Shown here: one piece after another, positions 1-64,000 of the stretch
Layout: every line of letters begins with the position of its first letter
Position numbering within the stretch: position 1 is the stretch's first letter
IMG/VR virus record: IMGVR_UViG_3300020576_008020
DNA: 64,000 nucleotides
DNA from: an uncultured virus (IMG/VR IMGVR_UViG_3300020576_008020)
Lineage: Duplodnaviria > Heunggongvirae > Uroviricota > Caudoviricetes
Reading direction: 5' to 3' (one strand)
Notes under the pieces: generated by a model
Database searches by the model: none
What the model saw: only the letters and a program-made list of their open reading frames with translations
What the model was told of the DNA's origin: nothing
Program-made: the position numbers and the translations under genes

Positions 1-58
1 TATTATACAAAACCAGTATAATACTGGCAATAACAACTACACACTAAAAACAATTGAA

Positions 59-220
59 ATGTATAAGGTTTTTATAAACGGCTTTGAATGGTGGGCGGAT
101 ACCACAAACAGAATGTTGTACGAAAATGTGGATAAATCCGGCGGTTTTACTGAATTTAAATTCCTGACCCAAAACGAATTGAACCAATTAAATAATTTTA
201 TCAAATACCCCTATCGCTAA
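59..220 (+). CDS. hypothetical protein (53 aa, not in ORF track)
   Basis: ATG at 59 open to TAA at 218-220 (MYKVFINGFEWW...KYPYR). Confidence 0.55.
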   Translation: MYKVFINGFEWWADTTNRMLYENVDKSGGFTEFKFLTQNELNQLNNFIKYPYR

Positions 221-225
221 ATGTT

Positions 226-240
226 TGGCATGGGAATTGC
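226..240 (+). promoter_or_regulatory. sigma54-type -24/-12 promoter
   Basis: TGGCATG-GGAA-TTGC, intergenic, upstream of ORF 280. Confidence 0.7.
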
Positions 241-279
241 ATTACCTAACATGTAAGTTTACTCAACAAAATAAATAAA

Positions 280-609
280 ATGGAATTTAAAGTATTATTT
301 CCGGACGGCGGACTTATCAATCAAGATACCGTAATCAAAGGCACCCATAACAGCTATAAAATAACAACCGAAAAGGGCTTATGCCAAGTTATCAAATCTG
401 CCTGGTGCAAGTGGACCGGCTCAAAGAACTTCACTGAGTGGGCAAAGGAACTCAATGCTGATAAAAACTTTGAGGGTACTTTCACAATCGAACATGCACT
501 GGACAATCTTTGTTCAAATTTCCATCTTGAAATGAATGGGAAAGCTGTTGACCTATACGCTTTTTTTCAAACGCACATGCCTTTAAAAAAAGTTGCTGAT
601 ACCGAATAG
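280..609 (+). CDS. hypothetical protein
   Basis: 109-aa ORF after A-rich leader. Confidence 0.7.
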   Translation: MEFKVLFPDGGLINQDTVIKGTHNSYKITTEKGLCQVIKSAWCKWTGSKNFTEWAKELNADKNFEGTFTIEHALDNLCSNFHLEMNGKAVDLYAFFQTHMPLKKVADTE

Positions 610-628
610 CCTAACATAATCTCACCTC

Positions 629-814
629 ATGGAAACCATAAACGAAAACGATATTGTAGAAACCAACCAGCCTTTTGGCTATATACCCCAAAATGCCACT
701 GGCACTGTTGTCCATGTTTATAATGACGATGCGGTTGAGGTGGAATTTGATTTCTTGGGGTCAACTGCGGTTGAAACTATGAGTACTAAATTGCTTACAA
801 AAAAGAATAAATAA
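629..814 (+). CDS. DUF4926-like small protein
   Basis: D-x-V...GTVVHVY...VEVEF pattern. Confidence 0.55.
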   Translation: METINENDIVETNQPFGYIPQNATGTVVHVYNDDAVEVEFDFLGSTAVETMSTKLLTKKNK

Positions 815-815
815 A

Positions 816-1037
816 ATGAGCCACCAATTACAAATAGAACATTTTACCGGAGAAATAAGCCGCGCCTGCATCGCTTGTGCCTACGGAACTGTCAGCAAGA
901 AGCTTTGGGTTATAACAAAGGTTATTAAGGGCGGAAAAGTATTTTCCGAATTTTCGGTAATGGTAGGTAACGAACCTGTAATTCTTAATGACAGGCATGA
1001 CCTTGAATGCGCCATAACAGAATATAACAAGCATTAA
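816..1037 (+). CDS. hypothetical protein
   Basis: 73-aa ORF tightly coupled to previous gene. Confidence 0.6.
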   Translation: MSHQLQIEHFTGEISRACIACAYGTVSKKLWVITKVIKGGKVFSEFSVMVGNEPVILNDRHDLECAITEYNKH

Positions 1038-1305
1038 CTGCATTTTTTTCTATTTTTTTTTAAAATCTGAAAATGAACCATACCAAAACGTACTATCAAG
1101 GAGTAAGCGGGTCCTCTATTTTTACAGAGTGGGGAAAATCTCATTTTGATACAAAAGATGAATTAATAGAGGCTATTAAAAAATTTAAAAACGACGCACG
1201 CACAACCCAAAAATGACTGATGAAAATGTAGTTTATTGGAAAAACAAAAGTTATACCATAGAACGCATAACCATCAAAACAGAAGAATTTGAAACAATTT
1301 AACCT

Positions 1306-1521
1306 ATGAGTAAATCAAACGTCATACAATGCGTTAAAAACACTGCTCCAGATTTTCTTGGTCGTCAGGGATTTACACTCCGGTGGTGGGCCAATAACAT
1401 AGGTAGGGCATTAAATGAGACCGGCTGGCGCTACCAGGAGTTTTATGCCGTAGTTGATGAGCACAAAGCTTCAGCAGAAAAAGACGGAAAACAATTTATT
1501 GTTTTACCAGCATTTGATTAA
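1306..1521 (+). CDS. hypothetical protein
   Basis: 71-aa ORF in operon-like run. Confidence 0.6.
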   Translation: MSKSNVIQCVKNTAPDFLGRQGFTLRWWANNIGRALNETGWRYQEFYAVVDEHKASAEKDGKQFIVLPAFD

Positions 1522-1535
1522 GTAGAACACAAATT

Positions 1536-1721
1536 ATGGCAACCGGCGACAGGAACATTAAACAAAAAGCAACAGATATAGTTCGGCATTTCTCTGATAC
1601 TAAGTCGGCTGGCCATCCAATTTGCGGTACTAAAAATTACGGCTATTCTTCAACTGACGTAAACGATGTTTCTTGCAAAAAATGCAAAAAGCTACTTGAA
1701 AAAAGAAAATTAAACACATAA
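1536..1721 (+). CDS. small Cys/His protein, possible Zn-binding
   Basis: H...ICG...VSCKKC motif. Confidence 0.55.
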   Translation: MATGDRNIKQKATDIVRHFSDTKSAGHPICGTKNYGYSSTDVNDVSCKKCKKLLEKRKLNT

Positions 1722-1727
1722 CAAAAT

Positions 1728-1777
1728 ATGGACACAAAAAAATTCCAAGTCGCATACGCACCAGCTAAAAAAAATTA
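1728..1777 (+). pseudogene. 5' fragment of gene interrupted by the IS1595 element
   Basis: MDTKKFQVAYAPAKKN joins in frame to 5116 onward when the element and one TSD copy are removed. Confidence 0.8.
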
Positions 1778-1890
1778 GGTAATGACATATTTTAGTGTAC
1801 CGCCAAATATTTTAATAAATATTTATTGAATTACTTGCACGTACCGAAAATAGGTATTATATTTGTGTTGAACAATTAAAGACTAATAGA

Positions 1891-2841
1891 ATGGAAAAAG
1901 CTAAAAAGACCGTACAGTTCAATTCATTTCCCGCAATGATTAACGCATTGCCTGACGACAAATCTTGTCGTGAATACTTAGAGCAAAAAATATGGAAAGG
2001 TGGCAATCCAGTATGTCCCTACTGTGGTGGTCATAAACATTACAGGCTCACAGAGCATGGAGAATTTAAGGGGCAATACAAGTGCGCTGATTGCAAAAAG
2101 CGTTATAACGTAATGGTGGGTACAATGTTTGAAGGTACACACATCGGATTGCGTAAATGGTTTATTGCGATTTATATTTTCTCACTTCATAAAAAGGGCG
2201 TTTCATCACATCAGTTAGCAAGTGATTTGGACATCACCCAAAAGTCAGCTTGGTTCTTATTGAGCCGCATACGCCACGCATTTGCGCCAGACCAACCAAC
2301 CGAAGCAATAGACGGTTTGTTTCATGCAGACGAAACTTTCGTAGGTGGCAAGAACAAAAACAGGCATGAGGATAAGAAGATAGACGGCAGCGAAGGGCGC
2401 AGCCTGAAAGATAAAACACCTGTATTCGGTCTTATGCAGGAAGGTGGCTATGTGCGTACCCATGTAGTACCAAACACAAAAGCCGTAACTTTGAAGCCGA
2501 TTATTGAGGGTATGGTAAAGAAGGGTTCTATCATTGTAACAGACGAATGGCTTGCCTATAAAGGCTTGGCAAAGAATTATAACCACGTTGTTATAAATCA
2601 TCTGGAAAATGAGTATGTTAGAGGGGGATTTGACAACAATGGCTTAGAGGGTTTTTGGTCGTTACTGAAAAGAGGCATATACGGAATTTACCACCAAGTA
2701 AGCCCTAAACATTTGAACAAGTATTGTGATGAATTTTCATTCAGGTACAATGCACGTAAGGCAAGTGTAAACGATAAGTTTGACTATTCGCTCGAAAATT
2801 CAACAAGATTAATGTACAAACAATTAATAGGGAAAGCATAA
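1891..2841 (+). CDS. IS1595-family (ISXO2-like) DDE transposase
   Basis: Zn ribbon CPYCG..CADC, GTMFE, HTH region, ADETFVGG / IVTDEW / NGLEGFW motifs. Confidence 0.93.
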   Translation: MEKAKKTVQFNSFPAMINALPDDKSCREYLEQKIWKGGNPVCPYCGGHKHYRLTEHGEFKGQYKCADCKKRYNVMVGTMFEGTHIGLRKWFIAIYIFSLHKKGVSSHQLASDLDITQKSAWFLLSRIRHAFAPDQPTEAIDGLFHADETFVGGKNKNRHEDKKIDGSEGRSLKDKTPVFGLMQEGGYVRTHVVPNTKAVTLKPIIEGMVKKGSIIVTDEWLAYKGLAKNYNHVVINHLENEYVRGGFDNNGLEGFWSLLKRGIYGIYHQVSPKHLNKYCDEFSFRYNARKASVNDKFDYSLENSTRLMYKQLIGKA

Positions 2842-3809
2842 TGTCCAAGACCTTATTAAATAGAAATTTACACGCTGCGAAAAGCTCAAAAAAGGATGAG
2901 TATTATACGCAGTTAGCAGATATAGAAAGAGAGCTAAAGTATTATAAAGCTCACTTCAAAGGGAAAGTGGTTTATTGTAATTGCGATGACCCCCGTATCA
3001 GTAATTTTTTCCATTACTTCTCATATAACTTTAAGAAGTTAGGTCTTAAGAAACTAATCACTACTTGTTATAAAAGCATAAACCCTGAACTATTCAGTAA
3101 GAACGATTCTGAAAGAGCGATTTATTCGGAGTATGATGGGAGTAAGCAGGGTGGTAATGTTCCTGATATAAATGAAATAGGCATCATTCACTTACAGAAT
3201 GATGGCGATTTTCGTAGCGCGGAAAGTGTAGAGTTATTAAATCAAGCCGATATAGTTGTTACTAATCCGCCATTTTCTTTATTTAGGGAGTATGTCGCCC
3301 AATTGATGGAATACGACAAGAAATTTATAATAATTGGGAATATAAATGCCGTATCCTACAAAGAATGCTTTGAGGCAATCAAAGAAAATAAGATGTGGTT
3401 AGGGTATAATTGCGTTAGGCATTTCGTTCAACCAGATGGCACTATGTATGAGACCGCAAGAACTTATTGGTACACCAATCTTGATATAGCCAAACGCCAT
3501 GAGTACATAATACTATACAAAACGTATTTTGGAAATGAAAAAGATTACCCTACTTACGATAACTATGATGCAATAAATGTGGATAGAACGCAGGATATAC
3601 CGATAGATTTTACTGGTGTAATTGGTGTGCCTATTACCTTTCTTGATAAATATAATGCTGCTCAATTTGAGATATTAGGAATGGCGGCTTCTGCTGGTTA
3701 TAGCCCGGAAATTGTAGGCATTCCTTTTAAGGGAGATAAAGATGCTCGACCCCTCGTAAATGGGAAAAATATTTACGCAAGGGTATTTATAAAAAACAAG
3801 CGGATATGA
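2841..3809 (+). CDS. adenine-specific DNA methyltransferase, EcoRI-family
   Basis: DEYYT, VYCNCDDP, GDFRS, VVTNPPFSLFREY, GVPITFLDKY. Confidence 0.88.
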   Translation: MSKTLLNRNLHAAKSSKKDEYYTQLADIERELKYYKAHFKGKVVYCNCDDPRISNFFHYFSYNFKKLGLKKLITTCYKSINPELFSKNDSERAIYSEYDGSKQGGNVPDINEIGIIHLQNDGDFRSAESVELLNQADIVVTNPPFSLFREYVAQLMEYDKKFIIIGNINAVSYKECFEAIKENKMWLGYNCVRHFVQPDGTMYETARTYWYTNLDIAKRHEYIILYKTYFGNEKDYPTYDNYDAINVDRTQDIPIDFTGVIGVPITFLDKYNAAQFEILGMAASAGYSPEIVGIPFKGDKDARPLVNGKNIYARVFIKNKRI

Positions 3810-4906
3810 ATATAGAACTTAAAGAAATAACAGTTCGCGACCTTACTCAGGGGTATCAAGATACCGAAGAGAACGGAGTTATGGGCTATGATGGTAAGTT
3901 AGATATTCGTCCGCCATATCAAAGGGAGTTTATTTATAAAGACAAGCAGAGGGATGCTGTTATAGATACCATAACAAAGGACTTCCCACTTAATGTAATG
4001 TATTGGGCGGTTAGAGAAGATGGTGGATTTGAGGTGATAGATGGGCAGCAGCGGACTATTTCAATCTGCCAATATGTAGAGGGAGATTATTCAGTAGCGA
4101 TTGGTACTTTCCGAGAAAAAAGAGCATTTCACAATTTACAGGATGATGAAAAAGAACAAATACTTAACTATACGCTAATGGTGTATTTGTGTAGTGGCAC
4201 GGACAGCGAAAAACTTGAATGGTTTAAGACGATAAATATTGCAGGAGAAAAATTAACAGACCAAGAACTACGGAACGCTGTTTATCATGGTTTATGGGTT
4301 GCAGATGCAAAAAGATATTTCAGTAAAAGTAATTGTGCCGCTTACGGATTGGGTGGGGATTATGTGTCTGGTGTACCGATTAGGCAAGATTTTTTAGAAA
4401 CTACTATAAGATGGATAAGCAATGATAGCATTGAGGTCTACATGGCTAAACAACAGCATGAGCCTACTGCGAATGAATTGTGGCTGTATTTTCAAAGTGT
4501 GATAAACTGGGTAAAAGTAGTATTCCCGAATTACAGAAAGGAAATGAAGGGCATCCAGTGGGGCTTTTTATATAATCAGTTTAAGGATGGCAGATATGAT
4601 ACCAAGAAAATAGAGAATGAAATTGCAGAACTGATGCAAGACGAGGATGTAACTAATAAGAAAGGCATATATACCTACATACTAACAAGGAACGAAAAGC
4701 ATTTGAATATCCGTGCATTCACAGACAAGCAAATAAGAGAGGCTTACGAAAGACAAAAGGGTATTTGTGTAAAATGTGGTAACAAATTTGAATTGACGGC
4801 GATGGAAGCAGACCATATTACGCCGTGGCATCAAGGCGGCAAAACTTCTGCTGATAATTGCCAAATGCTATGCCAAGACGATAACAGAAGAAAATCCGGT
4901 AAATGA
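3806..4906 (+). CDS. DUF262 (GmrSD-like) + C-terminal HNH endonuclease
   Basis: RPPYQRE, DGQQR motif, CVKC...EADHITPWHQGGKT..NCQMLC..DN. Confidence 0.88.
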   Translation: MNIELKEITVRDLTQGYQDTEENGVMGYDGKLDIRPPYQREFIYKDKQRDAVIDTITKDFPLNVMYWAVREDGGFEVIDGQQRTISICQYVEGDYSVAIGTFREKRAFHNLQDDEKEQILNYTLMVYLCSGTDSEKLEWFKTINIAGEKLTDQELRNAVYHGLWVADAKRYFSKSNCAAYGLGGDYVSGVPIRQDFLETTIRWISNDSIEVYMAKQQHEPTANELWLYFQSVINWVKVVFPNYRKEMKGIQWGFLYNQFKDGRYDTKKIENEIAELMQDEDVTNKKGIYTYILTRNEKHLNIRAFTDKQIREAYERQKGICVKCGNKFELTAMEADHITPWHQGGKTSADNCQMLCQDDNRRKSGK

Positions 4907-5073
4907 TGAGCAAGAGAAACGTGAAAAAGAGAGGGCTAACAGATGCCGAATTGATTGCCAAGTATGATACTGGCGGTAAGGTTAATTTCAACAAAGCATT
5001 GAAGTTAATGAGCAAAAAGCCAAGTCATTTTGCTTTAGCAAAGAACGCTCAAACAGGGCGTTTGAAAGATTAA
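4903..5073 (+). CDS. small basic hypothetical passenger protein (56 aa)
   Basis: ATGA overlap with HNH gene stop; open to TAA 5071-5073 just inside right TIR. Confidence 0.55.
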   Translation: MMSKRNVKKRGLTDAELIAKYDTGGKVNFNKALKLMSKKPSHFALAKNAQTGRLKD

Positions 5074-5115
5074 TCTTTCCTTCGGTACACTAAAATATGT
5101 CATTACCAAAAATTA

Positions 5116-5821
5116 TATTGAATATGGTGATGTTTTTCGCGATGAAAAGGGCAAAATACATTTTGCTTCTGCGCATCATGGCCATATTGAAAAGTGGGAA
5201 AAACAACTGACGTATATTGTTGACACAAGCATGAGGCAAGATAGTATACAAAAAGGAGACAAGGCCATTATGCTAAAAAAAGATTCTTTATTCTATGGCG
5301 AGATTATCAAGTGTAAGTCTAATAAAAATGTTTTACGAGAGCTTGGCTGGTGTAAAATATTTGCTGTAGGCTCCTATACTTCAGGCGGCCCTTTCTTTCC
5401 TGAAAACATAGCATTTGGTTTGCCTAAAATTCCAAAGGTAGACATTGCCTATATTGCTCAAAATGAGCTTACTGAGGTAGAGCTGGAAATAGACAAAGAA
5501 GATATAAAAATATCCAGTACAGGATTTGTCCGTTTGGTTAGAAAAATACAAATTCCGAAACGACAAGACCAAAACAGGCTATTGATTGCTACGGATGATA
5601 GCGGAGCTGTCATGTTTGCTATATTAAATAACAACAACTTTGAAGCTGCACTAGAACAGGCCCTAAAAGAAAATTACGACTGCGATGTAGAAATAGTATT
5701 TATTAGCGAGCCTAACAAAATGATAGTTCGCGAAGTAAAAGCAAAAGTCATTGATAAAAGCGGCGATAATGACCCATACATTGCAGATGTGACATTAATT
5801 CCAGCATATCTGTATAAATAA
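5116..5821 (+). pseudogene. 3' part of IS-interrupted hypothetical gene (ORF track 5231-5821)
   Basis: frame open from the TSD to 5821 and continuous with the 1728 fragment. Confidence 0.75.
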
Positions 5822-5855
5822 ATAATACTATCTTTACGTTTTAGAAAAAAGGCTT

Positions 5856-6119
5856 ATGACCGCTAAACAACTATACGACCACATAACAAAACAGATGCCT
5901 GCTGAGCAGGCGCTTTTAAAGCTACTGGAAAACACTTTTCTGACATACGAAAAATTGAAGTTTCCAGAAGGCAGCGAACCGGTACATCCACTGGTCATTA
6001 TAGCTAACGCGACTATGGACCTAGGCTGGGCATTCCTGGTAGAGAAAAATACCGAGAATGTAGAAGGTCTGGTTATAGGCACTCAGCAATACATAGAAAG
6101 AACAATTAAAGCCAAATAA
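5856..6119 (+). CDS. hypothetical protein
   Basis: 87-aa ORF. Confidence 0.65.
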   Translation: MTAKQLYDHITKQMPAEQALLKLLENTFLTYEKLKFPEGSEPVHPLVIIANATMDLGWAFLVEKNTENVEGLVIGTQQYIERTIKAK

Positions 6120-6128
6120 AAAACAGGC

Positions 6129-8036
6129 TTACCCCATTCTTACAAAGCTTTTGGTGCTTTTCCAGATATAATCCAGTTCTGAGTACATCATAGATACCTC
6201 TTCACTATCAGCAACCGAACCAGCCTTATATATTTCATCTAATCGGTCATTAATAAACGTGAGCTTTCTGATAGTACTCCACTTTGCATCCTTTACCTGA
6301 TTAGCAATCTGCCTATTCTGCTCTATACACGATTTGATTGCCAGGTCGTCAGCATTAGGGCCAAGGCTAATATTTATTGGCTCTATCTGCATTTGCTCAG
6401 CAGTGGGCTCATTACCTATGCTACCGCCGGATGCAAGTGCGGGAATTTGCATCAATGGTTTATCAATCAGGTATCGATGAGTTAACAGCAATGCCTTACT
6501 ATAACTGCATCGCTGCGGCACATCATCAACAAAAACCATATACTCTTGCTTAACAGAGTTGCTATCCACAGGCACATCATATGACGTAACACGGAGGCGG
6601 CCATCTTCACTGTGCCACTCATACGTTTTATCCGGGCCATCTGCATCAATAATAATCTGCCCTTTTTCTACACGCTCATTAAGTGCTTCAAAAGATGCCG
6701 GGTCTATTGCATCCGATGTAGCCATACCGCCCCGCGCCATCACCTGCCTATTTTCCGCAGCTTTTGTTGGCATAACATAAAACCCTACCCATTCATCATT
6801 GTACGAGTATTCTACCTTATAGGCATCACCTGCTATGGTTTTTACATCATTCATCAATGAAATAACCTTGTCCACCATATTATCATAGTCTTTACCGGAG
6901 GATATATTAGGCGATATTCGTGCGCTAAACCTTATATACTCAACGCCATTGTTTTCGTCCACCTCTGTGCCGGCCTCTCTCCCTATGTAGGGCTCCTTAT
7001 TTTCTATAAAGTACTTCAATTTTTCAATGGAAATTGATTGATTTGGCATTGCACCGCCGGAAGCCATTAAAAATGGACTTGCCGGCAAATGCCCATACTC
7101 ACTTATAAAGCGCTCACCGGCAGCAACATAGTCATGCAATTTCTGAATGTACTCACTGTCATTATTTGCAGTCTGAGCTGCTTGCTCGCGATAGTACGCT
7201 ATATTCTTTTTTGCCTTGCCGATAAGCTCCTGTTTACGTTTGAAATTAGCCTCTGTAATTTCAGGCCCGATGTCTCTAAATCTTCTTACAGCATCATCAT
7301 AAATACTTTGTGCGTATGGAGAAAATTCTTGGGACTCAGTAACAGCGCCACAATCCTCTTTTTTACTATGCTTGCAGCCACAATCCTGCACTATATCATA
7401 ATCCCTGACCATCTTGCCACCGTATTCATATTCCCGGCCAGTAGTGGGTATTTTCAGCTCCGTATCTTCAGTTAAAGCCACACCACCGCCATGCTGATTG
7501 ATAATAGACAGTATTTCCAGGTTAGTAAGCATTTTGCCTTCGAAAGAACGTTTTGTTGTATCGGAAACTGCGGGTCTTGTGATTATAACTTCATTTCCTC
7601 GGTAGACAACTTTATCCCCGGTGCGCTGGTCAATTACTTCATCATCCGTCAGTATAAGGTCTTCAATCTGCTTATCCGTCAGGCGCTTACCATTAAAAGA
7701 ATATTTCTTTTCCATTTGACCGCCCTTTTTGAATTTCACACCACCGGCATCAGAGTTAATTTTAGATAGAATCTCCCTGCCAGTCATTTTTTTTCCATCG
7801 AATTCAAATGTCTTTTCACTGTTTACCGCACCGGAAGCTATACTTACCTCGTTTTTCTCTACTTCTACATGCTGCCCGGAGCTTTGGTTTACCGCCGCCA
7901 CGCCACCATTGCTGTGGCGCTCGCCAATAATAACGCCACCCTTGTCGCCATCCTGGTGAATGACAGTTTGCCCTTCTTTAATCCCGGCCAGGTAACCTGT
8001 ACCCTTTTTTGTTTTTGGTAATGTCTCTGTGCTCAT
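6129..8036 (-). CDS. polyvalent-type multidomain phage protein
   Basis: internal repeat NEV..AV....F-x-GK..T..EILS.IN...GGV occurs twice; modules separated by xxxGG linkers; ATG start at 8036 preferred. Confidence 0.65.
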   Translation of the reverse strand: MSTETLPKTKKGTGYLAGIKEGQTVIHQDGDKGGVIIGERHSNGGVAAVNQSSGQHVEVEKNEVSIASGAVNSEKTFEFDGKKMTGREILSKINSDAGGVKFKKGGQMEKKYSFNGKRLTDKQIEDLILTDDEVIDQRTGDKVVYRGNEVIITRPAVSDTTKRSFEGKMLTNLEILSIINQHGGGVALTEDTELKIPTTGREYEYGGKMVRDYDIVQDCGCKHSKKEDCGAVTESQEFSPYAQSIYDDAVRRFRDIGPEITEANFKRKQELIGKAKKNIAYYREQAAQTANNDSEYIQKLHDYVAAGERFISEYGHLPASPFLMASGGAMPNQSISIEKLKYFIENKEPYIGREAGTEVDENNGVEYIRFSARISPNISSGKDYDNMVDKVISLMNDVKTIAGDAYKVEYSYNDEWVGFYVMPTKAAENRQVMARGGMATSDAIDPASFEALNERVEKGQIIIDADGPDKTYEWHSEDGRLRVTSYDVPVDSNSVKQEYMVFVDDVPQRCSYSKALLLTHRYLIDKPLMQIPALASGGSIGNEPTAEQMQIEPINISLGPNADDLAIKSCIEQNRQIANQVKDAKWSTIRKLTFINDRLDEIYKAGSVADSEEVSMMYSELDYIWKSTKSFVRMG

Positions 8037-8098
8037 AGTGGCTTCTTTAATTGGCAAATAAATGGCAATGTCATACTTTTAGGCATAGGTAGAAACCT

Positions 8099-9310
8099 TT
8101 ACTTCTGACTTCCTGCTTCCACGCCAGCGATGTTTTGCTTAGCTCCACAGCCTGTTTGGACGTGCCCCGCCCTGTTTTCTTCTTCACTGTTGTTTTTTAA
8201 TATCTTCTCCAGTCCCATGCTTTTTATGTTCCGCGCCGCATTTACGTCACGGTCATGTAGCGTACCGCAGTTTCCGCACAGCCACTCCCGGTCTTTAAGC
8301 GTCAGCGTATCATTGACAGTACTGCACTCAGAGCATGTTTTGGTACTTTTCTCAAAACGGCCTATTACTACCACGTTTTTGCCTGCCCACTCGGATTTGT
8401 ATTTCAGCAGGCGAATAAACTCCGCCCAACCGACATCACTAATGCCGAATGCCAGGCTGCGGTTCTTTACCATATTTGAGACTGCCAGGTCTTCAATACA
8501 AAACGTATGCGCTTGGCTCTCGCGCAATAGCATTGTACTCAGTTTATGCAGATTATCCTGTCTTCTGTTTTTTACTTTTTCGTGCTGGGCTGCAACCAGC
8601 TTGTTTGCCTTTTTGCGATTGTTGCTGCCTTTTTTCTTTTTAGAAGCACGGCGTTGTAGAATTTTTAGTCTTTCCAGCGCCTGCTTTAAAAACTTAGGGT
8701 TATTGAATTTCCGGCCATCATTGAGTATCGCCAGGTCGGTAATTCCCAGGTCTATGCCAATGGTTGTCTCAGCAGTTATGGGCTGCTTTTGTGGCAGTCC
8801 CTGCTCATTATCCACCAGTATACTGGCAAAGTATTTATCAGTGGGTGTTTTGCTGATGGTAACTGTCCTGATTTTACCTTTTATTTTCCTGCCGTCAAGG
8901 CGGATAGGTATGTTTGGTATTTTAGGTATGGTCAACAGACTTTTTTCAAAGTCTACTTTTCGAGGCCCATCGGGGCAGGAGAAGCTCTGCCGGTTGCAGC
9001 GCTTTTTATATTTTGGAAAACCAAAGTCATGTTTGAAGAAATTATTAAATGCCGTTCCTACTTGCCTGATAGATGATTGAATGGAGTGACTGTAGGGCTC
9101 ATTCAACCATTCGTACTCTTTATCTTTCTTCAGTTCCGAGAATTGATTGATAAGGTCAAACGCAGACAAGCTGATTTTATGGTCTTTATACAGCCGTATC
9201 TTCGTTTCAAGCGCAAGATTGTATATAAGCCGACAACAACCAAATGTCTTGGCCATGAGCGTCTTCTGCTCATTATCAGGATATATGCGGTATTTGTAGG
9301 CCTTTAACAT
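8099..9310 (-). CDS. tnpB: RNA-guided endonuclease TnpB (IS200/IS605 family)
   Basis: MLKAYKYRIYP N-terminus, RuvC GIDLG / IEDL / DRDVNAA, Zn finger CSEC..CGNC; catalytic residues intact. Confidence 0.93.
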   Translation of the reverse strand: MLKAYKYRIYPDNEQKTLMAKTFGCCRLIYNLALETKIRLYKDHKISLSAFDLINQFSELKKDKEYEWLNEPYSHSIQSSIRQVGTAFNNFFKHDFGFPKYKKRCNRQSFSCPDGPRKVDFEKSLLTIPKIPNIPIRLDGRKIKGKIRTVTISKTPTDKYFASILVDNEQGLPQKQPITAETTIGIDLGITDLAILNDGRKFNNPKFLKQALERLKILQRRASKKKKGSNNRKKANKLVAAQHEKVKNRRQDNLHKLSTMLLRESQAHTFCIEDLAVSNMVKNRSLAFGISDVGWAEFIRLLKYKSEWAGKNVVVIGRFEKSTKTCSECSTVNDTLTLKDREWLCGNCGTLHDRDVNAARNIKSMGLEKILKNNSEEENRAGHVQTGCGAKQNIAGVEAGSQK

Positions 9311-9332
9311 TGATGTATTACTAACTTACTCT

Positions 9333-9340
9333 CAAAGATA
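9333..9340 (-). promoter_or_regulatory. Bacteroidota housekeeping -7 promoter element
   Basis: TATCTTTG (TAnnTTTG) just upstream of tnpB, with TTTG further upstream. Confidence 0.6.
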
Positions 9341-9366
9341 ATTGTTTTAATTCAAAGTTTTAATGG

Positions 9367-11928
9367 TCAATAGTTGCTACCGGTAGTTATGACGTTACCA
9401 AATAAATCTGTTGGTACTTGATGATTTTGATTAAAGTCCTCTCTACCAGGCAAGTCCTCAAACAGCGTTACCGGAATTCTTACAGCGTTTTTCTTGCGCT
9501 CTTCATAATCCCTGAGTTGCTGCTGCATTTCCGACTCCGACTCCAAGGCCATATTGGTAATCTTTTCCAGAAAATCCTGCTCCTTAATTTGCTCAACCTG
9601 TAATTTACGCTCTTTTCTTCTAGCATTAATTTCTCTCTTCCGTTCTTTATAGAAAGTTTCGAGCTTCTTTTTGTTTGCCTGGCCAATCTCGCTGGTTGTT
9701 GCTTTTTGCAGCTTCAACTCATCCATAATATCTTGCTGCTCCTGCTCATTAGATATTGCAATATACCTTATGAAGGCATCAAAATTACGGGATACCTCTA
9801 CGTAGCGCTTCAGCATGTCAATTGTTGACTCAGGCTGCTCATCATCATCGCTTTCTTCAGCAATAGTAATGCCGCCATCTTCATAACGTACATCCGGGCT
9901 GTTTGCATCAAATGTGGTATTGCTACCATCGGCAATTTTTATTTGATTTGATTCAAAGACTGCATATATCTCCGGGTTACGTATCTGGGTGCCGGCAAAG
10001 GAAATAAAACTAAACTTTACAATTAAACCATCGTGCCCTTTACCAATAAGCTGATTGCGCCAGTTCTCAAACCATATGGCATCTTTAGCATGAGCATCCC
10101 TGATTGCATCCCATTTTTCCTGAGTGATGACATACGGCTTTTGAATAGACAAATAATAGGGCACATGCGCTCTGCCAAACATTTCCGCATAATCTTTGTC
10201 ATCGGTAAAAAAGAAACCAAACTTATCGCGAACAGTAGTCTTATCGTAGGTATAAAATGGGTCCGACTCCGTACCATGGTAAACTTTTGCCGGCTGGCCA
10301 TTTTCATCTACAGCCTTGCTGGAGGCAAACCATTTTTTAAAATTGTCTGAATCTACAATTACACCGCCGGACTCGTGCTTTTTCATTATCAATTTTGAGG
10401 TATCCAAAACAATTATTTCGCCAGTGTCCCCGTTTTCATATACCGTAATAATACAGTCATAACCTGCGGCAATAAGTTTATCAGATAACTTTTTGCCTTT
10501 TGCCTTTTGCTTTTTGGACAAATCATACTTCCATGAAACAAGCGCATTGCCATTAACCGGTATTATTAATGGATTGATAGCTTTAAATTCGGCAACCTCA
10601 ATCGTTGGCAGCCTGTCACCAAAATCTTTGTATTGCTCTATTGCATAGTATCCCGCAGGCTCTACATCCTGACCAAACCTTTTACCTAAGTATGGCGCTT
10701 TTTCTGTATTATGAAGAAGAGTTAGTTTTTCGCCTTTAAGCTTATCCATAAAGTCCACAACACCTCCCTGCTCCTTACGCTCATACACAGAATCTCTTAC
10801 TTTTTTTATTTCCTGTTCACTTAGATTAAGCTTTTTGAACAAATGCAGGTCTATGTAATCCTTTACGCCCCCATAATTATACCCGTCATAATACTTATCC
10901 TCCAGCTCTATAAACTGATGTTCACCAGACTGAGTACTATGCGCCACTAATATTTTTGCTTGAGGATAATTTTTCTTTACGTATTTCGCTACTTTTTCGC
11001 AGCTACCGGCTATCAGATGCTCCCTGGTTAAATTGCTGACATGCTCCAGTTTTGCATACTTAAGAAACTTTTTGTCTTTGGGTAGCTGCTCCAAAAAAAT
11101 GACTATGTCCTGTTGCTTTGTTTGTGTTTCTTTACCATTACCACTTAACTCACCACCGGACTCCATTTTTTTTACAGACCCGCCTCCCTTAAAACCATCA
11201 ATGTCTTTAATATCCATTATACGCCCATTGGTGATATACTCTTCCTCCAGTCCCGGTATAAGATACTGGTTCTTTAGCATAGTATGGCCGTGGCCAACCT
11301 TAACTGCCACAGCCTTGGACATACGGATAAAATCTTTTTTACGCTGCTTTTCATCCTCAGCTATATTATTTGCGTGCAGCTTTTGTATCAGCCACTTATT
11401 GGCGGAGAAACCCCTTATATCCTTGGCCGTGATACCAAAATCAGATAGGTACCGGTTTACGCGGTCATTTTTTATTTTAAATCCATCGCCGGTACAAAAA
11501 AGGTACTTTGACTTAGATAGCTTCATTGCTTTACGCAAGGCATTGGATAAGCGCTCATCAGTAACCACCTTTTCCTGCTTAACGCCGGACTTCCCGGTAT
11601 ACCGAAGGTGAATGCTATTGCCTTCTATTTTAACCTGCGATTTCAGCAGCCCGGTAATGCCTCTATGTCCCTTTGATGCAGAATCATCGTTCCCTACACG
11701 CTCAGCAGACTTATCCATTAATGACACCACGCAGGCGGTCAAAAACACCTTTTCATCATCACTCTTCATGTCACTGGTGATGTTATACCGCAGCTTCTGC
11801 ATATTATGGGCAAGCATTTGCACCTGGCCCTGTTTTTTCTTCCAGCGCCGACGCAGCTCTGCTGCCGTTGCCGGCTTGGGCGGAACAAAAGTTTTTGCGT
11901 TGCCTTTTATTTTGCTGGTACCTGCCAT
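9367..11928 (-). CDS. polyvalent protein: N-terminal DNA topoisomerase IB + ART-PolyVal-like ADP-ribosyltransferase domain(s)
   Basis: Topo IB motifs ERVGN, GKSG, TAKDIR, VGH..MLKNQY; NFKKWF..SK.VDENGQP..VYHGT, GFFFT, GHDGLI, NQIK..N..FD..SPDVRY. Confidence 0.8.
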   Translation of the reverse strand: MAGTSKIKGNAKTFVPPKPATAAELRRRWKKKQGQVQMLAHNMQKLRYNITSDMKSDDEKVFLTACVVSLMDKSAERVGNDDSASKGHRGITGLLKSQVKIEGNSIHLRYTGKSGVKQEKVVTDERLSNALRKAMKLSKSKYLFCTGDGFKIKNDRVNRYLSDFGITAKDIRGFSANKWLIQKLHANNIAEDEKQRKKDFIRMSKAVAVKVGHGHTMLKNQYLIPGLEEEYITNGRIMDIKDIDGFKGGGSVKKMESGGELSGNGKETQTKQQDIVIFLEQLPKDKKFLKYAKLEHVSNLTREHLIAGSCEKVAKYVKKNYPQAKILVAHSTQSGEHQFIELEDKYYDGYNYGGVKDYIDLHLFKKLNLSEQEIKKVRDSVYERKEQGGVVDFMDKLKGEKLTLLHNTEKAPYLGKRFGQDVEPAGYYAIEQYKDFGDRLPTIEVAEFKAINPLIIPVNGNALVSWKYDLSKKQKAKGKKLSDKLIAAGYDCIITVYENGDTGEIIVLDTSKLIMKKHESGGVIVDSDNFKKWFASSKAVDENGQPAKVYHGTESDPFYTYDKTTVRDKFGFFFTDDKDYAEMFGRAHVPYYLSIQKPYVITQEKWDAIRDAHAKDAIWFENWRNQLIGKGHDGLIVKFSFISFAGTQIRNPEIYAVFESNQIKIADGSNTTFDANSPDVRYEDGGITIAEESDDDEQPESTIDMLKRYVEVSRNFDAFIRYIAISNEQEQQDIMDELKLQKATTSEIGQANKKKLETFYKERKREINARRKERKLQVEQIKEQDFLEKITNMALESESEMQQQLRDYEERKKNAVRIPVTLFEDLPGREDFNQNHQVPTDLFGNVITTGSNY

Positions 11929-11953
11929 GTATAAATATAGATAGTGATAGCAA

Positions 11954-11961
11954 CAAAGGTA
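11954..11961 (-). promoter_or_regulatory. Bacteroidota -7 promoter element
   Basis: TACCTTTG upstream of the 11928 start. Confidence 0.55.
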
Positions 11962-12017
11962 ATAGATATTATCGAAATATTATGTGTTGATGAGGAATCA
12001 ACAATATTGAGAAAAAG

Positions 12018-12114
12018 TATTGCACTATTACACAACTTTTTATTTACAGAAAGTCAATAAAATCAATACTTTTAGTGTTTTTTGAGCAGAATTATTGCAC
12101 TATTACACAACTTT
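12018..12114. repeat. 22-bp perfect direct repeat x2
   Basis: TATTGCACTATTACACAACTTT at 12018-12039 and 12093-12114. Confidence 0.9.
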
Positions 12115-12133
12115 ATTTGTTAACTAGACGTAC

Positions 12134-12430
12134 TTATTGTAAATTATTTTTATCTACTTTTTTCTTTCGAAACAAATTCCTGATGTACGTAAAGGTAACC
12201 AGGGTAGACAATAGCATACCCAGAAAAATACATAAGTAAGCAAAAAAACCGCCGAGAATATTTTTCAACATATCATATCCTTCAATGGCATTCCGGCGGG
12301 CACGCTCCTTTCTGGCATCAGGTGCCGGTGTTTTATCCCAGAACAAACGCCGCAATATATCAAAAGCATAGATTACACTAAACCAAAAATGCAACCAAAC
12401 ACACCAATATATTATTTTCCATATATCCAT
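12134..12430 (-). CDS. hypothetical membrane protein
   Basis: two hydrophobic segments, basic C-terminus. Confidence 0.6.
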   Translation of the reverse strand: MDIWKIIYWCVWLHFWFSVIYAFDILRRLFWDKTPAPDARKERARRNAIEGYDMLKNILGGFFAYLCIFLGMLLSTLVTFTYIRNLFRKKKVDKNNLQ

Positions 12431-12441
12431 AATGTATCTTT

Positions 12442-12879
12442 TTAGCTTGACTGTAGTGCGGCTTGCCTGGCAATATGCTCATTCATACAATTCTCAAGCA
12501 ACCTTAGAGCTTCTTTTCGGACGTACTCATGTGGGTAATACAACGCAACATATGCCAAATTACCTATACCGGTAGTATTTATGTGATTATAGTGAACAGG
12601 GCCATCTGAGATAGCAGACACAATTCTATCCTTTGCTACCTGCGCTTCGTGCGTAAAGGGCTTTCTTGTTATTGTCAGCACCATTGCATAAGTTACGGCA
12701 TCAACAAAATCAGCCAGCCATTCCAGCGGCAAAATGCAAAGCTGCGGCTTCATGGCATCTAACACCCTGCTGCTATACCGTAAACCAAATTCATCAAACT
12801 TTCTTTTTTTATAAAGAAGCTTGAATAGGCCAAAAGACATGCGCGTGGGAAAACCGGTATCTTTTAATATTGGTATCAT
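12442..12879 (-). CDS. hypothetical protein
   Basis: 145-aa ORF in operon. Confidence 0.65.
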   Translation of the reverse strand: MIPILKDTGFPTRMSFGLFKLLYKKRKFDEFGLRYSSRVLDAMKPQLCILPLEWLADFVDAVTYAMVLTITRKPFTHEAQVAKDRIVSAISDGPVHYNHINTTGIGNLAYVALYYPHEYVRKEALRLLENCMNEHIARQAALQSS

Positions 12880-12890
12880 GTTATTGCATT

Positions 12891-14216
12891 TTACAGCAAT
12901 TCATCAAAATATGCAACAAACCTATCGGATATTGCTTTCCAGGATAATGACCTTGCATATTGCTGCGCCGCATTAATCATTTTTTTACTCTCCCCGCTAC
13001 GCAACTCATGCGCAGCCTGTATCATCACCTCCGCGCACTCAAATATGTCTGTCTGCATACGGATGGTCTGGTCAAACTGATTAATAAAAGGCACCATATT
13101 ATGCATGGTATGCGCCCTCTCGCCATTATTACTAATTTCAGTAAAGGATGTATGCAGCGGCAGTATTACTGGGGTACGGCAGGCAAATGCCTCTACTACC
13201 GATAATCCCCACCCTTCCCCCGTAGTTGTAGTAATGTAAATATCGCTGGCATTGTAGATAGCTCTCAACGTAGCTATATCCGCGCCATTGGCCTGTGTAA
13301 AAAACTCCTGCGGGGCTATCTTGTAATCTTTCCCTTCTACCAGGTCCGTCTGCGCAAATATCTCCCGTAGGTCATACCCGGACATCAGCGGGTCTTTCTC
13401 CAGCATATGCAGGTAAAGAAATGGAGGCGGTAGGTGGGCATCTGGCCATTGTTCCTTTGCTTCAATAAATGCCAGTATAGTTTCCCCTATAGCTTTCCGC
13501 GGCTGGTTACGGTTGATGTTGCAGAAGATAATTTTTCCTGCGTTTTCAACACCAAAATATTGCTCACGGAATTTTTTTACCTCCGCCGGCTCCATAACAA
13601 AGAAATCATCCGGGTTTATGCCATGGGGTATCGTTTTCACGCGCTTAAGCAATTCCGGCCTGTTCCTGACTATTTCATGACGCGAAAACTTGTTGTACGT
13701 AATAATCGTATCAATGCAGTGCAGATTCCTGATATGCTCTTTAGTCAGGCGGCTGTCCACCGGTGTATACAGCACGCTTTTGAAGTTACGGAGATTGTTC
13801 TGCTGTTTATAGGCATGAGCCTCGTTCAAAAACTGGAATATATTGTTTTTGTCCAATAGCCCAATGTCATGAATAAGGAATACCAGGTCAAAACCAAGTT
13901 TATCGCCCAGTAACTGCATGCAAAACGCATGTTTTCCGTGCGGGTTTGGCTCCGCAGAAGTTATGCCGTCTTCCAGCAGCGGAGTGTAGTAATTCTTTGC
14001 CGATACCACGGTCATATTTCCTTCTACGTATGGCTCACCAAAGTAGTTGATAGCTACAAAGAAGATATGCAGACCATCGCCATAATGCTTGAGGATATGC
14101 GGCAGAATATTCTTGGTCACTGTACCAAACCCGGTACTGGCGCCATGCCAATCTCCCAGCATCAGCATGCGCTTCTGCTTCTTAATGACAACATTTGTTT
14201 TTACAGTAGGATTCAT
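12891..14216 (-). CDS. glycosyltransferase, GT4 / GT-B fold
   Basis: TGFGTV, IPHGINP, NRNQPRK, YNASDIY..GEGWGL..VEAFAC.TPVI. Confidence 0.88.
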   Translation of the reverse strand: MNPTVKTNVVIKKQKRMLMLGDWHGASTGFGTVTKNILPHILKHYGDGLHIFFVAINYFGEPYVEGNMTVVSAKNYYTPLLEDGITSAEPNPHGKHAFCMQLLGDKLGFDLVFLIHDIGLLDKNNIFQFLNEAHAYKQQNNLRNFKSVLYTPVDSRLTKEHIRNLHCIDTIITYNKFSRHEIVRNRPELLKRVKTIPHGINPDDFFVMEPAEVKKFREQYFGVENAGKIIFCNINRNQPRKAIGETILAFIEAKEQWPDAHLPPPFLYLHMLEKDPLMSGYDLREIFAQTDLVEGKDYKIAPQEFFTQANGADIATLRAIYNASDIYITTTTGEGWGLSVVEAFACRTPVILPLHTSFTEISNNGERAHTMHNMVPFINQFDQTIRMQTDIFECAEVMIQAAHELRSGESKKMINAAQQYARSLSWKAISDRFVAYFDELL

Positions 14217-14560
14217 TATACTTTAATTATTGCGTCATTTGTAGCTTTCTTTTCTTCTTCAGGCATCTGCAACGGCAGCTCCAATACATTTGCTTCGCAA
14301 TCCATGCGATATGCTAGGCCCTTCCCGTCCTCGCGCTCCACAATTGTCGCCCGCAGGCATTGGGTTGTGCATGGAAGGCGCTCATATACTATTTGCGGGC
14401 CCTGAAAACCACCTGCTTTCTGTACAGGGTATGGGCTTATCTTATGGCAATTGCATATAGCCTCCTGCACTTTTCCGGATACTTCATCCTTGGTATTACG
14501 TATGAGTACTTGCGCGTTCGTATTAGGAACGGGCTTTGTAATAAAAAATGAATTGTTCAT
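14216..14560 (-). CDS. hypothetical protein
   Basis: 114-aa ORF overlapping next start. Confidence 0.65.
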   Translation of the reverse strand: MNNSFFITKPVPNTNAQVLIRNTKDEVSGKVQEAICNCHKISPYPVQKAGGFQGPQIVYERLPCTTQCLRATIVEREDGKGLAYRMDCEANVLELPLQMPEEEKKATNDAIIKV

Positions 14561-14629
14561 TAAATACTATTTAAAAAATGAAAAACAGAATCGAATACAA
14601 ACAAAAAAAACAGAACAGTAAAATACCGG

Positions 14630-14875
14630 CTATCCGTTTATCGCCTTGTCAACATAATTCAATATGTCGCCTACCGTTTTAATCTTTGCCGCATCATCAT
14701 CATCAATTTTTAGGGAAAACTGCTTTTCCATCTCTATAATGAGTTCTACCTGGTCAAGGGAATCAAGCCCTAGGTCTTCGGTCAATGTATTGCTTTCTGC
14801 AACAGATGCACCTTCAGCATCGTACTTATCTACAAGTACGTCCTTAATTTTTTCAAAAATTTCCGGTTTGTTCAT
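14630..14875 (-). CDS. acpP: acyl carrier protein
   Basis: DLGLDSLDQVELI phosphopantetheine motif, IKTVGD; acidic, about 81 aa. Confidence 0.9.
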   Translation of the reverse strand: MNKPEIFEKIKDVLVDKYDAEGASVAESNTLTEDLGLDSLDQVELIIEMEKQFSLKIDDDDAAKIKTVGDILNYVDKAING

Positions 14876-14941
14876 GTTAAAAAACAATTAAGTTGTGAAT
14901 TTAATGGGTTAGCAAAAAATTATAATAGTGGTTAATTAATT

Positions 14942-15280
14942 TTAGGAAGTAATCTCCAAAGCAGGGGCCGCATCCGCAGCCTGCTCTTCCAGCGTAAATA
15001 CCAAATCGTATGTCTTCAGAAAAATGCTCGGCTTGCAGGGATAAAATTCATTTTCGACCCCCTTTATAATATAATCGCCGGGCATAGCCTTCATGTCGCC
15101 TTCCTTTGTGGGTATAGTCAAACTAAATATTGGCGGCGCTACACCGGCTACGTATGCCGCTTCGCTTTCCAGTTCCATTTTCAGTTCTTTTCCTACAAAG
15201 GCTTCTATCTCTTCTTTATTGAGCATATTGAAGATAATATACTCAATCGTAATCGGTTTTTTGGTGGCTTGTTTTATCAT
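14942..15280 (-). CDS. conserved phage protein (KKP..IE / GDYIIKG..EFYPCKP.IF family)
   Basis: EGDMKAMPGDYIIKGVENEFYPCKPSIFLKTY. Confidence 0.7.
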   Translation of the reverse strand: MIKQATKKPITIEYIIFNMLNKEEIEAFVGKELKMELESEAAYVAGVAPPIFSLTIPTKEGDMKAMPGDYIIKGVENEFYPCKPSIFLKTYDLVFTLEEQAADAAPALEITS

Positions 15281-15308
15281 TGTTGCTGCATGTTTGTTTT
15301 CTGAATAC

Positions 15309-15746
15309 TTATCTCATCGCGCTGCTTGCCCATCCGGATAAAGCCAGAAAAATCAAGCTCCCGGCTATCCACATTTTCGTTTTGTCCCTTTTTTTGAACG
15401 CCAGCAAGTCGGCTTTTATGGATTCTTTGCTTTCCTCCGATTGCTCATACTTATTCTTCCAGGTACCAATGGCGCCATCTTTCAAAGCCAATTTACTCTT
15501 CAGGTCATTTTTTATAGAATCCCCAATCCTAATTTCCTCGTTAAGAATAAAAAGCCCCTCGCTCATGTGGGCTATAATGGCCGTATCCTGCTCATAAAGA
15601 TTAATGTCCTGAGCAGCTTTACGCAAGACAGAGTCCGGCAGGCAGACCATCTTACCGTTGTCGTTATTTTTTTTGACCGTATCTGTCCATGAAAAACCGG
15701 ATAAGGCCATCATCAGACAAAGTATCAATAAGCTTAGCTTTTTCAT
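15309..15746 (-). CDS. secreted coiled-coil protein with C-terminal TM, possible spanin subunit
   Basis: signal peptide, coiled coil, C-terminal hydrophobic helix; overlaps upstream gene. Confidence 0.5.
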   Translation of the reverse strand: MKKLSLLILCLMMALSGFSWTDTVKKNNDNGKMVCLPDSVLRKAAQDINLYEQDTAIIAHMSEGLFILNEEIRIGDSIKNDLKSKLALKDGAIGTWKNKYEQSEESKESIKADLLAFKKRDKTKMWIAGSLIFLALSGWASSAMR

Positions 15747-16080
15747 TATGCTTTGTTTTTATCGACTCAATTTTTACAATATTTTCTCTGTATCGCTCAC
15801 GAAGGGAATCTATCACCAATTCATATTGTTGGATTTTAATATCCAAACGCCTTAGGGAATCATCCTTGTTTTTGAGCTGGCCATCGTATGACTTCTGGAC
15901 GGAATCATCCCTTTTTTTATTGTATTGCTGAGTTGAGTTTTGCTTGCGGTGACCATAAAATAGGAAAGCACACATGATTATGGCAACAACAAAAGCAGCA
16001 ATAAGCAAGAGCTTCTTGTTACCGCCGGAAGCCGCGCCAACATTGATGTTCAATGACTTTAAATCGTCTCGCTCCTCCAT
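15664..16080 (-). CDS. N-terminal TM + coiled-coil protein, possible i-spanin
   Basis: LLLIAAFVVAIIMCAFLFY followed by heptad-rich region. Confidence 0.5.
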   Translation of the reverse strand: MEERDDLKSLNINVGAASGGNKKLLLIAAFVVAIIMCAFLFYGHRKQNSTQQYNKKRDDSVQKSYDGQLKNKDDSLRRLDIKIQQYELVIDSLRERYRENIVKIESIKTKHNEKAKLIDTLSDDGLIRFFMDRYGQKK

Positions 16081-16094
16081 AGAATAAAAGTTTT

Positions 16095-16133
16095 AAAAAA
16101 GCCGTGCGACAACTTCGTCAGTGGCCGCACGGC
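16095..16133 (-). terminator. putative intrinsic terminator
   Basis: GCCGTGCG/CGCACGGC stem with A-run on + strand. Confidence 0.5.
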
Positions 16134-16215
16134 GCGGTTTGTGTTATTCAACATTGCCTTTGAATGTCGTAAAGATATTTACTTTCAACGATAAACAAAA
16201 GAAAAAGTTACTTTT

Positions 16216-16932
16216 TTATCCTCTGGCCAATAAAAATTTATGCAGGTCGCGGGTCCAGCGGGCGTCAGCAAGGGCATCGTGCTCATTTTCATTTACAGGG
16301 AAACCCGGAAACTGCTCTATCATTTTCACCTTTTCTTCCATAGACAACTGCGCTCTTATTTCGCTGTCAATAGTCCCGGCAGTTCCCTTATGAATTATAG
16401 AGTCTGCGCCTGCATCCAGCATTTGTTTCAAGTCGCGCATATACATTGGGAAACCTACGGGCAGGCTTACCATTGTACCAAAAAGCGAACAGAAAAGCAC
16501 CCAGTCATAGTCGGCAAAGTAGCCGTAAAAGTCGGGCTGGGCGTAGCCATGCTCATATGAGATATTGTGTTTTTGCCGATAAGCCGGATGCCGAACTATA
16601 CTAGGCACAGTAGACTCCATGTGTGGATTTATAAATTGCAATATATCGGTCGCTATCTGACCGTTTGATTTGCCATACGACTTATGGAAATCAAGTTCAC
16701 TAATGTGATTGCGATTATCCCCATGAACCGTAGACGTATATAATGGCAAAATAACATTTTCTCTTACCCAGGCATTGGCATCCTTGTAATCATATTCATT
16801 GCTAATGGCAAAATATTCCCGGCCATCGTCAGCAACTATACCTATGCTTATTAGGTCAATATGGTGCCGGCGCTTGCCAAACCAAGGCTTATGGAAGCCT
16901 TCAATAAATTCGCAATCCATGTAATAACGCAT
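16216..16932 (-). CDS. 3'-5' exoribonuclease, Rv2179c / RNase AS-like DEDDh
   Basis: YMDCEF, DLISIGIVADDGREYFAIS, ADYDWVLFC, HDALADARW. Confidence 0.85.
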   Translation of the reverse strand: MRYYMDCEFIEGFHKPWFGKRRHHIDLISIGIVADDGREYFAISNEYDYKDANAWVRENVILPLYTSTVHGDNRNHISELDFHKSYGKSNGQIATDILQFINPHMESTVPSIVRHPAYRQKHNISYEHGYAQPDFYGYFADYDWVLFCSLFGTMVSLPVGFPMYMRDLKQMLDAGADSIIHKGTAGTIDSEIRAQLSMEEKVKMIEQFPGFPVNENEHDALADARWTRDLHKFLLARG

Positions 16933-17019
16933 ATGCTATAGCTATTTTGGTACTGATGTCGGTTATAAATAATAGGTGCCGCTGGCGTACCTACACCAGC
17001 GGCACTTATTTTTCTGTTA

Positions 17020-17649
17020 TTAATACTGCCAGGTAGCCGCCTGCACGCCACGCATTTGGCCCGCCTGAATTTCACGTATCGCCAGTGTATACAAGGCAAT
17101 TTTTTCACTGTTATTTTCAGACTTGGCTACTTCCCGCTGGCTGTTCAGCTCATCAATGACTTTTGCGCAGGCACACTTGATGGCATAAACACTTTTTGGA
17201 AGCTCTCCATAAACAGGTGGATTAAGGTTAACGGACTGCTCTCCATAGGTCAATGGGCGGCCTATCATATTGCCATTCCAGTTAAGGGGCAGCTCAGAAA
17301 CGTGGATACCCGCTTCTCTGTATAATTTTACCTCTTCCGCCACACCTTCAATAATCTCGCCAATAGCGTACACCTCAGCGCCTGAATCAGCTACGATGGC
17401 CACCATAGCGTCACGGTTTGGCTTGCCATTATGATAACACCCTACCTGCTCCGGGAACAGCTCATCCAATGTATCTACCAGCTCAGTAGAAAAGCCTTTT
17501 TCTACTACGGCATGACGCGGCATAAATCCATGAATAAGCACAGTTTGGCCGCTTTTCCCACCATGGCGCTCTGATAATTGTTCTAGCACCGGCTTAATGT
17601 CTGACATTTTTTGTCCTTTAATCGTAAAGGAAACTGCAATGAATTTCAT
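17020..17649 (-). CDS. two-domain protein with C-terminal Acb2/Tad1-like helical hairpin
   Basis: LTYGE..V..NP...IK..CA.VIDELN...LAIREIQAGQMRGVQAATW. Confidence 0.5.
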   Translation of the reverse strand: MKFIAVSFTIKGQKMSDIKPVLEQLSERHGGKSGQTVLIHGFMPRHAVVEKGFSTELVDTLDELFPEQVGCYHNGKPNRDAMVAIVADSGAEVYAIGEIIEGVAEEVKLYREAGIHVSELPLNWNGNMIGRPLTYGEQSVNLNPPVYGELPKSVYAIKCACAKVIDELNSQREVAKSENNSEKIALYTLAIREIQAGQMRGVQAATWQY

Positions 17650-17693
17650 ACTTTTTTTGTTTTTGGTTTTATGATTATTAATAATAAAAAAAC

Positions 17694-18509
17694 TTAGTTT
17701 TTTGTTGTAGCCAGCTCCTTACCAGACCTTCGCGTATATCCCTCTTTTGTAAATGGTTCTTTAAACTGCAATTTAGGGATTGACCGGCCTGGACCCGTCC
17801 AGTATATCTGCGCATGACCAATGACCGGTATTGTGCCGGATAGCACCTTTGTTGTATTCCAGGTGTTGTTAATGATTGCTATGGGAAACGGTAGCGTATT
17901 AATCATTTTTCCGCTTTTCTTTGTTCCGTGCTTCCCATTTGGCTGCACCACTATTATTTCATTGTCGCACAGTTCAACATAGCACATCAGCGCATATAAA
18001 AATGGAGCTATCCTGTTCCCATCTGCACTTAACCAATGCTCCGCAAGCTTGTTGTTGTCCAGGTCAACGTAAAGCAAAATCCAGTATAACTCCCCGTCAT
18101 CAAGAGGAGTACGTTTTTCCGGAGGATGCAATTTAAAGGTAATGTGCGCAAATGAAATTACGCCATTGTGTTTGAAGACCCGCAGACAACTATTCCCATC
18201 TGGTAATATAAATGTCTTTTTAAAATCCGGCAAACTCTTGAATAACTTCCAGCCCTCTATATCAATACACTTTTTGGTATCCAGCAGGTTAAGCTTATCG
18301 ACGACCGACCTGGTGACCAAAAAAGTTTTATTATCCTTTACATCCAGCATATGGTACATGCCGCGCAAATTAGCACCCTCATCAGTATCCAGGTAGTCTA
18401 CAAGATTGTTTACCACTACTCCCTGAGACTCTGCCTGCGTAATAACCATTTCCACCCAAAGATTAGGGTCAGTCAGTAGCCTCTTTACTATATGATTCTC
18501 AAATCTCAT
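17694..18509 (-). CDS. hypothetical phage protein
   Basis: 271 aa; C-terminal VIGH..YWTGPGR motif typical of phage proteins. Confidence 0.7.
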   Translation of the reverse strand: MRFENHIVKRLLTDPNLWVEMVITQAESQGVVVNNLVDYLDTDEGANLRGMYHMLDVKDNKTFLVTRSVVDKLNLLDTKKCIDIEGWKLFKSLPDFKKTFILPDGNSCLRVFKHNGVISFAHITFKLHPPEKRTPLDDGELYWILLYVDLDNNKLAEHWLSADGNRIAPFLYALMCYVELCDNEIIVVQPNGKHGTKKSGKMINTLPFPIAIINNTWNTTKVLSGTIPVIGHAQIYWTGPGRSIPKLQFKEPFTKEGYTRRSGKELATTKN

Positions 18510-18529
18510 GCGGTATTATATTGTTTTTA

Positions 18530-19330
18530 TCAATTCCTTGCACCTTTTGCGCGCCTCATTACCCTGTAACTGTATGGCTGCCCCTGTATTATCGCCTTTT
18601 TGCAGCCGCGGGAAATAGCGTGCTCTATCAATACCCAATCATGTCCATACTGGCCATCGCTTTCCGGTAATGTCTTCAGAAATTCTGTCCTGATAATTAT
18701 CTCTGCATGGCCTATCTTTCCATACACAAAGTTGGTGTCTCGGTAAAATCCTATATCGTCAAGCCAGGTTTCAAAACCGACAAGGTCATATGGCTGCTCT
18801 TCTGGTCCAACGGATTCAACTACCGCCAGCCTGGTGGAAACATGGTCAGGTAAAAGCAGGTCATCATTATCAAGGTACAACGTATATTTTCCCCTGGCAA
18901 GCGTTCTTGCAAGGTTACGCTGCGCAAACCCATAGCCGCCCTTGTGCTCGGGCAGGTTTATTACCTTTACGGCATTTCCTTTTAGTGCCGACCTGCTGAT
19001 AATAGGCTCAAAATAGTTGCTGTCTATCAGCTTTTGTAGCTCGGGGCAGCAATCACCCAGTATCAACAATTCCCAACCGTTTGTATCTTGAGCTAAAACG
19101 CTATTGATAGCGGCAATGGTGTCGCGCGGATGCTCCCAAACAGTAAGGACTATTGTGGCCCTGTAAGTTACGGCATTGTCTTCGACAACCTCATATGACG
19201 GCACCAGCATAAACTTATGGCCCACTGGCTGAGTTGACATAAAAGATAACGCCATTGCTTCATTGTCAAACTTTCCACTTTCATCATTATTAAGCCCGGT
19301 AACAACTATTTTTTTTACGACTGTAGCCAT
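18530..19330 (-). CDS. glycosyltransferase family 2
   Basis: AINSVLAQ..WELLILGD, RNLA...ARGKY.LYLDNDD. Confidence 0.85.
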   Translation of the reverse strand: MATVVKKIVVTGLNNDESGKFDNEAMALSFMSTQPVGHKFMLVPSYEVVEDNAVTYRATIVLTVWEHPRDTIAAINSVLAQDTNGWELLILGDCCPELQKLIDSNYFEPIISRSALKGNAVKVINLPEHKGGYGFAQRNLARTLARGKYTLYLDNDDLLLPDHVSTRLAVVESVGPEEQPYDLVGFETWLDDIGFYRDTNFVYGKIGHAEIIIRTEFLKTLPESDGQYGHDWVLIEHAISRGCKKAIIQGQPYSYRVMRRAKGARN

Positions 19331-19365
19331 TTTCTTTTATTGTCTGGTCTTTATTGTTATGATTG

Positions 19366-19833
19366 CTATTTTGTGGATTCAATATGCTTCAGCGCTTCCA
19401 TGCAAGCCTCTCTGCGTTTTAGCAACTGGGTAGCATAATAGTATGGCCATTGAACCAGGCGCTCGTACTCCTCGTCTTTTTCCCACTGCTGTGCCTCTTC
19501 ATAATTTTTATTCCACCTGTCAAGATATTCCCTTACTTCTTCTTTAAAACTATCAGGAATATCGGGAGGATTGCTGGCATCTATCCACTGTGGGTCTTTG
19601 TCATGCCATTCACCATCATCATCAAAATACATCTCAATCCAATTACGTTTTTGTTCAGTAAAATACTGATTTAAACGCAACATATTTTTTGGCTTTTCTC
19701 GCATTACCGGACTCCACCATTTGGGTGGCTTTACAGGCGCATGCGCAGCATGATAGTCAAGCAAGGTCATGCCTTCCCTCTCTGTATAGGGCTCTTGTGG
19801 AAATGCTGCAATATTCTGTTTTTCTAAACTCAT
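19366..19833 (-). CDS. conserved phage protein
   Basis: AFP...GMTLLDYHAAHAP motif. Confidence 0.65.
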   Translation of the reverse strand: MSLEKQNIAAFPQEPYTEREGMTLLDYHAAHAPVKPPKWWSPVMREKPKNMLRLNQYFTEQKRNWIEMYFDDDGEWHDKDPQWIDASNPPDIPDSFKEEVREYLDRWNKNYEEAQQWEKDEEYERLVQWPYYYATQLLKRREACMEALKHIESTK

Positions 19834-19843
19834 GATAATATAT

Positions 19844-20293
19844 TTATCCTTTTGGTGAATCAATTAAAAATGTGGTATCGCCCTCTGCCAGGCTTTTAAG
19901 AAACTGCTCGTACACCGTATTTTTGCTTTTAATCAGCAGGTAAGGAAAAAAGACAGTTGCCATGTCAGCCTGCTCTGCTTCTATAATAGCCATCTGGGCC
20001 TGTACCCATTCCAGTATAATGCGCCAGCAGCAATTTTGCGCATGCTGGTCTGAGTGATATTTTTTAGCCTTGGTCTGCCTTCTCAAAACTTTCTGTACAC
20101 CGCGCCAGTTAGAGGGCAAACGAAAATGAATTAATTTTCCGCTGACTTCAATAGCAAAAGATATATTGCTGATGCTTTGGTCCTTGTCATATTCAATGCT
20201 TATGCTCCGGGCACCCTTTAATGCTAGTAGCTTCTGCACTTCCGCAACCGACCTGTGCGCGGCTATGCTGGTTGTATAGTTTAGTATTGGCAT
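19844..20293 (-). CDS. conserved phage protein
   Basis: NYTTSI..SVAEVQKLL..GA..I, CWRIILEWVQAQMA. Confidence 0.7.
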   Translation of the reverse strand: MPILNYTTSIAAHRSVAEVQKLLALKGARSISIEYDKDQSISNISFAIEVSGKLIHFRLPSNWRGVQKVLRRQTKAKKYHSDQHAQNCCWRIILEWVQAQMAIIEAEQADMATVFFPYLLIKSKNTVYEQFLKSLAEGDTTFLIDSPKG

Positions 20294-20302
20294 ATCATTT
20301 AC

Positions 20303-20725
20303 TTACTTTTGTTTTAGTGCATTATTACAATGTTCCGCAGTGACAATTTTATTTTTCAATAAAAATATCAGCAATTCGGCGCGGGCCTGCGCCTCTGTAT
20401 TTGATTTTACGTCAGGGTTACTAAAGTCTACCGGATTTCTGCACCCGCAAGACCAAACACCAAACATGTCTGCGCTATTATCGTCATCATTGTAAGAAGA
20501 GGTGAATATTAGCGGAAACCCATACGCCTTATATCGAACAGCCGATAGTATCTGTCCCAGCTCTCCAGCCAGAAATGCATTTAATACATGCCCGTTCTTA
20601 AAGTCAACAGAGCTTCTTGGCAAAATACCCCAACTTGTATGATAAAACAGGGATTCTCCCAAAACGCCCAATTCATAAAGCGTTTGCGCCTGGTCTTTCG
20701 CGCAGCATTGACTTTCTATATGCAT
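20303..20725 (-). CDS. hypothetical phage protein, paralog of 33542-34042
   Basis: shared IE.Q.C...A..L.ELGV and EA.ARA..L..LL..K.VTA..CN motifs. Confidence 0.7.
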   Translation of the reverse strand: MHIESQCCAKDQAQTLYELGVLGESLFYHTSWGILPRSSVDFKNGHVLNAFLAGELGQILSAVRYKAYGFPLIFTSSYNDDDNSADMFGVWSCGCRNPVDFSNPDVKSNTEAQARAELLIFLLKNKIVTAEHCNNALKQK

Positions 20726-21061
20726 ATTTATTTTTTCGGAAGTTCTTTACTTTTTTTCTGCATCTGCTTATTTTTTTTGTTCCAGAGCGACATCCACGTT
20801 TTAGTCAGCGCAATTACTTTGTTCTTTATCCGCTCCTGCACAGGCACACTGGACTTACTCTTTATTGGCACGGAGAAATGAATGTCTGCTTTGGGTATGT
20901 AGCAATCGTAATAATCCTCATCCCTGATGGCCTCGTATTCTATTTCGAAAACGGCTTTTTGTTTTTTGAGACCTGGTTGTGTGTTTTTTGTAGGTTCGTT
21001 TTTGCGGGTTGGCATAAAAAAAAGAGTGGGGGTAAGTAAGTATTTAATATTGACAATAATG

Positions 21062-21559
21062 TTAATCTTTAATTGCTGCAAGCCGCTTTTTGTACTCGGA
21101 ATCCAGTATTTCCTGCATTCCCTTTACCGGCTTATAGGGCGCATTGTCAGTGTCCACAAGGATGTATTTCTTACCCATGTGCCACGCAACACCTGGGCGA
21201 CGATATATTTCCAGATTAGGACCAGTACAAAAAGAAAAATTCAATGCTTTATTCAGCACGTCATTGCTGATTTTCGGCAAGGCATTTAACTCATCGCGCA
21301 ACGCTTTATTTTTATTATCAGCCTTGGGCCAGTACAGCTTTTGCCATGAGGCACCCACAGAGCGCCAGCCTTCGGGCTTACCGTAAAGTATTTCTACGCC
21401 GACGCAGGAAACAAGGGAGTTACTATCTGTAGCAAATTTTCCAGAAAAGCCTTTTGCTTTTAAAGTGTCCGCTATAGCCGCGCGAGCCGCTATCATACCG
21501 TTTTTAATGTCCCACAGCTTATCAAAAAGCGCACATCCGGGCATTATTTTAAATTTCAT
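21062..21559 (-). CDS. hypothetical protein
   Basis: 165-aa ORF. Confidence 0.65.
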   Translation of the reverse strand: MKFKIMPGCALFDKLWDIKNGMIAARAAIADTLKAKGFSGKFATDSNSLVSCVGVEILYGKPEGWRSVGASWQKLYWPKADNKNKALRDELNALPKISNDVLNKALNFSFCTGPNLEIYRRPGVAWHMGKKYILVDTDNAPYKPVKGMQEILDSEYKKRLAAIKD

Positions 21560-21612
21560 AGAAAGTACCTTTGGTTTGTTGTATTGATGGATAATAATAT
21601 TTTTGTATCAAA

Positions 21613-22194
21613 TTACGGTATTTGGTTTTTCCACTTATTCTGCCAATACATGTACCCCTCATAATCAGAGGTAAACATTTTAAAATGAAAAATCGCCAAT
21701 TCGCTTTCAGCAAATTCCGGGCGGGCACCGAGGAACGAAGACGAGCGGTTGAAGTCGAAGCCGAAATACGCCAAGCGAAACCCGAAGGGACTACCGTTAT
21801 TCGGCACAATATTAGCATATGCACAATATTTTTTCTGCTGAATATTGGCCATATCAGGTTTCCAGTCTTTGGGGTTTAAGGCCAGCATACCTACCATCAG
21901 CCTACGCCAGTATAGGTTTGTCATAAATTGCGCCGCTTCTTTATCAGGGCCAGTTAAAACATCAGGCACTGCATAATCAGCCTCTTTCACCCCGGCAGCA
22001 ACACACAAGTCAGAAAATGTTTTTACCCAGGTCATGGGAGGCGGGACGGGCATTGTAACGGAGCCCAATCCGGATTCAAAATTGTCATTGGCTTTTTTCT
22101 TAAGCAGCGAAATCATATCACGAAGATTACCGCCGGCCTTTTTCCAAGCATCTTCAATTGACGCTATGCTATATTGCTGATTACCTGTATCCAT
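21613..22194 (-). CDS. hypothetical Bacteroidota phage protein
   Basis: ALN..WKPD.....KY and GARP.F..ELA pattern. Confidence 0.65.
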   Translation of the reverse strand: MDTGNQQYSIASIEDAWKKAGGNLRDMISLLKKKANDNFESGLGSVTMPVPPPMTWVKTFSDLCVAAGVKEADYAVPDVLTGPDKEAAQFMTNLYWRRLMVGMLALNPKDWKPDMANIQQKKYCAYANIVPNNGSPFGFRLAYFGFDFNRSSSFLGARPEFAESELAIFHFKMFTSDYEGYMYWQNKWKNQIP

Positions 22195-22205
22195 TGTTTA
22201 AATAT

Positions 22206-22952
22206 TTATTTGTAAATAATCGCCACATTTTTTAGCCTTTCCCATATCACAGCGCCACAAAAAATAGCCACGGTAAGACCAGAAAATATGAAGTCGGTGT
22301 AATGGTTATTAAGCACAGTAATAATGTTCTCCAGGTGTTGCCAATCCGCTATAGCAGACACAACCAGCTTTATACCCAAAAGGCCTATAACCACAAATGC
22401 TGCGCGCTCAAGCGAAGAATATTTTTTCATCAGCTCAATAAACCAGGTAGCAATAAACCGCATAGCCAGTATACCAATAAATACGCCGGTAAGAATCACC
22501 CATCGTACATCACTCATAGCCACCGCGGCAAAAATATTATCAATGGAAAATGACAAATCCATAAACTCAACAAAGATTACGGTAGTCACAAATGTAGAAA
22601 AGCCCATTTTTTGGAATAAATGGTACAATTTGGACTTTTCCGGCCCCTGTAGGGCATCTTCCTCTATAGTATCCACTTTTTTGGTAAAGTGGCCATAAGC
22701 AAGCCACAGCAGGTATGCTCCGCCAAAAAGCTTCAGGTACCATAGGTTTACCAGCCAAGCAATAAAAAACAAACTGGCGCCGCGCATGACGTATGCGCCT
22801 ATCAGACCGTACTTTAGCGCCTTTTTACTCTGGTTACCGGGAAGGTCCTTTACCATTATAGCCAGCACCGCGGCATTATCAACAGATAGTAACCCCTCCA
22901 GAACAATCAGGTTAACTACCATCAGCAGGTTTGCAATCAGTTCGTTGCTCAT
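22206..22952 (-). CDS. terC: TerC-family integral membrane protein
   Basis: LEGLLSVDNAAVLA, KKALKYGL.GAY..R, DLSFSIDNIFAAVA, GILAMRF. Confidence 0.88.
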   Translation of the reverse strand: MSNELIANLLMVVNLIVLEGLLSVDNAAVLAIMVKDLPGNQSKKALKYGLIGAYVMRGASLFFIAWLVNLWYLKLFGGAYLLWLAYGHFTKKVDTIEEDALQGPEKSKLYHLFQKMGFSTFVTTVIFVEFMDLSFSIDNIFAAVAMSDVRWVILTGVFIGILAMRFIATWFIELMKKYSSLERAAFVVIGLLGIKLVVSAIADWQHLENIITVLNNHYTDFIFSGLTVAIFCGAVIWERLKNVAIIYK

Positions 22953-22969
22953 TATATTATTTTTTACTA

Positions 22970-23146
22970 TTAACCTTCGCCCAGTAAAATAGCAAACAGG
23001 TCAAGGTCATACGTGCTTGCGTTAGGGGCATTTACATCCCAGCCAGCGCCCATATGTAATTTTTTCAATGCGCCTCCGTCCTTATCAAGGACCGGTCCGC
23101 GTTCCCCTTTTTGCAGGTTCAAACCTGCTGGTGTTGTTGCTTCCAT
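22970..23146 (-). pseudogene. truncated TerD/TerZ-family protein (N-terminal 58 aa)
   Basis: LNLQKGE...L..GAGWD....YDLDL, then stop. Confidence 0.7.
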
Positions 23147-23208
23147 AAACTTTGTTTTTGTTTTTTTGGTTTTGTTTAAAAAACGTTTAATAATAGACAT
23201 TGTGTACA

Positions 23209-23223
23209 GCAAATACCGTGCCA
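23209..23223 (-). promoter_or_regulatory. sigma54-type promoter
   Basis: TGGCACG-GTAT-TTGC upstream of terD fragment/terC. Confidence 0.8.
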
Positions 23224-23258
23224 ATTTTTTAGATTTTAGCACAAACGTCTTTGAATTA

Positions 23259-23708
23259 TTAATAAATTCTCGGCCTGCGAAAAGGCTCCATCAGCGCTAT
23301 CGGAAGAAACACCTGACGCTCAAAACCCTTACCTTTAAAATAAAATATATTGTGGTTTTTTTCGTCCATAATATATGATACTGGTATTTTCCAACTGCCC
23401 GTATTATCCCTTTCAAATAAACATACGTACTCAAATGTCTTTGCCTTCTCCAGCACGCCATAGTTAAATCCATAGCTCTCATTTTTTAGAAAAAGATGAT
23501 TTTCCCGAGAACGCTCTACATAAAAATAACCTTTTTCTATATCAATGACGCCAAGCTTACGAATGCGAATTTCAGATTTCAGCTTTAACTGTAAGGTTAT
23601 GGTCTCTCCGTCATTGGTGGCAATTATCTTGTTGCCATCACTATCAAGCATATCCGATACCCTTGGATTTTTTTTGGTGGGCTGTTTTTGTTCTTGCTGC
23701 TCGCTCAT
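23259..23708 (-). CDS. hypothetical protein
   Basis: 149-aa ORF. Confidence 0.7.
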   Translation of the reverse strand: MSEQQEQKQPTKKNPRVSDMLDSDGNKIIATNDGETITLQLKLKSEIRIRKLGVIDIEKGYFYVERSRENHLFLKNESYGFNYGVLEKAKTFEYVCLFERDNTGSWKIPVSYIMDEKNHNIFYFKGKGFERQVFLPIALMEPFRRPRIY

Positions 23709-23737
23709 TGGATAAATGTTTTATACTGCTTAGCATT

Positions 23738-23771
23738 ATTTACTTTCAAAGATAATTTACTTTCAAAGATA
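23738..23771. repeat. 17-bp tandem duplication containing TAnnTTTG on - strand
   Basis: ATTTACTTTCAAAGATA x2; one-mismatch copy at 16177-16193. Confidence 0.8.
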
Positions 23772-24334
23772 ACTTTAACCACGAACACATTATCACCAAC
23801 ATTTATAAATCAAATAAATATATTTTGGCCGGCTCGGTTTTTTAGGGCTTACATTGCTGCGCCTGTCGTTTCCTTACTTTTTAAATATTCATCAAACGAC
23901 TTGTGCTTATACGATAGTCCGTCTTTGCAGGTTTCCCTGGAAGCATTAAAACATTCCCTGGCAAAATCTTCAATATCCTTAGCAAGCTCATTTTTTTGAC
24001 GCTGCTTACTAAGAACATGTATACTTGGCTCTACAGAGAGTATGCCAATTGTTTTATCTACTATAAATTTAATGGTTTTCATTTTATTTTATTTTTTACT
24101 CAATCCTAAAACAACTTCTGGCTACCGGATTACCGTCGCCATCGGTAGTCCATAGCCTGCGACTGGCATCACCTACCTTTATAGCATATTCCGCAGGCAG
24201 GCGCTCGTCTTCAATATAAACCGCGCAATGGTCATAAACTACATGCCCAACACGGCACTGACTTTCTTCCAGAACCACATCCGGCATTCGAACCGGATTT
24301 TCCTGATTTAAGTATTCTGATAGGGTCATTTTGT

Positions 24335-24670
24335 TCATTTTTTTATAGCCACCATGGCGATATTGTACTTTTCTTGAAATTCTTTTTTTGTTTTTAATTT
24401 ATTAAGCGCGCTTGCATGCAAATTGACCACAGTGCTATGGTCTTCGTATCCAAAAAAATGTGCCATTTCGGCCAGCCGCACCTGCGGATGATTATGCCTG
24501 ATATATAGCTCACCTATCATTCGTAGATAGACATATTTACGCGACCGGTTTCTTACGGAATAATCCGCCAAAGTTAAATTTAATGACTTAGCAATTACCG
24601 CTAAAGACTTTTTCAGGCCTTGATTATTTTCAATTTTCAGCGGATTTAACTCCATGCTTGTTATTCTCAT
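24335..24670 (-). CDS. stand-alone DnaA C-terminal (domain IV) HTH-like protein
   Basis: RSRKYVYLRMI...LAEMAHFFG..DHSTVV. Confidence 0.65.
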   Translation of the reverse strand: MRITSMELNPLKIENNQGLKKSLAVIAKSLNLTLADYSVRNRSRKYVYLRMIGELYIRHNHPQVRLAEMAHFFGYEDHSTVVNLHASALNKLKTKKEFQEKYNIAMVAIKK

Positions 24671-24843
24671 CTTATTCCAAAATATTTTTATAGCTGACAA
24701 TACAAAAGCCTTTCCAGCCACAGCGCTCGTTGCCGCTGGCAAGGCAACTACTGCCTACCAGGTACCCTTTAACAAAAAACTCATTAAATCCGGTAATCAC
24801 AATTTCCTCACCGGTTACAGCAGACCTGATAGACTGCCCTACG

Positions 24844-25140
24844 TTAATGTTGGTCTGGTTTTTCATCACTATTATGATTTTGGGATTTACGACGAATCAT
24901 CTTTTCCATGGCGGTTTTTAGGTAACTATCAAAGCCTACCGTGCCAAATTTTTGATAAGCCAGGTGAAGAAGAAGATAAACGCAGTCGCCAATTTCCTCC
25001 TTTATATTTTCAGTGTCATCGGCACCTATTGCCATGGCCAGCTCAACAACCTCTTCGCCAAGCCATTTTACCTTGTCTTCAAAAGTATACTCCCCAGCAT
25101 ATTTCTCAGCCACCATAATGGCCTCATGATTAATGTTCAT
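24844..25140 (-). CDS. MazG-like nucleotide pyrophosphohydrolase
   Basis: LGEEVVELA..I....ENIKEEIGDCVY. Confidence 0.8.
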   Translation of the reverse strand: MNINHEAIMVAEKYAGEYTFEDKVKWLGEEVVELAMAIGADDTENIKEEIGDCVYLLLHLAYQKFGTVGFDSYLKTAMEKMIRRKSQNHNSDEKPDQH

Positions 25141-25346
25141 GTTAATGTAAATGTGAATTTAAAACATTTTCTCTAAGCCAGATGAGCACATCTTTATAAT
25201 TTGGCGTCACCGACGGGTCAACCAGAAACTTTTCTACATAATTTACAGAATGCTTTCCCTTGGGAATTTTAACCCATTTTATTTGGCAGCCATCGCAAAC
25301 CATGTAACTATTATTTGCATCCATAAAATGCCATTTTTATCAAACG

Positions 25347-25631
25347 TTAATTCATTTCAAAATCCCGCTCCATTCCTTTATTGTCCAATTCTTCCTTAAG
25401 TTCCCGCAGCTCTTTTTCCAATTCAGATATGCGCTTCTTTTGAGCTGAATCAAAACGCTCACTTAAATGTCCGTACAGCTCTTTTGCCTGTTTTTGACTA
25501 AAAACAATACTATTTTCTCCGCAAGCAATATCCATTTCCTGCGGATTAGAGTCGTCATAATATATGTTTTTAGCAAAATACAAAGCAAGACCTTGCTTGT
25601 CTTCTTTTATTTTAATTATTTTCTGCGCCAT
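25347..25631 (-). CDS. hypothetical protein (start reassigned to MAQKII)
   Basis: ATG at 25631 lies directly after the sigma54 site. Confidence 0.6.
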   Translation of the reverse strand: MAQKIIKIKEDKQGLALYFAKNIYYDDSNPQEMDIACGENSIVFSQKQAKELYGHLSERFDSAQKKRISELEKELRELKEELDNKGMERDFEMN

Positions 25632-25643
25632 ACATATACAAAA

Positions 25644-25658
25644 GCAATAACCGTGCCA
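25644..25658 (-). promoter_or_regulatory. sigma54-type promoter
   Basis: TGGCACG-GTTA-TTGC. Confidence 0.8.
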
Positions 25659-25671
25659 AATTATTAGCACA

Positions 25672-27276
25672 TTAATAATGAAAATTGTCATCGCCCCACC
25701 GGGGCCGAATCCACTTATCATAACACGGGGTACAATATGGATACGGGTAAGTAAGCTCAAGCACGGTAGAGCACAACTTACATTTTTTCCCAGCGGCCAG
25801 CTTTTTATCAAGCAGCATGTCACTGAGCTTATTAACCAGCAGCTCCTTCTGCGCCCGGATATACACCTTCTCGTTGTCCTCATGATTTAATGACCGGCAC
25901 AGGTTAAGATATAACTCAATTTCCGATATTTTATCCTCATATTCCTTAATATCGTACAAAACGCCTGTTTTGGGAATATGCATAATGCCGTCCCTGGCAT
26001 ACCCGGAGACAATTGAAGAAAAGTAGGCTTTATTGTTGTTTTTTATCGGCGCAGTAAGCAATATCCACTTTACATTTAAGGTAAAAGCCTTTTTATCAAC
26101 CAGGCTGGCTATTTCAAAATACCGGGTTACTGATTCCCGAAAAACTATAGACCGCAACTTTTCCGGTATAAACTGGATATTTTGAAATGCGGATATTCTG
26201 TCAACAATGCTCATTTTTTCCGGAAAGCTGGAAAACATTTCGAAATCAAAACCGACATAGGCCTTATGTACATTATCAGGGCCAGCATACAGCTCGCGCA
26301 AGCGCCGTAACTTATAGTCCCCATTAGCCGAAACAAAACAATCGTCACCGGATAGTCCGTAGCGGCCCGCGCGCCCGGCAATTTGCCGCACCTCAATAGG
26401 ATTAAGCGCCCGGCTTGCTATACCATCGTACTTTTCAATATCCAGAAAAACCAGGTAATTACATGGCAGATTTACGCCCATACCTATTACATCAGTACAG
26501 ACCATGACGTCAAAGTCCCCGTTCATAAAACTTTGTATCTGCGTTCGCTTTACTTCCGGCGGTAAATTACCGTATAGTACCCCGGCATTAAGGCCAATTG
26601 CCTGAAGCTGCATTTTTGCAAGGAGCACCCCAATACGACTAAAAGTAACAAAAACGCCTCCTTTACCCAGCTTTTCGGTAAAAAACACCGGATGCTCAGC
26701 AAAGCGAAACTTACTGAGCATATCATACTTTTTTACCTCGTAGGCGCGGCCCGTCAATGATAATAGCCCAGTAATTACGCCTAAAGCCTCGGGATTGACA
26801 ATAATATGCACCTCAGTGGCTGTTACATCTAATATTGCCTTTGTCCAAGCCTTACCCCGCTCCCGGTCGCCAATCATAAAAGCTTCGTCTATAACAGCAA
26901 TATCGTATACCTTGTTACAATCAAGCATTTCAATTGTACTGGCCGTAAACCTGGAAGATTGCTGACCAACTATCTGCTCTTCTCCGGTTATTAAATCACA
27001 GGAATATCCTTCAGCAATGAGCTTATCATAGATTTCCCAGGCTAATAGCCGGAGCGGAGCCAGATATATGCCGGTTTTTTGTTGCTTTAATGCCATCAGG
27101 GCATTGTAGGTTTTCCCGGAATTTGTGCTGCCGCAGTGAATAATATACCTGGAATGAGATATTCGGTCAAACATTCTGGTCAATATTCCGGCCATGGCAT
27201 TACGATGCTCCTGCTCATGCTGTTTTTTTAGCAACTTTGCTTTCAATCTTTTCTGATTTTTACAAACTGATTCCAT
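25672..27276 (-). CDS. SUV3-like SF2 helicase
   Basis: GSTNSGKTYNAL, YLAPLRLLAWE, IDEA.MI.D..RG.AWT, YGNLPPE, TD.IGMG.NL, QIAGRAGRYG. Confidence 0.88.
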   Translation of the reverse strand: MESVCKNQKRLKAKLLKKQHEQEHRNAMAGILTRMFDRISHSRYIIHCGSTNSGKTYNALMALKQQKTGIYLAPLRLLAWEIYDKLIAEGYSCDLITGEEQIVGQQSSRFTASTIEMLDCNKVYDIAVIDEAFMIGDRERGKAWTKAILDVTATEVHIIVNPEALGVITGLLSLTGRAYEVKKYDMLSKFRFAEHPVFFTEKLGKGGVFVTFSRIGVLLAKMQLQAIGLNAGVLYGNLPPEVKRTQIQSFMNGDFDVMVCTDVIGMGVNLPCNYLVFLDIEKYDGIASRALNPIEVRQIAGRAGRYGLSGDDCFVSANGDYKLRRLRELYAGPDNVHKAYVGFDFEMFSSFPEKMSIVDRISAFQNIQFIPEKLRSIVFRESVTRYFEIASLVDKKAFTLNVKWILLTAPIKNNNKAYFSSIVSGYARDGIMHIPKTGVLYDIKEYEDKISEIELYLNLCRSLNHEDNEKVYIRAQKELLVNKLSDMLLDKKLAAGKKCKLCSTVLELTYPYPYCTPCYDKWIRPRWGDDNFHY

Positions 27277-27577
27277 GGTTGCCGCATGCAGGGGGTTTCA
27301 TTTTAGGCCCAATGTCGTCAGGTACCGCCGTTTTTTCTTCTACCGGCAATACAATTACACCAGACATACCTTTGTCACAAGTAAGCGACCACTGAACTGA
27401 CCACTTTTTGCCGCATATGCAGGTGAATATCTCCGGGGCTGCACCCCAGCCTTTGCGCATACGCAAATCTATAGTGGTGCTGATAGATACTTTTGTATTA
27501 CCGGTACCAACCTCGCTTCTACAGCAGGTAAAGCAGGCCCTATATTCGCCATAAGCACTATTATGTTGGAGTATCAT
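27260..27577 (-). CDS. hypothetical Cys-containing protein
   Basis: 105-aa ORF overlapping neighbours. Confidence 0.55.
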   Translation of the reverse strand: MILQHNSAYGEYRACFTCCRSEVGTGNTKVSISTTIDLRMRKGWGAAPEIFTCICGKKWSVQWSLTCDKGMSGVIVLPVEEKTAVPDDIGPKMKPPACGNHGISL

Positions 27578-28127
27578 TGCTTACTTCTGGTTTTTGATTA
27601 TTGTTATCTTTACTGTCATTTATCTTCGGAGATAATAATACCATTTTGCTTATGCGCGTTTTGAACCATTCGAAAATGTTCTTATCATTAAATTCATCCA
27701 CCCAGTCGTGCGCAAACCACTCTTTACTGAGCGCACTCCAGTCAATGACGCTCTTTCGCAGATAAAAAGGAATACACTTTTCCGGGACAAAAGACAGAAA
27801 ATACCGGCCACTTTCATGTTCAAATGTGGCGCACATTTCTTCTTCACAACCCAGCATGAACCACATCTGGAGAAAGGCATCACCGGATATTTTCATAAAT
27901 CCCTCAAATGCAAGTTCCTTTTCTTCCCCTGGGCGCTCTTTGCAGACTTTTAAAAAGTCTTCCATATTGAAGGAGTCCGCACCCTCGGCTTGCTCTTCTT
28001 TTTCTGCCAACAAATTATGCTGGACCAAATAGGCATCCATGGCCGCCAGTACCGCCTTTTTACGATTTTCACTCCAACCGGATAAACTGTCGCAATGTTC
28101 ATCAAGTATCTGCTCTGCTGTTTTCAT
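27561..28127 (-). CDS. hypothetical protein
   Basis: 188-aa ORF starting MKTAEQIL. Confidence 0.65.
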   Translation of the reverse strand: MKTAEQILDEHCDSLSGWSENRKKAVLAAMDAYLVQHNLLAEKEEQAEGADSFNMEDFLKVCKERPGEEKELAFEGFMKISGDAFLQMWFMLGCEEEMCATFEHESGRYFLSFVPEKCIPFYLRKSVIDWSALSKEWFAHDWVDEFNDKNIFEWFKTRISKMVLLSPKINDSKDNNNQKPEVSNDTPT

Positions 28128-28614
28128 ATTTTTGCTGTATTGTATAATATTTAATCTTGCAAGCCTCTTACTCCCGAATTTACGGGCCTAGCCTCCAATT
28201 CTTTTACTCTTGCCTCCAGCTCCTTAACGTAATCAAGCAAATGTCGCAATGCTTTATGAACTAAAGATGCACCATCGCATTCATCAACGTGAAAATTATA
28301 TTCCCCTAAAGCTTCTTCTGCCTGTTTTAGGCTAGCCCCCTTTTCTTTATTGCTGCTGTTTTTCCCCATAGTTTTTTCCAAATTTTGTATATATAACGTA
28401 GCGCAGAATAAATAACTAATTTTTTTTCTTTGCCGGGAGCCTGCACATGAATGCCGATTACCCGAATGTCTTTTCTTTTAAGCGCTATCGCATTTTGCTT
28501 ACTACCAGCCAGTGCCATTTTTATAAGCTTTATGGCATTTTGCTCACTGCCGGCCAGCACGGTTTTTTCCATTTTTTGGCCACGAAACCAAAAACACACA
28601 GTATACTTTCTCAT

Positions 28615-29424
28615 TTATTTATCTTTGCGAGTAATTGCATTATTATATTTAGGACCAGCATCATCCAGTATCTTAAAACAAACCTCCAGCGTATCATTAG
28701 CAAAGGGTGGATTAGTAGCCTTGGTCATCCAAAAGATATAATCCAGATTATCTACGGCCTTTTCGCCCTTATGCGACCCAAACTCAATAATGTATTCCCC
28801 TTCTGCATTAAGGCTAAATTTTCCACCTACTACATCGCAGGTTTCTTTATCGTAGTTGGTAAAACGTGCCAGGGATTTCAAATCATTGGGGATTTCCTCG
28901 GCATATTTCTCTATTTGGGCCATAAAAACCTCAAAGCAAGCATTATTATCCGCTTCGGCTCCATGGGCGCCATCCAGTTCTTTACCGCAGTAAAATCTAT
29001 AGGCATTGGAAAGGTCTCTGGGCTCAAATCGCTTAAAAATCACAGAAACGTCTACAATTTCAATATCCTTAAGGTTCCAGACAAACCCAGCTCTCTGGAA
29101 TTCATTGTACAGCATCGGCACATCAAATCGCCGGATATTATAGCCAAAAACAGAAAGTCCGTCAATAAATTCCAGTAACCCGGCAGCAATTTCCCGAAAA
29201 GTAGGGCAATCTACCAAATCTTCGTCTTTTATACCATGCGCTTCAAAAGCCTCGGGACTAATCGGTACCACAGGCCTTAGCCGGCGCGTGCGCGTTTCCT
29301 TTTTCCCATCAGGAAATATCTTACTTACGCTGATTTCAATAATCTGGTCTTTATGCACATCAAGACCTGTTGTTTCCAGGTCGAAAAAGAATATTGGTTT
29401 ATCTAGCTTTAGATTACAATTCAT
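28615..29424 (-). CDS. DnaQ/PolIII-epsilon-like 3'-5' exonuclease
   Basis: FFDLETTG, HGI, GYNIRRFD, AHGAEAD. Confidence 0.9.
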   Translation of the reverse strand: MNCNLKLDKPIFFFDLETTGLDVHKDQIIEISVSKIFPDGKKETRTRRLRPVVPISPEAFEAHGIKDEDLVDCPTFREIAAGLLEFIDGLSVFGYNIRRFDVPMLYNEFQRAGFVWNLKDIEIVDVSVIFKRFEPRDLSNAYRFYCGKELDGAHGAEADNNACFEVFMAQIEKYAEEIPNDLKSLARFTNYDKETCDVVGGKFSLNAEGEYIIEFGSHKGEKAVDNLDYIFWMTKATNPPFANDTLEVCFKILDDAGPKYNNAITRKDK

Positions 29425-29449
29425 AAAATAACTATTGTTTTTTGGGCAT

Positions 29450-29824
29450 TTATGCCTTTTTTTTATCCGCGTTAGTACCAATACCCAATTCTATGGCCAA
29501 CGCCAGAGAACTTATAAATCGGGCCAAGTCCTCATTATTTTTAATTTTTAGCAGCGGAATGTCAACCGCGGCATCTACGCACAAAGCAACATAGGGTTTT
29601 CCGTAAAGCAACCACTTTGCATCCCTTTTCTTTTTCTCATAACTGTAGGAGATTTCCACTATTAGCTGCGGCTCTTTAAGCAATTTCTTTGTGTAAGTAA
29701 CAAATTTGCAGTTATCAAATTTGTTGCCGCTTGGGTCTGACGTAGTAATAGTATTTTCTCTAAACCCTAGCTCAGAAAGTAACTTTTTACGGTTAAAGAC
29801 GGGTGTTTTTTCTGCTTTTTTCAT
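29450..29824 (-). CDS. hypothetical protein
   Basis: 124-aa ORF. Confidence 0.6.
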   Translation of the reverse strand: MKKAEKTPVFNRKKLLSELGFRENTITTSDPSGNKFDNCKFVTYTKKLLKEPQLIVEISYSYEKKKRDAKWLLYGKPYVALCVDAAVDIPLLKIKNNEDLARFISSLALAIELGIGTNADKKKA

Positions 29825-29854
29825 ATCAATGCGTGTAAGTGTAAATAGTGAGTA

Positions 29855-30331
29855 TTAATAGTAGTCGTTATGGTCAAAAGCCGTGGGCTTAGCAACCTCG
29901 TAACCCAATACGTTTAAAGACCGGATAATATCTTCCCACTGCTGGCGCCGCGGCAACAAGTCAGTATTGGCTAGGTAAAATAATGGCGGATTTATAACTC
30001 TCGCCCAATAATTTCCCCTTTTATTATAAAACCACATACTTACACCGGTAAGATAATGCCTTGTTACTTTTTTGCCCCATCTTTTCTTTTCCTCGGTCTT
30101 TATCTTGAAATCAGTTAATACGCAAAGATTGCCAGTGCCAAGAAACAGCTTGCTATCAATTTCCTTAAATACAGCTATTTGCTCTTCAGAAATACGCACT
30201 TTTACGGCCAGGCCAATAAGATACCTCATAAAAATAATTGACGCTTTCCAGAAAGGTTTCCCCTCCATTTCCTTAATTATTTCCACGGATAAAAAGTTAA
30301 TAAAATCCAGTGATTTGTCTGTTTTTTTCAT
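29855..30331 (-). CDS. hypothetical protein
   Basis: 158-aa ORF. Confidence 0.6.
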   Translation of the reverse strand: MKKTDKSLDFINFLSVEIIKEMEGKPFWKASIIFMRYLIGLAVKVRISEEQIAVFKEIDSKLFLGTGNLCVLTDFKIKTEEKKRWGKKVTRHYLTGVSMWFYNKRGNYWARVINPPLFYLANTDLLPRRQQWEDIIRSLNVLGYEVAKPTAFDHNDYY

Positions 30332-31014
30332 TTTAATTCGTTTTCTATTTTATTTTTTCGTTCATTTTCCCCGGATTCAATCAACCACCGAAAGGTTTCC
30401 ATAAACTCCGCTACATGCTTTCGTTCCAAACATAACCCAAACCTTACCATACCCCAAACGTCATTGTACGAAAATCCGGGCACAGGCCAGGAAAGCTGCA
30501 AATTCGTTAATGTTATCTGCAACTCCCTATACTTTTTATCAGGATAACTTTTAACAAGCGTCATGTTGCTGAAGCGATACGGCACATACATGGGCGCACC
30601 CCTGCCATACGGCTCCGTTTTGCTAAAATCCGTAAAAAGAATGGTCTGCTCAGACTCAAGCAACGCAGAAACGTAATCGTAGTCACCGGGCTTATAGTTT
30701 AGAGTCTTTTCCAGCGGGTTCTTTAACTTTTCAATATTTCTTATAGCAATATTCCCATAATACCCCATTTCCACGTTAATGATTGTATCACCATCGCACA
30801 CCTCCGTTTTCTTGTACCTGTCAACCAATGTTTTTATAAATGGCCAAATAAAAGCCATTGCGCCATCGCCACATTTATTTTTATCTTCAAATATCTGAAT
30901 CAGCGTTTCTTTTTCCTTGCTATCAAAAGCCGAAGAATACTGAATCATTTCCCTTACAGTAAAATATGAAGTATTATTTGAGGTATTTCCGGCATTTTCC
31001 TGAGTATAATCCAT
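30328..31014 (-). CDS. hypothetical protein
   Basis: 228-aa ORF downstream of sigma54 site. Confidence 0.7.
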   Translation of the reverse strand: MDYTQENAGNTSNNTSYFTVREMIQYSSAFDSKEKETLIQIFEDKNKCGDGAMAFIWPFIKTLVDRYKKTEVCDGDTIINVEMGYYGNIAIRNIEKLKNPLEKTLNYKPGDYDYVSALLESEQTILFTDFSKTEPYGRGAPMYVPYRFSNMTLVKSYPDKKYRELQITLTNLQLSWPVPGFSYNDVWGMVRFGLCLERKHVAEFMETFRWLIESGENERKNKIENELK

Positions 31015-31042
31015 AAAAAACTTGCTTTTTAAATAAACCAGT

Positions 31043-31057
31043 GCAATAAGCGTGCCA
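31043..31057 (-). promoter_or_regulatory. sigma54-type promoter
   Basis: TGGCACG-CTTA-TTGC. Confidence 0.8.
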
Positions 31058-31068
31058 GATTATAGCAA

Positions 31069-31818
31069 TTATGCCCAATCGCGGTCAAAATCAAATATCC
31101 GGTCTTTATTGGCCTGATAAAATGCTTCAGCAAAGCCGGCAGGCGTATTACTACGCATCTCCTTTGTCTTTGCGCCCTTTCCGCCATACCTCATCATAAC
31201 AGAACCAAAAGGACTGCCTTTTACCGGCTCTATGCGCTTTTTTTCAGGACTATTGAATTGCCCCCACAGGCAGGTTTTCTTGGTATACGTATTTGTGGAA
31301 ATAATAAAATCAGCCTCCTCCTTGGTAATATTATGGCCGTTTTTGGCGCGAATCTGGTCCAGACGCCGTAAATCCGCATCGGAAATATTATTGTACCCGG
31401 CATAATCGCATGGGTCAAAATATAGCGACGGCTTGCCTAAATTAGTAACAGAGGCAACACGCCCAACCGGATTTTCAGCGGCCCAGAAGAAAACATCATC
31501 ATAATCCGGGTCTGTAGGTTTGTATAAGCACACCAATCGCTGTACCTGGTTAACCAGCTCAACAGCATCTTTTAATAACTTGGGATTTTTTGCAGACCAG
31601 TGTTTTGCGCCGCTTACAGCAAATTCAGTGCATGGGAAAGCGGCAATTATAGCGTCTACATTGTCAAACAAATCAATAGCAGTTTCCGCGCTGCCCACCA
31701 GGTTAAGGTCCATAAATTCCGAAAATTTAATGTCCCACTGAATTATATTCCAGCGATTTTCGGCAAAAGGAGCACTCCAGGTGCCACTATAGTCAAAAAG
31801 AGAAAGTAATGTTTTCAT
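31069..31818 (-). CDS. phage-type DNA cytosine methyltransferase
   Basis: LLSLFDYSG, FPCTEFAVSGA, ENPVGR, YTKKTCLWG, RSNTP.GFA. Confidence 0.8.
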   Translation of the reverse strand: MKTLLSLFDYSGTWSAPFAENRWNIIQWDIKFSEFMDLNLVGSAETAIDLFDNVDAIIAAFPCTEFAVSGAKHWSAKNPKLLKDAVELVNQVQRLVCLYKPTDPDYDDVFFWAAENPVGRVASVTNLGKPSLYFDPCDYAGYNNISDADLRRLDQIRAKNGHNITKEEADFIISTNTYTKKTCLWGQFNSPEKKRIEPVKGSPFGSVMMRYGGKGAKTKEMRSNTPAGFAEAFYQANKDRIFDFDRDWA

Positions 31819-32553
31819 CGAATTACGGATTTTCCGTACTTTTCTATTGTCTCTGGCATTATTATGCCATAATGGATAATGTCATGCAGATGTAGAATAA
31901 AAATGGAGTATTCATCAATACTGTAAAACCTTGATTTGTCGTTTATTTTCTCAATTATTGACCATCTTGTAGAATTATCAAATCTACCATTTTCCTCAAA
32001 AATGATAAACCCATTAAAAGAAAATTTTTTGTGGGAATAATCATCGCGCTTTTCTACAGTCCACTTGATATTTTTAAAAAACTCCTTAGCCTCAAAGTAT
32101 TTTGGCTCATGGTAGCCAAACAACCAGCTAAGTATTATTTTCTTTATCATAAATCTTAGTTAGATACCTTTAAAATCAGCTTCGCTGGTAGACTCAATAT
32201 CTACTTTAGCCTTATTTAGCCACACCATCCAGAAAAACGACATTGGAATTACTATGACTATAAGTAGGGACGACATAAAGAAAAAGCCCCACGCATGCAA
32301 AAACATTGCCGCGGTAATCAACAAAGCAAGACCTATTGCAATAAACAGGTTTATAAAAAACAGGAATATCCATCTCCTGATTTTGTATTCGCGAATTAAA
32401 TTCTCATTCATCTTCATGCTTATTTTCTTTTTTAAATAAAATATCAATAATATCGGGGACAATATGAAACATTGTTCTGAAAAGGACACCTAACAGCAGT
32501 CCGCTTAAGCCATACAAAAAAGCATCAGGACTAAATATTAAACGCATATTTCC

Positions 32554-33267
32554 TTACTTTTTTTTCTTTTTTGCCACAGAAACTACGCTCTTGCGCTTGT
32601 CACTTTTTGCTGCCGCACTTTTACCTTTTTTTATAGCGGTTACCGCCTTTGCCGCGGTCGCTTTTTTTGCTTTGGGCTTAATCTTGCTTTTTGCCGCGGT
32701 CGCAGATTTTCCTGTAGTTTTTTTACGGGCAATTGCTTTTTTTGTACCGGAGGAAGAAATAACCACATCTGAACCACCGGCAGGCGACAATACCCTTTTT
32801 TTCCGGGGAGCGTTCTTTTTCCTGTTCCTGGTAAAGTTGGCCACCGTGGGCTTAGACAACCAGTTGTACGACTGGGTTTCTTCGTTCCATTGATTAATAT
32901 AAGCCCCGTTGATGTTATTAAGGCATTTGGTATCGTTGCGGGCTTCCGTAACCAACCGCTCTTCAAGCACCAACAGATTATAATCTGTATCGCCAGGGGA
33001 CGACAATACCTCTACTCTAAATTGCCGCTTTGTATTCCTGGCAAAGTAGTTAAAAAAGTGCAGGTATAAGTTATCCGGCTTTCTCTGGGCCTCGGAGCCC
33101 TTCATGAATTGATTCAGGGAATTCTGTATCATTTTCAGGCTGCCGGAGCAATTCTTGGCCTTTACAAATATATACTTGGTGCCGTACCATAGCTTATAGA
33201 CGCAGGAGCCCACGGAATACAGAATACCGGGAAACTCTATTTTATATCTTACTGGGGGACGTGGCAT
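32554..33267 (-). CDS. hypothetical protein with possible GIY-YIG-like N-domain and Lys/Ala-rich tail
   Basis: CVYKLWYG.KYI...LLVLEE....CLNN; C-terminal K/A low-complexity segment. Confidence 0.55.
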   Translation of the reverse strand: MPRPPVRYKIEFPGILYSVGSCVYKLWYGTKYIFVKAKNCSGSLKMIQNSLNQFMKGSEAQRKPDNLYLHFFNYFARNTKRQFRVEVLSSPGDTDYNLLVLEERLVTEARNDTKCLNNINGAYINQWNEETQSYNWLSKPTVANFTRNRKKNAPRKKRVLSPAGGSDVVISSSGTKKAIARKKTTGKSATAAKSKIKPKAKKATAAKAVTAIKKGKSAAAKSDKRKSVVSVAKKKKK

Positions 33268-33541
33268 AATGTGTGTGTTTATGTGTGTATTTTAGTTGTT
33301 TTTCGCGTTACTGTCTTTTATGATTGTATAGTATGGATGAATCAGGCCTTTATCCCGAAGCTCTTTGTACATATCCTGCTCCGTTTTTCCATAGAAAATA
33401 AGCACATTCCGGTCTTCCAGGCCTATTTCTTTCAAATTAAATGAAATAGGACGACCCGCTTTAATGTTTTCAATATTAGCATCACTCAGACCCAATATTA
33501 TGTTTTTACCGGCTATAGCTTTTAGCATGACTGATTGTTAT

Positions 33542-34042
33542 TTATGCCGCCTGAGCAAGCCTTTCATTACACTCGGCAGCGGTTACCAATTTGTGTTCCA
33601 GCAAATATACAAGCATTATCGCTCTTGCCTCCACCTCGCTAAAGTTGCTAACAGAGCAAACCAGATGAATTTTTTTGTTATCAACCCCTTGCTGCATGTA
33701 GGAAATATTCTTGATATTATTATCCATAGGCTCCTCAACACGGCAAACTTTTACGTTGCTATCGGTATTGGGAAAAATAAAGAAATCCGGAAGCAAAATT
33801 CCCAGCTCTGTGCCGGAAAATGCGGAGTAATACGGTTCTCTAAAATCGCTTATGTCTGGAAAATCCAGTGACTTTACACCGCATTTAAAAAAATCATCCC
33901 CTTCTGTGTGTTTGTTGTATAGGGAAATTTGCTGTTTGCCAAGGTAAATAGTATTCCAATACCATGTGCTTTTCTGTTCTACTCCCAGCTCTTTAAGCCT
34001 TTTGGCCAGCGGCAAGCTACAAACTTGTTTTTCAATATTCAT
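33542..34042 (-). CDS. hypothetical phage protein, paralog of 20303-20725
   Basis: MNIEKQVCSLPLAKRLKELGV...EVEARAIMLVYLL. Confidence 0.7.
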   Translation of the reverse strand: MNIEKQVCSLPLAKRLKELGVEQKSTWYWNTIYLGKQQISLYNKHTEGDDFFKCGVKSLDFPDISDFREPYYSAFSGTELGILLPDFFIFPNTDSNVKVCRVEEPMDNNIKNISYMQQGVDNKKIHLVCSVSNFSEVEARAIMLVYLLEHKLVTAAECNERLAQAA

Positions 34043-34080
34043 AATAATATCTATATTAATGTTTATGCCGTTTTTTCGTT

Positions 34081-34359
34081 TTACCCGTTACCCTCTTCAA
34101 ATTCCCAGTCATGCACCAGCAGGGTTATTCCGTGTCCGCGGCATCCGGTCTGGTAGTCAAAGTTGTCGCAATCGCCAATAGGTAACACTCTTTTACCTTC
34201 AAAATCAGCTTCCTGTAGGTATGCCCTGAGTTGATTGTTAGTCATCGACGTTCCATCGTCATTATTTGCAAACGAGGGTTTATTGTTTTTGGGAACTTGC
34301 CTCAATGCGCCTTTAATGCTAAGATTCATATGGCGTATGTCTACTTTTCTAAAAATCAT
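34081..34359 (-). CDS. conserved phage protein
   Basis: CDNFDYQTGCRGH motif. Confidence 0.65.
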   Translation of the reverse strand: MIFRKVDIRHMNLSIKGALRQVPKNNKPSFANNDDGTSMTNNQLRAYLQEADFEGKRVLPIGDCDNFDYQTGCRGHGITLLVHDWEFEEGNG

Positions 34360-34380
34360 CTGCTCCTGCTTAAAATAAAA

Positions 34381-34944
34381 TCAATAAATCAAATCCGTAT
34401 TATCCCAGATAAGCATTTGCCCGGAAAATGGCAGCTTATTGCTATCAAACCAACTAGCAAATTCGTCTTTTTCCAGACCATCATTCATGGCCAGGTAATC
34501 ACATTGCGTTATCTGATTGTAATAATCGCCATTTATGTTTATAAACCCGAGCTTGTCTATTTCAATATCAAGCACCCGCTCTATAGTCATATCTTTGGCT
34601 ATAATAATCTGCTTGCTGGCATAAGGCCTGCCCGACCAAACTCTGGGCGAAAACTTGTCGCCAACCTTCCAGCGCTTGCCCTTACGGATAGTATGTTTTT
34701 TGGGCATTATGTCCGGATTAACGCCGTAATTTGCCAATATGGACTTGCGAAAATCAGATAAAAGCAGATAATCGTTTAAATGCGCGTTCAAATCATTAAT
34801 ATCTGCCATCATAGGCTGATAAAATGTTTTATTAAGCGCAGAAACAGCAAAAGACTTCCATATTTTTTCAACAAAAAAAGTAGGCTGCCCTTTTTTAGGG
34901 TGATGCGCGGGAAAGTACCGGCTAAATGTAATTGCTCTGGCCAT
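34381..34944 (-). CDS. conserved phage protein, possibly ASCH-like
   Basis: FSRYFP..HP..GQPT.F.EKI, KKHTIR..RWKVGD, WSGRPY.SKQ, LA.NDGL. Confidence 0.65.
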   Translation of the reverse strand: MARAITFSRYFPAHHPKKGQPTFFVEKIWKSFAVSALNKTFYQPMMADINDLNAHLNDYLLLSDFRKSILANYGVNPDIMPKKHTIRKGKRWKVGDKFSPRVWSGRPYASKQIIIAKDMTIERVLDIEIDKLGFININGDYYNQITQCDYLAMNDGLEKDEFASWFDSNKLPFSGQMLIWDNTDLIY

Positions 34945-34957
34945 ATAAAATAATAAC

Positions 34958-34972
34958 GCAAATCCCGTGCCA
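34958..34972 (-). promoter_or_regulatory. sigma54-type promoter
   Basis: TGGCACG-GGAT-TTGC. Confidence 0.8.
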
Positions 34973-34980
34973 AACTGTAA

Positions 34981-35463
34981 TTATTCTGCTTCTATGGCAA
35001 AATCCGCATCAATAAGCGACGGATATTCACCATAACCACAGTCATATCCCAGCCTGCGCAATAAATCCAGCGCAGGAGTGACAACATCAAAATAAACCTG
35101 GCGATACCTATTTCTACAAAATAACCGGCCATGCAACGCATAATTAAAATCATCAGACACACCTTTATGCCCCCTAAGCAGCAACCGACCCAATTGCTCG
35201 GCATGCTCATCAGTCATCTTAGCAAATCGCCTAAGAATGAGCCTTATATCCTTCCAGTCTGTGTGGCTCTCGCACGAAAACTCCGGGTTGGTGCCACCGG
35301 ACCAATCGCCGTACAATACAGGGCGCATGGGATTCATGTCATCTTTCAGCATTTTTACGCCCATATAGCGAAATGGGGCACGGTCGGCAGGGTGATATAC
35401 ACCGCAATTAGAATAGGCATCAAAAATCAGCCTCTTTTCCTGGTTAGGAATATTTACGTTCAT
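34981..35463 (-). CDS. hypothetical protein
   Basis: 160-aa ORF. Confidence 0.65.
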   Translation of the reverse strand: MNVNIPNQEKRLIFDAYSNCGVYHPADRAPFRYMGVKMLKDDMNPMRPVLYGDWSGGTNPEFSCESHTDWKDIRLILRRFAKMTDEHAEQLGRLLLRGHKGVSDDFNYALHGRLFCRNRYRQVYFDVVTPALDLLRRLGYDCGYGEYPSLIDADFAIEAE

Positions 35464-35987
35464 ATTTTATAATTGTCTTTGTTTTTATTTAATACAGCTT
35501 TTTTTGCAGGAAAAAATTTAGGTCTGGAGCTATCGCTTTTCAGGCTTTCGTTTATTATTGAAATGTGCGTTCTGCTCAAATATGTAAATACATCGCGCAG
35601 GGAAGCATTTTCCGAATAACCAATTTCTTGCTTTGCTTTTTTAAGAAAATTCTTTAGCTCTTTGTTTGATGACACAAATGGTTTGCTGAACATTTTTGCT
35701 GCAACATCAGCATTGTGCAATATAAATTGCCTTTTCCTTTCTTCGTATTTATAAATAAAAGGCCCCGGCTTTTTTGCCTCAACAATAAAATAACGACTAA
35801 CGGCGCGCCAGTCTTTTTCATGATTTCCAAAATCAGCATACCAGGCAACAATGTTTGTATTTTCTATCTGCCGCAGACTGCATGCATATTTTGGCTTAGC
35901 CTTTTTTATTTCAGGAATTTCCGCATAATCTTTCGGAGCCGGAATTGTATTTAATTCCTTAACCGTTTTTACGATTTTATATTGCAT
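35460..35987 (-). CDS. hypothetical protein
   Basis: 175-aa ORF. Confidence 0.6.
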   Translation of the reverse strand: MQYKIVKTVKELNTIPAPKDYAEIPEIKKAKPKYACSLRQIENTNIVAWYADFGNHEKDWRAVSRYFIVEAKKPGPFIYKYEERKRQFILHNADVAAKMFSKPFVSSNKELKNFLKKAKQEIGYSENASLRDVFTYLSRTHISIINESLKSDSSRPKFFPAKKAVLNKNKDNYKI

Positions 35988-37125
35988 AGCTATTTGCCTT
36001 TTGTGTCTAAATTTTTACCCTCATCTTCCTCTTCATTATAAAATTCAGCCAACAACTCTGATTGCTCGTATTCTTTCAGGTATTTACTAAATAAAAAATC
36101 AATAAAATCCTGACTTCTGTTAGCCACCAATTTCCAGTAATTATAATCCCGGCCTGATTCCATTTTTAATAAAAAAATTTATGTATCAATTTTCAATTAG
36201 GCCTCGCTCCTTTAGGTCCTCCTGTAAATTTTTATTCCATTTTGCCGATAGCTTATTCACAATCCGACTATGGCAGTACATCACGGTATATCCATCGCGA
36301 TATGCCTGAGCCAATTCAGCTACAACCATCTCCGCTTCGGCAGCATATGCTACAATATATTTTAGCTTTGCTGTAGATGATAAATTATTAAACCCAGGTA
36401 TAGCCGCAGCGGCCATTTTTTCGGCTATCTCGTTAACTTTTTTTCTGTAGGTCATGATTTCTCAATGGTTTGTTATTTTACATTTAAATTTTTTGGAGAT
36501 AGCTATGCCGGCATTAATTCATCAATAATGTCCATTATTCTTCTTTCTTTTTAAGTTTAGACAGGTCATAATATTTTTGAAACTCCGGATTTTTAATAAA
36601 CGTTTGAAAAGCCATATCACGAATAAGGTCTTCCTTGTCTTTTGGCACATCCAGATGGCAGGACAAAAGAACGCAGCACCTAAGTTCAATCATGTTTTTA
36701 TACACACAGCCCTGCTCCACCGCTAATTGCTTAAAATCATAGGCAAATTCATACTTTACCGGATACTGGTGTCGGGTCATTATGTTTTGGGGGCTTTCTT
36801 CTACTGCGGAATCTTGATTCATTGTATTATTTATAATTGTCTGCCAGGATATTTTATAAACTTACTTTTTCAGCAATTTTTCATCCTCAATAACAATTTT
36901 AAAACAGCGCTCGTCATTTTCTCCGGTTATACTAAGAGTATTGTAGCCTTCTTTTATTTTTGCAATAGCCCATACAAGCACGGCATTAATAAATTCCTCT
37001 TCCGGCACCACCACCCTGTCGGATGACATTACATGCGGTGTTTTTGTTGTTTTTCCAATATAAACTTTTCCACCTAATCCGGAAACCATCAATTTATAAT
37101 TTTTTGCTGCCATAGTTTTTTCTTT

Positions 37126-37473
37126 TTATGTTATTGCTTTGTGCTTAGTAAAAATTAAATTAGTGTGCTCTTTGTCAATTAAAATATTGGCGCCATAATC
37201 CTGAGTAAACTTGTAATAATGCCCACCAACCTTTCCAAAATATTTTACTGGCCGCCGGAGATATTCGTAGTTACCATCTTCGCTAAATAAATCAGGAAGA
37301 CAATTATGCGTCTCCCGGTATTCAATACTTTCTTTTGCTGCCTCATATTCTTCCTGCATTTGCTGAAACGCCTCTTTATTTCCACCTTTATCCGGATGCA
37401 GCAGCTTACAAATAGCCCGGTATTTATCCTGCAACTCTTCTGCCGTATAACAAAACCCAAAGTACCCTTCCAT
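37126..37473 (-). CDS. small J-domain-like protein
   Basis: ELQDKYRAICKLLHPDKGG...FQQM..EYE (HPD motif). Confidence 0.75.
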   Translation of the reverse strand: MEGYFGFCYTAEELQDKYRAICKLLHPDKGGNKEAFQQMQEEYEAAKESIEYRETHNCLPDLFSEDGNYEYLRRPVKYFGKVGGHYYKFTQDYGANILIDKEHTNLIFTKHKAIT

Positions 37474-37489
37474 TTTTTTCTTACACCAA

Positions 37490-37936
37490 CTACTCAATTG
37501 TTTTAAGGTACTCAAAATATTCTTTTTCAGTCGCCGGCAACAGCATAGAAATTTCGGTAGACCAAAATTGTCCCTTTTTGAATCGTACCATATCTTTTTG
37601 TTGAACCCATTGGATAAGTATTTGCTTGCCTTCTTTTGCAATTCTCTCCGGCTTAATAACGGTATCGCCATCAGAGTATTTATAAAAGATTCCCATCAAA
37701 AATTTGATGTCCCTGTTTTCATACCATGGCATAATCCTAAAAATCGCCGGATATTTTTCTATGTCTATCCTGAGCTTATCGTAATCATCACCCCATACAG
37801 CAACCTCTCCGGTAGGTCCATATTCTACAGCAGTCAATATGCGGCCTATCTGGTCTTCGGTTCTTGGCGGGTAATTAACCATCACCATGCATCTGGGCCG
37901 CATTAATTCTTGCACAACATCAATGTTTGTATCCAC
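37490..37936 (-). CDS. hypothetical protein
   Basis: 148-aa ORF. Confidence 0.65.
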   Translation of the reverse strand: MDTNIDVVQELMRPRCMVMVNYPPRTEDQIGRILTAVEYGPTGEVAVWGDDYDKLRIDIEKYPAIFRIMPWYENRDIKFLMGIFYKYSDGDTVIKPERIAKEGKQILIQWVQQKDMVRFKKGQFWSTEISMLLPATEKEYFEYLKTIE

Positions 37937-37963
37937 AGCATATTTTTTTTTAAAATTAAAACG

Positions 37964-38488
37964 TTAGCAACCAAGCTCTTTCATAAGCTCATACATACCA
38001 TTAGGCTTGCCGGTTTTTACCTGCTCCTCCAAAAGCTCTGTAAGCTTTTCCCAGTTATCTACCAGCTTTTCCCATACCGGGCTTACTTTTTTCATTTCTG
38101 GCAAGCGGTCTCTAAATTCAGGAATTGCACACAACAAATCATGACATCGTTTAAAATCAGACGGGTCGGCTGGAGGCATCAAATCATTATCTATATGAGG
38201 AATTTTTCTTCCGTCAAAGACATCAAACATAGCAATACTACTACGACCCTTATTGCCATTTTCCATCCACCATTTCATTTTGCGTTCAACGGAAGAAAAT
38301 TGCTTTGTTTCTTCTGGCGACGGCTCTTCCCAGGTCTTCGGACATTTTTTGTGACGTTTGGAAAAATCAAGCATAATACTTGCGGCATCTGTAGCACGCA
38401 TAGGCAATTTCATTTTATGCGAGTCTCCGCAATGGAAACAAAATAAATCGCCGTTCCTAAACCCGGTATGCTCTTCTTGTCTTGCCAT
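37964..38488 (-). CDS. conserved phage protein
   Basis: CFHCG, G.SS.AM, PADPSDF.RC..LL..IPE. Confidence 0.7.
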   Translation of the reverse strand: MARQEEHTGFRNGDLFCFHCGDSHKMKLPMRATDAASIMLDFSKRHKKCPKTWEEPSPEETKQFSSVERKMKWWMENGNKGRSSIAMFDVFDGRKIPHIDNDLMPPADPSDFKRCHDLLCAIPEFRDRLPEMKKVSPVWEKLVDNWEKLTELLEEQVKTGKPNGMYELMKELGC

Positions 38489-38851
38489 AGTATTGCTTTA
38501 CGCTTTTATAATTATTATTAAGGTGCTTTCATTGTTTCTACCGGCAAATCCCATTTGCCAAGATAAATTACTGCATCAGACGAATCTTCTTTGTTCCAGC
38601 ATTTTATTATATCTACGCCAGACCAGGCCAGATTTTTCTGCACAAGCTGCAAATACTTATAACTTTTTGGGCTGGGTACCGATGGAGTCAAAAGTGCAGC
38701 ACTCTCCCTATTGTACGGCATCAATATTTTGTCAAAAAAAACCGGTATTTCTCCATCGTGCTCGGGTGGGCATTCGTAATAAGCTCCAGTATTCATATTC
38801 ATAACATGCGTGTTTGTATTTGTATAAACAGTACTTTTTTATTGTATTAAA

Positions 38852-38866
38852 GCAACAACCGTGCCA
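38852..38866 (-). promoter_or_regulatory. sigma54-type promoter
   Basis: TGGCACG-GTTG-TTGC. Confidence 0.8.
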
Positions 38867-38930
38867 AATTTTATTCATCCAAATATTTATTAGCGCTTTT
38901 TTTGGCACATTATCTATCATTTTGCCAAAC

Positions 38931-39363
38931 TTTTGCCGCGGCAAAATGCGCAACATCAATTCACAGATAAAACTTCAATCACTGCACTTTGTGTACATTT
39001 TTTTGATTTACGATTACCTGCTACCCATTTTACCGCACACTTGCTGCATATTTTGCCGCGGCAAAATATGCAGCTCAATTACCCTTTTTTAAACCACACT
39101 ACCGGGTATCCAGTAAAAAACAAGCCTTTGAGGGGAAACAAAAGCAAAACAGATAGCTTGCATACAGCATTTTGTTACGCACTTGCTGTATATTTTGCTG
39201 CGGCAAAATATGCGGCTTTTATGGTCAATATTACCCCTCACTCTCCCCTACATGTAAATAATATCGCAAACATTTTACCGGGAATCCCGGTAAAAAAGAC
39301 CAGCATTTCAATATCAGTTGCGCACTTTATTACACTCTTGTTGCACATTTTGCCGCGGCAAAA
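38931..39363. repeat. cluster of 16-bp palindromes TTTTGC(C/T)GCGGCAAAA, candidate origin or centromere sites
   Basis: copies at 38931, 39051, 39193, 39348; the 39051 copy extends to a perfect 32-bp palindrome (39043-39074). Confidence 0.9.
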
Positions 39364-39390
39364 TACACAGCAAATAACCTCTATGGCATA

Positions 39391-39430
39391 AAAAAGCGGA
39401 TACCAGTGAAATCAAACAGGTATCCGCTTT
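39391..39430 (-). terminator. intrinsic terminator after loader ATPase
   Basis: AAAGCGGATACC / GGTATCCGCTTT stem with A-run on + strand. Confidence 0.7.
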
Positions 39431-39444
39431 AAGTACACTGTATG

Positions 39445-40440
39445 TTATTCTAACGCAAAAATTGAAGTAGCGCCCATTTTTTTTAGGCTCTCAAAATACC
39501 TGTTAACGGCCACTATTTTTGATTGCTCATATACACTTTCCAATTTTTCACGCACTTTTTTATGCAATTGTTGCACATTTTGCTGCGGCAAAATACCACC
39601 AAACATATCCTCCTGTATCTTATTTAGCTCCGGAGCCTCTATCACTGATAACCCAAAACCAACCAGCGTACTGTATAAAAGAGCCGGAGCCACATGTTTT
39701 ATTTCATTGGTTTTCAAATAGTTTTGATAAATAATTTCCAAATCTTCCTTTATTTCCACAATGTCTTCTTCTGCATTTCCTGAAGACCAGACCGCTTTTT
39801 CAGCAGGATTATTTGTGTCTTTGTAAATATTTGGCTTACCGCCCCTCCTGTCATCACCTACCAGGAATAAAAAATTACACATCTCCGTAAGTCGGCTAAA
39901 GGCTCGTTCACCATACACTTCTCTTAATTGTGCTGGCGTTGCATTAGTACTAAAATGCGATTGTAATCCCATGGATTTAAACGCATCATACCGTTTCATG
40001 ATAATTTCTTCCCCTACCAGCAGCTTGTTTCCGTAATGCGTCGCCTGCTCTTTATTGGGAAAGTTTGTGCGCTCGTCTATAAGACACAGCTCATCGTAGT
40101 AACAATTGCCAACATCCTGATTTTGAATGGCTTCATACCCTCTTTTGCAAAATGTAGCCGTAAATTCCCAGACTACTTCCCGGCGGAATTTATACCGGCT
40201 ATTCAAATAGCGCCCGAGATACATGCGCAGCATATGAAACAGGTCCGTTTTTCCGGTACCTACCGGGCCACAGATAAACAGGCCTTTGTGCAGGTAAAGT
40301 TTCCCATCTTTTTCAAATTCCTTATCCCTTTTTGCCCAAAGAGATACATTTTGTATCACATCTCCGTTATCGCTGTCAATGTTGTACTGAGGAAAATATT
40401 GCCTCACATATTGCTCAAAATCCAAAGGTAAATTTGTCAT
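39445..40440 (-). CDS. DnaC/IstB-like P-loop ATPase (helicase loader)
   Basis: GLFICGPVGTGKT, YDEL, STN, YGERAFSRL.EMCN. Confidence 0.8.
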   Translation of the reverse strand: MTNLPLDFEQYVRQYFPQYNIDSDNGDVIQNVSLWAKRDKEFEKDGKLYLHKGLFICGPVGTGKTDLFHMLRMYLGRYLNSRYKFRREVVWEFTATFCKRGYEAIQNQDVGNCYYDELCLIDERTNFPNKEQATHYGNKLLVGEEIIMKRYDAFKSMGLQSHFSTNATPAQLREVYGERAFSRLTEMCNFLFLVGDDRRGGKPNIYKDTNNPAEKAVWSSGNAEEDIVEIKEDLEIIYQNYLKTNEIKHVAPALLYSTLVGFGLSVIEAPELNKIQEDMFGGILPQQNVQQLHKKVREKLESVYEQSKIVAVNRYFESLKKMGATSIFALE

Positions 40441-40593
40441 TTTTATAAATTTAATGCGTTGTTTGTTTTTCAAATCATTTTAGGTGGGGGGTACATCCCT
40501 GTGCTTTTTTTTTACGTAATGCGGCTTTTTTACACGGTTCCTTTAGAGAAAACAAAAGAATAAGCCATACCCACACAACAGCCCTATTTTTTC

Positions 40594-41814
40594 CTATTTT
40601 CCAACACTGCTTTTATTAAGAATTTCCGCACTGTATTTTTGCTTCTGCAAATCGCGTTTTTTTTGCGGGTCGCTTTCACTGGCAATTTGCTCATCAATTC
40701 CATTGCTTGTTGTATTATATTTAATGTTTTTATCATTTTTAGTAAACAAGACATCAGGGTCTATTCCCGGCCTAGCGCCTTTTGTGCGATTTGCCCAGTT
40801 TGGAAAGTACGCTACCCAGGCATTGTTTCCAGAACTACTGACCATCGGCATTTCAACTTTTCCATCGTTCAGCAAGCTTCGGTTAAACGCAGCGGCCCAT
40901 GGCTCAATTTTTTTTAATGCAACATCAGGGTCTTTGTCCAGATTAAGCCGGATGGCGTGCAGCTCTCTCGTTTTTTCGTAAATCGGGTTGTTCAGGTAGT
41001 TCCAGAGACACACCTCAACTGGGTGGGAAAGGCTTTCGTTTCCTTTTGCCAAACGGTAAACATCCCCTGAATAACCAGTGTTTACAAATGTTTCAGTAGG
41101 TTTTACCGCATCAGCAATTTTTTTTTCGTTGGCGCCATTTTTTGTATTAAAATTTTTCAAATTTTCATCAACAACAACATTATTATTATTTACTATATTG
41201 TTATTTTCTTTTAATACAGAACCATTATTACTACCCTTATTATCTATATTATTGTTGTTATAGTTATAGTTAGGGTTTTGCCGACCGTTTTGCTGCACAT
41301 TTTGCTGCGGCAAAATTTCTTCTGCTTTTTTGAGCTTGTTTGTAACAGATGCACCTTTTTTACCTGCATCACTCCTTGATTTACTTATACTTGCGTCACG
41401 TATCATCCTTTTTTGGCACAGGTATGCTCCCTCAAAATAAAGAATATCATTAGATATTAACTCGGTTAATCCGGCAGTAATCTCATTTTCTGTAAACGGC
41501 AAATGCTTAACAAGACGCTCGGCAAAAATCCGGCAAATGCTTTTAATTTGCTGCTCGCTTTGCTGGTTAGTTTGCTGTACATTTTGCCGCGGCAAAATTT
41601 CGGCAAAATTTTTTATCGCTTCTGATTTTATTAAATATTTTCCGCGCTCTTTAGAATTGAACAAAACGCATAATATGAAAATGTATACTCCAATGGAGTC
41701 CGGGCCACATTCGCGAAGGTTGCTGTCTGTCATAAAGTCCTTGACATTGAACTTCATGTAGAAATCCTTCCGGCTCTTTTCGCTCGTACCGATATTCTTT
41801 TTATTATTTCTCAT
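40594..41814 (-). CDS. phage replication initiator-like protein
   Basis: N-terminal FYMKFNVKDFMTD..L......GVY, R..AGKKG, Asn-rich linker; adjacent to loader ATPase. Confidence 0.7.
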   Translation of the reverse strand: MRNNKKNIGTSEKSRKDFYMKFNVKDFMTDSNLRECGPDSIGVYIFILCVLFNSKERGKYLIKSEAIKNFAEILPRQNVQQTNQQSEQQIKSICRIFAERLVKHLPFTENEITAGLTELISNDILYFEGAYLCQKRMIRDASISKSRSDAGKKGASVTNKLKKAEEILPQQNVQQNGRQNPNYNYNNNNIDNKGSNNGSVLKENNNIVNNNNVVVDENLKNFNTKNGANEKKIADAVKPTETFVNTGYSGDVYRLAKGNESLSHPVEVCLWNYLNNPIYEKTRELHAIRLNLDKDPDVALKKIEPWAAAFNRSLLNDGKVEMPMVSSSGNNAWVAYFPNWANRTKGARPGIDPDVLFTKNDKNIKYNTTSNGIDEQIASESDPQKKRDLQKQKYSAEILNKSSVGK

Positions 41815-42587
41815 AGAATGTTGTCTTATGTGGTTGCGGAGATAAATTACCTATTTTATTTATGGCTGGAAAATATAATGATAATGATGCTGAAGGTGTT
41901 TGTTTTATTAAAAATTAAAAAAGCCTGGTATCTTTTTTGATTATCAACCAGACTTTAAGCGTGTCGTTTGATGCGCGGCAAAAATATTTTTTGAGTTATC
42001 CACATTTTTTAGGATAGCAACTGTGGTGGGATTTTTTTTGACGGCATGATATTTACAAGGGATATTAGTGTGTTTATGTTGCTGAGTAGTATTTTGAAAT
42101 CCGCTACTGGCAATGATTTGAATACATACAAGCAATAGTTGGCAGAAATAGCAGCAGAAATTTTTTTGCATAAAAAGCATTGAGGGATGACAAAGTAAGG
42201 AATAGTTTTTAACAAAGTCAACAAATCCAAAAAATTTTTTGGAAAATGATTTTATACGCTCCATGTATTTCTTACTTTTGTTACGGAAAATCAAACTACG
42301 CTATTATAATGATTTATAACCTGTCTGCTATTAAAAGCAAAATGAAACAAAAACCCAGAGGGCAGCGCATCTATGCTTTTTTTGAAGGCGATTATGCTAA
42401 ACTTACGCCAAGCCAGATAACCCAGATGGAAAAAATAATAGCTAAGGGTCACAAAAACGCGCTGGCTGTTATAAAAAAAGCCAGGTCGGCAATGAGTGCT
42501 GGTAATTAAGCTAGGCATTTGTTCTATTGCTTTTCTAAATATTTATTATATATTTGTGCTTTCATCTTTCACTTAAAATATTTTAAA

Positions 42588-42809
42588 ATGAACGGTACAC
42601 AAATCAGAAATATTGCGATAGGCGCTGCTATTGGTTTGGCTGGCGGATATGTAGCCGGTAAATTCGTAAAGCCGGAGTATAAGAAATATCTTGTTTTTGG
42701 CCTGGCTATTGTTGGTGGCATAGTTGGCTACAACATGAAGGTAGATGCTCCAGCCGCCGCTATGGCTCCTGCTGTTGCTCCTGCTTCAGCCGCTCCCGTT
42801 ACAGCGTAG
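42588..42809 (+). CDS. small two-TM membrane protein
   Basis: Gly-rich TM helices and Ala/Pro tail; TATATTTG promoter element at 42549-42556. Confidence 0.7.
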   Translation: MNGTQIRNIAIGAAIGLAGGYVAGKFVKPEYKKYLVFGLAIVGGIVGYNMKVDAPAAAMAPAVAPASAAPVTA

Positions 42810-42842
42810 TTTACGCTAAAGCCTGATAGCGTTGTCATTAAA

Positions 42843-42870
42843 TAAAGCCTGCTGGAAACAGCGGGCTTTA
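42843..42870. terminator. hairpin terminator between convergent genes
   Basis: TAAAGCCTGCTG-GAAA-CAGCGGGCTTTA. Confidence 0.75.
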
Positions 42871-43165
42871 AGTGTTTATATTATTATGTAGTGTCTATTG
42901 ATTGACTGCTAGTCAGCATAAGCTTATCCTTGTGGTCTACCATAACCAGCGGCCCTAAACGAATAAACATGGGCTCGGTGCAGCCGGGTTGTATCACGTT
43001 GTAAAAACCATCATTGCATTCATGCAGCGTAGATTCTTTTGGTATAGTTACTTGCACAGGTGCAAGGAATGATGTGTGAACGCGAAAGCTTTTCCCGTTT
43101 GATTTTATTGTTCGTTGTATTTTCTGTGCTTCTGTTGCCATGTGTATGTAATAATTTTCAAAATG

Positions 43166-43417
43166 TTATACGCAATAATCCCCGTTTTTAATTTCATTGT
43201 GTAGTTGCTTCCACCAGTCCTCTTTGTCGTTGTAAACATCTATGCTTTCCCTGTTGGCCCTTGCGCATATTATTGCTTCCAGTATTGTAGTTCTTACAAA
43301 AGTCTCTCACCTGCCAGGTAATCGTATAAGTGCTTCTCTTTTTAAGGAACACTCGGGAAGCATTTCTATCCATTCACGGACTGTTTTTTTTGCTGTAATT
43401 GTAAGGATATTTGACAT
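43166..43417 (-). pseudogene. hypothetical gene with in-frame TGA at codon 37
   Basis: MSNILT...LPGR*ETFV...GDYCV; TGA at 43307-43309. Confidence 0.5.
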
Positions 43418-43440
43418 GATGTTGTGTTTATGAGAAATAT

Positions 43441-44787
43441 TTATACGGCCACAGCTTCGTTTGCAGCAGCTTCTTTTTCAAACAGATGTTTATGATGTTT
43501 GATAAAAGCATTGCAGCGCAAGTATTCCCTTTTGCTTTCAAAACGTTTCAGTAGGCGATTGGCTTTATCTGCATCTATAGGTTGCCGTCTGGGTAATGAC
43601 GGGTCATAATCAAAGAAATCTCCGCAGTAGATATTGTGTAGCTTATTGCCGGAGATAACCCACCACATGTTGTTAATATGGTGCCACACAATACCGCAGG
43701 AAAGACGTCGTGTAAACCAATCGTAAAAGTACTTTTTGTCCCCGCAGATAAGCTTCTTCTTATTCTTATCATCACTGTTGTACAGATAATTGTAGTTGGT
43801 CTCTGTAATAGCCAGCTTTATGTCATTGAGGCAATTAACCACTCCGTGAATGTGTGTGTTAGTTTTTAAATTGTCAATTATTGTTTCTGCCGGAGAAAGT
43901 ACCTTATCCTGCACTCGTAAAGGCATCTTGTACCTTGTTTGCAAATGCTCTATTGTCTTGGCTATCTCAAGATTTAAAGCCATAGTTTCCATGTAGGTAA
44001 GCTTTGTGTACCTATTGTCTGATGGCCAATCCCAAAAATTAGTCTGTTCCTTCCATAAGTTTTTAACGTGGCCAAATATCAAATGGATAGATGCTGCGTT
44101 AATTTCCATGAGGCAAACAATATTTTTTTTGTGACCAATTTTATGGTACTTGCTTAGGCAGGTTGCTTCTTTTTCAAAATACGGGTTTGCTGTAATTGTA
44201 AAGCCTCTTTTCCTAAGAAAATAAATCAAAGCCAGCCATTTATTGTAATGCGGCACGTCCAATGTAAAGTTCTCGCCACGCTCAATAAATTCAATAAAGA
44301 TATTAGACCTAAAAGTTCTTATTTCGTCCTGCGTTTTTATTGTAATCATTGTAATGATTTTTTTTATTTTATCTAATGCTTTTGTTAATTCTTCTTCTAC
44401 GTCTTTTGGCTCCCAATACATCCATCCGCCAGGCATGCCTCCAGATTTTAATTCGTTACCAACTATCCAAACTTCTCCTCCGCGGTCTCTATGTATTTCT
44501 GCCCACCACCCATGTTCTATATGTTCGTATGCAAGTATGTTTTTAACGGGCCAGTCACTGGTATCTACTTTTTTAAACTTGAAACGAAGCAATATTTTTA
44601 TAAACTGCGCAATGTTCTTATCTACATCCAACTCGTGCTGCCGTTTGTGCTTAGCCTCTCTTTTTTTATCAGCATCTAATTTCGCTTGCATCGCCAGGTT
44701 AATAAATTCAATTTGCTCAGCAGTTAGAGTTAGCTTAATCTTGAGGCCATCTATCGGTACAATAATATTTTTTATTTTATGGAACAT
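43441..44787 (-). CDS. hypothetical phage protein
   Basis: long ORF; GIVWHHINNMWWVI motif. Confidence 0.7.
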   Translation of the reverse strand: MFHKIKNIIVPIDGLKIKLTLTAEQIEFINLAMQAKLDADKKREAKHKRQHELDVDKNIAQFIKILLRFKFKKVDTSDWPVKNILAYEHIEHGWWAEIHRDRGGEVWIVGNELKSGGMPGGWMYWEPKDVEEELTKALDKIKKIITMITIKTQDEIRTFRSNIFIEFIERGENFTLDVPHYNKWLALIYFLRKRGFTITANPYFEKEATCLSKYHKIGHKKNIVCLMEINAASIHLIFGHVKNLWKEQTNFWDWPSDNRYTKLTYMETMALNLEIAKTIEHLQTRYKMPLRVQDKVLSPAETIIDNLKTNTHIHGVVNCLNDIKLAITETNYNYLYNSDDKNKKKLICGDKKYFYDWFTRRLSCGIVWHHINNMWWVISGNKLHNIYCGDFFDYDPSLPRRQPIDADKANRLLKRFESKREYLRCNAFIKHHKHLFEKEAAANEAVAV

Positions 44788-45117
44788 AAACAAGGGTCTC
44801 AATAGTTTTTTTAAGGCATTGCAGCCCTTTGATATGGTCATCGCAGCAGTCGCGCATATAGTCGCCAGCTTTTCCATTGTTAAGCTTCCAGGCTACCATG
44901 GAACTATATATTTGTTGCTGATGTAAAATGCTGCCTATCTTTTCATCTACCGCAAGAAGAGCGCATTTTTTTGCCCATTCATAATTACGCAAGTTTAGAC
45001 CAAGATGCTCCATGCCAACAGGTACCTCTATTTTCAAGATGACAAAGTATTCATCAACTATTTTTTCTGCTTGCTTAATGTATGTGTCCGGGTTGAAGCT
45101 CATCTATTAACGTTTTT

Positions 45118-45606
45118 TTATACCAAAATCGTTTTTGCTGTCAGTGATTTTATTTTTGTCAATAATTTATTCCAGATGCGAGAGGTCAATGATTTGCCCA
45201 GGTATTTATACCACGAAATCTTTATTTCCACTCTTGCAAAAATTCTTTCTTGCGAAATTGAAATATCAGATGCTGTTGGTTCAAAATGCTGCTTAAATTC
45301 TGCCGGTAATGCGGCGTAGCACTTTTTAAGCAATGCGTAGTAGGACTCATTGATGCCCTTGAATTTGCGCACAAGGCACTGTTTGTTAAGAATGCGGATG
45401 CGCTGCATTATAAAGCTCAGCTTGTTATAAAAAAACCTGACGTGGCCAGTACCTAATACATAGGTTGCGGGTAAAATATTTGGATTGTATTTACCGGAAA
45501 GCCATAGCTTATGTACATGTGTGATAATTCTGGGTATTTCTCTAAGTTCCGACCTTAAATGCTGGTCAGTAAGAAGTTTTGCCGGAATAAGATTTACTCG
45601 TGTCAT
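45118..45606 (-). CDS. denV: pyrimidine-dimer DNA glycosylase / endonuclease V
   Basis: MTRVNL....LTDQHL..E.REIPRI, YVLGTGHVRFFYNKL. Confidence 0.9.
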   Translation of the reverse strand: MTRVNLIPAKLLTDQHLRSELREIPRIITHVHKLWLSGKYNPNILPATYVLGTGHVRFFYNKLSFIMQRIRILNKQCLVRKFKGINESYYALLKKCYAALPAEFKQHFEPTASDISISQERIFARVEIKISWYKYLGKSLTSRIWNKLLTKIKSLTAKTILV

Positions 45607-45640
45607 GAAATAATTTTATCAGTTAGAAAATTGCTAAAAC

Positions 45641-45916
45641 TTATATTTTTGTATTTAGTCCGCGCTCAGTTAGTTTGTAGAACGTGCTGTAGTTGTCAGC
45701 TATGCTGGTATCTTCTACAATCATGCCGGTAGCAATAAGGCCTTTTGCCGGGGCATTTTTTACCATATCGTAACTATCCATCCAAAACTGTCCGGAAGTC
45801 TTTGATGTAGATAAAGACTCGCCGCCGCGCATACGCTTAAGAATTTTTATTTGCTCTCCGGTCAATGGAATGTTGCTGCTGGCGCCACTATTATTATTGC
45901 TGCTGCTTGTTGTCAT
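45641..45916 (-). CDS. small winged-helix-like protein, paralog of 51305-51589
   Basis: L...Q..I...L..G...LI..G.I....Y.LTE.G. Confidence 0.5.
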   Translation of the reverse strand: MTTSSSNNNSGASSNIPLTGEQIKILKRMRGGESLSTSKTSGQFWMDSYDMVKNAPAKGLIATGMIVEDTSIADNYSTFYKLTERGLNTKI

Positions 45917-46636
45917 GAATGCTGATTTTATAATTTAATGTTTGTTGCTTTGCGCTGCTTGTCAAACTTATTTTTTTCTTTTTCTGCTTTTTTTATACTT
46001 CTGTTGCCCTCACTCCCTGGGGGGGCCTCCTCTTATGCACCTATTCTTAGTAATATAATTACCAATCAAAGGTTGTCTCGGAATTTCAGGTATGTATGTA
46101 CGCATGTTGCTGGCGTGTAACGTTATCATACCTTTTTCTTTTTCCGGTAACTTAATAGTATCAATTTCCGTGCCAATTGGTTGCTTTGGGTCGGTTACTA
46201 CCAATAATGGTGTTTCTAAGCGATGCAGCATCAGCAGCTCCAGAGAAAGCAGAGATGGCGCATAGTGGCCGATTATTCCAAAACTCAAGGGCGAAATTTT
46301 AAGACGATTTTTACTTAGCATTGACTTTGGCAATTTTTTTGTCAATAATTTCCATGCAGTTTGCTATGCCTTCTTGAACGACACCAAATCCTTTCCATTT
46401 TTTTTTCAACTTTCCCATTTCTGCTTTTACTTGCTTCAGGTGATGAAGAACGGCATTTTTTGATACCTTCTTGTCATATTGCATGCGCTTAAACTTGTTC
46501 ATAATCCTATCGGCCAAATCGGGCGTAAGTTCCGTTACGGGCAAAAAATCCCGGTCGATTGCACTTGTGCTTTTGCCAGATGTCTTTCTGCCGTAGTCAT
46601 TGCTACCTGGACCGATTAGGCCATTTTCTCCTGATT

Positions 46637-47284
46637 TCATTTGCTCTGATATGTTTGTAAGTAATAATCTTTTGATTTTTCGTCAGGTTCCCCAACTCTG
46701 AATTTAGCTATTTCTGCATCCGTTTTGGTGTGAGGCATATTAGGTAGGTGCTGTTTTAATAGTTCGTGGATGCATATCATGCCCTCTGTATGTGCGTCTT
46801 GTATTGAATTCTGCTCGCATGGGAGCAAAGAGCGCAAAATAGATTGCATGCGGTCAATAGCATCGCACCAGCCCTCGTTATAGCTGCTGTAACTATCTGG
46901 ATTACCGCGTTGCTTATACGGGTGCTCTTTTTCTAATGCATCGGATTGCTCAATAGCGCTCATTATAGCAGTCTTGCTCTTTTTCTCTTCAGCCGATGCT
47001 ATAGGGGCCTGCGCATTAGATGAAGAATGATAATTTGCTATTAATTGCTTAAGTTCATGTAATAATTCGTTGGTGTCTTCTGGGCGTGAGGGCAACTGCT
47101 TTATATTGCAAATTATTTCCCCGACTCCCATGCCGCCTCTTTCGTTCAACCTATGCAGTGTTTGCCCATGTATTACTTTTGCCCATTCTTCATTTAGCAT
47201 TTCATCAGGGACATGTGTTGGGCATACGGTTCCTTTATAGTGCTCTCCGTTAAATTGCCTTAATGATTCTGAGTGTATTTTCAT
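46637..47284 (-). CDS. hypothetical phage protein
   Basis: HGQTLHRLNERGGMG..E motif. Confidence 0.65.
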   Translation of the reverse strand: MKIHSESLRQFNGEHYKGTVCPTHVPDEMLNEEWAKVIHGQTLHRLNERGGMGVGEIICNIKQLPSRPEDTNELLHELKQLIANYHSSSNAQAPIASAEEKKSKTAIMSAIEQSDALEKEHPYKQRGNPDSYSSYNEGWCDAIDRMQSILRSLLPCEQNSIQDAHTEGMICIHELLKQHLPNMPHTKTDAEIAKFRVGEPDEKSKDYYLQTYQSK

Positions 47285-47537
47285 AAATAGTTACAATATG
47301 AAATTCCTGATAATTAAAAATGGTAGATTCTATGTGCTCCTTGCTGCCCTCCCATTCTACCTCCCCCAAATCTGAGTAAATAACAAAAAGCTGCTCTTTA
47401 GGCACAAATTTGGATAAATACAAAAACATGGCCTGGCTATCTTTACCGCCTGAGTGATTGCACACAAACATAGTCTGTGGGTGAAATATAATACAGGCTG
47501 GCGGTAATGCTGGCGTATGTGTAGTATTGGTTCGCAT
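47250..47537 (-). pseudogene. truncated PAPS-reductase-family protein
   Basis: NHSGGKDSQAM PP-loop, DLGEVEW; only 95 aa. Confidence 0.65.
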
Positions 47538-47558
47538 AGTGCTATATACACAAAGAAA

Positions 47559-47573
47559 GCAACATTCGTGCCA
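47559..47573 (-). promoter_or_regulatory. sigma54-type promoter embedded in a 12-bp inverted repeat
   Basis: TGGCACG-AATG-TTGC; IR arms at 47555-47566 and 47574-47585. Confidence 0.75.
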
Positions 47574-47607
47574 AATGTTGCTTTCCTAACAATATCGAAA
47601 ATATTTT

Positions 47608-47982
47608 TTATTTTTTTTCTTTTGCTGAGGCGGCATTATGTTCCGCAGCGGGTGCAGGCGTCGGGGCCGGTGCAGGCGCCGCGGCCTGTACCTGCGGCAT
47701 AAGCTGGTCGTTTATTACCTTGGTAATACCCATAACCGTAATGTGGGGTGCGGAGCTGGCGTCAATTACCTGGCTAAGCAGTGTAATTTCCTGCGCAGTA
47801 AGCTGAAGCGTATACTTTTTTTCCGGTCCCGGTACCTGGATTGGCGCTGTTGCTTTTGCCTGCTCTGCCGTAGTTGTATCTTTGGAATTTTTTTTTGTTA
47901 ACTGGGCAAGACCATAATGCGTGCCTACAAGCGCTAAAAGCGAAAGCGTAAGAATAAGTGCAAAAAGATTTGTTTTTTTCAT
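47608..47982 (-). CDS. secreted/membrane hypothetical protein with Ala/Pro tail
   Basis: MKKTNLFALILTLSLLALVG signal-like N-terminus. Confidence 0.65.
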   Translation of the reverse strand: MKKTNLFALILTLSLLALVGTHYGLAQLTKKNSKDTTTAEQAKATAPIQVPGPEKKYTLQLTAQEITLLSQVIDASSAPHITVMGITKVINDQLMPQVQAAAPAPAPTPAPAAEHNAASAKEKK

Positions 47983-48037
47983 TATGTTTTTTGTTTTTTT
48001 TGTAAAAAAGTTGATTAACTGTTGTGAAAAATAAACG

Positions 48038-48382
48038 CTAGCTGGATTTTGCAATAATTTCTCGTATGCGTTCTTCTTTCCAGGCATCCGGGTATGTTGC
48101 CAGCGACCATTCAATGTATTTACGCACTATCTCTGGATTATCTTTGGTCATTTGCTGTAATGTTAGCGAGCAATTGTACCACCGCGTGCTAAGCAGCCAT
48201 GCAAAATATGGAGCCTGACTTTGTGTTTCTACTATCGTCCGAAAGCCCTGTATTGCATCATAATCGTCTTGTATCGTAGGCGAAAAATGCGGTGGTATCG
48301 CCATAATAAAATTTCGCTGATTTAACTCATTTTGAACCCTAAGCTCGGTTGTGTCAGCACCAAAAAAAAGATGGTCGGTCAT
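48038..48382 (-). CDS. hypothetical protein
   Basis: start at MTDHLFF, downstream of sigma54 site. Confidence 0.6.
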   Translation of the reverse strand: MTDHLFFGADTTELRVQNELNQRNFIMAIPPHFSPTIQDDYDAIQGFRTIVETQSQAPYFAWLLSTRWYNCSLTLQQMTKDNPEIVRKYIEWSLATYPDAWKEERIREIIAKSS

Positions 48383-48414
48383 TGTTATGAAAATAATTAT
48401 TTCATAAATGTAAA

Positions 48415-48429
48415 GCAAAAAGTGTGCCA
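48415..48429 (-). promoter_or_regulatory. sigma54-type promoter
   Basis: TGGCACA-CTTT-TTGC. Confidence 0.7.
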
Positions 48430-48447
48430 AAAAGCAAAAGTAAAAAC

Positions 48448-49026
48448 TTACTTTTTTCTGATGTTGCGGATAATCCTGATGCTTCCTACAACAATAAGTG
48501 TTGCGGTTAGTGCCGCAGTGGCGGCTATGCCATATGTCGCAACAGGATTGGTATGATAAAAAATAGAAATGGAATTAAAGAATGTTTTCAAACGGGAGTC
48601 CAGCAGGCTAAATCCCTCTGCAATGTCCTCGTCGGTAATCATGTCAGCATACGGTTTGCCCAGCTCTACATTAAATTGAGCGCGCATAATTTTGGAAACA
48701 GTTGCCTGGTCGGTAGGAATGGGGCCATTAGCGTCAATGCCTGCATAGCTGGCTACGGTATTAATATATTTGGTGGTATCGTTCTCAAAATTTGGCGCAT
48801 ATCTGTGGATATAGCTGGTCAGCGTTTTGGTGTTGTGCTTTTGTATTGAGGAATAATAGTTGCTTAAAAAAGCGCGAATGCCCCATGGCATACTATCAAA
48901 TATGGCAAATCGGCCATCGCTTCCCACCTGGCCCAGCCAACCGGATTTTATATCGGATATGTTACCCGGATTGTTATTCCGTAATCCGCGGGGGTATTTG
49001 CTATTTCCTCTGAAGTCACTGGCCAT
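48448..49026 (-). CDS. P5-like virion / lysozyme-like protein with C-terminal TM
   Basis: PRGLRNNNPGNI, GRFAIF....GIRA, RYAP..ENDT..Y. Confidence 0.75.
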   Translation of the reverse strand: MASDFRGNSKYPRGLRNNNPGNISDIKSGWLGQVGSDGRFAIFDSMPWGIRAFLSNYYSSIQKHNTKTLTSYIHRYAPNFENDTTKYINTVASYAGIDANGPIPTDQATVSKIMRAQFNVELGKPYADMITDEDIAEGFSLLDSRLKTFFNSISIFYHTNPVATYGIAATAALTATLIVVGSIRIIRNIRKK

Positions 49027-49113
49027 TACATTATGGGTTTGACCGCAAAGGTAATGATATATGTGAAATTATCAAATTATACCGTTACATGTAGTATAAA
49101 GTAATGTTTTATT

Positions 49114-49460
49114 GTTGTATTTACCTTTTTTTGACAATGTGGTTTATGTGGTTTATGTGGTTTGCGATATTTTATGCTCTTCTCGTTGTAATTACCTTTT
49201 AAATTGTGGTCATTTACAACTTTTGCTAGAAGACGAAGATTTAATTGCTGTTGTAACTACCTTTCAAAATGTGGTCATTAACAACCAGATTTAAGAGGAA
49301 TAATCGTTCCCACACGTTGTAATTACCTTTCAAAATGTGGTCATTAACAATTCCTCCCGAATTATGCGAATACATGCCGGAGTTGTAACTACCTTTCAAA
49401 TTGAGGTCATTTACAACTTAGGGAAAAATGAAACTACTACCCTTCGTTGCAATTACCTTA
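49114..49460 (-). CRISPR. CRISPR mini-array: 4 full 36-bp repeats plus 2 degenerate/partial end repeats
   Basis: + strand GTTGTAAYTACCTTTYAAAWTGWGGTCATTWACAAY at 49185, 49250, 49316, 49382; unique spacers of 29, 30, 30, 28 bp; partial copies at 49446 and 49114. Confidence 0.92.
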
Positions 49461-49625
49461 AATGCAGTTTTTGTTGGAACAAATATTTTTTTAAAAAAAA
49501 GGTATTTAGGAGTGGGAACCTGCCCCTCCTACTAAGGACGTACAACCGCCCCAACAAATTTTATCTTATGTCAAAGAACTTTGCGCTAAACCTTATTTTA
49601 GGCTTTGCCTGGTCTAGTGTAATGC
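49461..49625 (-). ncRNA. candidate tracrRNA / guide scaffold or array leader
   Basis: gap between effector stop and array; AGGAG..CTCCT hairpin 49508-49530, anti-repeat-like 49533-49546, boxA-like GTTCTTTGACA 49569-49579. Confidence 0.45.
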
Positions 49626-50825
49626 TTATGCTGGCTTTCCGCTTACCACAGCCGTTACCCCTTCGGCAGATTCTACTATTGCTTCCGGCTCTTTCTCCTC
49701 TTCACCAACTATCTCTACAATTATGCCCACCTTGGCGGCTTTGTACTTTATTTTGTCAGCCAGGTTATAATAGCTCCAGGACGCCAGCAGGAATTTGCCT
49801 TTTTCTGTGCCATCGTGCGTTTGCTCCACAACTTCCTCATAATTGTCCAGTACTATCTTTCCGATGCCGCGCTTGATGCAATAGTCAATTAGCATGCGGC
49901 TATACAGGTGCATGCGGTTGTTGATATAGTTATCTTCGGCTTTTTTAAACCGGTCCGTGGCTTGCATTTTTATGTCGCGACCCTTCCCTCCCTTATTGTA
50001 CTTGCTGGCTTTTTGTATTCTGGTTAGCGCTCCCTTAATAGCCAGGCGTCTGTACAGGTATTCTTCAGCCGTCCCTATATGAAAAAACTTATCTTTCTTC
50101 TCCAGTATAACAATGGGATAATTGAGGCTTAACCGGCAGGTGGCTACTTTTTTCTGTGACAATTTTATTTTTTCCTTATCAAAGGAGAAGACGGTCAGCA
50201 GAAACATTTTCATTTTTCCATTCCTTTTTTCCAGAACCAGGGAGGAATCACAAAGCTTGTAATCTGCCGTTACCAAGGCCCTGTCAAATATTTCTTCGTT
50301 ACGACTCAGGTCTTTACCAAAGTAGGTCTTGAACGGCAGGCCATATACAAAGAAAGTATAGTTACCATCTTCTTCACTTTTTTTCCAGTTGGATATATCC
50401 GCTGCCCGTATTGGCATGGGAATGTCTTTGCGAAATGAAGCCAGTGATTTGCGCCCTGTTTTTACATCAAAAGCATCAGTTTTGTATTTTTTGCAGACAA
50501 GCGTATTAAGACCGCTCAGCATACCCATTGGGCATTCTCCCTTAAATGCTTCGCTGAGCACCCGGTATGTGGTATTGTCCTTGCTGGTGGTCAGGATGCC
50601 ATCCTCATCTTTTTCAATGTTTGCAAGCTTTACCTTTACATTATCTGTAAGATAAAACAGGTCCTTAATGTTTTCCTGTAGGTGCTGGTGTGTAATAATC
50701 CAGTTGGCAGCCCTGTGTACTATTTTTTGCCAGGAAAATATTTTTGCAAAACTTTCTTTAAGCTGCGACTTTTCAACGTCAATGTTGACTTGTACTTTTC
50801 GGGTGATAACTATTTGTTTGTCCAT
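49626..50825 (-). CDS. nuclease-dead Cas12f-like (TnpB-derived) protein
   Basis: ITRKVQV N-terminus, GRKSLASFRKD, GGKGR, HLYSRMLIDYC, WSYYNL..KIKYKA..GI; RuvC-I reads TCRLSL, RuvC-II reads IVLDNY, no Zn finger or RuvC-III. Confidence 0.85.
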   Translation of the reverse strand: MDKQIVITRKVQVNIDVEKSQLKESFAKIFSWQKIVHRAANWIITHQHLQENIKDLFYLTDNVKVKLANIEKDEDGILTTSKDNTTYRVLSEAFKGECPMGMLSGLNTLVCKKYKTDAFDVKTGRKSLASFRKDIPMPIRAADISNWKKSEEDGNYTFFVYGLPFKTYFGKDLSRNEEIFDRALVTADYKLCDSSLVLEKRNGKMKMFLLTVFSFDKEKIKLSQKKVATCRLSLNYPIVILEKKDKFFHIGTAEEYLYRRLAIKGALTRIQKASKYNKGGKGRDIKMQATDRFKKAEDNYINNRMHLYSRMLIDYCIKRGIGKIVLDNYEEVVEQTHDGTEKGKFLLASWSYYNLADKIKYKAAKVGIIVEIVGEEEKEPEAIVESAEGVTAVVSGKPA

Positions 50826-51295
50826 TATTTATCAGTTGACTGTGGTAAAAGGTGATTTATTTCGTCTAACAACTTTCTGGTATTTGCGACAATACGCGGG
50901 TTGCATGTTCCTCTGGTGCCAAGAAAGTCAGCCAGTGATACTGGTTCTTTTACCAGCAATGGTAATTGTGTTTCAACGCCAATGTTAAAAAGGCAGACAT
51001 TGCTTTTTCCGTTGTATCCGGGTAGGCCATTTTCTTCCTGAATGTAATGTATGCGCTTGTCTACATGAAAAGTCATTAAACGCTGTAGCTTGCCATCTAT
51101 ATGCATTCTGTCGTCAAGGTAGCCCCAGCAGCAATCCTTATCAACAATGCAATTAATTGCAAGGATAAATGCATCAAACTCACTTACGTGGTAGGTTTCA
51201 TTTTCCGGCAATGGTGGCAGCGACTCGGTTATCAGCTTCTGTACCTTTTTTGCGTCAATGGGTTGTATCATCAATGTTTCTGCGGTATACGTCAT
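50825..51295 (-). CDS. hypothetical protein, stop overlaps the dCas12f start
   Basis: 156-aa ORF, TAATG overlap. Confidence 0.65.
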   Translation of the reverse strand: MTYTAETLMIQPIDAKKVQKLITESLPPLPENETYHVSEFDAFILAINCIVDKDCCWGYLDDRMHIDGKLQRLMTFHVDKRIHYIQEENGLPGYNGKSNVCLFNIGVETQLPLLVKEPVSLADFLGTRGTCNPRIVANTRKLLDEINHLLPQSTDK

Positions 51296-51304
51296 GTCGT
51301 TATC

Positions 51305-51589
51305 CTATTCTGGTATTTTAATGTTTTTCCCCGCCTCAGTAAGGCGATAAATATTGTGGTTAAGCGTTGTTTCCTTGTACTCTATAAGACCCTTGCTTAT
51401 CAGCACATCCATAGTTCGCATATTAAGCTTCATGGAAAACTGGTTTGTGTCAATAAAGCTGTTGTTTGTAAACCGGGATACTTTAATGCTTGCGCCATCC
51501 TGCTGCAAGGTTTTTATCATGTCCAACTGGGCAGCGCTTAGCTTAGGTGAGGGAGGAGATACTTTATTATTATTATCATTATTACCCAT
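51305..51589 (-). CDS. small winged-helix-like protein
   Basis: LSAAQ..MI...LISKGLI...YRLTEAG. Confidence 0.5.
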   Translation of the reverse strand: MGNNDNNNKVSPPSPKLSAAQLDMIKTLQQDGASIKVSRFTNNSFIDTNQFSMKLNMRTMDVLISKGLIEYKETTLNHNIYRLTEAGKNIKIPE

Positions 51590-51954
51590 TATGCTCCCTC
51601 TATCAGTTTTTTAACGTTGGCGATTACGGTTTTGTGTAGGATAACGTGCTTGCCTGAAGAATTATAAGCTATTTTACCTTCTGCAAGTGCTTTCTCTAGC
51701 GCAATAATATCCGAAGTTCCCAATAGTTTATTGGAAAGAAGTTCGTATTGCTTTTTAAAATCATAGTGGCTGGCCGACATAATACCTCCGTCAGCGGCTA
51801 TTTGAGCTGAATTTACGGTAAAAGAATTGCTGCTAATCCTGGTAATATTTGGATTGTCCGGCAGCGTAAGAATTTTAGCATATAGCTTATCTATAATGTC
51901 GCTTTTTTGCTTTTCTATAAGCTCCAGCGCTTTTTTGTAAGATGTTGTTTCCAT
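51589..51954 (-). CDS. hypothetical protein
   Basis: 121-aa ORF. Confidence 0.65.
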   Translation of the reverse strand: METTSYKKALELIEKQKSDIIDKLYAKILTLPDNPNITRISSNSFTVNSAQIAADGGIMSASHYDFKKQYELLSNKLLGTSDIIALEKALAEGKIAYNSSGKHVILHKTVIANVKKLIEGA

Positions 51955-52004
51955 AATGGTATTTATTGCAGGAATTGTATTACGGCTATGGCTGTAAAAA
52001 ATAA

Positions 52005-52166
52005 TTACTCATCGGTTAGTGTTACTAAAACTTGGCCATCGTCTCCGGGCGAAATAGACTCAATTGCTATTTTTCCGCTACAATCGTCTACGCCATTAAG
52101 GTCAATTACTAATTCTGCATTTGGGTCAAGGTGCCGTAAGTTTGATATTGCTTCTGATACAAGCAT
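52005..52166 (-). CDS. small hypothetical protein (53 aa, not in ORF track)
   Basis: MLVSEAISNLRHLDPNAELVI... Confidence 0.55.
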   Translation of the reverse strand: MLVSEAISNLRHLDPNAELVIDLNGVDDCSGKIAIESISPGDDGQVLVTLTDE

Positions 52167-52200
52167 GATTTTTTGTTTAGTTAATGTTAATGTCTATGCT

Positions 52201-52215
52201 GCAATTACCGTGCCA
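52201..52215 (-). promoter_or_regulatory. sigma54-type promoter heading the run that includes dCas12f
   Basis: TGGCACG-GTAA-TTGC. Confidence 0.8.
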
Positions 52216-52226
52216 AAAATTATTAC

Positions 52227-52913
52227 CTAACCTAAAATAACAACCTCGTTATCGATGCAATGGAGCATTCTGGATTCAACACTGTCCGTAAAATCTCCGG
52301 ACTCTTCTACGGTCTTCAGCAATACCTCCTCTATTTTACCATTTGCGCGGACATATACGTCACGTATCCATGCTTGCGGTATGGAGGGTAGGCCTAAAGA
52401 GGTTTTTGTTATTGCAATTACCTTGCCCTCCGCTTTCCAAAAATCATAAGCGCGCATATCTCCTTCTGTTGTTTGAACTAAATGATTTTTCATTATTGCT
52501 AAACCATTTTCAGGATGGTTTATAATTCCAAATTCATCCGGACCTATTTTATCATCAGAGATAAAACACAAATGGTTTGCTTGCTTCCAATTCGAATCGG
52601 TTGTGCCCTGTCTATGTGGCTCCTGAACGGCTGGCAATGAATTATTGCTGTCTTTAAGTGAAATGACAATGCCATCAGCGGCAGGCACCAAAACCACTCT
52701 TGCCTTCTTTGCCGAATACACCGCAATATATTTTTTCACATCATCCCTGGTCACATAGGCGCCGCCGGTAGATGGCTGGCTATCAAAAAAAGTTAGTTTG
52801 TCCAAATTATCATTGTCTACCCACCCCTCGTCGCGGCTATAGCGGTTCATTACGGCCAGCACGTCCTGCCATTCTTTTAAAGTAATTTTCCGCTCTTCTT
52901 TTGAGTTTGTCAT
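52227..52913 (-). CDS. hypothetical protein
   Basis: 228-aa ORF. Confidence 0.65.
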   Translation of the reverse strand: MTNSKEERKITLKEWQDVLAVMNRYSRDEGWVDNDNLDKLTFFDSQPSTGGAYVTRDDVKKYIAVYSAKKARVVLVPAADGIVISLKDSNNSLPAVQEPHRQGTTDSNWKQANHLCFISDDKIGPDEFGIINHPENGLAIMKNHLVQTTEGDMRAYDFWKAEGKVIAITKTSLGLPSIPQAWIRDVYVRANGKIEEVLLKTVEESGDFTDSVESRMLHCIDNEVVILG

Positions 52914-52924
52914 ATTAAATGTAA

Positions 52925-53428
52925 CTATCCTTTAATAATATGGTCAAAAACCAACTTGCCATCGTCAATCCTTTTCTTGTTTAGCTTTTTTTGCGCAATT
53001 ATGTCGTTTTGCGCAATTATGGTGCTATAATGGCTGTTGTTGACCATTACCTTATAATACTTCATTCCGCGGTAGGTTTCCGGTATCCAGTCGCCTAAAT
53101 AAACAAAATGCTCTTCGGCCCCAATGACTTGCATTAATTCGTCGGGCTGAACGCGGGAAGAGCAATTAGTTGTGATGTACCTAGCCAGCTTGGCCATTTT
53201 AAAAAGATTATCCGGATTGTCCGTTTCTACAATAAATCTCATGGCATACCAGTCATAACCTTCTGCATTGCCCACGGTATACTGAAAGGATATAGTGCCA
53301 ATTGGCTCTAAGGTATCAGAGGTAGGCATATCCGGGTACCGTTTGTCCAGAATCTGAATATATTTCATGATATATCCGTTTTTTGGAGGATGCGTAGTTG
53401 TCCGAACTTTTGTTTTCATTGTCTTCAT
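52925..53428 (-). CDS. hypothetical protein
   Basis: 167-aa ORF. Confidence 0.65.
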   Translation of the reverse strand: MKTMKTKVRTTTHPPKNGYIMKYIQILDKRYPDMPTSDTLEPIGTISFQYTVGNAEGYDWYAMRFIVETDNPDNLFKMAKLARYITTNCSSRVQPDELMQVIGAEEHFVYLGDWIPETYRGMKYYKVMVNNSHYSTIIAQNDIIAQKKLNKKRIDDGKLVFDHIIKG

Positions 53429-53441
53429 ATACCGTTATCAT

Positions 53442-53456
53442 GCAATTCTCGTGCCA
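53442..53456 (-). promoter_or_regulatory. sigma54-type promoter
   Basis: TGGCACG-AGAA-TTGC. Confidence 0.8.
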
Positions 53457-53657
53457 AAAATTATCTTTGAAGGTAAAAATATGTTGGCTCAGTATTATAG
53501 TGCGTGCATATGTATTCCTTGGTCAGGTGTGATGCGGCTCGCATGGGTAGGCCATGAATAAACATGCCGTCAATAAGCCATTCAAGTATTTTGCCTTTTT
53601 CGTGCAAAAGTTGCTGGTAATCAATTTCTTGCGCCTGTTGCGGCATATCCTGTAGTG

Positions 53658-55802
53658 CTAGTCCCATTTTAGATTATGATAATTTTTAGATTTAACCCGC
53701 TTTTCAATCATGCGGATAGCCAGCACATCGTCTTTGTCTATTGGGCGCTTGATAGTATTCTTCCATTTCCACCAGTCAATGCAGCGAATAACGCGCTCCC
53801 TTATATCCTCCATTAAGTACCCAGGCATCTGGCTGGTCAGGGAGCCGGTGAGTAGCTGTATAAATGGCGCCTCTTTTTGCTGCTCCTCCTGCATAAGTTT
53901 TTTGGTGCGCTGGAGGACCGGCATCATGTCCAGGTAGTTGGGCCTGTCAACGCGGGACTCCAGGTAAAAATCAATATCCTCCTCCGATAACCTGTCCCAG
54001 TGCAGAATAAATTTGTCGTCCGGCCATATCTGCCAGCGGACGCGCTTGCTGCGGGTAACAAACCGGCATTGTTCATCATTCCAGATGGTGTCCTCTGGGG
54101 TGTACATGATAGTTAAATGCGGCTTCATGTACGTTACATAATATTCCTTGATATAATCGTCAGTACCCTCAACGTTTTTGCTATGTGGTTTTGTCAATGG
54201 GTCGTCAGGCATATAGTGTCTTAATATATGATTCTGCCTGGTCTTTATTACCTGTAGGACATTTGCTTTCTGCTGCTCGTATTCATCTTCTTTAAGCCAT
54301 TCTGTTTTCTCCTCCTTGTAAATCTCTACATCGTATATCCCGGCGGGTGGAGTGTCCGGCAAGTTGTGGTGATATTTTAGGGAACCAAACAATCTCTCCT
54401 GTTTTTCCTCTTTTCCGTATTTGCCCCAGAAGAGACTGCCATATTCTCCGGTCACAAGTACCCTGCTGCCGTGGGTAATCCCTTCATTTAATTGCTTACG
54501 CCAGTCACTAAAGGTCAGTCTGCCGGATGGTAATGTAGCCTCGTCGTCATAAACAAAGTTTACCAGCTCTTTGGTTTCTTCCAGGTTAAAGATATTTATC
54601 TTGCAAGGTAATGGATGAAATACCTCGCTGCGGTCAATCAGACCCTGCATAAGCATAGCCCTTTTGCGATAATGGTACATCGAATCCTCAAACTTTTCCT
54701 TGTGCTTTTCTTTTTCGTAGGAAGAGCGATGCTCTGATACGTTCATTTCATCAAAAAGCGTCTGAAGTTCTTTGCGTAGCGGGAATAGCCTTGGCAGTAT
54801 AACAAGCTTTTCTGTAAATACCCGGTACAGGCAATCGCCGTTGCGTATAAGCAGGTAAGTGCTGTTTATGTTTTCCTGATTCATAAATGAGCCGCGAATC
54901 GGGTCTCCCTCATTGTAATCTTTTGGAAACCTGCGGGGCCTGAATACGACCATGCCCTTTTCCTCCGGTAATAGCTTTTTAAAATTTTCTCCCTTGCCTT
55001 TAACCAGCCATTCATCAAACCAGTCAATATTAGTGTAATCCAGACCGCCATTTTCCCAGTGCCCTATTTCCTCATCCATATATAATACGGCTTGCCTGAA
55101 GGTAATAGGGGTGTCTACCGGCGCTTTCTTTCCTTCCTGTATGCAAAACAACTCTTCATCAATACCCATGTACAGCTCTATAATGGTAATGACGCGCATT
55201 ATCTTTTTAATTTTCTGACCAAATTCTGCCAAAACTCCGTACATCTTGTCTTTTACGGCTTTCAACTCGCTCATTTGCCGCTGCATTTCCCAGTTTACAA
55301 AAGCGGTAACCAGGACTGCGGTCTGTTTCTTGGCGGTCAGGTCTTGCTGTAGGGCAACTAACGACTCCTTGCTGCCCTTTGACATTAGGGCTGTTTCGCT
55401 GTTTACAATATCGGAATCTGCGTCCTTATATAAACTGATGTCCGCTTTGCCATTTATTATAGCCAGCGCTTTTTCCCGCCAGTCAGCAAAAGAACCCTCT
55501 GTTATTTTCGTATAGTGGTGCCGCTCAATGTAGCTACTAAATTCTTCGACGCTATGTGCGCTGCCATAGCTATCTGAGAATTCATTACAGTCCCAATCAG
55601 TAGCATGGCCATATCCGATATAGGATATTTTACCTTCTTTTTTGTCGACCTTTATTTTAACTATGCGAATAATTTCGCAACGGTCATTTTCATCACAAAT
55701 AAAGGTGTCTCCAACATTGAGGCCATCAAGCCCGGCATCGGTCAATTCCTTTCTGGCTGTCTCTGGCAGGTCGCTGCGCGATATGATAGCTTTGTCTGAC
55801 AT
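53658..55802 (-). CDS. large hypothetical phage protein
   Basis: 714 aa, coiled coil, IELYMG, FRQ..LYMDEE, QGLIDRS. Confidence 0.75.
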   Translation of the reverse strand: MSDKAIISRSDLPETARKELTDAGLDGLNVGDTFICDENDRCEIIRIVKIKVDKKEGKISYIGYGHATDWDCNEFSDSYGSAHSVEEFSSYIERHHYTKITEGSFADWREKALAIINGKADISLYKDADSDIVNSETALMSKGSKESLVALQQDLTAKKQTAVLVTAFVNWEMQRQMSELKAVKDKMYGVLAEFGQKIKKIMRVITIIELYMGIDEELFCIQEGKKAPVDTPITFRQAVLYMDEEIGHWENGGLDYTNIDWFDEWLVKGKGENFKKLLPEEKGMVVFRPRRFPKDYNEGDPIRGSFMNQENINSTYLLIRNGDCLYRVFTEKLVILPRLFPLRKELQTLFDEMNVSEHRSSYEKEKHKEKFEDSMYHYRKRAMLMQGLIDRSEVFHPLPCKINIFNLEETKELVNFVYDDEATLPSGRLTFSDWRKQLNEGITHGSRVLVTGEYGSLFWGKYGKEEKQERLFGSLKYHHNLPDTPPAGIYDVEIYKEEKTEWLKEDEYEQQKANVLQVIKTRQNHILRHYMPDDPLTKPHSKNVEGTDDYIKEYYVTYMKPHLTIMYTPEDTIWNDEQCRFVTRSKRVRWQIWPDDKFILHWDRLSEEDIDFYLESRVDRPNYLDMMPVLQRTKKLMQEEQQKEAPFIQLLTGSLTSQMPGYLMEDIRERVIRCIDWWKWKNTIKRPIDKDDVLAIRMIEKRVKSKNYHNLKWD

Positions 55803-55811
55803 GTATGGTCT

Positions 55812-56555
55812 TTAGTAGGCGTCTATTTTGTCAATCACAAGTATGATTGTTTCAATTGTTGTGCCACTTTCTTTAAAAGCCCCGGCAGGCACATCTTCGG
55901 TATACACATCCATGCTTTGTAGCCACTTCTTAAATTCCAGAGCCTTTCGCTCAGGTCCAAACTGGTAGTGCTTGGAGCAAATGACCGACATACGTCCGCC
56001 GGGATTCAGACAATCGTACATCTTGTAAATATGGTCAATATCCTGATTTTTGGTAAATGGCGGGTTGGCTACAATCCTGTCAAAGGTTTGCGTGCAGGTC
56101 AGGAAGTCGGAGCCCAGCAGTTCAAACTGCGGTATTTTTGATAATCGGCCTTGGTTGAGCGGCATTAATTCATACCCGAATACCTTTTTGTGTGAGCCGT
56201 ACAATTTCAGGATGGCGTTTACCATGGCGCCAGCGCCGGCACTTGGTTCACAAATGGTATCTTTTTCCCCTATGCAGGCCAGTTTTGCAACTCGCTCAGC
56301 CAGGCCATCCGGCGTAGCAAAAAACTGAAATTCTTTTTTAAGGTTACGCTTTTCTCCATTGGCAATTTGTGCCAGCAGCTCGGTAGGGTCTTCCTGGAAG
56401 ACAAAGCCCATGACTTTGCGGCCTACCCATTTCCCGCCAATCAGCTCCAAAGCCTGCGCGACCTCGTTATAAAGCTTGCGCTCCAGTTGCCCTGCCGGGA
56501 GCCGTACAACCATACCGTCAACGGTACATTTTTGTAAAATTTCCTGTTTGTTCAT
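55812..56555 (-). CDS. DNA adenine methyltransferase (class I SAM-dependent)
   Basis: QFFATP, EPSAGAG, DRIVANPPF, FKESGT. Confidence 0.85.
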   Translation of the reverse strand: MNKQEILQKCTVDGMVVRLPAGQLERKLYNEVAQALELIGGKWVGRKVMGFVFQEDPTELLAQIANGEKRNLKKEFQFFATPDGLAERVAKLACIGEKDTICEPSAGAGAMVNAILKLYGSHKKVFGYELMPLNQGRLSKIPQFELLGSDFLTCTQTFDRIVANPPFTKNQDIDHIYKMYDCLNPGGRMSVICSKHYQFGPERKALEFKKWLQSMDVYTEDVPAGAFKESGTTIETIILVIDKIDAY

Positions 56556-56577
56556 TGTTTGTGTGTGTAATTAAAAA

Positions 56578-57225
56578 TTATAAAAGTTCTTTTCTGTCTA
56601 ATATCCAGCGGTTGTCGCTGCCGGAATCCCGAAGCACTACATTTCTTTTTGCGGCCTCAGTTTTTGTCATTTCTTCGCGGTCAAGGGTTCTTTCTTCGCT
56701 ATCGTCTTGCCCGGATGGATTGTACAGAATATGCATTTCTGCTATTTCGGTATCAGCCAATTTTTTCAGAGTGTTGCCAAATTTTTCCGTGGCCTCATTG
56801 AATATTTTTTCTGTGGCTATCCTTGCAATTTGCTCGTTGTGCCAGGTGATGAAATCTATTACGGCAAGGAACGTAGCTTCTTTTTTAGAAGCTCTAGTGC
56901 GTTTTATTCGGAATTTACCAAATTTAGTCCAAATGCAGCATTCGCATGCATTTATAGAAACCCACACCTGATTAATGTCTTTAAGTCGTAGGGCCTCTAT
57001 CTTCTCCACCACAGGCATAAGCCAATCCCATGAGCGGTGGTATGGTGTAAATTGTTCCCAACACCACGGAAGGTCTTGCCAACGCTGTGTTATATGAGTA
57101 TCATTAAAACCCCATCCTTCAAACTGCGACCCGTCCGCAGCGTATATAGTTCTTGTTGCGCAACCCATAAACTCCGCTATCAGCTTGTTACCTTCTATTA
57201 TCTGTTCTTGTGTCATTGTAAACAA
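56578..57225 (-). CDS. hypothetical phage protein
   Basis: GNKLIAEFMG, YHRSWDWLMPVVEKIE. Confidence 0.7.
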   Translation of the reverse strand: MFTMTQEQIIEGNKLIAEFMGCATRTIYAADGSQFEGWGFNDTHITQRWQDLPWCWEQFTPYHRSWDWLMPVVEKIEALRLKDINQVWVSINACECCIWTKFGKFRIKRTRASKKEATFLAVIDFITWHNEQIARIATEKIFNEATEKFGNTLKKLADTEIAEMHILYNPSGQDDSEERTLDREEMTKTEAAKRNVVLRDSGSDNRWILDRKELL

Positions 57226-57477
57226 AATTTAATTATTTTTCTTTTACATCCTCTACTGTAGGGCTGGTAAATGATATTTCAATAGATTTTTGAACTTTTA
57301 ATCTGCTCACACTGCCAAGTATTATATTCTTTATAATACTTTCTCGTATGGCCGTCTCTGTCTCTTCGGCGGTTTTATAATATATTTCTTGTATACAGTT
57401 AGTAACAACAAATCCGTTGTCTATTCGCTTAACAATTATTTTCTCCATCGCTTTTTTTAGTTGATACCATACATAAT

Positions 57478-57492
57478 GCAATTCCCGTGCCA
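57478..57492 (-). promoter_or_regulatory. sigma54-type promoter
   Basis: TGGCACG-GGAA-TTGC. Confidence 0.8.
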
Positions 57493-57497
57493 AAAAT

Positions 57498-57527
57498 TAT
57501 AAAGGCCACCAGATAGCGGCCTTTATA
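57498..57527 (-). terminator. hairpin terminator after DUF932 gene
   Basis: TATAAAGGCC / GGCCTTTATA. Confidence 0.6.
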
Positions 57528-57552
57528 TTAATATTTATTAGCACAAAACGAC

Positions 57553-58683
57553 TTAGTTGTTCTTTGCGTTGAACTTCTTTTCGCTGTAGGGCTTATCAAA
57601 TTTGCTTATCTTTTCTACGTGCTCAATGATGGCGCCCTCTACATCATATTGCAGGTCCGCATGCATGTTTTGGGACTCCCTGGTCACCGCATGCAGAATT
57701 CCGGAGGCGTCATGTACGCCATCGTTGAGAAAGTAGTTCATGATATTTTTTCGGTGGTCTTCAGGTATGGACAATTCCCTGCACACATTTTTTACGGCAT
57801 CCGTGGGGTATTCCAGCTTAATATTACGGGTTGCTGCCACGCGCTCTACCATCTTGCCTAGGTAGTCTTTGTTAAGGAATGTGGCTACGGCATCCTGTAC
57901 CTGGCTGATAATCAGCTCGTAATTTTTATTTCTGGTGCGCTCGCTCCAGATAATTTCTCCCGGCGCCAGACGCTCACCCAGGTGTATTTTACTGAAGCTA
58001 TCGTCTTTAATGGTCAATCCATTGTTGCAGATGGGGGCCACCGCGCGGCTCATAACCTCAAATTTGCCGCAGCCAATTTCTGAGTTGGCAAGAGAAAAGC
58101 CGGACATGATACCGTAGCCAACACCATTATTTCCTTTGCGCATGTAGTCTTTCAAAAAGGCCTCGGCCTGTATTTCTACTTCCGGACATACAACTTGCAG
58201 GTACATGCGCTTTTCCGTAACCTCGGCTTTCAGTATCTCTACCTTTACCCGCATGCGGGAGATGGCCTCAAGTGCTGCATACAGCACATCGTAGTTGTCG
58301 ATGCAGTTGTAGGAATTGGAAAGGAAGGCCCGCGCTATAGCTGTTCTGTCGTCTTTGAGGCAGCGCAGCAGGTACTTGGACACGCCGTCCTCGCGTAGCC
58401 AGGCATTGATGTTCTCTTCAAACAGTGCCGGCCTTTCCACCATCATTTTTTTGAAATATATAAGCGGAATTTCCAGCTTTTTTGCTATCTGCTCATGGCA
58501 AAAGTCGGAAACCTCATATGCGGCAACATCCGTAGGATTTTCTCCGGTCAGAAACAGGTGCTTATCTGCATAGGTAATTGTCTTGGCCGGAGCGATAAAG
58601 TCTTTTTTCTTCTCGTTTTGCTCTTTCAGCGTCGCTTCTATGCTTGTCAGCACATCCTTGGTTCTAAATTGCATCGTACTCAT
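57553..58683 (-). CDS. DUF932-like phage protein
   Basis: QIA.KL.IP..Y, ARAFLSN.Y..IDN, NSEIG.G, C.NGL, HLG. Confidence 0.75.
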   Translation of the reverse strand: MSTMQFRTKDVLTSIEATLKEQNEKKKDFIAPAKTITYADKHLFLTGENPTDVAAYEVSDFCHEQIAKKLEIPLIYFKKMMVERPALFEENINAWLREDGVSKYLLRCLKDDRTAIARAFLSNSYNCIDNYDVLYAALEAISRMRVKVEILKAEVTEKRMYLQVVCPEVEIQAEAFLKDYMRKGNNGVGYGIMSGFSLANSEIGCGKFEVMSRAVAPICNNGLTIKDDSFSKIHLGERLAPGEIIWSERTRNKNYELIISQVQDAVATFLNKDYLGKMVERVAATRNIKLEYPTDAVKNVCRELSIPEDHRKNIMNYFLNDGVHDASGILHAVTRESQNMHADLQYDVEGAIIEHVEKISKFDKPYSEKKFNAKNN

Positions 58684-58722
58684 AGCTGTTTTTTGTTTTT
58701 TTAGTTTTAGAATAACTGTACC

Positions 58723-58737
58723 ACAATTCCCGTGCCA
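58723..58737 (-). promoter_or_regulatory. sigma54-type promoter (variant -12)
   Basis: TGGCACG-GGAA-TTGT. Confidence 0.6.
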
Positions 58738-58742
58738 GACAT

Positions 58743-59093
58743 TTATTTAAAATCTTCAGGAAAGTTGGCCCGGCACATTTCCTCCACGGTATCAAACATA
58801 GGTGTATTACAGTGTAGCTGGTCTAAATATTCAGCAGTAACATTATTTTTTGACAAAGATAAGCGCAATGCTATGGATGGTAACCTTCGCTTTTCCTGAT
58901 TCATTAACCAGCCCACGCAGACATTGCCATCTTTCTTATGGCATTGATAAACCTTGCCTATATAATCTTTGTCGGATGCCAGAAGAGCTTTGAATTCATC
59001 GACACTCCACAGCGCCAGTGGCGCATCCTTTCTCTATGGACAGTTGGCGCAAGGTGTAGTCTTGCAAAATTTTGTTTTTTGAGCTACAGCCAT
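58743..59093 (-). pseudogene. DUF6283-like Cys-rich gene with in-frame TAG at codon 20
   Basis: PCANCP*RKDAP..W..DEF...QCHK....CVGWL; TAG at 59034-59036, frame open to TAA 58743-58745. Confidence 0.7.
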
Positions 59094-59473
59094 TTTACTT
59101 CGAAATGGTTAGAAAAATCATCCTCAGTTGCGGAATACAATAGTCGCTTGGTGTCAATAATGGTATCTGCCGGTAAGCCGCATGAAAACAGGCATTGTTT
59201 CCAGAATTCACCGGTTGAACCATTATTAGCTACAATAGCTTCCAACTTTATTATTTCTTCGTCATCTAGCGTAACGCCATGGCAATTTACAGGCCCATCC
59301 CACCATTCAATAAATACATGAGGTATAATTGTGTCGGTACCAAAGGATTTAATTTCAATGTACCCATGGCCATGAGTATATGTGCCGGTAATAATATTTC
59401 CCCCATCAATATGACGGCATATAATGTTGTCCCAAGAGTCGGGCTGCCTGTCGCTTGCTTTTATCCAGCTCAT
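59084..59473 (-). CDS. hypothetical phage protein (WI...R.P N-terminus)
   Basis: MSWIKASDRQP. Confidence 0.6.
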   Translation of the reverse strand: MSWIKASDRQPDSWDNIICRHIDGGNIITGTYTHGHGYIEIKSFGTDTIIPHVFIEWWDGPVNCHGVTLDDEEIIKLEAIVANNGSTGEFWKQCLFSCGLPADTIIDTKRLLYSATEDDFSNHFEVKWL

Positions 59474-59689
59474 GTCGTTTGCTTAAGGGATTGCAGGTAG
59501 CTTGTGAGGTCATTTATTGCTGTGTGTGGAATAAGCATTTCGGAAAGTACGTGACTGCCAACTACAGCCTGGATGCGAATATCCCGGTCCTCATCTTTTT
59601 TAGCAATAATATCGCATGCGCTGCATGATATGCGTATGTCTTCGTTTTCAATTGTTTTGTTTTTTGCCATTGGTATCAGTTTTTTTGTT

Positions 59690-60106
59690 TTAATGTTTTG
59701 TGGGTTTTTTAGGAATATGATAGTCAAACCGCCAGAGCGGGTAGCCATTGTTTCTACAATATTCCATAATCAAAATCAGTTTTAATTCCGGCTCGTCATT
59801 ATATTCCTGCAAAAAATTTTCTATGTCTGCCGGATTTTTTGTGTTCCATGAACCTGGATTGCCATATTTTTGTGAAAGGCTATCATACTTTTTGCAGTCC
59901 CATTCGCGCAGCCTATCGCTATAGGCCGTTCCTGTTACTTCTTCATTTTTACCACCACGCCACACAACATACCCATCATAGCTGTATGGGTGTGTGTCTT
60001 TTGTTCTTTTAACCGGATTGTCGTACTCATCTACATAGTGCAAATTCAAAACATGTCCATCTTGGGTAATGCGCAGCATTTTTTTATTTTGCCTAAATGT
60101 ATTCAT
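59690..60106 (-). CDS. hypothetical phage protein
   Basis: HPYSYD, YSDRL, NGYPLW. Confidence 0.65.
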   Translation of the reverse strand: MNTFRQNKKMLRITQDGHVLNLHYVDEYDNPVKRTKDTHPYSYDGYVVWRGGKNEEVTGTAYSDRLREWDCKKYDSLSQKYGNPGSWNTKNPADIENFLQEYNDEPELKLILIMEYCRNNGYPLWRFDYHIPKKPTKH

Positions 60107-60306
60107 AGATTCAAAAATATCATTGTTATTGAAAAAGCCGCCATGTAAACTGCTATAGCAGCAATACTTTTAATACCTACAGATGCAAGTATTGTAGGAC
60201 CAGTAACCCGCCATCCGGTTATTTCATCATGATACTGCATTGCCCATCCGACTATGAAAAAAAGCACTACCGATAAGGATAAAAGATAAATCATTACCTA
60301 TCAGTA

Positions 60307-60321
60307 GCAATTCTCGTGCCA
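60307..60321 (-). promoter_or_regulatory. sigma54-type promoter
   Basis: TGGCACG-AGAA-TTGC. Confidence 0.8.
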
Positions 60322-60386
60322 AAAAACCAAATTAAATATATTATAAACTGTTTGTTTTTGAAAAGAATAATTATCTTTGAAAATAA

Positions 60387-60803
60387 GTGCTAAGAGCCTA
60401 CAAATACCGATTGAACTTAAACAATGAACAGAAAACGTTCATAAATAAGTCATTTGGATGTGGCAGGGTAGTGTATAATTATTGTTTGCAGCGGCGCATT
60501 GAACTATATAAAGATGGTAAGCAGAAAATAAGTGCTTTTGACCTGTGTAAGGAAATAGTGCAGCTTAAAAAGACTGAAGGCTATTATTGGTTATCTGAAG
60601 TAGACCACCAATCATTGTGCTGTTCGGTTATGAATATGGACAACGCCTACAAGCATTTTTTTAACCGTGGTTTCGGTTTCCCAAAGTTCAAGTGTAAGTA
60701 TTTCAGGCAGTCTTGCAAATTTACTCAAGGCATAAAAATAGATTTCTCGGCCAATAAAGTACGTTTTCCTAAAATAGGGGTAGTGCGTCCTTTTGAATGT
60801 TAA
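60387..60803 (+). pseudogene. tnpB: truncated tnpB (N-terminal part only)
   Basis: LRAYKYRL, FGCGRVVYN, GFPKFK, FPKIG, then stop; no RuvC; TATCTTTG at 60372-60379. Confidence 0.85.
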
Positions 60804-61076
60804 TGTTTTTTAACAAAAAACGGTATTGAGTTTTTGGTAACTTTGTGGTATGGTAAAGAAGAACCCTCCACGTCCCAGAGATATGAACCAGCTCGCAAAG
60901 CGCATTTGTCGATATTTCCACAGGGCAATATACGGAGAAAGAGCCTATTACAACACCTAAGCCTACAAAAAAGAGAAAGCCCAAATCTTAGCCTTACAAG
61001 GCTTGTTTCAAGTCTGCTTTACGTATTGCATATAAATATCCATTTACATTGCGTACCTTTATGCAAACAAATTCTC

Positions 61077-61313
61077 ATGGATAATTCAACTAAGATTCTT
61101 ATTGGTCTTTTAGGCTTAGGTACAATCTATTTGCTGTATGAAAATATGCAGTTTAAAAAATCCAATTTAAATAAGAAAGTTAGCTCTACATCCACTCAAA
61201 CATCCTTTCCGCCACATCATAATGCGTATCCTGTTCCTGTGGCTGGTCAAAAACCCGCCCCCACACCAGAAAGTGTAATGCGTAGAGCAGCAAAAAATCA
61301 GATGCCTAAATAA
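61077..61313 (+). CDS. small membrane-anchored protein
   Basis: MDNSTKILIGLLGLGTIYLLY. Confidence 0.55.
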   Translation: MDNSTKILIGLLGLGTIYLLYENMQFKKSNLNKKVSSTSTQTSFPPHHNAYPVPVAGQKPAPTPESVMRRAAKNQMPK

Positions 61314-61315
61314 TG

Positions 61316-63268
61316 TTATTTAACCACAGCAAGCCGTTCACTTTTAATTAGACTACCAGCTAATATAATGCTGACTATATAATGTCCACTCGGCAAATCC
61401 TGAGTACTAAGACTTATCCTATGTTCTCCTTCTGGTATGTTGTCATTATGCAATCGCTCACTATACTTTCCATCAACACTTCTAATTTCGATAGTACAAA
61501 TACCTTCGTAGTCGGTATTAAATTCAATGGTGAAATTATTTGAGGCGGGATTAGGATATAGTTTTGTATTTACTGCCTCGTTGACATTTATGGTATTTAA
61601 TGCAAAGAAGTTACCTTTTGCTATTTCGCCTATCCATGTGCCACCAGTATTATCAGCTTTTCCATAGCAGCCAGAAGCCCAAACAATTGGGGTTAATGAA
61701 TTTTGTTTTCTGCATAAACCTGTATAATCCCCCCATCTTCCCATGTTGTGTGGTATTGCTTGGTAGTCCCATACAAAACTGCTGCCTGATTTTATTAATA
61801 GAGCGGGTGAGTAATTATTGCTAGCATCAGAACTATATGCGACATAGTATGGGTATGTTGTTGATAAGCTAACATTAGAACACATAATTACATTTTCATC
61901 AGCACCATTTAATCCATAAGAGGCAATATTGGAATGACAAAAATCCCCTGATGTGGTTCCAAATAGCGACCAGCTTGATGGCGGCACAGATGCGCTCGAG
62001 GAACTCCAGATAAGCTTGGCTTTCATTGCATAATTGGCAGAAGCCGAAGCGGAGCTAATAGAAGTAAACGTGAAATAAACACTCCATATTGATGTGGTAG
62101 GATTTCTTATAACAAACCCACCAGTTACTCTGCAATCGCCAACATCCAATTGGTTTGTACTTCCTAGTTGAAAGGCATCATAGCCTATTTCATAGTGAGG
62201 AGAAGCAACATCAATACCAGCAAAAGCATCTGTTGGTTCATACCATGTCCAGAATTGTACAGAGTTACCAATTTGTGATTTTGTGCTGACAAAAGCCATT
62301 GTAGTTGAATATAATCCTGCTTGCCCATAACTTAATGGATAAATAGTAAACCCCTGGTTACCTAAATCATCCAATGGATTTGACCTTTGTAAAGCTGTCC
62401 ATCCAGTTGTAGAGCCACTTAATATTCCAGCCTTAGAGAATCTGAATATAATAGGATATTGAAAAGAATTACTCGAATTATACGCATTGATACTAACATA
62501 AAGAGAGCTTGCATTAATACCAATACTTGGATAATCCATCCAGATGCCCGCTGCTGGTGGTGTATATGTCCAATAACTCCATGCGCCAAGAGGATTTGAC
62601 GTAAGTGGATATGCAATAATTAACTTTGATGTTGACGGTGTTGACCCATCCAAAACAACAAGAAAAAACCTATCTAAAACGTCATCGTAAATTACTTTAG
62701 CATCGTAAAGAACACCTGAAAAACTACTGCTACCTCCCAAAAATGCGTTTATTGAATGCGAGGCCAGCGGAGTTCCAAGAGTATCTTTTATTGTAATGTT
62801 AGAGTTTGTTGTGCTGATTATTATTCCTGAATTTGATATTGCTATGCTATTATCATTCGGGAAGGTTGTGGCGTCATCTGAACTATTAAAGTGATGATTT
62901 AGATAAATCGGTGGTGCCGCGGTTGTTTTATGCCCGTTATTGTTTTCATCTATGATAAATCCTGCTGGAGATTCCTTTTTAATTTGCAGCGTACTATCGC
63001 CACCGTCTTTTCTAAATTTTCTCTTTGATTTTTTAAACTCCCTCAATGCCGTGTCGCCACCTTTATTAAATTCTTGCTTATTATGAATTTTAAAACGTAA
63101 ATCTTTTACAGTATCAGCCTTTATGGGTCTATTATGCGGTGTTCCAGAAATTGGTGTAGCCTTTTTTACATTTTTATTATTAGGAGTATAATTTGGCGCA
63201 CATCTTTGTCCAAATAAAATGAAGGTCTGTAATACTAAGACCAACAATAAAATCAATTTGCCTTTCAT
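61316..63268 (-). CDS. secreted protein with T9SS type A C-terminal sorting domain
   Basis: signal peptide, DYPSIG, RWGDY, KLYPNPA...DLPSGHYIV...K. Confidence 0.85.
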   Translation of the reverse strand: MKGKLILLLVLVLQTFILFGQRCAPNYTPNNKNVKKATPISGTPHNRPIKADTVKDLRFKIHNKQEFNKGGDTALREFKKSKRKFRKDGGDSTLQIKKESPAGFIIDENNNGHKTTAAPPIYLNHHFNSSDDATTFPNDNSIAISNSGIIISTTNSNITIKDTLGTPLASHSINAFLGGSSSFSGVLYDAKVIYDDVLDRFFLVVLDGSTPSTSKLIIAYPLTSNPLGAWSYWTYTPPAAGIWMDYPSIGINASSLYVSINAYNSSNSFQYPIIFRFSKAGILSGSTTGWTALQRSNPLDDLGNQGFTIYPLSYGQAGLYSTTMAFVSTKSQIGNSVQFWTWYEPTDAFAGIDVASPHYEIGYDAFQLGSTNQLDVGDCRVTGGFVIRNPTTSIWSVYFTFTSISSASASANYAMKAKLIWSSSSASVPPSSWSLFGTTSGDFCHSNIASYGLNGADENVIMCSNVSLSTTYPYYVAYSSDASNNYSPALLIKSGSSFVWDYQAIPHNMGRWGDYTGLCRKQNSLTPIVWASGCYGKADNTGGTWIGEIAKGNFFALNTINVNEAVNTKLYPNPASNNFTIEFNTDYEGICTIEIRSVDGKYSERLHNDNIPEGEHRISLSTQDLPSGHYIVSIILAGSLIKSERLAVVK

Positions 63269-63321
63269 TTTGGTTTGTTTTTATGTATGAGTAAATAAAA
63301 TAGCGTAACCGAAATTCTTCC

Positions 63322-63431
63322 GCTACTCAAGGCTCTGGAAGCCCCATCTCACAAAAGACACGATTACGCCATGCGGCGTACCGTAGTCATTTTGTTGCGA
63401 GATGTTCAAATTTTCCAGATTTAGAGTTAGC
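63322..63431 (-). ncRNA. long imperfect hairpin in the 5' leader of the T9SS gene
   Basis: nested pairs TACGCC/GGCGTA, CAAAA/TTTTG, CATCTC/GAGATG, TCTGGAA/TTCCAGA, GCTACTC/GAGTTAGC. Confidence 0.6.
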
Positions 63432-63595
63432 AACTAAATGTTACAATACAAACTTGTATATGTCCTGTCTTTTATCTATTCATTCATTCTATTTTCGTCA
63501 GCAATATATTTATCTTCAAGGATAAACAACTTTAGCAAAAGTAATTATATTTACGATATGTAGTGTGTGGTAAATATAATAAATATTGGCACAGG

Positions 63596-64000
63596 ATGTC
63601 TGACGATAAGTTGCTTGACGATTATAAGATATTGGGAGAGTACGGTGTTAAAATGACACTGTTCCATAAGTTCCAATACTACCAGAACATAATTGATACC
63701 TGTATTGATAATAATAAGCCTATTCCTGCTACTATTGCCAAGCTCTACTTTACGCTATTTCAGAACTTATGGCATGTAAAAAAGAAACGAACAAAAAAGA
63801 TAACTGATGCGCTTATAAAAAGGTTTTCCAAAGAGGTCATCAGGTACTTTGAATCAGATAAAGGCAAAGGGTACAATTTTTCTGGCGAAAGGCTGGTTCA
63901 CGGCAATACCTACAATGTTTTGACAAGGACGGTCGAAGATTCTACTCACTATGAAAGCTATTCATTAGCCCAAATGATTAAAAGCTGTGTTAATAGCTAC
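63596..64000 (+). CDS. hypothetical protein, runs off the window
   Basis: MSDDKLLDDY... open to the window end. Confidence 0.55.
   Translation, partial: MSDDKLLDDYKILGEYGVKMTLFHKFQYYQNIIDTCIDNNKPIPATIAKLYFTLFQNLWHVKKKRTKKITDALIKRFSKEVIRYFESDKGKGYNFSGERLVHGNTYNVLTRTVEDSTHYESYSLAQMIKSCVNSY

What the first reader, a model, noticed from the sequence alone, without database searches (positions are those of the whole stretch)
49114..50825. Nuclease-dead Cas12f-like protein with its own CRISPR mini-array in a phage-like element: candidate multiplex RNA-guided regulator
Seen: a 399-aa protein with Cas12f/TnpB architecture whose RuvC-I (normally GxDxG) reads TCRLSL and whose RuvC-II (normally ExL) reads IVLDNY. 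It ends without the Zn finger or RuvC-III. About 165 bp downstream on the same strand lies an array of 36-bp repeats with unique 28-30 bp spacers. No two full repeats are identical, and I recognise no cas1/cas2/cas4. Knowledge (from recall): the protein resembles Bacteroidota dCas12f proteins reported to work with an ECF sigma (sigmaE) in RNA-guided transcription. Here no sigma gene is adjacent and the context is phage genes downstream of a sigma54-type promoter (52201). Inference: a frozen guide set used to repress or activate host or competitor genes, possibly by borrowing a host sigma, rather than to cut DNA.
Basis: partly seen in the sequence, partly recalled or inferred. Interest (0 to 1): 0.95.

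Follow-up and report, generated by a model that had tools for sequence, protein, structure and literature searches.

The report
Phage-borne dead Cas12f with guide array
A large Bacteroidota phage carries a nuclease-dead Cas12f, a conserved helper RNA and a short CRISPR array but no sigma factor, so it probably binds rather than cuts DNA, perhaps to silence rival phages.

Summary
ORF 49626-50825(-) is a true dCas12f: E 7e-86 to PDB 9n9c, model TM 0.72-0.82, RuvC-I D->R, RuvC-II E->D, ending before the Zn finger and RuvC-III. An array starts 166 nt downstream: four 36-nt repeats plus two 14-nt 3' half-repeats.

New here: a structured scaffold RNA (49577-49493) lies between gene and array. It is conserved in all 15 relatives' loci with enough flank. 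10 of 13 pairs show compensatory changes, and a loop hexamer co-varies with the repeat 3' end, as a tracr anti-repeat would.

The window looks like a large phage and is syntenic with a 211-kb contig. Relatives sit in phage genomes rated 93-100% complete that lack a sigma-70 region-2 match. Sigma homologues: 0 of 20 phage/metagenome loci, 78 of 80 bacterial loci. In my tree, phage/array forms branch below the sigma-linked clade.

The window's spacers found no target. In two related phages, three spacers nearly match the phage's own genes, including terL, on the sense strand. The repeat is 31/36 identical to a Cas13b-linked repeat.

Most likely this is binding-only interference or repression. 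That is inferred, not shown. It is a new variant of a published kind (Hoffmann 2026).

The parts
49626..50825 (-). dCas12f gene (399 aa). It has REC/WED plus a truncated RuvC. The catalytic RuvC-I Asp is replaced by Arg and the RuvC-II Glu by Asp. There is no Zn finger or RuvC-III. The last ~25 residues form an acidic, low-confidence tail.
   Evidence: PDB 9n9c E 7.3e-86. NCBIfam guided_TnpB 8e-12, below its cut-off. AF2 pLDDT 78.7. Foldseek top hits 9n9c_A and 9n9m_A, TM 0.72-0.82. Motif alignment.
49493..49577 (-). Conserved structured scaffold (tracr-like) RNA. It has a 5' motif TCTTTGAC, hairpin 1 (GGGCG-GTTGTA-CGTCC, 49551-49536), hairpin 2 (about 49530-49507), AATACC and a T8 run (49500-49493). 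The hairpin-1 loop GTTGTA is complementary to the repeat 3' end TACAAC.
   Evidence: Alignment A3 of 16 copies from 12 loci. RNAalifold gave 13 pairs, 10 with compensatory changes. Loop and repeat end co-vary. No Rfam family matched. Only one copy was found in the 64-kb window.
49446..49459 (-). Leader-proximal 3' half-repeat H0 (AAGGTAATTGCAAC), followed by the 28-nt spacer S0 (49445-49418).
   Evidence: The same layout (scaffold, short linker, half-repeat) occurs twice in L011 and in L012.
49185..49417 (-). Four full 36-nt repeats: R1 49417-49382, R2 49351-49316, R3 49285-49250, R4 49220-49185. Spacers: S1 49381-49352, S2 49315-49286, S3 49249-49221.
   Evidence: The 14 nt at the 3' end of each repeat are AAGGTA[A/G]TTACAAC in all four.
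49084..49184 (-). Degenerate end of the array. It holds a 57-nt interval S4 (49184-49128, with ACCACATAA x3 at 49163-49137), the terminal half-repeat H5 (49127-49114, AAGGTAAATACAAC) and a possible last guide of about 30 nt.
50825..52215 (-). Upstream part of the putative operon. It starts with the sigma54-like motif at 52201-52215, followed by small ORFs 52005-52166, 51589-51954, 51305-51589 (weak HTH-type hits) and 50825-51295 (156 aa). The last ORF's stop overlaps the dCas12f start.
   Evidence: The 156-aa and 121-aa ORFs are conserved only in L011.

Best explanation
This is a working, phage-borne derivative of a type V-F CRISPR system that has lost its nuclease. It has three parts.

1. The dCas12f protein (49626-50825, minus strand).
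2. A tracr-like scaffold RNA (about 49577-49493). Its hairpin-1 loop pairs with the last 6 nt of each repeat.
3. A mini-array giving up to six guides, each made of the 3' part of a repeat followed by a spacer.

The ribonucleoprotein should find double-stranded DNA by guide complementarity and stay bound without cutting.

The phage encodes no sigma partner, and neither do its relatives. In related phages the spacers look as if they were taken from genes of close relatives. The most likely outcome is therefore binding-only interference: a block to transcription and/or replication of competing phages or other mobile elements. This resembles what Cas12m does for plasmids.

Shown here: the identity and fold of the protein, loss of the catalytic residues, conservation and covariation of the scaffold, co-occurrence of the array, the phage context and the absence of sigma. 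Inferred: RNA loading, DNA binding, repression as the outcome, and what the targets are.

The confidence of 0.5 is for the whole statement, including the binding-only, anti-competitor outcome. That the locus is a functional dCas12f-guide RNA module I hold at about 0.85.
For: Protein:
- E 7.3e-86 to the solved 'nuclease-deactivated Cas12f' 9n9c over residues 7-370.
- The AF2 model's best PDB matches are 9n9c_A and 9n9m_A.
- D->R and E->D at the catalytic positions, with truncation before the Zn finger and RuvC-III.
- The RuvC-II position varies freely in 33 homologues.

RNA:
- The scaffold is present downstream or upstream of the gene in all 15 loci with enough flank: the window, L001, L002, L004-L008, L010-L012 and L015-L018.
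- 10 of 13 predicted pairs show compensatory changes.
- The loop hexamer pairs with the repeat end at 5-6 of 6 positions in 10 of 10 loci. There are three independent compensatory types: GTTGTA/TACAAC, GCTGTA/TACAGC and GTTGTG/CACAAC, plus GTTCGG/TCGAAC in L004, whose repeat is otherwise unrelated.
- The half-repeats keep only the 3' handle that a Cas12f-type crRNA needs.

Context:
- The window carries phage-type genes and is syntenic with a 211-kb contig.
- Homologues lie beside a major capsid and tail tube gene (L005), RecT (L001), CI/antirepressor/AbiH (L008) and integrase plus endolysin (L006).
- Three virus records rated 93-100% complete have no Sigma70_r2 match.
- A sigma homologue was found in 0 of 20 phage/metagenome loci against 78 of 80 bacterial loci.

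Targets in relatives:
- Two L006 spacers match the phage's own terL-like gene (28 of 30) and a 414-aa ORF (27 of 30).
- One L002 spacer matches 30 of 31 in the ORF just upstream of dcas12f.
- All three matches are on the sense strand, and 4 of the 6 mismatches are synonymous third-codon changes.

Precedent: Cas12m protects by binding rather than cutting (abstracts of PMC11013384 and PMC10442227).
Against: - No target was found for any window spacer. Searches covered the window itself, GenBank phages, exact 20-mers of S1-S3 in IMG/VR and 401 sampled Bacteroidota genomes.
- The target evidence comes from effectors only 42-53% identical to the window's. There are only three protospacers, with no shared flanking motif (5' flanks CTG, TTT, ATC). 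No exact protospacer exists in IMG/VR.
- The window's repeats are degenerate and one interval is aberrant (57 nt), which could mean decay.
- The closest characterised relative (Fta dCas12f) is an activator working with sigmaE, not a repressor (PMC13472631 abstract and section 5). A host sigmaE with the special C-terminal domain cannot be excluded because the host is unknown.
- No phage structural gene lies in the window itself.
- No expression or processing data were examined.
Confidence: 0.5

Rival explanations
1. RNA-guided transcription activator. The phage dCas12f docks a host-encoded sigmaE (one with the dCas12f-binding C-terminal domain) at guide-specified sites and starts transcription there, as in the Flagellimonas system.
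For: The protein is 39-42% identical to Fta dCas12f in the structure-based alignment and shares its truncated RuvC. That truncated RuvC is the surface the sigmaE C-terminal domain complements (passages of 10.1101/2025.06.10.658880). 453 relatives exist in Bacteroidota genomes, and 78 of the 80 kept loci have a sigma homologue, so potential hosts may carry such sigmas.
Against: No sigma was found in the window, in 19 further phage/metagenome loci or in three near-complete phage genomes. In my tree the sigma-linked proteins form one nested clade (99 SH-aLRT) and the phage/array forms lie outside it. The three near-matches of relatives' spacers lie inside ORFs, not upstream of operons.
Confidence: 0.15
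2. Regulator of the phage's own or the host's genes. The guides act as a fixed set of operators for a programmable repressor that controls the phage life cycle or host takeover, rather than fighting competitors.
For: The L002 spacer matches 30 of 31 in the gene immediately upstream of its own dcas12f. The window array is short and degenerate, as expected of fixed guides. Hoffmann et al. suggest repression of an efflux promoter for a CRISPR-linked dCas12f (PMC13472631, section 5 and the legend of Extended Data Fig. 1).
Against: No window spacer matches the 64-kb window beyond chance; the best is 20 of 30. Spacers turn over completely between syntenic relatives. The mismatches to the phages' own genes are mostly synonymous, which suggests capture from another allele.
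Confidence: 0.15
3. Counter-defence by mimicry. The array and scaffold imitate host type VI-B (Cas13b) repeats. The phage RNAs, or the dCas12f-scaffold complex, would then sequester or jam host Cas13b crRNAs. This resembles RNA anti-CRISPRs, or the phage dead-Cas9 plus tracrRNA idea.
For: Window repeat R1 is 31 of 36 identical to the repeat of an array next to a Cas13b gene (NF038190, E 1.7e-246) in a genome where no dCas12f was found. That repeat ends in TACAAC, which would pair with the window's scaffold loop. Precedents: Racr (abstract of PMC10651486) and the dead Cas9 with tracr (passage in PMC11656645).
Against: Half-repeats that keep only the 3' handle suit Cas12f-type crRNAs rather than Cas13b; that Cas13b needs the whole repeat 3' of the spacer is recalled, not tested. 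Long arrays with unique spacers in relatives are not needed for a decoy. The three near-matching spacers are sense-strand and so could not pair with the mRNA. Only one of 401 sampled genomes showed such an array.
Confidence: 0.1
4. Decaying remnant. The array and perhaps the protein no longer function.
For: All four repeats differ from each other. One spacer interval is 57 nt with an internal tandem repeat. The terminal units are half-repeats.
Against: The ORF is intact, with homologues at 94%, 84% and 78% identity. The 14-nt 3' handle is kept in all six units. The scaffold is intact, with a perfect 6 of 6 loop-repeat match. The same half-repeat layout recurs in L011 and L012, so it is a design and not damage.
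Confidence: 0.08

Closest known systems
dCas12f-sigmaE RNA-guided transcription systems of Bacteroidota (Hoffmann et al., Nature 2026, PMC13472631; structures 9n9c/9n9m, Xiao et al., 10.1101/2025.06.10.658880)
   Same: Same protein family and fold, the same truncated and inactivated RuvC, and a guide RNA scaffold encoded next to the gene with the guide at the 3' side. Bacterial sigma-linked loci fetched here carry a similar scaffold core.
   Different: No rpoE in the window or in any of the 19 other phage/metagenome loci. The guides come from a CRISPR-type array rather than single chimeric gRNAs. The context is phage rather than chromosomal. The protein lies outside the sigma-linked clade in my tree.
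The 'distinct cluster' of CRISPR-array-associated dCas12f without rpoE (Hoffmann et al., section 5 and the legend of Extended Data Fig. 1a,b)
   Same: A dead Cas12f next to a CRISPR array, a putative gRNA/scaffold found by covariation upstream of the array, and a suggested repressor role.
   Different: The paper's text, as far as I searched it, has 0 occurrences of 'viral' and 'prophage', and its 1 occurrence of 'phage' is in the reference list. Its example is a Chitinophagaceae MAG targeting an efflux promoter. I could not see the figure or the supplements, so I cannot tell whether the window's clade is the same cluster.
Type V-M (Cas12m) binding-only CRISPR interference on plasmids and prophages
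   Same: A compact type V effector without dsDNA cleavage, carried by mobile elements with an array and no adaptation genes. It protects by acting as a roadblock or by silencing (abstracts of PMC11013384 and PMC10442227; passages of PMC11656645).
   Different: Only distant structural likeness (Cas12m2 chains at TM 0.44-0.53, ranks 38-45). Cas12m keeps an altered but complete RuvC; that it needs no tracrRNA is recalled, not tested.
Canonical type V-F CRISPR-Cas12f nucleases
   Same: Cas12f fold, a 36-nt repeat array downstream of the gene, and a tracr-like RNA between gene and array.
   Different: The catalytic D/E/D triad and the Zn finger are absent. No cas1, cas2 or cas4 was found in the window.
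TldR (TnpB-like nuclease-dead repressors)
   Same: A nuclease-dead TnpB-superfamily protein thought to repress by RNA-guided binding (abstract of PMC13622181; listing for 10.1101/2023.11.30.569447).
   Different: TldRs derive from TnpB with a single omega-RNA-like guide and are not Cas12f-clade proteins with CRISPR arrays. The window protein's best matches are dCas12f and Cas12f, not TnpB.

Membership tests
dCas12f (nuclease-dead Cas12f, Hoffmann/Xiao) | Sequence and fold homology to the solved Fta dCas12f | tested here: met
   phmmer E 7.3e-86 over residues 7-370. Foldseek E 1e-29, TM 0.72-0.82.
dCas12f (nuclease-dead Cas12f, Hoffmann/Xiao) | RuvC active site destroyed and C-terminus truncated (no Zn finger, no RuvC-III) | tested here: met
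   D->R and E->D at the catalytic positions. The protein ends before the CxxC...CxxC and NADxN motifs of six longer homologues.
dCas12f (nuclease-dead Cas12f, Hoffmann/Xiao) | Guide RNA scaffold encoded beside the gene | tested here: met
   Conserved two-hairpin element with 10 of 13 covarying pairs. The mature RNA was not observed.
dCas12f-sigmaE RNA-guided transcription system | Operonic or nearby rpoE (sigmaE with C-terminal extension) | tested here: not met
   No sigma domain in 82 window ORFs. tblastn with 5 dCas12f-linked sigmas gave 0 of 20 phage/metagenome loci against 78 of 80 bacterial loci.
dCas12f-sigmaE RNA-guided transcription system | Associated HTH gene | tested here: inconclusive
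   ORF 51305-51589 has only weak hits: PHROG transcriptional regulator 2.9e-4 and Pfam EarA-like 7e-4, below its cut-off.
dCas12f-sigmaE RNA-guided transcription system | Guide-dependent recruitment of RNAP and de novo transcription | not testable with these tools
   Needs ChIP-seq, RNA-seq or reporter assays.
Type V-F CRISPR-Cas (Cas12f nuclease) | Intact RuvC D-E-D triad with Zn finger | tested here: not met
Type V-F CRISPR-Cas (Cas12f nuclease) | CRISPR array plus tracrRNA with anti-repeat | tested here: met
   Array shown. The 6-nt loop-to-repeat-end complementarity co-varies across loci. A longer anti-repeat duplex was not found.
Type V-F CRISPR-Cas (Cas12f nuclease) | Adaptation module (cas1/cas2/cas4) | tested here: not met
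   None among 82 window ORFs or 67 ORFs flanking five viral loci.
Type V-M (Cas12m) | Homology to Cas12m | tested here: not met
   Cas12m2 chains rank 38-45 with TM 0.44-0.53, far below dCas12f and Cas12f.
Type V-M (Cas12m) | Spacers aimed at competing mobile elements | tested here: inconclusive
   No target for the window's spacers. Three near-matches to phage genes were found in two relatives.
RNA anti-CRISPR (Racr / solitary repeat units) | Phage-borne repeat copies mimicking the host's CRISPR repeat | tested here: inconclusive
   Repeat R1 is 31 of 36 identical to a Cas13b-linked repeat in one of 401 sampled genomes. The host of this phage is unknown.

The most novel reading that the evidence does not exclude
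Phage-borne, array-linked dCas12f may be the older state from which the bacterial sigmaE-coupled RNA-guided transcription systems arose. On this reading it serves phages as a cut-free, Cas12m-like weapon against related phages. Its arrays belong to the same repeat family as host type VI-B (Cas13b) arrays. The phage may therefore draw on the host's spacer-acquisition machinery. One pre-crRNA might even be readable in two registers: by dCas12f (handle plus downstream spacer, acting on DNA) and by Cas13b (upstream spacer plus full repeat, acting on RNA).
Probability: 0.25. Interest if true: 0.85.

Novelty: new variant of a known kind. Interest (0 to 1): 0.62.

Why it matters
dCas12f was published in 2026 as a bacterial, sigmaE-coupled activator. 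A CRISPR-linked form was mentioned only briefly in that paper.

This locus and its relatives place array-linked, sigma-less dCas12f in phages, including three genomes rated 93-100% complete and a lineage with contigs over 200 kb. They also give it a defined RNA anatomy: a scaffold whose loop co-varies with the repeat end.

If these systems silence rival phages by binding alone, they would be a second, independent case after Cas12m of nuclease-free CRISPR interference on mobile elements. They would also be a plausible evolutionary bridge from Cas12f immunity to RNA-guided transcription.

The effector is 399 aa and its tracr-like core is about 85 nt, so the system is also a compact candidate for programmable DNA binding. 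The repeat family shared with Cas13b arrays raises a testable question about cross-talk between a phage type V-derived system and host type VI-B.

Tried and rejected
- **Window spacers against the window:** the best scores were 20 of 30 and 14 of 16, which is chance level.
- **Window array against GenBank phages (blastn, E <= 10):** only weak partial hits, none covering a spacer. The L006 and L002 arrays gave no match.
- **Exact 20-mers of S1, S2 and S3 in IMG/VR:** 0 hits, so the window itself is not in that collection.
- **Exact 24-25-mers of the two self-matching spacers of L006 and L002:** only their own arrays were found.
- **Window array against 401 Bacteroidota genomes:** 16 genomes had hits. 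All were repeat-like or fell in the low-complexity S4 interval, and none was a full spacer.
- **Megablast of window 40000-64000 against phages:** no match.
- **Rfam on 48900-49800:** nothing near a gathering score.
- **Pfam on the protein:** no family at E <= 10.
- **Genome-contig scan with the close-relative alignment A2:** no relative found.
- **Whole-genome search:** no genome is held for the window.
- **Earlier findings of this scan:** none by place or by sequence.
- **Complex prediction on two copies of residues 1-372:** 'no answer' (score 0.28, mark 0.42). This is evidence neither way.
- **The 156-aa upstream ORF as an obligate partner:** rejected, because it is conserved only in L011.
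- **A shared target-adjacent motif from the three protospacers:** none seen.
- **The 18-nt match of an L011 repeat to L015-L018 repeats on the opposite strand:** this reflects the partly palindromic repeat, not targeting.
Full report
**1. The observation**

The minus-strand ORF 49626-50825 encodes 399 aa. Pfam finds nothing. NCBIfam gives sub-threshold TnpB and Cas12f hits.

Against PDB sequences the best match is 9n9c, 'Nuclease-deactivated Cas12f', at E 7.3e-86 over residues 7-370. Active Cas12f enzymes follow at 1e-38 and weaker. An AlphaFold2 model built on 33 homologues has mean pLDDT 78.7 and a disordered tail from residue 375. Its best structural matches are 9n9c_A and 9n9m_A, with TM 0.72-0.82.

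I aligned the protein with six longer homologues that carry VGVDLGIN, an IKxE motif, a CxxC...CxxC Zn finger and NADYNA. The window protein has Arg at the RuvC-I Asp and Asp at the RuvC-II Glu. It ends before the Zn finger and RuvC-III. The RuvC-II position is D, E, K, T, V, N, S or R among 33 family members, so it is under no catalytic constraint.

**2. The array**

On the minus strand the order is as follows:

| Unit | Coordinates | Following spacer |
|---|---|---|
| half-repeat H0 | 49459-49446 | 28 nt |
| R1 | 49417-49382 | 30 nt |
| R2 | 49351-49316 | 30 nt |
| R3 | 49285-49250 | 29 nt |
| R4 | 49220-49185 | 57-nt interval with a 9-nt x3 tandem |
| half-repeat H5 | 49127-49114 | possible last guide, about 30 nt |

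The four full repeats are 31-34 of 36 identical to one another and none is identical to another. All six units keep the 3' handle AAGGTA-N3-(T/G)CAAC. The gap from the stop codon to H0 is 166 nt.

**3. What lies between gene and array**

The 166-nt gap is not a plain spacer. It holds an element that recurs upstream of every mini-array in relatives. It consists of a TCTTTGA motif, a hairpin GGGCG-GTTGTA-CGTCC, a second hairpin of variable sequence, then GAATAC and often a T run.

An alignment of 16 copies from 12 loci gives a consensus of 13 base pairs, of which 10 show compensatory changes.

The hairpin-1 loop is complementary to the last six bases of the local repeat, and it changes with them:

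| Loci | Loop | Repeat end |
|---|---|---|
| window, L005, L011, L012 | GTTGTA | TACAAC |
| L008, L015 | GCTGTA | TACAGC |
| L001 | GTTGTG | CACAAC |
| L004 (repeat otherwise unrelated) | GTTCGG | TCGAAC |

Pairing is 5-6 of 6 in 10 of 10 loci, against a mean of 4.8 for mismatched combinations.

This is what a tracrRNA anti-repeat, or the pseudoknot next to the guide in Cas12f/TnpB RNAs, would look like. The comparison with Cas12f RNA architecture is from my knowledge, not from a call. Rfam has no family for the element.

L011 and L012 each carry two 'scaffold plus mini-array' modules. Each begins with a half-repeat just after the scaffold. The half-repeats in the window are therefore a recurring design and not damage.

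**4. Context**

The window is almost entirely coded on one strand. It carries the following:
- T4 endonuclease V-like, RNase H, a DNA polymerase exonuclease subunit, a DnaC-like loader and a Suv3-like helicase
- MazG, several methyltransferases and TerC
- a polyvalent TopoIB/ART protein
- a transglycosylase/endolysin-like gene directly after the array
- a full TnpB

No capsid, terminase or tail gene lies within these 64 kb. A T9SS sorting domain (61316-63268) points to Bacteroidota.

The stretch 48038-58683 is syntenic, gene for gene, with part of a 211-kb metagenomic contig (L011). The effector there is 72% identical and the spacers are entirely different.

Homologues in IMG/VR sit beside a major capsid and tail-tube gene (L005), RecT (L001), CI repressor, antirepressor, AbiH and a reverse transcriptase (L008), and integrase plus endolysin (L006). 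PHROG families also populate L011, L012 and L017.

No whole genome is held for the window.

**5. Sigma**

- Pfam finds no sigma domain in 82 window ORFs.
- Three virus records that carry homologues (77.6, 76.6 and 65.4 kb; CheckV 100, 100 and 93% complete) have no Sigma70_r2 match. The same search hit 10 of 14 control genomes.
- In bacterial genomes the family is common. 453 relatives were found and the best 80 were kept, mostly from Sphingobacterium, Parapedobacter and Pedobacter. Five upstream ORFs of about 270 aa that I tested carry Sigma70 r4, and two of them a sub-threshold r2 match.
- tblastn with these five sigmas finds a homologue in 78 of the 80 bacterial loci. It finds one in 0 of 20 phage/metagenome loci (the window plus L001-L019).

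Three of the 20 loci are under 3 kb and could not have shown a sigma. The 80 bacterial loci are biased towards relatives of the query alignment.

**6. Phylogeny**

I built a quick IQ-TREE tree of 42 proteins:
- 14 phage/array rows
- 19 of the 80 bacterial rows, chosen by me to span the identity range
- 9 longer homologues as outgroup

Left out were L009 and L010 (distant), L014 (partial) and L016-L018 (near-copies of L015).

All short dead forms fall in one clade (99). The 19 sigma-linked rows form one nested clade (99). The phage/array rows are paraphyletic below it: L007 plus L008 branch first, then L006 and an 11-row group holding the window (94).

This fits the paper's picture of 'loss of CRISPR association, gain of rpoE' (legend of Fig. 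1b). It adds that the array-linked forms sampled here are phage-borne. The rooting rests on my choice of outgroup, and the Flavobacteriia clade is not sampled.

**7. Targets**

None of the window's spacers found a convincing match. Searches covered the window, GenBank phages, IMG/VR by exact 20-mers of S1-S3 and 401 sampled Bacteroidota genomes.

In relatives, searching each array against the whole virus record gave three near-matches outside the arrays.

*In G002 (L006, about 30 spacers):*
- One spacer matches 28 of 30 inside a terminase-large-subunit-like gene (phrog_6681, 5.9e-73). Both mismatches are synonymous third-codon changes.
- Another matches 27 of 30 inside a 414-aa ORF, with two of three mismatches synonymous.

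*In G001 (L002, about 20 spacers):*
- One spacer matches 30 of 31 inside the 110-aa ORF just upstream of dcas12f.

All three are on the sense strand.

The simplest reading is that these spacers were acquired from closely related phages. This is inference: exact protospacers are not in IMG/VR, there are only three cases, and their 5' flanks (CTG, TTT, ATC) share no motif. L008's array gave nothing.

**8. An unexpected link**

The 401-genome search found one genome (G134) with arrays whose 36-nt repeat is 31 of 36 identical to window R1 and ends in TACAAC. One of these arrays lies directly downstream of a Cas13b gene (NF038190, E 1.7e-246, above its cut-off). No dCas12f was found in that genome with this query.

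The phage's repeat family is therefore shared with type VI-B arrays. This may reflect common adaptation machinery, capture of a host array, or mimicry. I cannot tell which.

That Cas13b uses spacer-then-repeat crRNAs is recalled, not tested. If it holds, the sense orientation of the three near-matching spacers argues against RNA targeting by Cas13b for those spacers.

**9. Mechanism**

*Shown:* a dead Cas12f-fold protein, a covarying scaffold RNA matched to the repeat end, an array with conserved 3' handles, phage context and no sigma.

*Inferred:* the protein (probably as a dimer, as in 9n9c; my dimer prediction gave no verdict) binds scaffold plus crRNA and binds target DNA without cleavage.

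*Outcome:* I put about 0.5 on binding-only interference or repression aimed mainly at competing phages. The precedent is Cas12m (abstracts of PMC11013384 and PMC10442227; passages of PMC11656645). For the rivals I put:
- 0.15 on regulation of the phage's own or host genes
- 0.15 on sigmaE-dependent activation using a host sigma
- 0.1 on counter-defence by repeat mimicry or crRNA sequestration
- under 0.1 on decay

**10. Comparison with what is known**

The protein is a member of the dCas12f family. The locus is not a member of the dCas12f-sigmaE system, because the rpoE linkage was tested and not met. It is also not a canonical V-F system, because the nuclease and adaptation genes were tested and not met.

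It most resembles the 'distinct cluster' of array-linked dCas12f mentioned in one sentence and one legend of Hoffmann et al. I read the abstract, section 5 and searched passages, but saw no figures or supplements.

In the held library, my searches for dCas12f with sigma, for nuclease-dead Cas12f with phage-encoded arrays, and for dCas12f with phage listed no paper that describes a natural phage-borne dCas12f. I judged this from titles and abstracts. Subscription papers such as Altae-Tran 2023 were not searchable.

**11. Verdict**

This is a new variant of a known kind, with three additions worth follow-up: the phage-borne context, the scaffold-repeat covariation and the repeat family shared with Cas13b. 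Interest 0.62.

Noticed in passing
window 23209-60321, minus strand (11 sites, e.g. 52201-52215, 53442-53456, 48415-48429, 47559-47573): There are 11 exact matches to the sigma54-type -24/-12 consensus TGGCAC-N5-TTGC, all on the coding strand, against 0.18 expected. The motif also occurs 6 times in L011 and 5 times in L012, and in none of the other 111 loci. This phage lineage may use RpoN-type promoters or a look-alike of its own. No sigma54 or enhancer-binding protein was seen in the window.
   Followed up: partly
G134 (L112 3824-7538; L113 276-2776): This bacterial genome has Cas13b next to an array whose repeat is 31 of 36 identical to the window's. It also has a second, orphan array of the same repeat beside an RstR-like repressor and a tyrosine recombinase, which may be a prophage edge.
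   Followed up: partly
window 8099-9310 (-) and 60387-60803 (+): A full-length TnpB (403 aa) carries the HTH_OrfB, OrfB_IS605 and Cas12f1-like TNB domains. A 138-aa N-terminal TnpB fragment lies elsewhere in the same phage-like window. L012 carries a 52% identical TnpB.
   Followed up: no
window 9367-11928 (-): An 853-aa polyvalent protein combines a eukaryotic-type topoisomerase IB core with an ART-PolyVal ADP-ribosyltransferase domain.
   Followed up: no
window 1891-4906 (+): A plus-strand islet holds an IS1595 transposase, an EcoRI-like adenine methyltransferase (E 4.7e-120) and a GmrSD-N/HNH nuclease. It is set against the otherwise minus-strand genome.
   Followed up: no
L015, L016, L018 versus L017: Four near-identical loci from different metagenome records carry the same array, but L017 lacks one repeat-spacer unit (5 versus 6). 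This is a spacer gain or loss polymorphism.
   Followed up: no
L007 6663-7000: In this basal viral relative the scaffold is itself tandemly repeated about every 157 nt, and no 36-nt repeat array is present. It looks like an array of single guide RNAs.
   Followed up: no
L004 6919-7290 and 8132-8510: This dCas12f locus has an unrelated 36-nt repeat (period 73, 18 copies). The 3' end of the gene plus the scaffold is duplicated between two array blocks.
   Followed up: no
window 22206-22952 (-) and 61316-63268 (-): The phage-like window also carries a TerC-family membrane protein and a 650-aa protein with a T9SS C-terminal sorting domain.
   Followed up: no
window 49137-49163: A perfect 9-nt x3 tandem (ATGTGGTTT on the plus strand) sits inside the over-long interval between R4 and the last half-repeat. 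It may be a remnant of a rearranged unit.
   Followed up: no

Follow-up and report, generated by a model that had tools for sequence, protein, structure and literature searches.

The window, by which we mean the whole 64,000-nt stretch of the uncultured-virus record IMGVR_UViG_3300020576_008020, carries on its minus strand a gene for a nuclease-dead Cas12f (dcas12f), followed by a structured RNA element that we call the scaffold, a half repeat with its own spacer, and an array of four full repeats and a degenerate last one (Table 1). The element coordinates of the preliminary description all check on that strand. Among the 39 window ORFs scanned there are endolysin-like and DnaC-like proteins and matches to a methylase, TerC, RNase H and a T9SS tail, and no sigma factor, cas1 or cas2. 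The window looks like a large Bacteroidota phage; we infer the phage label, since the scan saw neither capsid nor terminase, and are helped in this by six relatives that sit in viral contigs. There was no close P0001 relative among 50,697 phage records, and GenBank phages and plasmids gave weak blastn matches only.

Table 1. Features of the dcas12f locus (positions in the window)
Feature	Position	Strand	Description	Basis
dcas12f gene	49626..50825	-	399 aa, nuclease-dead Cas12f	phmmer; alignment to active relatives
boxA-like motif GTTCTTTGACA	49569..49579	-	28 nt before scaffold; possible Nus antitermination site	
Hairpin P1	49535..49552	-	6-nt loop 49546-49541 is anti-repeat 1	covariation of stem and loop
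Hairpin P2	49507..49531	-	has a bulged A	covariation; folding
Anti-repeat 2 (AATACCTTT stretch)	49498..49506	-	pairs with AAGGUA part of repeats	covariation; duplex energy
A/U-rich linker	49461..49497	-	anti-repeat 2 to half repeat	comparison of relatives
Half repeat TAAGGTAATTGCAAC	49446..49460	-	3' 15 nt of repeat; cis handle of putative single guide	
Spacer 0	49418..49445	-	28 nt, of putative fused guide; precedes full repeat 1	
Full repeat 1	49382..49417	-	36 nt	repeat finding
Full repeat 2	49316..49351	-	36 nt; spacer 1 at 49352-49381 precedes	
Full repeat 3	49250..49285	-	36 nt; spacer 2 at 49286-49315 precedes	
Full repeat 4	49185..49220	-	36 nt; spacer 3 at 49221-49249 precedes	
Degenerate last repeat	49114..49135	-	3' part only; spacer 4 precedes	

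In the case of the protein, phmmer finds a full-length relationship to the Fta dCas12f of PDB 9n9c (E 7e-86, residues 7-370), and active Cas12f structures match at E 4e-38 or weaker. NCBIfam TnpB/Cas12f2 matches are below cut-off, the best being a TnpB family. Alignment to active relatives places Arg231 at the RuvC-I Asp and Asp327 at the RuvC-II Glu, with the zinc finger and RuvC-III absent, and the RuvC-I column is without Asp in all 48 of 48 close homologs. The intact RuvC D-E-D and zinc finger by which an active TnpB or TranC is recognised are not present, and the protein is, as read from its sequence, a dead, truncated Cas12f derivative.

With regard to sigma factors, a profile built from four seed loci has no match in the window. 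Enough upstream DNA is available for 139 of 167 loci to be informative, and by this profile 101 of the 139 have an adjacent sigma gene; the 26 loci closest to the window include 20 informative ones, and beside none of these is a sigma gene found. The adjacent rpoE in an operon with dcas12f that characterises dCas12f-sigmaE systems is absent from the window, and the locus has the features of the rpoE-less CRISPR-linked cluster, namely no rpoE, an array nearby and a co-varying RNA upstream of the array. In one close relative (L082) genes for an ECF sigma and FecR lie together some 1.8 kb upstream, and these we read as an ordinary FecI/FecR pair.

The scaffold was aligned over 21 training scaffolds chosen by eye from the closest loci. 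The 13 named pairs are paired in 98.5% of 273 cells, a level reached by 0 of 500 shuffles and to be compared with 34-48% in slid controls, and 9 of the 13 have two-sided changes. The preliminary description had looked to a covariance model of homologous loci, and conserved co-varying structure is indeed found there. Two-sided changes occur in 3 of 5 pairs of the P1 stem (99% of cells paired) and in 6 of 8 pairs of P2 (98% paired, with pair probability 0.80-0.99 in folding), and RNAalifold, unprompted, gives the same two-hairpin fold from the 21-scaffold alignment. P2 is the hairpin that had been noticed earlier at 49530-49508. Folding of the 208-nt interval from the gene to the end of spacer 0 gave a z of -1.43 with 19 of 200 shuffles as good, and as the interval alone is thus no better than shuffles the case for structure rests on comparison. 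The linker varies in length and sequence among relatives; an 8-U tract lies at 49500-49493, and anti-repeat 2 runs into it.

A model of the scaffold (R1) has one clear site in the window, and its matches number 131 in 87 sources and a further 163 in 80, every one on the strand of the gene; Rfam gave no meaningful match, with one at E 2.3. Because R1 also matches rpoE-linked dCas12f loci, including those of Pedobacter and Chitinophaga, we take the scaffold below the gene to be a member of the dCas12f guide scaffold family.

The 3' motif of the repeat occurs 7 times in the window where 0.06 are expected, 6 of the 7 being within this array, and the array repeats are spaced at 65-66 nt. Internal repeats are 84-92% to the reference and differ among themselves, and spacer 4 contains a short tandem duplication. 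The first unit is a true half repeat, as had been proposed, for its last 15 nt are identical to repeats 2 and 4 at 13 of 15 positions and the 21 nt before it match the repeat consensus at only about 7 of 21. Scaffold, half repeat and spacer 0 are contiguous on the minus strand, again as proposed. The first 10 nt of spacer 0 are themselves 9/10 identical to the repeat, the one in-phase case among 176 spacers, and spacer 0 may be partly repeat-derived.

A contig of a related strain (run X6) has 76 differences from the window in 1675 nt. Among the differences listed none falls in the 158 nt of scaffold and junction at 49426-49583, half repeat included; the first 20 nt of spacer 0 are kept, with differences at three places near its distal end, and spacer 1 is replaced. 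Additional copies of the scaffold are present in other related contigs, where a half repeat is again found but the first spacers differ.

The preliminary description had the stretch GTTGTACGTCCTTA (49546-49533, with no second site in the window when up to 2 mismatches are allowed) pairing at both ends with the half repeat, through GTTGTA:TGCAAC and CCTTA:TAAGG. Both complementarities exist as written, and the first end stands, GTTGTA being by covariation an anti-repeat for the last 6 nt of the repeat. The CCTTA:TAAGG helix does not, with 3.61 of 5 positions paired against 3.75 in permutations and no covariation. The CC of CCUUA is part of the P1 stem, and the fold as first proposed comes to -17.6 against -23.1 kcal/mol, with pair probabilities of 0.00. 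GUUGUA is in the P1 loop, pairing with the last 6 nt of the repeat as a pseudoknot, and a second anti-repeat (AATACCTTT) that had been missed lies 3' of hairpin 2.

The anti-repeats were assessed on 236 of the 294 R1 matches, those that are stronger and untruncated. Arrays, called by repeat finding alone, lie behind 65 of the 236 scaffolds, and after 18 of the 65 were dropped for a truncated or mis-called consensus there remained 47, of 22 distinct types. Between the P1 loop and the final 6 nt of its cognate repeat 5.59 of 6 positions are paired, compared with 4.84 when permuted, and the stretch just 3' of P2 pairs with its cognate repeat at 6.11 of 7 compared with 5.40, neither being reached in 10000 permutations, which keep relatedness in, several of the 22 types being from different families. 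Matched changes of anti-repeat and repeat are also found outside the training set (L041, L072, L073, L076, L080 and L155). In the window, anti-repeat 2 forms duplexes of -7.8 to -8.2 kcal/mol with repeats 1-4 and of -6.0 kcal/mol with the half repeat, the control mean being -2.0, and for either anti-repeat the full repeats are a better partner than the half repeat.

Both anti-repeats are thus complementary to the array repeats and co-vary with them, as in a tracrRNA of type V-F-like kind, and because of this covariation the scaffold is, on comparative grounds, a predicted tracrRNA. It resembles the plan of Cas12f tracrRNAs in having two separate anti-repeat contacts. At L001:3790-3815 and L005:2120-2135 the 3' end of the tracrRNA is complementary to the 5' end of the repeat and also looks handle-like, owing to the palindromic ends of these repeats; in this way a single guide might arise from a tracrRNA without any half repeat.

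Three layouts are found in the family: full split, half-repeat (the window, L002 and L082) and compact single guide (L003, L038 and L018). The close relatives L002, with two cassettes, and L082, with three, have the same half-repeat layout as the window. In L003, L027 and L038 the handle follows P2 by 20-30 nt, too short a distance for a second transcript to fit. Among the 32 array cassettes that lack a sigma gene, the first unit is a full repeat in 23, half or eroded in 7 and far away in 2, by a noisy classifier that puts the window handle at 34 nt instead of 61 and for which several consensus sequences are out of phase. Given those 23, the scaffold has to be able to function with full repeats, and its use in trans by the full downstream repeats of the window, as first suggested, is plausible because the scaffold is complementary to them.

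Some other arrangements may be recorded here. At L073:2031-2160 and L077:2734-2860 the first full repeat begins directly behind anti-repeat 2, some 8 nt from P2, which amounts to fusion with a whole repeat. Two or three scaffold and array cassettes per dcas12f, each with its own spacers, are present at L002, L003, L082, L165, L001 and L163, and half-repeat mini-arrays with short spacers lie behind a compact guide at L001:5733-5900 and L027:2395-2600. An array was called at 17 of the 101 sigma-linked loci, and Parapedobacter loci (e.g. L098, L101, L107 and L108) are rpoE-linked with long full-repeat arrays behind a tracr-like scaffold.

In a fold of the naked 139-nt RNA, made without the pseudoknot, the main partner of anti-repeat 2 is the start of spacer 0, its pair probability with the half repeat being 0.01-0.09; the full repeats fold on themselves at -6.5 to -7.5 kcal/mol. 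The 8-U tract after anti-repeat 2 could end the transcript; the terminator scan does not call this site, where the U run starts 6 nt after the stem, and sigma-70 promoter and terminator scans were in general at chance level. A boxA-like motif, with at most 1 mismatch to a consensus taken from bioRxiv 10.64898/2026.07.09.737519, is present 17-30 nt before 57 of 215 scaffolds (0 of 215 in the reverse-complement control and 5 of 1180 shuffles), and before 23 of 55 scaffolds with arrays. The motif suggests Nus-type antitermination and read-through of guide transcripts. The boxA label rests on the consensus only, because in the Chitinophagaceae genome G402 none of 10 sites has an Rfam match nearby, giving no tie to rRNA operons.

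The tree contains 49 dead proteins, thinned at 90% or 70% identity from 147 full-length ones, and is rooted on 11 active-type relatives. The dead group has support of 100/100 and the sigma-linked group, nested in it, of 100/99. The window protein is in a separate 9-row clade with no sigma gene seen and support of 100/98, and the earliest-branching dead lineage consists almost entirely of full-repeat split cassettes. First-unit labels (12 fused and 16 full rows) were set by eye before the tree was built, and the tree requires 7 or more changes to account for the half or compact first units, a single fused clade being rejected (p-AU 6e-5), which suggests repeated erosion of the first repeat. In this tree, made without the Hoffmann sequences discussed below, the efflux-adjacent loci L083 and L089 branch apart from the window clade.

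The route to such a layout has been described by Altae-Tran 2023 (PNAS; PMC10691335), in the parts of the paper available: catalysis and RuvC-III were lost from Cas12f, of the array only a half repeat was left close to the tracrRNA, and tracrRNA and half repeat became joined, the dead clade being placed inside Cas12f1. The half repeat fused to a tracrRNA is thus a real and already described step, and the window is a further example. It is like the half-DR stage of their Sigma-TnpB lineage, again as available there, in having a dead Cas12f without RuvC-III, a half repeat close behind the tracrRNA and a scaffold 3' end that is the repeat 3' end, but it differs in keeping four full repeats, in having no RpoE and in its phage-like context. 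The direction is opposite to that of the preliminary description, from split guide to re-fused guide; for want of a TnpB root in the tree, it is the available account in PMC10691335 and the dead active site that support this overall direction.

With regard to other systems, the accessible parts of Hoffmann 2026 (Nature, Extended Data Fig. 1a,b; PMC13472631) describe a cluster in which dCas12f lacks rpoE and neighbours an array; a co-varying putative gRNA lies upstream of the array, and repression is proposed. The window resembles this in its nuclease-dead Cas12f without rpoE and gRNA upstream of the array; however their example targets a host RND efflux promoter and the window has its candidate target in a viral contig. 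They report no tracrRNA-like species in the systems tested, whereas the anti-repeats of the window scaffold co-vary with the repeats. The word "phage" appears once in that main text and in none of 4 supplements, as far as these are accessible. The Fta dCas12f-sigmaE system (PDB 9n9c; bioRxiv 10.1101/2025.06.10.658880, in its accessible parts) has a closely related protein, and behind its gene a natural single guide that contains four paired regions and is able to self-fold, but the window has no sigma-E or HTH partner, a longer linker and a variable multi-spacer array. TranC (Jin et al. 2025 Cell, as summarised in the available part of PMC13565253) also has single-guide and split-guide features in one locus, but is on the path from TnpB to Cas12, and the window protein is a dead Cas12f derivative on a return path. 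A landfill virus paper (PMC12607003) describes, in its accessible sections, small virus-encoded type V-like proteins with RuvC motifs missing beside arrays, and these may include relatives of the window dCas12f. We found no paper on a phage-borne member of the dCas12f lineage in a search whose coverage left out most subscription papers.

The job of the system is likely to be RNA-guided DNA binding and silencing. The first 21 nt of spacer 0 match the viral contig L167 (24/28 overall) with a G just 5', and the match lies across the start codon of an ORF of 61 aa that follows a dUTPase gene. This site is a candidate target, to which we give roughly one chance in three, because it has two extra matched nucleotides and the 5' G, to be set against the frequency of 19-nt matches (2 of the 4 other spacers). 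The 61-aa ORF found no relative but itself, and its neighbour gene gives no clue to the host. Spacers 3 and 4 each have one 19-nt match in viral contigs, which ends at the pattern edge and is without a 5' G; we read both as chance. Spacers 1 and 2 have no match in the viral contigs, and 176 spacers from sigma-less loci compared with 1.44 Mb gave no outside targets beyond L167 and the two 19-nt matches. There was no enrichment for spacer 0 in 401 Chitinophagaceae genomes, the 26 with a match being fewer than in the reversed control, and there are no self-targets within the 64-kb window above 13/16 matches. A 5'-G TAM is predicted for this binding, since the TAM-contact residues Y89, R90 and S106 of Fta align with Y87, R88 and S104 of the window protein, and the candidate target has a 5' G.

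We suggest, as the probable explanation, that this is a phage-borne, sigma-less, nuclease-dead Cas12f whose tracrRNA and half repeat can fold in cis, the tracrRNA being also capable of action in trans, and that it binds DNA without cutting. The RNA after the gene would be a compact tracrRNA, comprising P1 with anti-repeat 1 in its loop, P2 and anti-repeat 2, that grips the last 15 nt of any repeat at two places. With the first repeat eroded to those 15 nt, one transcript could fold and load in cis as scaffold, handle and spacer 0, and other copies of the scaffold would pair with the full repeats behind the half repeat, presumably with processing, and load in trans. Probably dimeric, as Fta dCas12f is, the protein would sit on DNA beside a 5'-G motif and leave it uncut, and the bound complex would keep genes from being transcribed, those of competing phages or other mobile DNA being the likeliest. 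It is unlikely that the system is instead purely split, with the tracrRNA ending at the U tract (about 49493) and working in trans only, the half repeat being a decayed first repeat and spacer 0 a leader remnant or ordinary crRNA. Such a system would account for the 8-U tract after P2, the weak cis pairing in silico, the partly repeat-like spacer 0 and the full first repeat of most sigma-less cassettes (23/32); however the U site is not called by the terminator scan, the boxA-like motif upstream suggests read-through, the compact guides of L003, L027 and L038 have no room for a second transcript, and the junction is unchanged in the related strain, among the differences listed. The last point bears also on the idea of a decaying cassette, carried by the phage with no current function, which we think very improbable: the contig of that strain has 76 differences over 1675 nt, none of those listed being in the 158-nt stretch of scaffold and junction, the ORF and RNA structure are intact and spacers turn over in related contigs, although both end repeats are degenerate, the internal repeats differ at 84-92% to the reference, cas1 and cas2 are absent from the ORFs scanned and there is no firm target.

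The high similarity to Fta dCas12f, and a scaffold family common to rpoE-linked loci, raise the question of whether the complex is an activator that borrows a host dCas12f-type sigma-E in trans, as Bacteroidota hosts do carry such sigma factors (101/139 informative loci). We regard this as quite improbable, given that there is no sigma in the window, that the sigma-linked proteins are grouped in a supported clade (100/99) to which the window protein does not belong, and that spacer 0 is not enriched in the 401 Chitinophagaceae genomes. The preliminary description itself took the locus for an ancestral intermediate between TnpB and split-guide Cas12f, TranC-like, with an omega-RNA starting to split. 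A single guide followed by an array does look alike at either end of the path, and the best NCBIfam match, below cut-off, is a TnpB family, but a protein without zinc finger, RuvC-III and RuvC-I Asp cannot be ancestral to active Cas12f, and the published direction in the available part of PMC10691335 is from split to re-fused, with the clade inside Cas12f1. The split cassettes of the earliest dead lineage, the at least 7 changes with rejection of a single fused clade (p-AU 6e-5) and a locus with no transposon features seen also go against this view, which is already largely refuted and to which we give very little credence.

The locus offers a clean, testable natural example of an evolutionary step proposed in print, the joining of tracrRNA and half repeat. 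There is disagreement in print, in the parts of the papers available, as to whether the dCas12f guide came from a tracrRNA and half repeat or has a repeat-spacer origin with no tracrRNA, and the covariation of both anti-repeats with the array repeats favours the former. Taken together, a 399-aa dead effector, a tracrRNA core of about 55 nt and an array of several guides would make a small natural CRISPRi system, and a phage-borne dCas12f system would add a non-cutting tool for phage competition. It is a tentative and rather doubtful extension that a large Bacteroidota phage uses one dual-purpose RNA with dead Cas12f, the cis form being a fixed guide retained in the lineage and the trans form a renewable array, for silencing genes of rival phages (the start codon in L167 being the candidate), with re-fusion being no one ancient event but recurrent, in numerous branches of which several are viral.

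Other parts of the window deserve mention. A separate IS605-type TnpB of 403 aa, with HTH, OrfB and TNB domains, is encoded at 8099-9310 (-) and is unrelated to the array. At 9367-11928 (-) lies the gene for an 853-aa polyvalent protein with a topoisomerase IB core and ADP-ribosyltransferase (ART-PolyVal) and YunG-like domains. An IS1595-family transposase, an EcoRI-type adenine methylase and a GmrSD/HNH gene lie at 1891-4906 (+), on the strand opposite to the remaining window, and resemble an inserted restriction-modification cassette. The phage-like region at 61316-63268 (-) encodes a 650-aa protein with a type IX secretion C-terminal sorting domain. A 29-nt intergenic repeat at 52195-52223 and 53436-53464 (86% alike), with shorter copies near 46162 and 48415, is possibly a phage promoter motif.
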